26,246 nucleotides of DNA from Chthoniobacteraceae bacterium (GTDB lineage: Bacteria > Verrucomicrobiota > Verrucomicrobiia > Chthoniobacterales > Chthoniobacteraceae). Of this stretch, positions 1 through 26,246 are shown piece after piece (within the stretch, counting starts at the first letter, position 1; every line of letters starts with the position of its first letter). Position numbers and translations under genes: made by a program. The stretch is taken from assembly GCA_031409655.1 (NCBI GenBank), contig JANNXQ010000109.1, positions 1 through 26,246 of the forward strand, in the 5' to 3' direction. The notes beneath the pieces were generated by a model. That model made no database searches and was not told the DNA's origin. It worked only from the letters and a program-made list of their open reading frames with translations.

Positions 1-126
1 GATCGCCTCCCGCACGAGGTCGGCCTGCGGCTGCGTAAGCCACCGGTCGCGCCCCGCGTGGTGCCAGCCAGCGTGCTGATTCGCAACCACCACGGCGTCC
101 AAGACTGGGAGCACTTCCTCGGTTAG
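1..126 (+). CDS. 3' end of a hypothetical protein (partial)
   Basis: Frame 1 is open from the window edge to TAG at 124-126 (DRLPHEVGLRLRKPPVAPRVVPASVLIRNHHGVQDWEHFLG*) with GC-rich third positions. No family recognised. Confidence 0.4.
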   Translation, partial: DRLPHEVGLRLRKPPVAPRVVPASVLIRNHHGVQDWEHFLG

Positions 127-159
127 TGCCTGCCAGCCGCCTCCGAGCCGCTGCGTGTC

Positions 160-182
160 TTTGACATGCAGCGGCTCGCATG
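160..182 (+). promoter_or_regulatory. TTTGACA-N11-GC-ATG motif, copy 1
   Basis: TTGACA at 161-166 and ATG at 180 (13-nt gap). Same spacing as the copies at 1933 and 3590. Confidence 0.7.
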
Positions 183-437
183 GCGTCCACGCCCGACTAT
201 TCCATCGGCTTCACCCGCGCAGAGGTGGAGGAAATCCTCGCCGCCCAAAAAGCGGAGTTGAAGCGCACACTCGCGGCGTGGTCGGAATCTGGGTCGTCGG
301 TGCAGAAACGCCGCATCGACGAGATCCACGCGATCATCGCCGCGTGCCAGACGGCACTGCGGAAGCTCGCACCGGAAATCTACGGCCGTCCCGTGCGTGT
401 CGGCACGAGCGAGGTCGTCGGCCATCTGCCCAAATGA
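180..437 (+). CDS. Phage head-to-tail joining protein (lambda gpW-like position and size)
   Basis: 85-aa helical ORF immediately before the portal, with an ATGA overlap at 434-437. Assigned mainly by synteny. Confidence 0.6.
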   Translation: MASTPDYSIGFTRAEVEEILAAQKAELKRTLAAWSESGSSVQKRRIDEIHAIIAACQTALRKLAPEIYGRPVRVGTSEVVGHLPK

Positions 438-1884
438 ACCCGCTCCGTTCCATCATCACTGCGATCCTGCCGCGTGCTTGGTTCAGCCCCTACGAATCGG
501 CGAACCCATCGCCACGTCGCGGGCGGGTGCCGGGCGCGGCTCCGCGTGATGCAAAGCTCGATCTGCTGCCCGGCGTTCGGCGCGACTTGGTCCGTCGATC
601 GCGCTACCTCCACAAGAACTCCGGCTTCGTGCGCGAGTTGGTCGGCAACATGGCGATCTACGCCACCGGCGACGGCATCAAGCCGCAGGCGCTTTCGGGC
701 AATACCGAGTGGAACAAGGCCGCCGAGGAATACTTCGCGCAATGGGCCGCTCAATGTGAGGTCAGCAATCGCTTCTGCTTTGCCGAGTGCCAGGCACTCG
801 TCTGCCGCGGCATGGACGTGGACGGTGAATACTTTGTCCACAAGACGCGGAACCGCGACGGCGCGCTGCGACTGCAACTCATCGAATCGCATCGCATCGC
901 ATCGGCGACGCCGACCAGAACGACACCGAAGACGGATCGGCTTCGATGAGTTTGGCGCGCCGGCCTTTTACCGCGTGCTCCTCGATGACGGCGGCTTCAA
1001 AGACGTGCCCGCGCATCTGATGCTCCACGTCTTCGAGCCGGAATACGCGAGCGCGGTCCGTCAGGCGCCCGCCTTGCAGCACTCGATCAACCACCTCCTC
1101 GACGCGATGGAGTTGCTGGCCTTGGAAAAGCACGCGGTCAAAGACAACGCGGACGTGTCCCGCATTCTCAAGACCGAGCGCGGTGAACTCGACGAGGATG
1201 GCGACTTCGCCATCGGCAAGCCGGCTGCCAACGGTGAGAAGAGCGAGCCGGGTGCGTTGCAGAAGATCATGGGTGGCAAGCTCGTGGCGCTGAAGCCCGG
1301 AGAATCTCTCGACAGCTTTCAGCCGAACCGGCCCAGCCCCACATTCACGGGCTTCCTCGAACATCTGCGCCGCGACTCCGCACTCGGGCATATCCCATTC
1401 GAGTTCGCCGCCGACTCAAGCAAGGTTGGCGGTGCCGGTGTGCGGCTGGTCGTGGCCAAGGCCGACCGCCGCTTTTCCTATCGCCAGCTCATCCTGATTG
1501 AGCGGTTCCTCAAGCCCGTCTGGTTCTTCGTCATCGGGGACGCGATTGCGAATGACCGGCTCGCGGCCGTGGAAAACTGGACGAAGGTGGCTTTCACCAC
1601 ACCCCGGCGAGTGACCGTCGATGCCGGGCGCGAGGCCCAGTAGAACCGGGCGGATGTGGAGATGGGAATCAAAACACTCCACGCCCATTACGCCGAGCAG
1701 GGCATGGACTTTTCGGAGGAAAAGGAAATCCGTGCGCAGAACGCGCGCTCTCCTGGATCTGGCGCGGAAATACGATGTGCCGCTGGCCATGCTCTATCGC
1801 CCGAGCGGTGGCATTGATGCGACGCCGGTCGTGGGGGAGATCGAAGACCCACCGGCGACCATCGGCATTCGGCAGCCGGGTTGA
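434..1884 (+). pseudogene. Lambda-family phage portal protein, disrupted
   Basis: Portal-like segments (RRSRYLHKNSGFVRELV, DGEYFV, LQLIESHRI, IGFDEFGAP, LKPGESL..FQPNRPSPTFTGF, VDAGREAQ) lie in different frames. Lesions: extra ATCGC unit at ~886-900, 1-nt loss at ~935, in-frame TAG at 1641-1643, frameshift at ~1745. Final stop at 1884. Confidence 0.88.
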
Positions 1885-1931
1885 GCATTCGCAAAAGCAG
1901 CGGAGTTCATTGCGCAATGAACGGCCGCCCT

Positions 1932-1954
1932 TTTGACAGGCGGCACCGGGCGTG
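1932..1954 (+). promoter_or_regulatory. TTTGACA-N11-GC-GTG motif, copy 2
   Basis: TTGACA at 1933-1938 and GTG at 1952 (13-nt gap). Confidence 0.7.
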
Positions 1955-2017
1955 ACGCCACTTCTCCACGCCATCCATTACCAGCCCTGGCTGATTACGC
2001 CCGAGGCTCACGCGGCC
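1952..2017 (+). pseudogene. N-terminal stub of an S49-family (lambda gpC-like) capsid maturation protease
   Basis: Reads MTPLLHAIHYQPWLITPEAHAA, resembling the 'PWLITPE' N-terminus of phage S49 proteases. It sits directly after the portal and behind the motif, then runs into a hairpin and stops at 2080. Confidence 0.55.
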
Positions 2018-2039
2018 ACCCTCTTTCGGTGCGTGTTGC

Positions 2040-2073
2040 AAAGCCCCGCTGCTGGAAACGGCAGCGGGGCTTT
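2040..2073. terminator. Intrinsic terminator-like hairpin, possibly bidirectional
   Basis: AAAGCCCCGCTGCTG-GAAA-CGGCAGCGGGGCTTT: 15-bp stem with one G-U pair, GAAA tetraloop, short A and T runs at the base. Confidence 0.75.
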
Positions 2074-2135
2074 CACGTGAAGCCATCAGACTCGGCAACT
2101 CAGCGAATCCTGATGGCGCCTCACTGAAATCAGCT

Positions 2136-2151
2136 TACGATTTCCGCTGTG
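2136..2151 (+). promoter_or_regulatory. Possible -10 element for a leaderless transcript of the sheath gene
   Basis: TACGAT at 2136-2141, 7 nt before GTG at 2149, with no Shine-Dalgarno sequence. Confidence 0.35.
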
Positions 2152-3537
2152 CGCATCTTTACTGCCATGCTCGCCGCGGTGCTTTGCCTGGCGGCAGTTC
2201 CAATCGAAGGAAAAGGCCAGGTGACACCATTGCCAACTTCGAACGCGGCGCTGCTAGGACGCTTTGCCCGCGGGCCGATTGATCTGCCCGTCCTCGTGGG
2301 ATCGGCTGAGTTCGCTACGATGTTCGCTTCATCCGCTCCCGCGGCGTGGCCTGCGGAAGTGCAGGCCCGGCAGTTCTTCGCCAATGGGGGCGTCTCTTTG
2401 CACGTCACACGCATCTCGGACAGCAAACCGCTCGGCGACGCCCTGGCTGGCCGTGACACAGATCGCAGCGGGCTCCACGCGCTCGAACCACTCAGCAATC
2501 TACGGTTGCTGGTTGCGCCGGAACTCAGCCTGGTGCCTGCGGTCTCGTTTGCCTCAACGTTCGCAAGTTTCCGTGCCTTTCTTGAACCGCGTCGAATCTT
2601 CTTCGTGCTCGATCCGCCGCCGGGATTCGCCAGCGCAGCCGCGGTCATCAATTGGGTCAATGCGGCGGTGCCGGCGGACGCATCGTTTTGTGCGCTCTAC
2701 TTTCCCTACCTCGACGTGTTGCTCGACGGCGCGCCGCTGACCATCACCGCTTCCGGCGCGATGGCGGCAATCTATGCGAAAGGCGATGCTGCCCTGGGAA
2801 TCTGGCGGAGCCCGGCAGGGACGAGCCTGCCGCTGCAGGCGGTGGCACTGACTCCGGCGCTCACCACCGCGGACATCGATTCCCTCAACACCAGTCACAT
2901 TTGTTCGATCCGCCAATTCACCGGCATTGGCATTGTGCCGTGGGGCTCACGAACGCTTGACCGCAATAGCGTGAATAACCGGTTCATTTCCGCGGTCCGA
3001 ATGCGAGATTGGGTCGCGGCGTCGATTGAACGTTCCCTGGCTTTCGCTGCGACAGCCGACAACGCGACTCCGCTCTGGAGCCAGATCACTACATTGGTGC
3101 AGGACTTTCTGCACTCGCTCTATCAACAAGGCGCCCTGGTCGGCACTACGCCTTCACAGGCTTACTTCGTGCGCTGCGATGCCACGACAACATCTGCTTC
3201 GGACATCGCCGCCCATCGCATCAATGTGCTCTATGGGATGGCACTTCTCAGGGCCGCGGAGTTCGACATCACGACGCTGAGCGCCGCCACCTACGACAGT
3301 TTGCAGCCGGTGCCAGTTCCCGCGCTCCACCCGCGCAGCCTCAGCGGCGAACTCCTGCTCCCATATCCCACAGTCGCCGGATTCAATTACGTGCTGGAGT
3401 CTAAACAAGACCTTCAATCCGCCATTTGGGAAAGCGTCAGCGGGCCGATCAGCGGCGATGGAGCCTGGCGGATGCCTGCCATCCCGATCACAGGTGACCG
3501 CGCATTCTACCGCGTGCGCATTGCTCCGGCTCGCTGA
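2149..3537 (+). CDS. Signal-peptide-bearing tail sheath family protein (eCIS/Afp-like) with a C-terminal Verrucomicrobia-type FYRV domain
   Basis: N-terminal MRIFTAMLAAVLCLAAVPIEGKG. Sheath motifs GRFARGP, FFANGG, ALYFPYL, SGAMAAIYA..D...GIWRSPAG, WGSRTL, LWSQI..FLHSLYQQGALVG..QAYFVRCD..T..DI, LRAAEF. Tail YVLESKQDL..W..GDG..FYRVRI. Reading frame intact. Confidence 0.85.
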   Translation: MRIFTAMLAAVLCLAAVPIEGKGQVTPLPTSNAALLGRFARGPIDLPVLVGSAEFATMFASSAPAAWPAEVQARQFFANGGVSLHVTRISDSKPLGDALAGRDTDRSGLHALEPLSNLRLLVAPELSLVPAVSFASTFASFRAFLEPRRIFFVLDPPPGFASAAAVINWVNAAVPADASFCALYFPYLDVLLDGAPLTITASGAMAAIYAKGDAALGIWRSPAGTSLPLQAVALTPALTTADIDSLNTSHICSIRQFTGIGIVPWGSRTLDRNSVNNRFISAVRMRDWVAASIERSLAFAATADNATPLWSQITTLVQDFLHSLYQQGALVGTTPSQAYFVRCDATTTSASDIAAHRINVLYGMALLRAAEFDITTLSAATYDSLQPVPVPALHPRSLSGELLLPYPTVAGFNYVLESKQDLQSAIWESVSGPISGDGAWRMPAIPITGDRAFYRVRIAPAR

Positions 3538-3553
3538 GAAGTCCGGGATCTTG

Positions 3554-3576
3554 TGCCAGCGGACGCTTCGCTGGCA
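3554..3576 (+). terminator. Hairpin downstream of the sheath gene
   Basis: TGCCAGCGGA-CGC-TTCGCTGGCA, a 10-bp stem 16 nt after the stop codon. No clear U-tract. Confidence 0.4.
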
Positions 3577-3588
3577 ACGCGGTAGCGC

Positions 3589-3611
3589 TTTGACACTCGT
3601 GGGCAGGCATG
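3589..3611 (+). promoter_or_regulatory. TTTGACA-N11-GC-ATG motif, copy 3
   Basis: TTGACA at 3590-3595 and ATG at 3609 (13-nt gap). Confidence 0.7.
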
Positions 3612-3917
3612 TCCCTGCACGACGAAAAAGCCGCTGCACTCGCCGAGGTTGTCGCCGCCACAGGGGAGGAGATTACCTGGAAGGGGAGGACGATCCGCGC
3701 ACTCGTCTCCGACAACCCACTGAGCCAGGATCTCGGTCCCGGCGGATTCGAGGCGAAGGGCGATTGCACGATGAAGGTGCTGCGCTCGGAGCTTGGCACC
3801 GACCGGCCAAAGCTCGGCGAAACGGTGGCGTTCCAAGGCGCGACCTATCGAATCACGCGTGTCACCGACCACCCGCAGTTCCCGATGATCGTGCTCGTCA
3901 TCGAGCCGGAGGACTAA
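3609..3917 (+). CDS. Phage head-tail joining/closure protein (gpFII-like)
   Basis: 102-aa beta-rich protein with the PKLGETVAFQGATYRITRV pattern typical of head-closure proteins; position after the head module. Confidence 0.65.
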   Translation: MSLHDEKAAALAEVVAATGEEITWKGRTIRALVSDNPLSQDLGPGGFEAKGDCTMKVLRSELGTDRPKLGETVAFQGATYRITRVTDHPQFPMIVLVIEPED

Positions 3918-3922
3918 ACGCC

Positions 3923-4327
3923 ATGCTCGACCACACACTCGATGAACTCCTGTTCGCGCACTTGAAAACGGTGCCCGCACTCGCCGCGCTCAACGGCTTC
4001 ACCGGCCAGGACAATGCGGATCACAAACTGCCGGTACTGACCATCAGCACCACGTCGGAACCGCTCGCCGGCTCGGACACGGCGTTTCGCGGCGAGGTCG
4101 GGATCATCATCGAAAACGAGGCGCACGACACGACCGCGGCGGCGCACGGTGAGCGGGTCGAGGCTGTGCGAGTGGCGCTCTCCAATCGCGCGGCGGTCAT
4201 CGCGGCAATCAACGCGACCGGACGGTTGCACATCTACGGCTACGCGCCGCTCGGCACCGAGCCCACGGCGGGCGACGCTCGTTTCACCACGAACCTCAAG
4301 TATCGCTTCGGCTTCGGCCCGGCGTGA
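3923..4327 (+). CDS. Phage tail terminator-like protein (gpU-like)
   Basis: ATG at 3923 after a GGAGGA; 134 aa (MLDHTLDELLFAHL...KYRFGFGPA); lies between the head-closure and tail tube genes. Confidence 0.5.
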   Translation: MLDHTLDELLFAHLKTVPALAALNGFTGQDNADHKLPVLTISTTSEPLAGSDTAFRGEVGIIIENEAHDTTAAAHGERVEAVRVALSNRAAVIAAINATGRLHIYGYAPLGTEPTAGDARFTTNLKYRFGFGPA

Positions 4328-4347
4328 AAGGACACCACCTCGCCGGT

Positions 4348-4680
4348 ATGCCCGCCAACGACGTAAAATTCGGCATCTCTCGCCACACCGGCACGCTCAT
4401 TGATTCGGTGGAAACCGACGACAGCGTTCAGGTCAAGGAACTCCCCGGCAGCAACGGCGACATCGCCCGCGTGAAGCTCTATCGCAAGACCATCGAGGGT
4501 AGCGTGAAAGGCCATGGCGCGCTCGCGGTGGTGCCGGGCGTCGGCGATCCCGGCGTGAGCGGGCTGTCGGCCGGCAGCGTGACGGTGATCACCAACGTGA
4601 AGCGCAGCGAGAACAACGAAGACTTCGACGGCTGGGAATACAGCTTCAAGAACTACCCGAACGCGGAGGCCCTGACCTGA
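4348..4680 (+). CDS. Putative tail tube protein (short, 110 aa)
   Basis: ATG at 4348 is preceded by AGGACA at the same 13-nt spacing as the TTGACA motif. Beta-strand-rich (VITNVKRSENNEDFDGWEYSF); upstream of the chaperone gene. Confidence 0.5.
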   Translation: MPANDVKFGISRHTGTLIDSVETDDSVQVKELPGSNGDIARVKLYRKTIEGSVKGHGALAVVPGVGDPGVSGLSAGSVTVITNVKRSENNEDFDGWEYSFKNYPNAEALT

Positions 4681-5123
4681 TGAAAAAGGGCGACCACCTT
4701 TGCATCCTGCGCGCCGAGGTGAGGACGGAGGCGGACGGGCTCAATCTCCTCCGGCTCGTAGCCGCGCTCACCACCATCGGCGTCCCACTCGACGACGACT
4801 GCCCGTATCTGGAAACGCGTGAGCTGGTTGAAGGTTCGGAGCGGCGTCTGGTGACGTGGACGCTCAAGGCCATGAGCATTTGCGGGCAATATGATGCGCG
4901 GAAGCTGATCGAAGCCTGGCACGACCCGGTCTGGACGACGCAAAACGCCGAGCATCCCTTCGCCTACATCAAGACGGCGTTCCAGAATGCGGGGCTGCTC
5001 GCAGCGGAAGTGGCCCGGCTTGCGCCCGTCGCGTTGATTCGCAAAGGCCAGAAGTTCGCCTTGGTGCCTTTCGACGCCACGCTGGAACGCCGCCAGGAAC
5101 TCTTCTCCGCTCTCGACCAATGA
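4680..5123 (+). CDS. Phage hypothetical protein
   Basis: 147-aa ORF coupled by a TGATG overlap upstream and an ATGA overlap downstream. Confidence 0.7.
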   Translation: MKKGDHLCILRAEVRTEADGLNLLRLVAALTTIGVPLDDDCPYLETRELVEGSERRLVTWTLKAMSICGQYDARKLIEAWHDPVWTTQNAEHPFAYIKTAFQNAGLLAAEVARLAPVALIRKGQKFALVPFDATLERRQELFSALDQ

Positions 5124-5569
5124 CCACGGGCGAACGCACCCAAGCGAATCTGGCTACGTTCATCGCGCCGATGCCGGAAACCTCCGGCATCACGCTGCGG
5201 CCATTCTCGGCGGGCACACTCACGCTCTGCCGCGCACTCGGCCTTTCGATGGTCGTGGGCGGCGACAAGGAGCAGGTCGAAGCGCTCTCCGCCGACGACA
5301 AGCAGCGGCAGCTCACGACGTTCCTCTTCATCCAATCGCAGCCGCTCGACGTGGTGAAGAAGGCGGTGAAGCTCGCGCGCGAAGACCGCCAGGCGTTCGA
5401 GGATGAGTATCTCCTTCCCTTCGAGCTGGAGCTGCCGGTCACCGCCATGTTCACGGCTATGGCGCAACTCGAGAACAACCTCACCGCCATCGAGGCCGCG
5501 CAGAGCGAAGTCCTGCCCCGGCTAGGCGGAGGCAGGAACGAGTCGAAGGCTCCGCCGCACCCAAACTGA
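5120..5569 (+). CDS. Tail assembly chaperone (gpG-like)
   Basis: 149 aa; ends in C CCA AAC TGA, an in-phase X XXY YYZ slippery heptamer at the stop, as is established for siphophage G/GT chaperones. Confidence 0.7.
   Translation: MTTGERTQANLATFIAPMPETSGITLRPFSAGTLTLCRALGLSMVVGGDKEQVEALSADDKQRQLTTFLFIQSQPLDVVKKAVKLAREDRQAFEDEYLLPFELELPVTAMFTAMAQLENNLTAIEAAQSEVLPRLGGGRNESKAPPHPN
5560..5566 (+). promoter_or_regulatory. Programmed -1 ribosomal frameshift site CCCAAAC
   Basis: Heptamer is in the correct phase immediately before TGA at 5567, and the -1 frame reads as plausible protein. Confidence 0.65.
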
Positions 5570-5796
5570 TCGAGCCAGTGTGGACGGCGAGCTTCGTCTT
5601 CACACTGGCGCGAGAAACGGGATGGCCGGAGCACTTCATCTTCTGAGAACTGCCCCTCGCGCGGCTTCGCCAATACCAGCACTGTGCCTTGCGCGCGCAC
5701 GATGTCTGGACGGTGCCGGTCGCGCCTCCTGCGACCCATCAGCTTGAAACCTTGCTGACGAACTGGAGACCCGTTGAACGGACGCCTGCGTTTTGA
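5560..5796 (+). pseudogene. gpT-like frameshift extension of the tail chaperone, with an internal nonsense codon
   Basis: The -1 frame reads KLIEPVWTASFVFTLARETGWPEHFIF*ELPLARLRQYQHCALRAHDVWTVP...; TGA at 5644-5646 is probably a mutated TGG. Confidence 0.6.
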
Positions 5797-6439
5797 TCTG
5801 AAGCCCATCCAGCGCGGCATCAAGGCGCTGGCACCACAGGTGAAAAAGTCGCGGCGCGAACTCGCCGAAGAAGCCGCACGCGGCTTCGTGAAGGAAGTGG
5901 TCGCGATCACGCCCCCGGCGTCGAAGGGCAAGCGGGGGAGTGCAGCAAAGAAGGCCGGTGAAGGCGCCATCATCGCCGACCTCGCACGCGTCATGGTCGC
6001 AGCCGCGCGACGCAAGGGCGTGAAGCTGGGCGACCCGGCGGAGATCCACAAACGCCTGCGCGATCCAAACACCGGCCGGATCAATCCGCGCAACCTCAAG
6101 AGCCCGTATCCAGTGGACGCCTCGGCACTGCGCGCCCCCAAAAGCGAGCTGCTCAAGCGAGTCGGTGAACTCGCCGCCGGCTGGAACGCAGGCGCGCAGA
6201 AGCTCGGCGTGAAGCTTCCCGCGTGGGTCGCTCGCCACGGCTCGTCACGCAGTTCGGCGACCGTCATCAACACCTTCCGCGTCTTCCGCATCATCCTCAC
6301 CAACGCGGTGAAATACGTGACGAAGGTGGACGCCTACGACCGGCGCATCCAGTCGGCCATCAACATCCAGGGCAAGAAGATGCAGCGGCGCGCGGAGTTC
6401 CTGCTCGCGCGTGCGTTGAAGATCGCGGGCTGGCGCTGA
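5774..6439 (+). CDS. Phage tail completion/neck-like basic protein (HK97 gp10-like)
   Basis: 221 aa, very basic, with 'VVAITPP' and 'GELAAGW' resembling the gp10-family pattern. TTG start is uncertain. Confidence 0.5.
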   Translation: MNGRLRFDLKPIQRGIKALAPQVKKSRRELAEEAARGFVKEVVAITPPASKGKRGSAAKKAGEGAIIADLARVMVAAARRKGVKLGDPAEIHKRLRDPNTGRINPRNLKSPYPVDASALRAPKSELLKRVGELAAGWNAGAQKLGVKLPAWVARHGSSRSSATVINTFRVFRIILTNAVKYVTKVDAYDRRIQSAINIQGKKMQRRAEFLLARALKIAGWR

Positions 6440-6442
6440 GCC

Positions 6443-7507
6443 TCACGGCAGCCGTTCGACGAACAAGCCTCCGTCCGCTCCTTCCCACGCGAGGTAACAG
6501 ACTCCAGCGGCATTGCTGGCGATGGCCGGGGCGCGGCCCTTGGCGATGGCTTTCGCGGGCTGGCCTGCGGTCGTCAGCATCACCTCGCCACTCTTCTCGT
6601 AGGCGATGACCATTCCGCTCTTGCCGCGTGCAAGCACCGGCTGCTGCGCGCTCGCAGCGAGGAGCGTTTCTGCCGCGCCGGGCGTGGCGGAATAGACCGT
6701 GCCTTCGCGTCGCCAGACAGTCGCGAGCGCGCCAGTAGCGTCGTAGCTGAGTGCGCCACCGTCCATCGGGCAGCCTTTCAGCGGCCAGCTTCCGGTGCCG
6801 AGCTTCTGCGGCTGGGGAAAGGTCTTGCCGCCATCGGTGCTGACCGCGGCCCACATGTCGCGCGCACCGCCGAGCCAGTTGCGCCACATCGCGGCGATTT
6901 CGCCTTTCGGGCCGAGAGCGACGCTCGGGTGGCAGCACTCGCAGATATGTCCATCGGGCGACGCATAGACGCGGGCCTCCGCCTCCCAGGTGCGCCCGCA
7001 GTCGCGTGAGACACGATTCCAAAGTTCCATGCCGCCGCTGCGCAGGTCGAGCCACGTCAGCGCCACGAGGCCACGCCCGTCGCCGGCCATTCCGTGCATG
7101 CCTTCGCGGGCGGACTTGGTCGCGGTATTGAGCGCCCCGCTGGCTTTCCACGAGCTGCCGTCATCGGTCGATGTCCAGCCATGCAGCGTGCCGGTGGTGT
7201 GGGAGATGGCGGTGATCGCGATGACGCCATCCGTGGCCACGATCCGCGGGCCGCGGCGCATCCGCAGGGCGAGCTTTTCGAGTTGCGCCACCTTCACCGG
7301 CGGGCGAAACGTGCGGCCGTCGTCGGAACTCGTGAAGTAGATCGCGTTCCCCGCGCCGAAGACGCCGTGAACTTTTCCGCTGGGCGCGACTGCGAGCTGT
7401 GGCTGGAGCGCATCGCGCAGCTCCCTGGGTGCGATCATGACCGGCTCGGCAGAGGCGGAAGCCACCAGGAGCAGCAGCAAAAGGAGGGAGAGGAAAAGCG
7501 GGCGCAT
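6443..7507 (-). CDS. Secreted BNR/Asp-box repeat (sialidase-fold) beta-propeller protein with Cys motifs
   Basis: Signal peptide MRPLFLSLLLLLLLVASASA. Asp-boxes SDDGRTF, TDDGSSW, SRDCGRTW, STDGGKTF. Motifs ICECCHP and GCPMDGG. Start placed at ATG 7507. Confidence 0.85.
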   Translation of the reverse strand: MRPLFLSLLLLLLLVASASAEPVMIAPRELRDALQPQLAVAPSGKVHGVFGAGNAIYFTSSDDGRTFRPPVKVAQLEKLALRMRRGPRIVATDGVIAITAISHTTGTLHGWTSTDDGSSWKASGALNTATKSAREGMHGMAGDGRGLVALTWLDLRSGGMELWNRVSRDCGRTWEAEARVYASPDGHICECCHPSVALGPKGEIAAMWRNWLGGARDMWAAVSTDGGKTFPQPQKLGTGSWPLKGCPMDGGALSYDATGALATVWRREGTVYSATPGAAETLLAASAQQPVLARGKSGMVIAYEKSGEVMLTTAGQPAKAIAKGRAPAIASNAAGVCYLAWEGADGGLFVERLP

Positions 7508-7512
7508 GGCGG

Positions 7513-7540
7513 ACGATAGCAAGATGCGCGGGGCTTTGAA
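7513..7540 (-). promoter_or_regulatory. Putative sigma70 extended -10 promoter for the BNR gene (near-leaderless)
   Basis: Minus strand reads TTCAAA-N16-TATCGT with TGn before the hexamer, 5 nt ahead of the ATG. Confidence 0.4.
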
Positions 7541-7579
7541 GGTGCGAATCTGCGGAGCGGAGGGATAGGTGAAAATTTT

Positions 7580-7607
7580 GCGAGGGTTTTTGCGAGGGGC
7601 GGTGTGT
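7580..7607 (+). promoter_or_regulatory. Putative ECF-sigma promoter, copy 1
   Basis: GCGAGGGTTTT...CGGTGTGT, with the same offset of 20 between boxes as the copy at 16991. Confidence 0.5.
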
Positions 7608-7677
7608 GAGGGGATGCGGACGGTTCCATGAGAGCAGCCCGCAAGAAAAAAAACGAAACCTCAAACCTAATACGAAA

Positions 7678-7926
7678 ATGAAAACGCTCGCCAAACTCAC
7701 CCTCGCCGCCCTGGCGATCACCACCCTCGGGACCACGACTCTCCTCGCCGGCCCCGGCCCCATCGGTCCGACCAATCGCCCCGGTGCGAAGCACACCCAC
7801 CCCGTGAAGGAGATGACCTGCGACCGGATGGTCGTGAACAAGCCGCCGCGTCTCGGTGGCACTGAGGTGGTGAAATGCACGCCGGCCATCAAGGACACCG
7901 CGGCTTGCCGGGTGGCCTGCCGGTAA
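7678..7926 (+). CDS. Small secreted Cys-containing protein (AGPG group, 82 aa)
   Basis: A-rich leader; signal peptide MKTLAKLTLAALAITTLGTTTLLA followed by GPGP; four Cys, ending CRVACR. Confidence 0.8.
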   Translation: MKTLAKLTLAALAITTLGTTTLLAGPGPIGPTNRPGAKHTHPVKEMTCDRMVVNKPPRLGGTEVVKCTPAIKDTAACRVACR

Positions 7927-7948
7927 CTCAGCCTCACGGCAATAGAGT

Positions 7949-7984
7949 CAGTGCCGGGTAGCTTCCAGTAAGCGCCCGGCACTG
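7949..7984 (+). terminator. Intergenic hairpin (partial terminator or mRNA stabiliser)
   Basis: CAGTGCCGGGTAGCTT pairs with AAGCGCCCGGCACTG; no U-tract. Confidence 0.45.
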
Positions 7985-8004
7985 GTCGTAACAAACCGAG
8001 ACCT

Positions 8005-8340
8005 ATGAATGACAACGATCCCATCCGCGAAAGGCTCCAGGCTTGGAAAGTCGAACCGACCGTCCCGAACCGCTTTCACGCTGATGTGTGGGCGCGGATT
8101 CGCGAGCGGGAAGAAGCGCGTGAGGCGACGATTGGGGCTGGTTTCCTCAACTGGCTCTTTCCTTCGCGAGCGACCTGGCAGCTTGCTGCGGTGACCGCCG
8201 CGGTCCTCATTGCAGCCGGCGCTGGCTTGGGGAATCTCACTGGCGCTTCGGCCAACGAGCGGAGCCGGGCCGACCTCGCGATGCGTTATGCGCAGGCTGT
8301 CGATCCTTACCTCCAGGTGAGCTTGCACTCCGCCAAATGA
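8005..8340 (+). CDS. Membrane anti-sigma factor (CnrY-like)
   Basis: Cytoplasmic N-terminus (LQAWKV.P..P.RF..DVW.RI), a single TM helix and a short periplasmic tail (YAQAVDP); first gene of the triad. Confidence 0.7.
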   Translation: MNDNDPIRERLQAWKVEPTVPNRFHADVWARIREREEAREATIGAGFLNWLFPSRATWQLAAVTAAVLIAAGAGLGNLTGASANERSRADLAMRYAQAVDPYLQVSLHSAK

Positions 8341-8813
8341 AACGCGCGCTCATCATCCTCCTCGCCGGACTCGCGCTCGGAGCGGCGACTTACTTTCTCT
8401 GCTTTCGCATGGCGACCCAGCCGATGCGGCAGGTGGCGTCGGTCGAGAATGAACTCGCCTGGCTGGCGATGGAGTTTCGCCTGACTCCCGAGCAGACGCA
8501 GCGAGTCGAGGCGCTCCATTCCGCCTACGAGCCGCGGTGCAAGGAGATGTGCCGCAAGATCGCGGAGAACAACGCGCAGCTCAACCGCTCGATCGCCGCA
8601 AAGCGGGAGTTCACGCCCGAGATGGATCGCCTGCTGCGCGCGAGCGCCGAGATCCAGATCGAGTGCCGCCGCGACATGCTCGCGCACATTTACGCGGTCG
8701 CCGCCGTCATGCCGCCTGAACAAGGCGAGCGCTACATCGGGCTGCTCAAGATGCAGGTGCTCCAGCCCGGCATCATTCATCCGCCGACCGCCGTCGCTCA
8801 CGCGCATGAATGA
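8337..8813 (+). CDS. Periplasmic heavy-metal sensor (CnrX/Metal_resist-like)
   Basis: N-terminal anchor, then WLAMEFRLTPEQ, LHSAYEPRCKEMC, MLAHIYAV and MPPEQ helical-hairpin motifs. Confidence 0.8.
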   Translation: MKRALIILLAGLALGAATYFLCFRMATQPMRQVASVENELAWLAMEFRLTPEQTQRVEALHSAYEPRCKEMCRKIAENNAQLNRSIAAKREFTPEMDRLLRASAEIQIECRRDMLAHIYAVAAVMPPEQGERYIGLLKMQVLQPGIIHPPTAVAHAHE

Positions 8814-9390
8814 CGCTTCCGCGGACGCCGACGTGGCCGCGATGCTGCGGCTGCACGACGGCGACGACCTCGCCCTCAACGAACTGATGAACCGCTGGCA
8901 ACAGCCGCTCGTGCGCTTCCTCTATCGCTATACCTTGAGCGAAGCGGACTCGCTTGATCTGGCGCAGGACACCTTTGTCCGCGTCTATGAGCACCGGGCG
9001 AAATACGATGCGCGCGGGAAGTTTTCGACCTGGCTTTACACCATCGCGACCAATCTCTGCCGCAACCATGCCCGCTGGAAGTCGCGGCACCCGACCGTCT
9101 CGATGGAGGTCGAGCTTTCCGCCAACTCCGACACCACGCTGGGCGAGCAGCTTCCCGACGCGAAGGCGACTCCCGCGCAGTCGGCGCAAACGGACGAACT
9201 CGCTGTCGCCGTGCGCGATGCGATCCAGACTCTGCCTGATGACCAGCGCACCGCGACGCTGCTTTATGAGTATGAAGACGCCGCCTACACAGACATCGCC
9301 AATCTGCTCGGCTGCTCGGTCAAAGCCGTGGAGAATAAGCTCTACCGCGCCCGCCAGTCGCTCCGCGAGAAACTTGCCCGCTGGCTCTGA
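8806..9390 (+). CDS. ECF RNA polymerase sigma factor (CnrH-like)
   Basis: Region 2 DLAQDTFVRVY and FSTWLYTIATNLCRN; region 4 YTDIANLLGCSVKAVENKLYRAR. Confidence 0.95.
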   Translation: MNDASADADVAAMLRLHDGDDLALNELMNRWQQPLVRFLYRYTLSEADSLDLAQDTFVRVYEHRAKYDARGKFSTWLYTIATNLCRNHARWKSRHPTVSMEVELSANSDTTLGEQLPDAKATPAQSAQTDELAVAVRDAIQTLPDDQRTATLLYEYEDAAYTDIANLLGCSVKAVENKLYRARQSLREKLARWL

Positions 9391-9468
9391 TTCATACAGC
9401 CAACTAGCTCCCGGCCAGCGAACTTCGTCGTTGATCAAACTCCAATTCTCCGCTCTCTCTTGCCTGTC

Positions 9469-9888
9469 GTGAAAGCTTTCCGCACACCCACCATCAGCCG
9501 CTTCCTCGTCGTTGCAGTGATGCTGTTGTCGTGGTTCGTCATCACGAATCACTGCGCTTTGGCGAGGATGCAGGCGCAGATGGCGGCGCAGGACGAGGCA
9601 GAGTGCTGCCACAAAAAGGGACAGGCATCTGAGAAGGAAGTGCCGTGTCAGGAAATGGCGCAGTGTTGCCAGGCGGTGAAGGCTTCGCTCTCCGGCAAGG
9701 CTGAGGTGAAGTTCGATGCGTCGAATTTTCAGATCCAGTACTTTGCGATTCTCCAAGTGCTGGCTGCGCAGAGCGCGCGTCCGGCTCAGGAACTGGTTTT
9801 CGATCACGGCCCTCCACGAGCGGTCTCGTTCGCGGAATCCGTGCTCCAGCGTAGCCTCCCCAGCCACGCTCCGCCCTTCGCGGCCTAA
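9469..9888 (+). CDS. Exported Cys-rich protein, candidate DUF2946/CutF/CruR-like regulatory leader
   Basis: N-terminal hydrophobic segment ending NHCALA; ECCH and PCQEMAQCCQ; C-terminal HGPPRA and SHAPPFAA. Start is GTG 9469 or TTG 9460. Confidence 0.7.
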   Translation: MKAFRTPTISRFLVVAVMLLSWFVITNHCALARMQAQMAAQDEAECCHKKGQASEKEVPCQEMAQCCQAVKASLSGKAEVKFDASNFQIQYFAILQVLAAQSARPAQELVFDHGPPRAVSFAESVLQRSLPSHAPPFAA

Positions 9889-10051
9889 CGACGCGCCGCC
9901 CGAGCTCGCGGGTCTCGGTGCCGTCGTTTTCTGACCTCTCCAGGTCGCGCTTTCGCGCGCCCTGAACCCTCCCGGCTTCGCGTTGCCTGCGCGCATTCGC
10001 CGGCCCACCTCGCAGGCATCAACAAACCAAAACCAGAAAGCAAAACATCCC

Positions 10052-10318
10052 ATGAAATCCATCGCACTCAGCCTCCTTGCCGTTGCTGCCATGCTCGGCA
10101 GCGTCGCCACCGCCAGCGCCGATAGCGGCGTGCCCAAGGACTACCCGCTCAAAAAATGCCCCGTCTCCGACGAGGAGTTTGGCGGCGGTATGACGCCCTT
10201 CAAGGTCACGCACGACGGCACCGACGTGTGGCTCTGCTGCAAGAAGTGCAAGAAAGGCTTCGATAAAGAACCCGCGAAATTCACCAAAATGGTGAAGGAC
10301 GCCGCAGCCAAGAAGTAA
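10052..10318 (+). CDS. Secreted YHS/TRASH-like metal-binding protein (88 aa)
   Basis: Signal peptide, then KCPVSDE...WLCCKKCKKGFDKEPAKF; A/C-rich leader before ATG 10052. Confidence 0.85.
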   Translation: MKSIALSLLAVAAMLGSVATASADSGVPKDYPLKKCPVSDEEFGGGMTPFKVTHDGTDVWLCCKKCKKGFDKEPAKFTKMVKDAAAKK

Positions 10319-10333
10319 CAGCGCCTGCTGCGC

Positions 10334-10363
10334 CGCGCCGTCCGGAAATTTCCGGGCGGCGCG
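10334..10363 (+). terminator. Intergenic palindrome/hairpin
   Basis: CGCGCCGTCCGGAAATTTCCGGGCGGCGCG, with the perfect core palindrome CCGGAAATTTCCGG. Confidence 0.45.
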
Positions 10364-10425
10364 AGCGCCTCGCGCTCCGTCGCAAACCAACGCTCTGCCT
10401 TCGCGGAGCCCATCCTTTCCAGCTT

Positions 10426-12033
10426 ATGAAACGCCTCGTCTTCACTCTCCTGCTCGTCGCCGCTGCTGCTGCCGGCGGCTGGTGGTTTGGCCGCCAGAGC
10501 CATTCGCACGGCACTGCCAGCGCCGCATCCGGCGAACGCAAGCCACTCTTTTACCAGAGCCCGATGCACCCGTGGATCAAGAGCGACAAGCCGGGCCAAT
10601 GCACCATCTGCGGCATGGACCTGTCGCCGGTCTATGAGTCGGCGCAGTCCTTTGATGCAGCAGCGAAAGACTTGGTGATCCTGCCGGCGGGCAGCCCGCG
10701 CGTGGCGGGCATCGCCAGCGCACCGGCGCAGAAGATGCCGCTCGTGCGCACTCTCCGCGTCGCGGGCATGGTCGATGACGATGCCACGCGGCACCGCTAC
10801 ATGGCGGCGACGATCAAAGGGCGCGTGGACAAGCTCTACGTGAACTTCGTCGGCGCGGAGGTCGAGGAAGGCCAGCCGCTCGCGGAGTTCTTCAGCCGCG
10901 AATTGCTCGCCGCGATTTCCGAATACAACCAGGCGGGCGGCGAAGTAAATTTGCGCCAGGCCGCGACGCTCAAGCTCCGGCAGATGGGACTGACGGAAAA
11001 GCAGATCGCCGAGTTGCCGAAGCGGGACCCGAAGAGTCTCACCGTGCAAATCCTCGCGCCGGTCAGCGGCACGGTCGTCGCGCAGGACGTTTTCGAGGGC
11101 AAGTGGGTCGAGGAAGGCGAGAAAATGCTGGAGATCGCGGACTTTCGGAAGATGTGGTTCAAGTTCGACGCCTACGAGCGCGACCTGCCGTGGCTGAAGC
11201 TCGGGCAAGAGGTGGAGATTCGCACGCCCTCGCATCCGGGCCGCGTCTTCAAAGCGCCGATCACTTTCATCGACCCGAACCTCGACGAGATCACCCGCAC
11301 CGCGAAGGTCCGCGTGGATCTCGACAACCCGCTCGTCGAGGAAAATGGCCGGATGCGCCGCACCTTCCTGCACCGGCTTTTTGCCGAGGCGAGCGTGCAG
11401 ATCGCCGCACCGGAGACGCTCGTCGTGCCGCGCACCGCGGTGCTCTGGCCGGGCGGCCAGCCGCGCGTCTTTGTGGACGAAGGCGAAGGTGCGTTCCGGC
11501 TGCGGCGGGTCACGCTCGGGCGCGAAGGCGACACGCATCTTGAAATCACCAGCGGCCTCGCCGCGGGGGACAAGGTGGTCGTGCGCGGCGGCGTCCTGCT
11601 CGATGGCCAGGCGCAGTTGCTCAACAATTACGAGGAGCCGCCCGCCGATGCGCCCGACGCCGCGCTGACCGCCGCGGATGTCTGTCCGGTCTCGGGCGAA
11701 AAGCTCGGCACGATGGGCAAGCCCTTCGTCCTCACTTACCAAGGCCGAGAGATTCAGCTTTGCTGCAAAGCGTGCAAACCGGACTTCGAGGCGGACCCGG
11801 CGAAGTATCTCGCGAAGCTCAAGAAGCCCGAAGCTGAGCCCGCACCGCCGCCGAAGGAGGCCGCCAAGCCAGGCGCCAGCGTTTGTCCCGTTTCCGGCGA
11901 AGCGCTCGGTTCGATGGGCAAGCCCTTCGTCTTCACGCACGCCGGCCACGACATCCAGCTCTGCTGCAAAACCTGCAAATCCGACTTCGAGGCCGAGCCC
12001 GCGAAGTATCTCGCGCCGCCCGCCAAATCCTGA
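10426..12033 (+). CDS. cusB: RND efflux periplasmic adaptor CusB/SilB with an N-terminal heavy-metal-binding domain and two C-terminal YHS/TRASH domains
   Basis: YQSPMHPWIKSDKPGQCTICGMDL; MFP core (G.VDKLYVNFVG, APVSGTV, FIDPNLDEITRTAKVR); two CPVSGE..CCK.CK repeats. Confidence 0.93.
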   Translation: MKRLVFTLLLVAAAAAGGWWFGRQSHSHGTASAASGERKPLFYQSPMHPWIKSDKPGQCTICGMDLSPVYESAQSFDAAAKDLVILPAGSPRVAGIASAPAQKMPLVRTLRVAGMVDDDATRHRYMAATIKGRVDKLYVNFVGAEVEEGQPLAEFFSRELLAAISEYNQAGGEVNLRQAATLKLRQMGLTEKQIAELPKRDPKSLTVQILAPVSGTVVAQDVFEGKWVEEGEKMLEIADFRKMWFKFDAYERDLPWLKLGQEVEIRTPSHPGRVFKAPITFIDPNLDEITRTAKVRVDLDNPLVEENGRMRRTFLHRLFAEASVQIAAPETLVVPRTAVLWPGGQPRVFVDEGEGAFRLRRVTLGREGDTHLEITSGLAAGDKVVVRGGVLLDGQAQLLNNYEEPPADAPDAALTAADVCPVSGEKLGTMGKPFVLTYQGREIQLCCKACKPDFEADPAKYLAKLKKPEAEPAPPPKEAAKPGASVCPVSGEALGSMGKPFVFTHAGHDIQLCCKTCKSDFEAEPAKYLAPPAKS

Positions 12034-12039
12034 CGTGCC

Positions 12040-15000
12040 ATGATCAACCGCTTCATCGAATGGTCGCTGCGGAACCGCTTCATCGTCGCGTGCTTCACGC
12101 TCGTGCTCGTCGGCCTCGGCGTGCGCGCATTGCTCCGAACGCCGGTCGATGCCATTCCCGACCTGACGGAGAATCAGGTGATCGTCTTCGCCGACTGGAC
12201 CGGACGCTCGCCGCAGGAGGTCGAAGATCAGGTCACGTATCCGCTGACCGTGAATCTCCAGGGCCTCGCCGGCGTGAAGACGGTGCGCGCGACGAGCATG
12301 TTCGGCTTCTCGCTCATCACGGTCATTTTCAAGGACGAGACTGATCCCTACTTCGCCCGCCAGCGCGTGCTGGAGCGACTGAACTATCTCAGCGGCACGC
12401 TCCCCGACGGCGTGGTGCCAAAGCTCGGCCCTGACGCCACCGGCCTCGGCTGGGTCTATCAGTATTACCTCGCCGTCGATCCCGCGAAGGCACCGCAAGG
12501 CGGCTACGACCTCGCGTATCTGCGCGGCGTGCAGGACTGGTTCATCCGCTACCAGCTCAACTCCGTGCCCGGCGTCGCCGAAGTCGGCAGCATCGGCGGT
12601 TTCGTGAAGCAATATCAGGTCGAAGTTTCCTCCGCGAAACTGCGCGACCGCGGCATCCCGCTCACGATGGTCATGGAGGCGCTGCGCAAATCGAACCTCA
12701 ATATCGGCGGCAAAACCGTGGAGGAAAACGGCATGGAGTTCGTCGTGCGCGGCCTCGGCTTGGTGAAAGAAACCGCCGACCTCGAAGACATCGTGCTGAT
12801 GAAACAGAACGGCACGCCCGTCTTTTTGCGCGATGTGGCGCGGATCGAAGTCGGCGGCGACTTCCGCCGCGGCGCGCTCGATGTGAACGGTCGCGAAGTC
12901 GTCGGCGGCACCGTGGTCATGCGTTCCGGCGAAAATGCCCGTGCCGTCATCGCGGATGTGAAAACGAAGATCGCGCAGCTTTCTCCCACCCTACCCGTCG
13001 GCGTGACGATCAAACCGTTCTACGACCGCAGCGATCTCATCGACCGCACCATCGGCACGCTCAAGCACGCGCTCATCGAGGAGATCATCCTCGTCACGCT
13101 CGCGCACGTCATCTTCCTCTTCCATTTCCGCAGCATCCTCATCGTCACCTTTCCGCTGCCGGCGAGCATCCTCATCGCGTTCCTGCTCATGAATGTGTTC
13201 GGCATCACGTCGAATATCATGAGCCTCTCGGGCCTCATCATCGCCATCGGCGTGCTCGTCGATGCGGGCATCGTCATCACGGAAAATGTCATCCGGCATT
13301 GCGAAACCGAGGAGCACCGGCTCAAGCGGCGGCTGACCCGCGAGGAGACGATGGCCTGCACGCTCGCCGCGTCGCGCCAGGTCGGGCGACCCATCTTTTT
13401 CGCGATGGCGATCATCCTTCTCTCGTTCCTGCCGGTCTTCGCGCTGCAAGGACAGGACGGGAAGCTCTTCCACCCGCTCGCCTTCACGAAGACCTTCGCG
13501 CTCATTGGCTCGACCGTGCTCGCGGTCAGCGCTGTGCCGGTGCTGTGCAGCTTCCTCATTCGCGGGCCGTTTCACAGCGAGGACAAAAACTACGTGATGC
13601 GTTTCCTCATGCGCATCTACGAGCCGTCGCTCGATTGGGCGCTGAATCACCGGAAGACCGTGCTCATCATCGCCGCGAGCCTGCTCGCGCTTTCGCAGAT
13701 CATGTTCTGGGGCCTGCCGAAAGCGGTCGTCGCGCAGCTCGATGGCGTGCCCGCGCTGCAAAGGCTCGTTGCCGGAATTGGCAGCGAACACATGCCGAAG
13801 CTGAACGAAGGCAGCCTGCTTTTCATGCCCGTGCTTTCGCCCGCGACTTCGCTCGGCGAGATCAATCGCGTGATGGCGTGGCAGGATGAAATTTTCGCCA
13901 GCTTCCCCGAAGTCGCGCTCGCCGCCGGTAAACTCGGCCGCGCCGAGACAGCCACCGATCCCGCGCCCGTCGAGATGATCGAGACGACGATCACGCTCAA
14001 GCCGAAGGACCAATGGCGGCCCGGCATGACGCTCGCGAAGCTCAAGGACGAGATGGCGCAGAAGCTCATGCAAGTGCCCGGCTTCGTGCCCGGCGGATTT
14101 CTCCAACCGATCGAAAACCGCATCCTGATGATCTCCACCGGCATCCGCGCGCAGCTCGGCGTGAAGATCCTCGGCGACAATCTGGAGGCGCTGCAAAAGA
14201 AAGCCTTCGAGGTCGAGCGCCTCGTCCGCACCGTGCCCGGCGCGAATGGCGTCGCCGTCTCGCGCGTGGTCGGCAAGCCCTACGTCGAAATCATCCCGAA
14301 CCGCAAAACCATCGCCCGCTACGGCCTCGCGATGGAAGACGTGCTGCGCGTCGCCGAAGTCGGCCTCGGCGGTGTGCCGGTGACGACCGTGATCGAAGGC
14401 CGCGAGCGTTATTCCATCTCGCTCCGGCTCGAACGCGGGGAACGCGACGATCTCACCCGCATCGGCGAACTGCTCATCCCGCTCCCGCTCGATGGCGCGA
14501 TGACTCCCGCCGCCGCTGCACCCGCCGGCGGCGCGATGGGTGGAGGCATGGGCGGCGGCGCAACGAGCGGAGGCAGCATGGCCGCGGCGACGCGGGCCGC
14601 CGGTGCCGTGCCGCTCGGGCAGATCGCGGAGATTCGGCGCGTCACCGGCCCGAACGAAATCGCCAGCGAGAACGGCCGCCTCCGTGTCTTCGTGCAGGCG
14701 AATGTGCAAGGCCGCGACCTCGGCAGCTTCGTCGAGGAAGTGAAGGAGCGCGTGGCGAAGGAGATCGTGCCAAACCTCGCGCCGGGCATGACGGTCGAAT
14801 ACTCCGGCGAGTTCGAGAACCAGATCGCCTTCATGAAGACGATGGCGCTCGTCGTGCCGCTCGCGCTCTTCATCATCTTCGTCCTGCTCTTCATCATCTA
14901 CGGCTCGGCGAAGGAAGCCGCGCACGTCATCCTCGCCGTCCCCTTCGCGCTGAGCGGCAGCGTGTTTCTGCAATACGCCCTCGGCTTCCCGTTCACTGCC

Positions 15001-15426
15001 GCGGTCGGCGTCGGCTACATCGCACTTTTCGGCACGGCGATTCAGACCGGTGTGGTCATGGTCGTGTATCTCGAAGAGATGCTGCACAAGCGGCAGCAGG
15101 AGCGCGGCGCCGACTTCAACTACGACGATCTCATCCAGGCTGTGAAAGACGGCGCGAAGCTGCGCCTGCGTCCCAAGGTGATGACCGTCGCCACTACGCT
15201 CGCGAGCTTGCTCCCGGTCTTCTGGATGGATCGCACTGGTTCGGAAGTGATGCAGCCGCTTGCCACGCCTGTCGTCGGCGGCGCGATCAGCAGCCTCATC
15301 CACATCCTCATCGTCACGCCCGTCATCTTCGTCTGGCTGCGGTCGCGCGAGATGGACAAGGCGCGTCGCCTTTCCGACTCCAAGCCGCCGGAGCCCACCC
15401 CCGAACCCGAGCCAGCCCTCGTCTAA
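12040..15426 (+). CDS. cusA: CusA/SilA-family heavy-metal RND efflux pump (likely Cu(I)/Ag(I))
   Basis: DAIPDLTENQVIV, GPDATGLGWVYQY, IAIGVLVDAGIVITEN, RLRPKVMT. Methionine-triad contexts LLFMP, PVEMIET and RILMISTG are present. Confidence 0.96.
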   Translation: MINRFIEWSLRNRFIVACFTLVLVGLGVRALLRTPVDAIPDLTENQVIVFADWTGRSPQEVEDQVTYPLTVNLQGLAGVKTVRATSMFGFSLITVIFKDETDPYFARQRVLERLNYLSGTLPDGVVPKLGPDATGLGWVYQYYLAVDPAKAPQGGYDLAYLRGVQDWFIRYQLNSVPGVAEVGSIGGFVKQYQVEVSSAKLRDRGIPLTMVMEALRKSNLNIGGKTVEENGMEFVVRGLGLVKETADLEDIVLMKQNGTPVFLRDVARIEVGGDFRRGALDVNGREVVGGTVVMRSGENARAVIADVKTKIAQLSPTLPVGVTIKPFYDRSDLIDRTIGTLKHALIEEIILVTLAHVIFLFHFRSILIVTFPLPASILIAFLLMNVFGITSNIMSLSGLIIAIGVLVDAGIVITENVIRHCETEEHRLKRRLTREETMACTLAASRQVGRPIFFAMAIILLSFLPVFALQGQDGKLFHPLAFTKTFALIGSTVLAVSAVPVLCSFLIRGPFHSEDKNYVMRFLMRIYEPSLDWALNHRKTVLIIAASLLALSQIMFWGLPKAVVAQLDGVPALQRLVAGIGSEHMPKLNEGSLLFMPVLSPATSLGEINRVMAWQDEIFASFPEVALAAGKLGRAETATDPAPVEMIETTITLKPKDQWRPGMTLAKLKDEMAQKLMQVPGFVPGGFLQPIENRILMISTGIRAQLGVKILGDNLEALQKKAFEVERLVRTVPGANGVAVSRVVGKPYVEIIPNRKTIARYGLAMEDVLRVAEVGLGGVPVTTVIEGRERYSISLRLERGERDDLTRIGELLIPLPLDGAMTPAAAAPAGGAMGGGMGGGATSGGSMAAATRAAGAVPLGQIAEIRRVTGPNEIASENGRLRVFVQANVQGRDLGSFVEEVKERVAKEIVPNLAPGMTVEYSGEFENQIAFMKTMALVVPLALFIIFVLLFIIYGSAKEAAHVILAVPFALSGSVFLQYALGFPFTAAVGVGYIALFGTAIQTGVVMVVYLEEMLHKRQQERGADFNYDDLIQAVKDGAKLRLRPKVMTVATTLASLLPVFWMDRTGSEVMQPLATPVVGGAISSLIHILIVTPVIFVWLRSREMDKARRLSDSKPPEPTPEPEPALV

Positions 15427-15430
15427 TCCC

Positions 15431-16747
15431 ATGCGTATTTTACCCACACTCCTCATCGTGCTCGCCACCGCCGGCTTCGCGCTCGGCGAAGACTTTACGC
15501 CGGAGACCGCCGCGGCCTACGCGTTGCGCCACAACAAAGACCTGGTCGCCGCGCGGCACGTCATCGCCGAAGCCGAGGGTCGGCTCGTGCAGGCCGGGCT
15601 CTGGAACAATCCCGAGTTCGAGTTTCGCACCGAGTTCGACGCGCGCACCAAAGATGGCAAGCGGCTCTACGAGGGCGGTTTCGTGCAGCGGTTTCCGTGG
15701 TCGGGAAGATTGGCCCAGGCGCGCGCCGTCGCCCGTGTGGATGTGGCGATGGCCGTCGAGGAGCTGCGCGACAAGGAGCGCATGCTCGCCGGAAACGTGC
15801 TCGGCAAAGCGCGTGCGCTGCTCGCGGTGGATCGCAAGCTCGGCATCAACGCCGACAACCGCTCCCTGCTCGACCGCATCTTCAAGCAGACGAGCGCCCT
15901 CACCGCGACGGGCAAGGCGACAGCCGCGGAAGCGCGCGTCATCGAACTGGAGCAGACCACGCTCGATCTCAGCCGCGAGGCGCTGGTCGTCGAGCGCCGG
16001 GCGAAGCTCGCGGAGCTGAACGGCCTGCTCGGACGGGCGCCCGACGATGGCATGAACATGGGCGGTGCGTTCCCGGAAGCACCCGACGCGGCCGCGCTGC
16101 GTGCCGCCGCCGCGCAGGCCGTGAGCCGCCGTCCCGACCGCCAGCTCGCCGCGCTCCAGATCGACAAATCGCAAGCCGAGCAGCGTCTCGCGAAAGCAGA
16201 GCGCTGGGAAGACATCGGCATTGGCGCGAACCTTGTCCGCGAACGCGAGGAAGGCATGTATGAGACGATGGTCGGCATCGGCGTCGCGATCCCGCTCCCG
16301 CTGTGGAATCGCAACCAGGGTCGCATTGCCGAAACGCAGGCCGCGCAGCAGCGCGCGACCGCCGCCGTCGCCGCGCTCGACCTCACCATCGCCACCGAGA
16401 TTCGCGAAGCGGAGGCGCGTGTGACCGGACTCGCGAGCGTGCTCACGCGAACCCGCGGACCCGCGCTGGACCTCGCGCGCCAGACCACAAAGCTCATTGA
16501 GGAAACCTACGCCAGCGGCACCGCGTCGTTTCTCACCGTCTTCGAGAGTCGCAAGCAGCGCCTCGCCATTGAGCAATCCGGCATCGACACCGAAGAACAA
16601 CTCGCGGCGGCGATCACCGATTGGGAAGTGCGCTCGGCCCACTTTCCCGCCCCCGTCCGCGCCGCCCTCGCCTCCGAAGGCCGCCGAGCACCGAAAGCAG
16701 CCGCTGCGAAAACGATCCTCAAACCCGCCAAACGCACTTCGCGCTGA
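15431..16747 (+). CDS. Outer membrane efflux factor (TolC/CzcC/CusC family)
   Basis: ATG at 15431 with a signal peptide; AGLWNNP, RRPD, IPLPLWNRNQGRI and Y..G..SFL.V motifs. Confidence 0.92.
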   Translation: MRILPTLLIVLATAGFALGEDFTPETAAAYALRHNKDLVAARHVIAEAEGRLVQAGLWNNPEFEFRTEFDARTKDGKRLYEGGFVQRFPWSGRLAQARAVARVDVAMAVEELRDKERMLAGNVLGKARALLAVDRKLGINADNRSLLDRIFKQTSALTATGKATAAEARVIELEQTTLDLSREALVVERRAKLAELNGLLGRAPDDGMNMGGAFPEAPDAAALRAAAAQAVSRRPDRQLAALQIDKSQAEQRLAKAERWEDIGIGANLVREREEGMYETMVGIGVAIPLPLWNRNQGRIAETQAAQQRATAAVAALDLTIATEIREAEARVTGLASVLTRTRGPALDLARQTTKLIEETYASGTASFLTVFESRKQRLAIEQSGIDTEEQLAAAITDWEVRSAHFPAPVRAALASEGRRAPKAAAAKTILKPAKRTSR

Positions 16748-16786
16748 CCTGAACTTAAACCCATCACCACCAAACCAACACACACC

Positions 16787-16900
16787 ATGACCAAACGCCT
16801 CCTCCTCCTCACCCTCGCGCTCTTCGCCGTCGCCGGGCTCTCCGCCTGCGCGACGAGAGAGAAACCGCATCATTCCGCCGGCGGCGCTTGCTGCCACTAA
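16787..16900 (+). CDS. 37-aa small lipoprotein with a His/Cys-rich mature peptide
   Basis: MTKRLLLLTLALFAVAGLSA-CATREKPHHSAGGACCH*; lipobox LSAC; A/C-rich leader. Below the ORF track size cutoff. Confidence 0.8.
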   Translation: MTKRLLLLTLALFAVAGLSACATREKPHHSAGGACCH

Positions 16901-16990
16901 CATTGGCACATCGGGATGAAGCGACAGGACAACTCTAAGCCAAAACGGGCGCACGAAGCGCTGCGCAAGGCCGCGGAACCGTGCTGTCTA

Positions 16991-17018
16991 GCGAGGGGTT
17001 TCACCCCGGACGGTGTGT
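16991..17018 (+). promoter_or_regulatory. Putative ECF-sigma promoter, copy 2
   Basis: GCGAGGGGTTT...CGGTGTGT, ending 8 nt before ATG 17027. Confidence 0.5.
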
Positions 17019-17026
17019 AGAAGCTT

Positions 17027-17914
17027 ATGACGCCGCTTTCCCATGATCCGACGCCCATCGGCACGCTCTCCGCGTCGCGGATGTATCAGGATTACGCACG
17101 GGCCTTCACCCGCGGCACCGGGCTGCCGCTGCGTCTGCACGCGCCGGAGCTGATGCGCGTCCTCGAATTCGACCGCAAGGCCGAGAACCCGTTCTGCGCC
17201 TTGATGGCGAAGACGAATCAATCCTGCGCCGCCTGCTACGGACTCCAGCAGAAGCTCGAAGCAGAAGCGCAGCTTGAGCCGAAAACCCTCAAGTGCTTCG
17301 CCGGCCTGTGCGAGACGGCGGTGCCCGTGCGCGTCGGCGACAAGCTCATCGCCTTTCTCCAGACCGGGCAAATCCTCCTGCACCGCCCTAATCGCACCGA
17401 GTTCAACAAGGTCGCGCAGACGCTGCTGTCCTTCGGTGCGCAGGTTGATTTGAAGCGACTGGAGGAAGCCTACTTCAACACCCGCGTGCTCTCGAAGCAG
17501 CAATACGAGGCCCTCATCCGGTTGCTGGCGATTTTCGCCGAGCACCTCGGCGAGTGCGCCGCGGCACTCGCTCTGGAAGCCCACCCGGAAGAACCGTTGG
17601 CCATCGCGCGCGCCCGGATCATCATTGCCGAACAGTCACACGACGAAATGTCGCTCGCAGCCGTCGCCCATGCAGTGAACATGAGCGCGAGCTACTTCAG
17701 CGAGAAGTTCAAGGAGATCACCGGCCTCAACTTCGTCGCCTACGTCGCGCGCACCCGAATCGAGAAGGCGCGGAACCTTCTGCACAACCCGAATCTGCGG
17801 ATCAGCGAGATCGCGTTCGAGGTCGGCTTTCAATCGCTCTCGCAGTTCAACCGCGCCTTCAAACAAGTGACCGGCAAGGCCCCGAGCGAATACCGGCGGT
17901 CGCTCGCGGAATAA
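17027..17914 (+). CDS. AraC-family regulator with a PocR ligand-binding domain
   Basis: NPFCALM, CAAC, KCFAGLCETAVPV and GQ (PocR domain); C-terminal ISEIAFEVGFQSLSQFNRAFKQVTGKAPSEYR (AraC HTH). Confidence 0.93.
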   Translation: MTPLSHDPTPIGTLSASRMYQDYARAFTRGTGLPLRLHAPELMRVLEFDRKAENPFCALMAKTNQSCAACYGLQQKLEAEAQLEPKTLKCFAGLCETAVPVRVGDKLIAFLQTGQILLHRPNRTEFNKVAQTLLSFGAQVDLKRLEEAYFNTRVLSKQQYEALIRLLAIFAEHLGECAAALALEAHPEEPLAIARARIIIAEQSHDEMSLAAVAHAVNMSASYFSEKFKEITGLNFVAYVARTRIEKARNLLHNPNLRISEIAFEVGFQSLSQFNRAFKQVTGKAPSEYRRSLAE

Positions 17915-19188
17915 TGAAGGAGCGGGATGCGGCACCACGCACCGGAAAGCAGCCGTGGGTCGGCGCGGGGCTTATCATGGCGGCGAGCGGCATCGGCGCG
18001 AGCGACATCATCATCGCGACCGTGGGCGGCGCGACGCACGGCGCACGATTGCTCTGGGCGCTGGCGCTCGGCGCGTTCCTCAAATTTCTGCTCAGCGAAG
18101 GACTCGCCCGCTGGCAGCTCGCCACGGGCACGACGGCGCTGGAAGGCTGGGCGCGTCATCTGCCGCGATGGGTGCTGCCGCTTTTCCTGACGTACCTCGT
18201 GGTGTGGTCGGTCGCGGTGAGCGGCGCGCTCGTGAGCGGCTGTGGACTTGCGATCGAAAATCTCAGCGGTGGCGCCGTGCCGCGATCCTGGGGCGGGCTG
18301 GCCCACGCCGCGCTCGCCTTCGCGCTCATCGTTCCGGGCCGGACGACGTGGTTCATGCGCGTGATGCGCCCGCTGATCGCGGTGATGTTCATCTCCATCG
18401 TGGTGTGCGCGGCGCTGACCTTTCGCGAGCCGATGGCGGTCGCGCGAGGGCTCTTCATTCCCTCGATCCCCGCCAATGCCGGGACTTACGTGCTTTCGCT
18501 GGTCGGCGGAATCGGCGGCTCGGTCACGCTGTTGAGTTACAACTATCTGCTGCGTGACGAAGGCCGCGTGGATGCGCGCAATCTCCGCGCGGTGCGGTGG
18601 GATCTCGCGGTTGCCTACATTCTCACGGCTATTTTCGGATTGTCCGTGATGCTGATCGCCAACCGCGTCTTCTTTACCGCTGGCGTCGCGATCACGGATG
18701 GCACCGCTGTCACGCGCATGGCGGCGCAACTGGGACAGTTGCTCGGTCCGGCCGGCTTCTACATCTACTCCCTCGGATTCTGGGCCGCCGTCGTGGCCTC
18801 GCTGGTCGGAGTGTGGCAGACGGTGCCAAGCATCTTCGCGGATGGCTTCGCGCTGTGGCGCAAGCTGGAGCCGAAGCCGCGGGAGCAGGCGGTGCGCAGC
18901 GATGGTGTGCCCTATCGCGCGGCGCTGATTTTCATGGCGGTCGCGTCGGTGCCGTTTGCGTTGCTCGGCCGGCCGGTGCTGGTGGTCGTCATCTTCACGG
19001 TCGTCGGCAGCCTCTTTGTTCCATTCGTGGCCGCGACGTTACTTTACCTCAACAACCGCGTCGCCTGGTCTGCGCCTGTCCGCCACAATGGCCGCGCGAT
19101 CAACGGGCTGCTCTGGCTGGTGCTCATCCTCTTCGTCGCGATCGGCGCGCTCGAAATTTCCGCGCTCATTCCTTCGCCCGAGCGCTGA
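17914..19188 (+). CDS. Nramp-family-like divalent metal transporter
   Basis: ATG overlaps the upstream TAA. GAGLIMAASGIGASD, LLWAL, EGLARWQLATG and many TM segments. Confidence 0.8.
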   Translation: MKERDAAPRTGKQPWVGAGLIMAASGIGASDIIIATVGGATHGARLLWALALGAFLKFLLSEGLARWQLATGTTALEGWARHLPRWVLPLFLTYLVVWSVAVSGALVSGCGLAIENLSGGAVPRSWGGLAHAALAFALIVPGRTTWFMRVMRPLIAVMFISIVVCAALTFREPMAVARGLFIPSIPANAGTYVLSLVGGIGGSVTLLSYNYLLRDEGRVDARNLRAVRWDLAVAYILTAIFGLSVMLIANRVFFTAGVAITDGTAVTRMAAQLGQLLGPAGFYIYSLGFWAAVVASLVGVWQTVPSIFADGFALWRKLEPKPREQAVRSDGVPYRAALIFMAVASVPFALLGRPVLVVVIFTVVGSLFVPFVAATLLYLNNRVAWSAPVRHNGRAINGLLWLVLILFVAIGALEISALIPSPER

Positions 19189-19238
19189 ATGCGATCCGAA
19201 AAAACGCGGAGTCTTTCCGGGCGGATGCGTAGCCGCCT

Positions 19239-19266
19239 TTTAGAGGTACCACGATGCTTGGTGTGT
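19239..19266 (+). promoter_or_regulatory. Putative ECF-sigma promoter, copy 3 (weaker)
   Basis: TTTAGAGGTACC...TGGTGTGT with the same offset as copies 1 and 2; shares GGTGTGTGA with copy 1. Confidence 0.35.
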
Positions 19267-19321
19267 GAACGGCAACGTGCCGCTAAGACAAAAACAAAAC
19301 CTCAAAACAGAAAGACACGAA

Positions 19322-19717
19322 ATGAAACTGACTAAACTCCACCTCGCCCTCGCTCTCGGAGCGGCGATTTTCACCACCTCCGCACTCGCTGGCCCTGGCC
19401 CTGGCACTTGGCCGCCGAACTTCCCGACCCACGTCAAGACGAAGGCGGAAGCTGAGTCGTGCTGCCTGCCAAAGGAGAAAGTCGCGCTCGCCTGCGTGGA
19501 CTGCAAAACGGTTACCGAGAAGGGCGGCGAGGACAAAAAGGGCATCCTCGGCTGGTTCAAATCCGACTCGATGCACGACTGCTCCGGGTGCAAAGGCAAG
19601 GTCACATACAAGGAACACGGCCCCGGGAAAGGAACCGGAAGCGCGCAATACAAGCACGTCTGCTCCAAGTGCGGACCGGACTCAGCCTACACCTGCGCCA
19701 CCCACAAGAAGGGCTGA
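19322..19717 (+). CDS. Secreted Cys-rich protein (AGPG group; three CxxC)
   Basis: Signal peptide ending SALA then GPGPG; CC, CVDC, CSGC, CSKC and C-terminal CATH. Confidence 0.85.
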   Translation: MKLTKLHLALALGAAIFTTSALAGPGPGTWPPNFPTHVKTKAEAESCCLPKEKVALACVDCKTVTEKGGEDKKGILGWFKSDSMHDCSGCKGKVTYKEHGPGKGTGSAQYKHVCSKCGPDSAYTCATHKKG

Positions 19718-19766
19718 GCCGGAGTCGCAAGACCCTGCTCCGAAGACCAAACACCAAATCGAAAAC

Positions 19767-20126
19767 ATGAAAATGAAATCACTGAAACTAACTCTGCTGC
19801 TCGGCGCTGCCCTCGCGACGATGAACCTGGCGGCATACGCCGGACCCGGCTCCACAATATTCCGACCGGTCAACTCGACGCAGCTTGGCGCGCTCAAGCC
19901 GGGCACCCAAGTCGCGCACGAATGCCCACACTGCGGAACGATCGCGGTCTCCAAGGTGGGCAAGGACCAGGCCCACGCGAAAGGCCACACCTGCCCGGAA
20001 TGCAAAATGAAAATCACCTATCGCGTTTCCGGCAGTGGCAAGGCTCCCAGCACCCGCTTGATCGACTGCGTGGACGTGAAGACCGGCAAGAAAATGTCGG
20101 CGCGCGTCTGCGCGGCGCACAAATAA
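19767..20126 (+). CDS. Secreted Cys-rich protein (AGPG group), apparent paralog of 19322-19717
   Basis: Signal peptide ending AYA then GPGS; CPHC, HTCPECKMKITY, GSGK and C-terminal CAAH align with the neighbour. Confidence 0.85.
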   Translation: MKMKSLKLTLLLGAALATMNLAAYAGPGSTIFRPVNSTQLGALKPGTQVAHECPHCGTIAVSKVGKDQAHAKGHTCPECKMKITYRVSGSGKAPSTRLIDCVDVKTGKKMSARVCAAHK

Positions 20127-20157
20127 TTCAGCACCCTCGGGAATCTAAATTCCGGGC

Positions 20158-20192
20158 GGAGTCGCCTGGCGCAATCAGCGCCGGGCGACTCC
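20158..20192 (+). terminator. Intergenic hairpin
   Basis: GGAGTCGCCTGGCGC-AATCA-GCGCCGGGCGACTCC, a 15-bp stem with one G-U pair. Confidence 0.5.
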
Positions 20193-20209
20193 TCCGGTTC
20201 CTCCTGCCG

Positions 20210-20512
20210 ATGTTCCGCAAGCTCAAGACCGTCATGGTCGAGCTAAGCACGCCGCAAGGTTCCGTTTTCTCCGGCCCTGCGGGGGGCGTGGAATTGCGAA
20301 CGACGGACGGCACCATCGCCATCAATCCGCGCGAGGAGAGTTACCTCAACCTGACCCGCACCACGGAGATCACGCTGCGCGTCGGCACGGAGTTCATTCG
20401 TTTCGTGCTGAAAAACGCCGCCGCAAGTCTTCGCGAAGGGCGGCTCACGGTGCTCGCGGAGGAGATTCACGCCGCGGAACTGCCTGCGTGCGGCGCAGGC
20501 AGCGACATTTGA
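20210..20512 (+). CDS. Orphan ATP synthase epsilon N-terminal beta-sandwich-like protein
   Basis: VELSTPQGSVFSG..GGVELRTTDG.IAINP and GRLTVLAEE follow the epsilon-subunit pattern; the C-terminal helical hairpin is absent. Confidence 0.6.
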   Translation: MFRKLKTVMVELSTPQGSVFSGPAGGVELRTTDGTIAINPREESYLNLTRTTEITLRVGTEFIRFVLKNAAASLREGRLTVLAEEIHAAELPACGAGSDI

Positions 20513-20531
20513 ATCACGACAAACCACGCTC

Positions 20532-22034
20532 ATGACCACGACCACACCCCGCTCGAAGATTTTCCTCCGCATCGGCATCGTGCTCGCGATCCTTGTGGCG
20601 CTCGTGGCGCTGGCTGGAAAGTTCGCTTCCAGCTCCGGCGGAGACGCGAGCCTCAGTGCCGCCGGGAGCCAGGTGTGGACCTGCTCGATGCACCCGCAGG
20701 TGCGGTTGCCGAAACCGGGCAAGTGCCCGATCTGCTCGATGCCGCTCGTGCGCGCCGCCGCGCCAGCCGGGAAGAGCACCGATGCCGCAGACGAATCGAT
20801 GCTCACGCTGTCCGACCACGCGCGGGCGATGGCTTCGGTCGAAACCGCGCCCATTGAGCGCCGGAAACTCGCCCAGGAAATCCGCGCCGTCGGCAAGGTG
20901 CAATACAACGAGCGCGGCCTCGCGACGATCACCGCGCGCGTCGATGGCTACATCGAGCGGCTGTTCATCGACTTCACCGGCGTCGAGGTGAAGGTCGGCG
21001 ATCATCTCGTCGAGATTTACAGCCCCGATCTCGTCACCGGACAGCAGGAGTTGCTGATGGCGAGCGAGCAGCCCGGCTCGCCGCTCGCCGCGGCCGGCAA
21101 GCTGAAGCTGCGGCGTTGGGAAATGACCGACGAGCAGGTCGCGGAGCTGCTGCGCACGCGCAAGATCACCGAGCGGCTGACGCTGGTTTCGCCGATCAGC
21201 GGCACGGTCACGGAAAAGATGGTCGTGGAAAAGAGCGCGGTGAAGCCGGGCGATGTGCTCTACCGATTGGCCAATCTCGAATCCGTCTGGGTCTATCTGG
21301 ACATCTACGAATACGAACTGCCGTGGGTGCGCTACGGGCAGCCGGTCGAGATCACGACCGAGGCATCGCCCGGCGAGACCTTCACGGGCCGCGTGTGGTT
21401 CATCAACCCGGTGCTCACCGACGAATCGCGCACGGTGAAGGTGCTCGTGAACATCGCGAACAAGGACAAGAAGCTGAAGCCAGGCATGTTCGTCAGCACC
21501 ACCATCCGCGCGGCATTGCTCGCCAACGGCCAGCTCGCGCCCACCGGAGTGGAGGGACAATGGACCTGCGTAATGCACCCGCAGATCCTCAAACCGGAGG
21601 GCAGCGAATGCCCCGTGTGCAAGATGGCGCTGACGCAAATCCCGGCGGTTGCAAAACCCGCGACTCCCGAGGAGGGGCTGGTTCTCGCGGTGCCCGTGAC
21701 GGCGGTGCTCGACAGCGGCATCCGCAAGATCGCCTACGTCGAACGCGCGCCGGGCGAATACGTTGCCGCCGCTCTCAAGCTCGGGCCGCGTGCGGGGGAC
21801 TTCTATCCAGTCATCGAAGGCTTGAAGGAAGGTGATCTCGTCGCGGTGCGCGGGAACTTCCTGCTCGATTCGCAGTTTCAAATCAGCGGCCTGCCGAGCC
21901 TCTTCTACGAACACGGCCAGGCACCCACGGCTGGCCACAACCATGGCGCGGCGGCTGACAAACCAGCGCCTGCGCCGAAACCGACCGGGCACGAAGGCCA
22001 CGCCATGCCAAAGCCAGCGGAACACAAGCCGTAA
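20532..22034 (+). CDS. Second CusB-like RND periplasmic adaptor with two heavy-metal-binding domains and a His-rich tail
   Basis: WTCSMHPQVRLPKPGKCPICSMPL; ARVDGYIERLFIDFTG; WTCVMHPQI..CPVCKMAL; GNFLLDSQ; GHNHG and GHEGH. Confidence 0.92.
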   Translation: MTTTTPRSKIFLRIGIVLAILVALVALAGKFASSSGGDASLSAAGSQVWTCSMHPQVRLPKPGKCPICSMPLVRAAAPAGKSTDAADESMLTLSDHARAMASVETAPIERRKLAQEIRAVGKVQYNERGLATITARVDGYIERLFIDFTGVEVKVGDHLVEIYSPDLVTGQQELLMASEQPGSPLAAAGKLKLRRWEMTDEQVAELLRTRKITERLTLVSPISGTVTEKMVVEKSAVKPGDVLYRLANLESVWVYLDIYEYELPWVRYGQPVEITTEASPGETFTGRVWFINPVLTDESRTVKVLVNIANKDKKLKPGMFVSTTIRAALLANGQLAPTGVEGQWTCVMHPQILKPEGSECPVCKMALTQIPAVAKPATPEEGLVLAVPVTAVLDSGIRKIAYVERAPGEYVAAALKLGPRAGDFYPVIEGLKEGDLVAVRGNFLLDSQFQISGLPSLFYEHGQAPTAGHNHGAAADKPAPAPKPTGHEGHAMPKPAEHKP

Positions 22035-22091
22035 TGATGTGGCGCAGGCACTTCCGCGACCTCCTCTCCCAAAACTGAATCGAACCCAACC

Positions 22092-23420
22092 ATGACCACC
22101 ACCGAAACCAAACCCATCATCTGCGGCACCGACTTTTCCGAAAGCGCGGCGCAAGCTGCCACCGTCGCGGACGCTCTTGCACGGCACCTGCGCGCGCCGC
22201 TCCTGCTCGTCCACAGCACGGATGAACGCGGAGACTTCCCCGACCATTTGCGGACGCGCCTGATGAACGATGATCGCCCGCGGATGGCGAAAGAAGCGGC
22301 GCATCTGCGCAGCCTCGGCCTGACTTTCGAGGACGAATTGCTCCGGGGCGCGCCGGACGAGGGCGTCGCAAACTTTGCCGCGCAGAAACGCGCGCGTCTC
22401 GTGGTCGTGGGCGCTTCGGGCACGGGTTCGTTGTGGGCTTCGCGCTGGTTGCTGGGCAATGTGGCGGAGCGCATTGCCGAAACATCGTCGGTGCCGACGC
22501 TGGTGGTGCGCGCGCCGGAGCCTCTCCTCGCTTGGGCGCGCGGGGAGCGTCCGGTGAAAATGTTCGTCGCTGTGGATTTCACCGCGACCTCGGAGGCGGC
22601 CTTGCGCTGGGTGGCGGAATGGCAGCAAGCCGGACCGTGCGAGATCACGCTCGGCCACGTGCATGAACTTCCAGAGGAACGCGGCGAGACGGCGATGTTC
22701 GGCGGGCTCGGCTTGACCCGGCTCACGTCGCCAGCGCGTGAGGGGCTGGAAAACGATCTGCGGGAGAAGGCCAGCCGGCTGGGCGTGACGGCCACGATCC
22801 GCGTGGAGCCGCGCACGGCGCGGGTGGACGCGCACTTGATTCTCATGGCGACGGAAGCCGGGGCGGACGTCCTCGTGCTCGGCGCGCATCAATGGCAGAA
22901 CCTGGAGCGCGTGTGGCACGCGTCGATCTCCCGGCGCTGCCTGCACGATGCGCCGATGAGCCTCGTCTGCGTGCCGGTGCCGCTCGCACCGCAGGGCGCG
23001 GCGGCGGCCATCCCGACGTTCAGCCGCGTGCTGGTCGCGACGGATTTTTCCGAGCCAGCCAGCCACGCGATTCCTTACGCCTATGCGGCTTTGGCGCGAG
23101 AGGGCGCGGTCTGTCTTCTCCACATCGCGAAGACGGGTGCAGCGGGTGAAAAGATCGAATTGGTGGCGCTCGAAGCGAAGCTGCGCGCGCTCATTCCCGC
23201 GGAGGCAGAAGCGCGCGGTGTGGTCACGGAAGTGCGAATTGTCGAAAGAAGCGATGCCGGAAAGACGATCTGCGAAGCGGCGGAACGCTTCTGCGCGGAC
23301 CTCGTGTGCATCGGCTCGCACGGCCACTCCGGGATGGCGGCGGCGCTGATGGGCTCGGTCGCCCAGGCGGTAACCGCCCACAGCCGCTGCCCGGTGCTGC
23401 TCGTCCGCCCGCCGCAGTAA
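22092..23420 (+). CDS. Universal stress protein (three USP domains)
   Basis: IICGTDFS, FVAVDFT, LVATDFS; LLGNVAERI; GSHGHSG..LMGSVAQAV..CPVLLVR. Confidence 0.93.
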   Translation: MTTTETKPIICGTDFSESAAQAATVADALARHLRAPLLLVHSTDERGDFPDHLRTRLMNDDRPRMAKEAAHLRSLGLTFEDELLRGAPDEGVANFAAQKRARLVVVGASGTGSLWASRWLLGNVAERIAETSSVPTLVVRAPEPLLAWARGERPVKMFVAVDFTATSEAALRWVAEWQQAGPCEITLGHVHELPEERGETAMFGGLGLTRLTSPAREGLENDLREKASRLGVTATIRVEPRTARVDAHLILMATEAGADVLVLGAHQWQNLERVWHASISRRCLHDAPMSLVCVPVPLAPQGAAAAIPTFSRVLVATDFSEPASHAIPYAYAALAREGAVCLLHIAKTGAAGEKIELVALEAKLRALIPAEAEARGVVTEVRIVERSDAGKTICEAAERFCADLVCIGSHGHSGMAAALMGSVAQAVTAHSRCPVLLVRPPQ

Positions 23421-23438
23421 ACGCCACGCTCCGCCATC

Positions 23439-24362
23439 ATGAAAACCATCCTGATCGCCTACGACGGCTCGGAGTGCTCCGAGGCCATCATCGCCGAACT
23501 CGCGCGCGCCGGCCTGCCCGCACGACTGGAGGCGCATGTCGTGTCGGTCGCGGAAGTCTGGACAGGTCCCGCCGCCAATTTCTCCGGATGGGCAGCCTCA
23601 CCCGAGATGCTGCCTGCGCTGATGGCTGCCAAGGCCGAGACGGCGCAGGGGATGCACGATGCCCGAGCCCTCGCCGAGCAGGGTGCCGCGCGCTTGCGGG
23701 CGGCCTTTCCAGAATGGCGGGTCGAAGCGTCGGGAGATGTGGGTTCAATTCCCCGCGCCATTCTGGAGCGGGTGCGGGAGCTTTCCGCGGATATCATCTT
23801 CATCGGCTCGCACAGCCGCTCTGCGGTCGGGCGCTTCTTCCTCGGCAGCGCGTCGCAGAAGGTGGCGACGGAGGCAAAATGCTCCGTGCGCATCTGCCGT
23901 CCGCGCGCGCCATCAGGAGTCGCGCCACGGCTGCTCGTGGCGGTGGATGGCTCGCTGTCGTCGCAGGCCGCGGTGGGCGCCGTGGCCGAGCGCGCTTGGC
24001 CGGAGGGCACGGTGGTGGCGGTGGTGAACGTCATCGAACCGCAGGTCCGGGCGGGAGTGGCCGAGTTTCCGCCGGATCTTGCCGCCGAAATCCTGCGCCA
24101 GCACGAGGCGAGGCTGGATTGGCTCGAAGCGGTGGGCACTGCCGCGCACCGGCAACTCAAAATCCCCGGCCTCGTCCCCGAGCGCCACACGCTCGACGGC
24201 GAACCAAAGCACACGCTGCTCGAATGGGCGGAACGCTGGAACGCGGACTGTCTTTTCATCGGCGCCTCCGGTCTGCACCACCCCGACACAGCAACGCTGG
24301 GCACGGTGGCCTCGGCCCTGGCCGTGCGCGCCCACTGCTCGGTGGAAATCGTGCGCCCATGA
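23439..24362 (+). CDS. Universal stress protein (two USP domains)
   Basis: ILIAYDGS, IGSHSRS..FFLGSASQKV..CSVRI, LLVAVDGS, LGTVASALA..HCSVEIVR. Confidence 0.93.
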   Translation: MKTILIAYDGSECSEAIIAELARAGLPARLEAHVVSVAEVWTGPAANFSGWAASPEMLPALMAAKAETAQGMHDARALAEQGAARLRAAFPEWRVEASGDVGSIPRAILERVRELSADIIFIGSHSRSAVGRFFLGSASQKVATEAKCSVRICRPRAPSGVAPRLLVAVDGSLSSQAAVGAVAERAWPEGTVVAVVNVIEPQVRAGVAEFPPDLAAEILRQHEARLDWLEAVGTAAHRQLKIPGLVPERHTLDGEPKHTLLEWAERWNADCLFIGASGLHHPDTATLGTVASALAVRAHCSVEIVRP

Positions 24363-24411
24363 CCATTCGCCAAACACCAAACAACTAACCCACCCACCCA
24401 CAATTCCTACC

Positions 24412-25467
24412 ATGCTCGCCACCGTCTTTCACGGCGTGAATGACATCCGCGTCGATTCCGTGCCGAAGCCATCCGCCGGTCCCGGCGAGGCGGTCTTGCG
24501 GATCACTGCCACCACGATCTGCGGCACCGATCTCCACATCGTGCGCGGCGAGTATCCGGTGAAGCCGGGGCTCATCATCGGCCACGAGCCGGTGGGCGTC
24601 ATCGAAGAACTCGGCGCGGGCGTCACGGGTTACAAGATCGGCGACCGCGTGCTCGTCGGAGCCGTCACGCCTTGCGGTCAATGCCGCGCCTGCCTCTCCG
24701 GCCAGCATTCGCAGTGCGGCCACGGCTTTGGCTGCCAGGCGATGGGTGGCTGGCGCTTTGGCAACACGATCGACGGAGCCCAGGCGGAGTATCTGCTGGT
24801 GCCCTATGCGCAGGCGAATCTGGCGAAGATTCCCGACGAGGTTACCGATGAGCAAGTGGTGTTGCTGGCCGACATCGCCTCGACCGGTTTCGGTGGCGCG
24901 GAGAGCGGCGGGATCAAGATCGGGGACACGGTGGTCGTCTTTGCGCAAGGCCCCATCGGGCTCTGCGCGACGGTGGGAGCCAAGCTGATGGGAGCCACGC
25001 TGATCATCGGCGTGGATGGCGACGAGCACCGGCTCAAGATGGCGCGCAAGATGGGTGCGGACATCACGCTCAACTACCGCGAGTGCAACGTCGTGGAGGA
25101 AGTGCTCAAGCTGACCGGCGGTGGAGTGGATGTGGCCATCGAAGCCCTTGGCACGCAGGAAACCTTTGAATCCTGCCTGCGCTGTCTGCGTCCCGGCGGC
25201 ACGCTGTCCAGCCTCGGCGTCTATTCCGGGAAGCTGCAGATTCCCTATGAAGCCTATGCGGCGGGCCTCGGCGATCATCGCATCGTCACCACGCTTTGCC
25301 CCGGTGGAAAGGAGCGCATGCGCCGCCTCATCAATGTGGTGCAATCGGGCCGCTTCGATCCCACGATGCTCGTGACGCACCGCTTCTCCCTCGCGGACAT
25401 CAAGCAAGGCTACGAGGTCTTCGGCAATCGGTCGGAAGGCGTCCTGAAAGTCCTGATCACCCCCTGA
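24412..25467 (+). CDS. Zinc-dependent alcohol dehydrogenase (MDR family)
   Basis: ATG at 24412; TICGTDLH, GHEPVG, structural Zn site CGQCRAC..C, AQGPIG nucleotide-binding loop. Confidence 0.95.
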   Translation: MLATVFHGVNDIRVDSVPKPSAGPGEAVLRITATTICGTDLHIVRGEYPVKPGLIIGHEPVGVIEELGAGVTGYKIGDRVLVGAVTPCGQCRACLSGQHSQCGHGFGCQAMGGWRFGNTIDGAQAEYLLVPYAQANLAKIPDEVTDEQVVLLADIASTGFGGAESGGIKIGDTVVVFAQGPIGLCATVGAKLMGATLIIGVDGDEHRLKMARKMGADITLNYRECNVVEEVLKLTGGGVDVAIEALGTQETFESCLRCLRPGGTLSSLGVYSGKLQIPYEAYAAGLGDHRIVTTLCPGGKERMRRLINVVQSGRFDPTMLVTHRFSLADIKQGYEVFGNRSEGVLKVLITP

Positions 25468-25515
25468 ACCACAACCCCACGACCCGGCACCACTTCCCGA
25501 AACCAAGAGAACACC

Positions 25516-26246
25516 ATGACCACCACCGACACCAAACCCATCATCTGCGGCACTGATTTTTCCGAGAACGCCAGGCGCGCCGCCAACGCCGCCGTCGCTC
25601 TGTCCAAACGGCTGGGCGCGCCGCTGCGGCTCGTTCATGCCTCGGCCATCCCGCATTCGCCGCTCACGGAAGAGCACCTGCGCGCCGAAGCCCAGCGCCT
25701 GCACAGCGCGGGCGCGGACCTGACCGCGGAGGTGATCGAAGGGGCCGCCGCCGAAATGCTCCGGCAAGCCGCGCAGCAACACGCGGCCCGCCTCATCGTC
25801 GTTTCTTCACTCGGATCGAGCGCGCCTGCACGCTGGCTGCTCGGCAGCGTGGCGCAGCGCACGGCGGAGTCTTCGGCGGTGCCGACGCTAGTGGTGCGCG
25901 AGGCCGCGCCCTTCGAGGCGTGGGCGCGTGGGGAGCGGGCGCTGAAGGTTTTTGTCGGCGCGGATTTCACCGCCAGCTCCGACGCGGCGCTGCGCTGGGT
26001 CGCGGAGTTGCGGCAGTTCGGGCCCATCGAGGTCGTCGCCGGTTTTGTGGACTGGCCACCGGAGGAAGCGGCCCGGCTGGGCGTTTCCGGTCCGCTGGGG
26101 TTGCGCGGGAATCTGCCCGCGATGCAAGGTGTGCTGGAGCGGGATCTTCACGAAAAAGTCACCCGCCTGCTCGGCGGTGAAAATGTGCGCGTCTCGGTGC
26201 GCGGCAACTGGGGCCGCGCGGATGCGCCGCTCGTGGAGATGGCCAT
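25516..26246 (+). CDS. Universal stress protein, paralog of 22092-23420 (partial, runs off the window)
   Basis: MTTTDTKPIICGTDFSEN..., WLLGSVAQRTAESSAVPTLVVR, VFVGADFT; frame open to the window end, so absent from the ORF track. Confidence 0.9.
   Translation, partial: MTTTDTKPIICGTDFSENARRAANAAVALSKRLGAPLRLVHASAIPHSPLTEEHLRAEAQRLHSAGADLTAEVIEGAAAEMLRQAAQQHAARLIVVSSLGSSAPARWLLGSVAQRTAESSAVPTLVVREAAPFEAWARGERALKVFVGADFTASSDAALRWVAELRQFGPIEVVAGFVDWPPEEAARLGVSGPLGLRGNLPAMQGVLERDLHEKVTRLLGGENVRVSVRGNWGRADAPLVEMA

Follow-up and report, generated by a model that had tools for sequence, protein, structure and literature searches.

A stand-alone contractile-sheath homologue of Verrucomicrobiota that is very likely exported and non-contractile

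The window, by which the whole analysed stretch of 26,246 nt is meant, covers positions 1 to 26,246 of the forward strand of contig JANNXQ010000109.1 in the Chthoniobacteraceae bacterium assembly GCA_031409655.1, a genome with a completeness of 94.9%. It carries a plus-strand gene at 2149-3537 whose 462-aa translation has no internal stops (Table 1), and an independent contig of run X2 repeats window positions 2044-3782 with 0 differences. A sequence-only reading of this DNA had described an intact frame of this length joining a signal peptide, a sheath and a C-terminal domain. The frame was translated without stops, every motif quoted in that reading was found, and the three-part architecture is conserved among relatives at 39 to 86% identity; none of the three findings named beforehand as able to overturn the reading, which concerned the leader, the loci of homologues and the matches of the tail, was made.

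Table 1. Features of the sheath gene and its immediate surroundings, in window positions
Feature	Positions	Strand	Remarks
Lambda-type portal gene of phage remnant, split over two frames	155..1643	+	PF05136 positions 15-142 and 146-354, two ORFs
15-bp hairpin	2040..2073		Directly before sheath gene; not part of gene family
-10-like hexamer TACGAT	2136..2141	+	7 nt upstream of GTG start; basis TANNNT count
Sec-type signal-peptide-like leader, residues 1-23	2149..2217	+	Hydrophobicity heuristic
Compact CIS-type sheath core, residues 25-382	2221..3294	+	Without surface insertion domain; FExN lost
C-terminal arm strand, residues 371-380	3259..3288	+	Folded back in model; in family, one face polar
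Pro-rich linker, residues 383-394	3295..3330	+	
FnIII-like C-terminal domain (uncatalogued) and stop codon	3331..3537	+	Common to many exported proteins of genome
Downstream hairpin without T-run	3554..3576	+	
Head-closure gene, plus other small ORFs of phage-like kind	3609..6439	+	Firm family match: head-closure gene only

The GTG at 2149 is supported as the start by the position of the TACGAT hexamer, and this hexamer is a probable leaderless promoter of the sheath gene, judging from its spacing. A TANNNT hexamer lies 5-9 nt upstream of the start at 7/16 family loci compared with 1.2% of random positions, a count in which one mis-set start was entered as a miss. The -10-like element assigned to the gene by the earlier reading stands as a hexamer with counterparts at other loci, but a stricter scan for sigma-70 sites did not yield a full promoter at the gene. 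The downstream hairpin is real but lacks a T-run, and the scan did not call it as a terminator.

The gene lies within a phage remnant whose split portal gene agrees with the earlier description of the surrounding phage as decayed. The strong hairpin preceding the gene is probably the post-capsid terminator of this prophage, marking a cargo slot: on contig C107, a similar hairpin lies after a fragment that looks capsid-like by eye, and other cargo genes and a head-closure piece come after the hairpin. Window 1-6439 and G000:C107:86860-90840 can be described as two related lambda-portal prophage remnants with different cargo after the same hairpin, and many related phage sequences were present in the sequencing runs examined. 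Since the sister remnant on C107 holds other cargo in the same slot, and since 20 other loci of the gene family have no phage structural neighbour, the remnant is the vehicle of this copy and not the source of the sheath gene. The sequencing reads contained no clean empty-site joint for the gene. Further along the window (8005-16747 and 20532-25467) lie genes resembling those for ECF sigma and anti-sigma factors and universal stress proteins, together with a heavy-metal efflux-like set of membrane fusion protein, RND pump and outer-membrane channel, all named by eye.

The core of the protein belongs to the contractile tail sheath superfamily (PF04984/PF17482, phrog_23), whose core fold, comprising domains I and II, is present. 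The phrog_23 profile matches residues 25-370 with E 5.5e-30, and the best PDB sequence match is a Streptomyces CIS sheath (8bl4, E 7.9e-31). With Phage_sheath_1, the query reached an E of 0.039, under the cut-off, and Pfam alone would therefore miss the sheath; Phage_sheath_1C had no match in the query protein. An AF2 model of the protein (pLDDT 92.8, pTM 0.89) returned CIS sheaths as all of its top Foldseek matches, and it superposes on the Streptomyces CIS sheath 9gts with Z 36.3 and an rmsd of 2.1 A over 328 residues at 28% identity. Domains 1 and 2 superpose on those of Cis2 of the Streptomyces coelicolor cytoplasmic CIS (8bl4, 8bky, 9gts), which is described in PMC10066040 as a cytoplasmic protein that polymerises round a tube, contracts and possesses a surface domain 3. 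In contrast to Cis2, the present protein begins with a leader where the N-arm would be, and it has an added tail, no domain 3 and no accompanying tube or baseplate gene. It also shares the compact core of ~355 aa and the fold of the short eCIS sheaths Afp2/Pvc2 (6rao, 6j0b, 9qgl), although the genes for these lie in complete cassettes and the proteins assemble through strand handshakes, as presented in PMC12546770.

The nearest relatives of the family belong to the single-sheath "PGVYIEE" type of CIS sheath. This type, which is common in the order, is a more likely source of the gene than the prophage remnant: 58/401 order genomes match it, and among the best 29 loci inspected, a tube gene adjoins the sheath at 21, compact tube-less leaderless sheaths are encoded at 4, and the remaining 4 are members of the family described here. 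As for the T6SS sheath (TssB/TssC), the genome gave no match to VipB/TssC (PF05943), whereas the positive control matched in E. coli.

A signal-peptide-like leader, as claimed by the earlier reading, recurs throughout the family. The tail is carried by 82 of the 265 proteins examined; two of the 82 are the window protein itself, and 16 are fragments or proteins with late-set starts. According to a hydrophobicity heuristic, 65 of the 66 leader-bearing, tail-bearing proteins, a set that counts the window protein twice, have a hydrophobic leader, compared with 14 of 161 other sheaths. Working sheaths are cytoplasmic and have no signal peptide; by the same heuristic, the family differs from them on this point. 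The protein is thus predicted to be exported via Sec, and it is very likely an exported, non-contractile sheath that stands alone.

In assembled sheaths, as set out in PMC6088184 and PMC10457771, an N-terminal and a C-terminal arm link three subunits in a four-stranded sheet, and in the free monomer the C-terminal strand is folded back on its own chain. The leader of the present protein occupies the position of the N-terminal arm of canonical CIS sheaths, and the query has no N-arm; the N-arm motif is seen in 2/66 family leaders versus 129/161 other sheaths. Two further motifs are likewise depleted in the family, namely FExN (5/68 versus 108/124 in other sheaths), whose conservation elsewhere suggests a role in assembly, and W[KR]APA (1/68 versus 91/124). 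Within the C-arm, position 373 is D in 57% of the family versus V in 77% of canonical sheaths, and position 375 is T in 70% versus I/L in 86%. One family subgroup retains the N-arm but no longer has PAEF, and its C-arm is shortened, so that each subgroup is seen without one working arm.

The AF2 model places the C-terminal strand back on its own chain, a fold-back that AF2 may produce for any lone sheath. Among 50 structure matches listed, the alignment ends at residue 367-369 in 44, ends at 373 in one and reaches 379-381 in five, two of which (3j2m, 9xps) are not free monomers; three crystal structures of unassembled sheaths align with the model to residue 379-381. The modelled fold-back resembles that of CD1363, Lin1278 and DSY3957 (6gkw, 3lml, 3hxl), which are presented in PMC6088184 as assembly intermediates keeping both arms. 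Unlike in these proteins, the pre-assembly state of the present one looks fixed by sequence change. Taken together, the loss of the N-arm and FExN, the polar face of the C-arm and the likeness of the model to unassembled sheaths make a canonical sheath polymer unlikely, and the scaffold idea of the earlier reading is weakened accordingly for polymers of the canonical kind. It seems rather likely that the protein is mainly monomeric.

A surface polymer of another kind, in which a non-contractile filament or lattice would form through exchange of the C-arm alone or through new contacts, is unlikely on the same evidence. The whole sheath fold is intact, EF is kept in the C-arm of 97% of the family and P[ASN]EF in 32/68, and the arm would be freed if the tail were cut off after export. 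However, besides the arm and motif losses described above, which include the shortened C-arm of the N-arm-keeping proteins, the genome has no gp25-type initiator, and the full-chain pTM of 0.89 suggests that the tail domain packs on the sheath core.

A protein search returned 118 matches among 8000 candidates, of which 66 are close relatives at 39-86% identity, mostly ~460 aa in length; a profile search added more distant members. The relatives number ~80; those that carry a name are MAGs from several orders of Verrucomicrobiota, apart from one that bears just the label "bacterium". In a tree built from the sheath core alone (106 sequences, 280 columns, with 45 of the other sheaths drawn at random), 39 family sequences form one clade with a local support of 0.997. 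The family is under purifying selection: core dN/dS was 0.10-0.23 in 7/10 pairs, values that are rough because dS is near saturation in 6/7 of these pairs, and of the other pairs two were saturated and one was identical. In the one close pair, the tail shows 0 synonymous and 3 non-synonymous changes. Carriers amount to 3/401 phylum genomes, 5/401 class genomes and 5/401 order genomes plus one partial match, with the present genome included in each count, and the family occurs as lone genes in ~1% of sampled Verrucomicrobia genomes. An IMG/VR scan gave 88 pattern matches but no relative, the 23 GenBank phage records included none covering 80% of the query, and the ESM Atlas yielded only leads below 0.9. 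Longer fused forms were represented by 4 weak matches among the 8000 candidates (30-32% identity, at most 59% query coverage).

The earlier proposal of a domesticated, stand-alone sheath is borne out by gene context, as tube and baseplate genes are absent nearby both in the window and at 20 other loci. Neither phage structural genes nor CIS genes occur among the 53 neighbour ORFs of these 20 loci; the neighbours are mostly housekeeping genes that differ by locus. The baseplate gene that the reading had found missing is likewise without a match genome-wide: the whole 94.9%-complete genome gave no match to the Baseplate_J, gp25, CIS tube or VipB profiles and has no second sheath. CIS tube and Baseplate_J were absent in 14/16 carrier genomes and found in 2/16, these genomes being incomplete. 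A link of the family to a CIS of the host itself was considered and rejected, as the tube occurs in only 2/16 carriers and there is no sign of linkage. One genome that also carries the exported sheath family contains a decayed CIS, in which a canonical long sheath is followed by a tube fragment only (L044:5843-8218, profile positions 2-52).

The 26 distinct loci comprise 16 intact ones, 8 broken ones and 2 that are cut by contig ends, and some of the broken copies may be assembly errors. In two genomes of one genus, the sheath gene is 96% identical over 1586 bp and its flanks are unrelated. Across 19 loci, no shared flanking DNA or fixed insertion target was found, except in the close pair and in the repeat of locus L005, the only one where a perfect 52-bp inverted repeat (78-129 and 1658-1709) brackets the family gene; tRNAs occur at 3/21 loci. 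The gene travels as a lone accessory gene, and its patchy spread, its broken state at 8/26 loci and its single-gene moves suggest an accessory gene of conflict. That the protein might be a chance fusion or a decaying prophage part with no function would fit the decayed prophage around this copy and the same 8/26 broken loci, but the purifying selection, the deep single clade, the conserved leader and promoter spacing and the 16 intact loci in unrelated contexts have already largely refuted this explanation, which is now highly improbable.

The C-terminal tail connects the protein to a much larger set of proteins. A tail HMM iterated on the genome recovered 119 domains in 116 ORFs, 98/119 of them within 15 residues of the stop and 21/119 not C-terminal, in line with the earlier claim that a tail of ~70 aa is a common end of many secreted proteins. 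Later rounds of the HMM were built without the query, whose tail was recovered at E 2.4e-10, a recovery not fully independent because the first seed came from the sheath family. The signal-peptide heuristic was passed by 49/74 terminal tail carriers versus 819/3864 control ORFs, and the domain is also found on enzymes and large surface-type proteins of the genome. On contigs C124, C127, C130, C170, C235 and C294, a group of exported proteins of 1300-2500 aa carries this FnIII-like domain close to the N-terminal end, with Asp-rich repeats after it.

The tail matches no Pfam or NCBIfam family above the cut-off. Its model is a small beta-sandwich (pLDDT 91.5) whose best fold matches are FnIII domains, with middling Z values of up to 7.5; a CBM32-like reading, raised by a profile match at E 8.5e-5, had no backing from fold searches and was discarded. 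As a small beta-sandwich ending many leader-bearing proteins, the tail is reminiscent of the T9SS C-terminal domain of Bacteroidota, and a T9SS-like domain of this kind is suggested for Akkermansia Amuc0953 in PMC13524802. It differs from T9SS domains in its FnIII-like fold and its non-terminal occurrences, and neither the query tail nor 20 sister tails matched Por_Secre_tail (T9SS type A). SprA_N and Por_Secre_tail had no match in the genome, but no control genome matched with these profiles either, and no T9SS C-terminal domain structure appears among the 50 fold matches listed for the tail, with a likeness still possible. A surface-sorting role for the tail is plausible.

The tail also occurs on an Hcp protein. 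At G000:C29:15067-16620 (L127:6065-7618, minus strand), two Hcp (PF05638) genes are adjacent, and the second encodes a TSP3 repeat and the tail. The sheath protein might accordingly belong to an exported tube-and-sheath structure that has escaped recognition, in which its partner would be a signal-peptide Hcp pair bearing the same tail. The two Hcp proteins on contig C29 are both leader-bearing, and such a pair is present in 5/16 carriers (this genome and 4 others), a count that covers carriers only. However, 9/16 carriers have no Hcp match, including G525 (98% complete, with an intact sheath gene), 2 more have T6SS-linked Hcp only, and Hcp and sheath genes were never adjacent in the loci read. 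An obligate Hcp partner is rejected on these carrier counts, and the partnership as a whole appears improbable.

The protein probably acts extracellularly and as an individual unit. In the best explanation, which as a whole is still tentative, a CIS sheath gene would have been captured between a Sec signal peptide and a common Verrucomicrobia C-terminal FnIII-like domain, and the product would be exported and remain monomeric and closed, in the fold that precedes assembly, since it is unable to provide the sheath mesh with both arms. Placed in the envelope or at the cell surface, this monomer would present an unassembled sheath domain I, which could bind parts of incoming contractile machines, whether the exposed tube or the sheath or baseplate strands of CIS, tailocins and myophages, and thereby blunt them. 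Such a decoy role against incoming contractile machines is possible, and it is favoured by the conservation of domain I, the frequent gain and loss of the gene and the commonness of CIS among relatives. Domain I, the tube-facing part of CIS sheaths as depicted in PMC8894135 and PMC12546770, has a conservation of 0.70 versus 0.66 for the rest of the protein. Several results count against the decoy: of the residues on helices close to the tube, Q312 and R314 are retained but E290, E291, Y294 and L315 are not, comparison with the PADLOC-DB 2.0 defence models matched 0/5 proteins, and the 53 scanned neighbours of family loci include no defence island.

The capture by itself needs no role in conflict, since Verrucomicrobia put the leader and tail on many unrelated domains. 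The sheath fold of the exported monomer could instead act as a stable scaffold or adhesin that binds an unrelated ligand, such as a polysaccharide, a mineral or another surface protein. The family-specific conserved residues S61, W67, E70, Q72, E125 and P175 lie partly outside the arms, the same tail ends enzymes and large surface-type proteins, the neighbours give no conflict signal, and the tube-facing residues are only partly kept, all of which would suit such a scaffold. No ligand-binding motif or neighbour supports it, however, while the tube-facing domain I is no less conserved than the rest of the protein and exported sheaths have arisen more than once. A scaffold for an unrelated ligand is considered less likely than the decoy, though likelier than a surface polymer.

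Sheaths with unusual architectures also occur beyond the family. On inspection, ten sheaths outside it begin with a leader or membrane anchor, one Armatimonadota and one Bdellovibrio protein among them; these leader-bearing, tail-less sheaths are P0069, P0109, P0135, P0151, P0157, P0168, P0170, P0183, P0199 and P0238, some of which are lipoprotein-like and keep the N-arm. They occupy several tree positions with weak deep support and apparently had several origins. Compact sheaths with a C-terminal AAA ATPase domain (P0155, P0179, P0190, P0208, P0220, P0235, P0253 and P0259) are scattered in the tree, and P0196 is a sheath-tube fusion. Tube-less compact sheaths with the N-arm stand alone among unrelated genes at L105:9100-10215, L107:8241-9782, L108:9165-10394 and L106:5446-7230, the last frame also including an AAA domain, together with a short match to ABC_toxin_N. 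A broader reading, in which several phyla would repeatedly have made sheaths into exported, polymerisation-blocked monomers that serve as envelope decoys against CIS, tailocins, T6SS and myophages, with the tail as an undescribed surface-sorting signal and the Verrucomicrobia family as the best-sampled member of this class, is doubtful at present.

To our knowledge, every sheath protein described so far belongs to a contractile machine assembled in the cytoplasm. No description of exported or orphan sheaths was found in the titles and abstract beginnings of the open-access literature, and the terms "signal peptide" and "Verrucomicrobia" are absent from PMC9230969. The sheath fold is known, and this architecture and its putative use are new; also new are the loss of the N-arm and of FExN, the polar face of the C-arm and a model that resembles unassembled sheaths. 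A lone sheath that is under selection, apparently exported and devoid of an assembly arm implies a second use of the sheath fold. If this use is defence, the family would represent a form of resistance to injection machines that needs neither a change of receptor nor toxin-specific immunity. Even with no role in defence, the protein would provide a sheath monomer that is naturally stable in its pre-assembly state, as well as a compact test cargo for the uncatalogued C-terminal domain of Verrucomicrobia.
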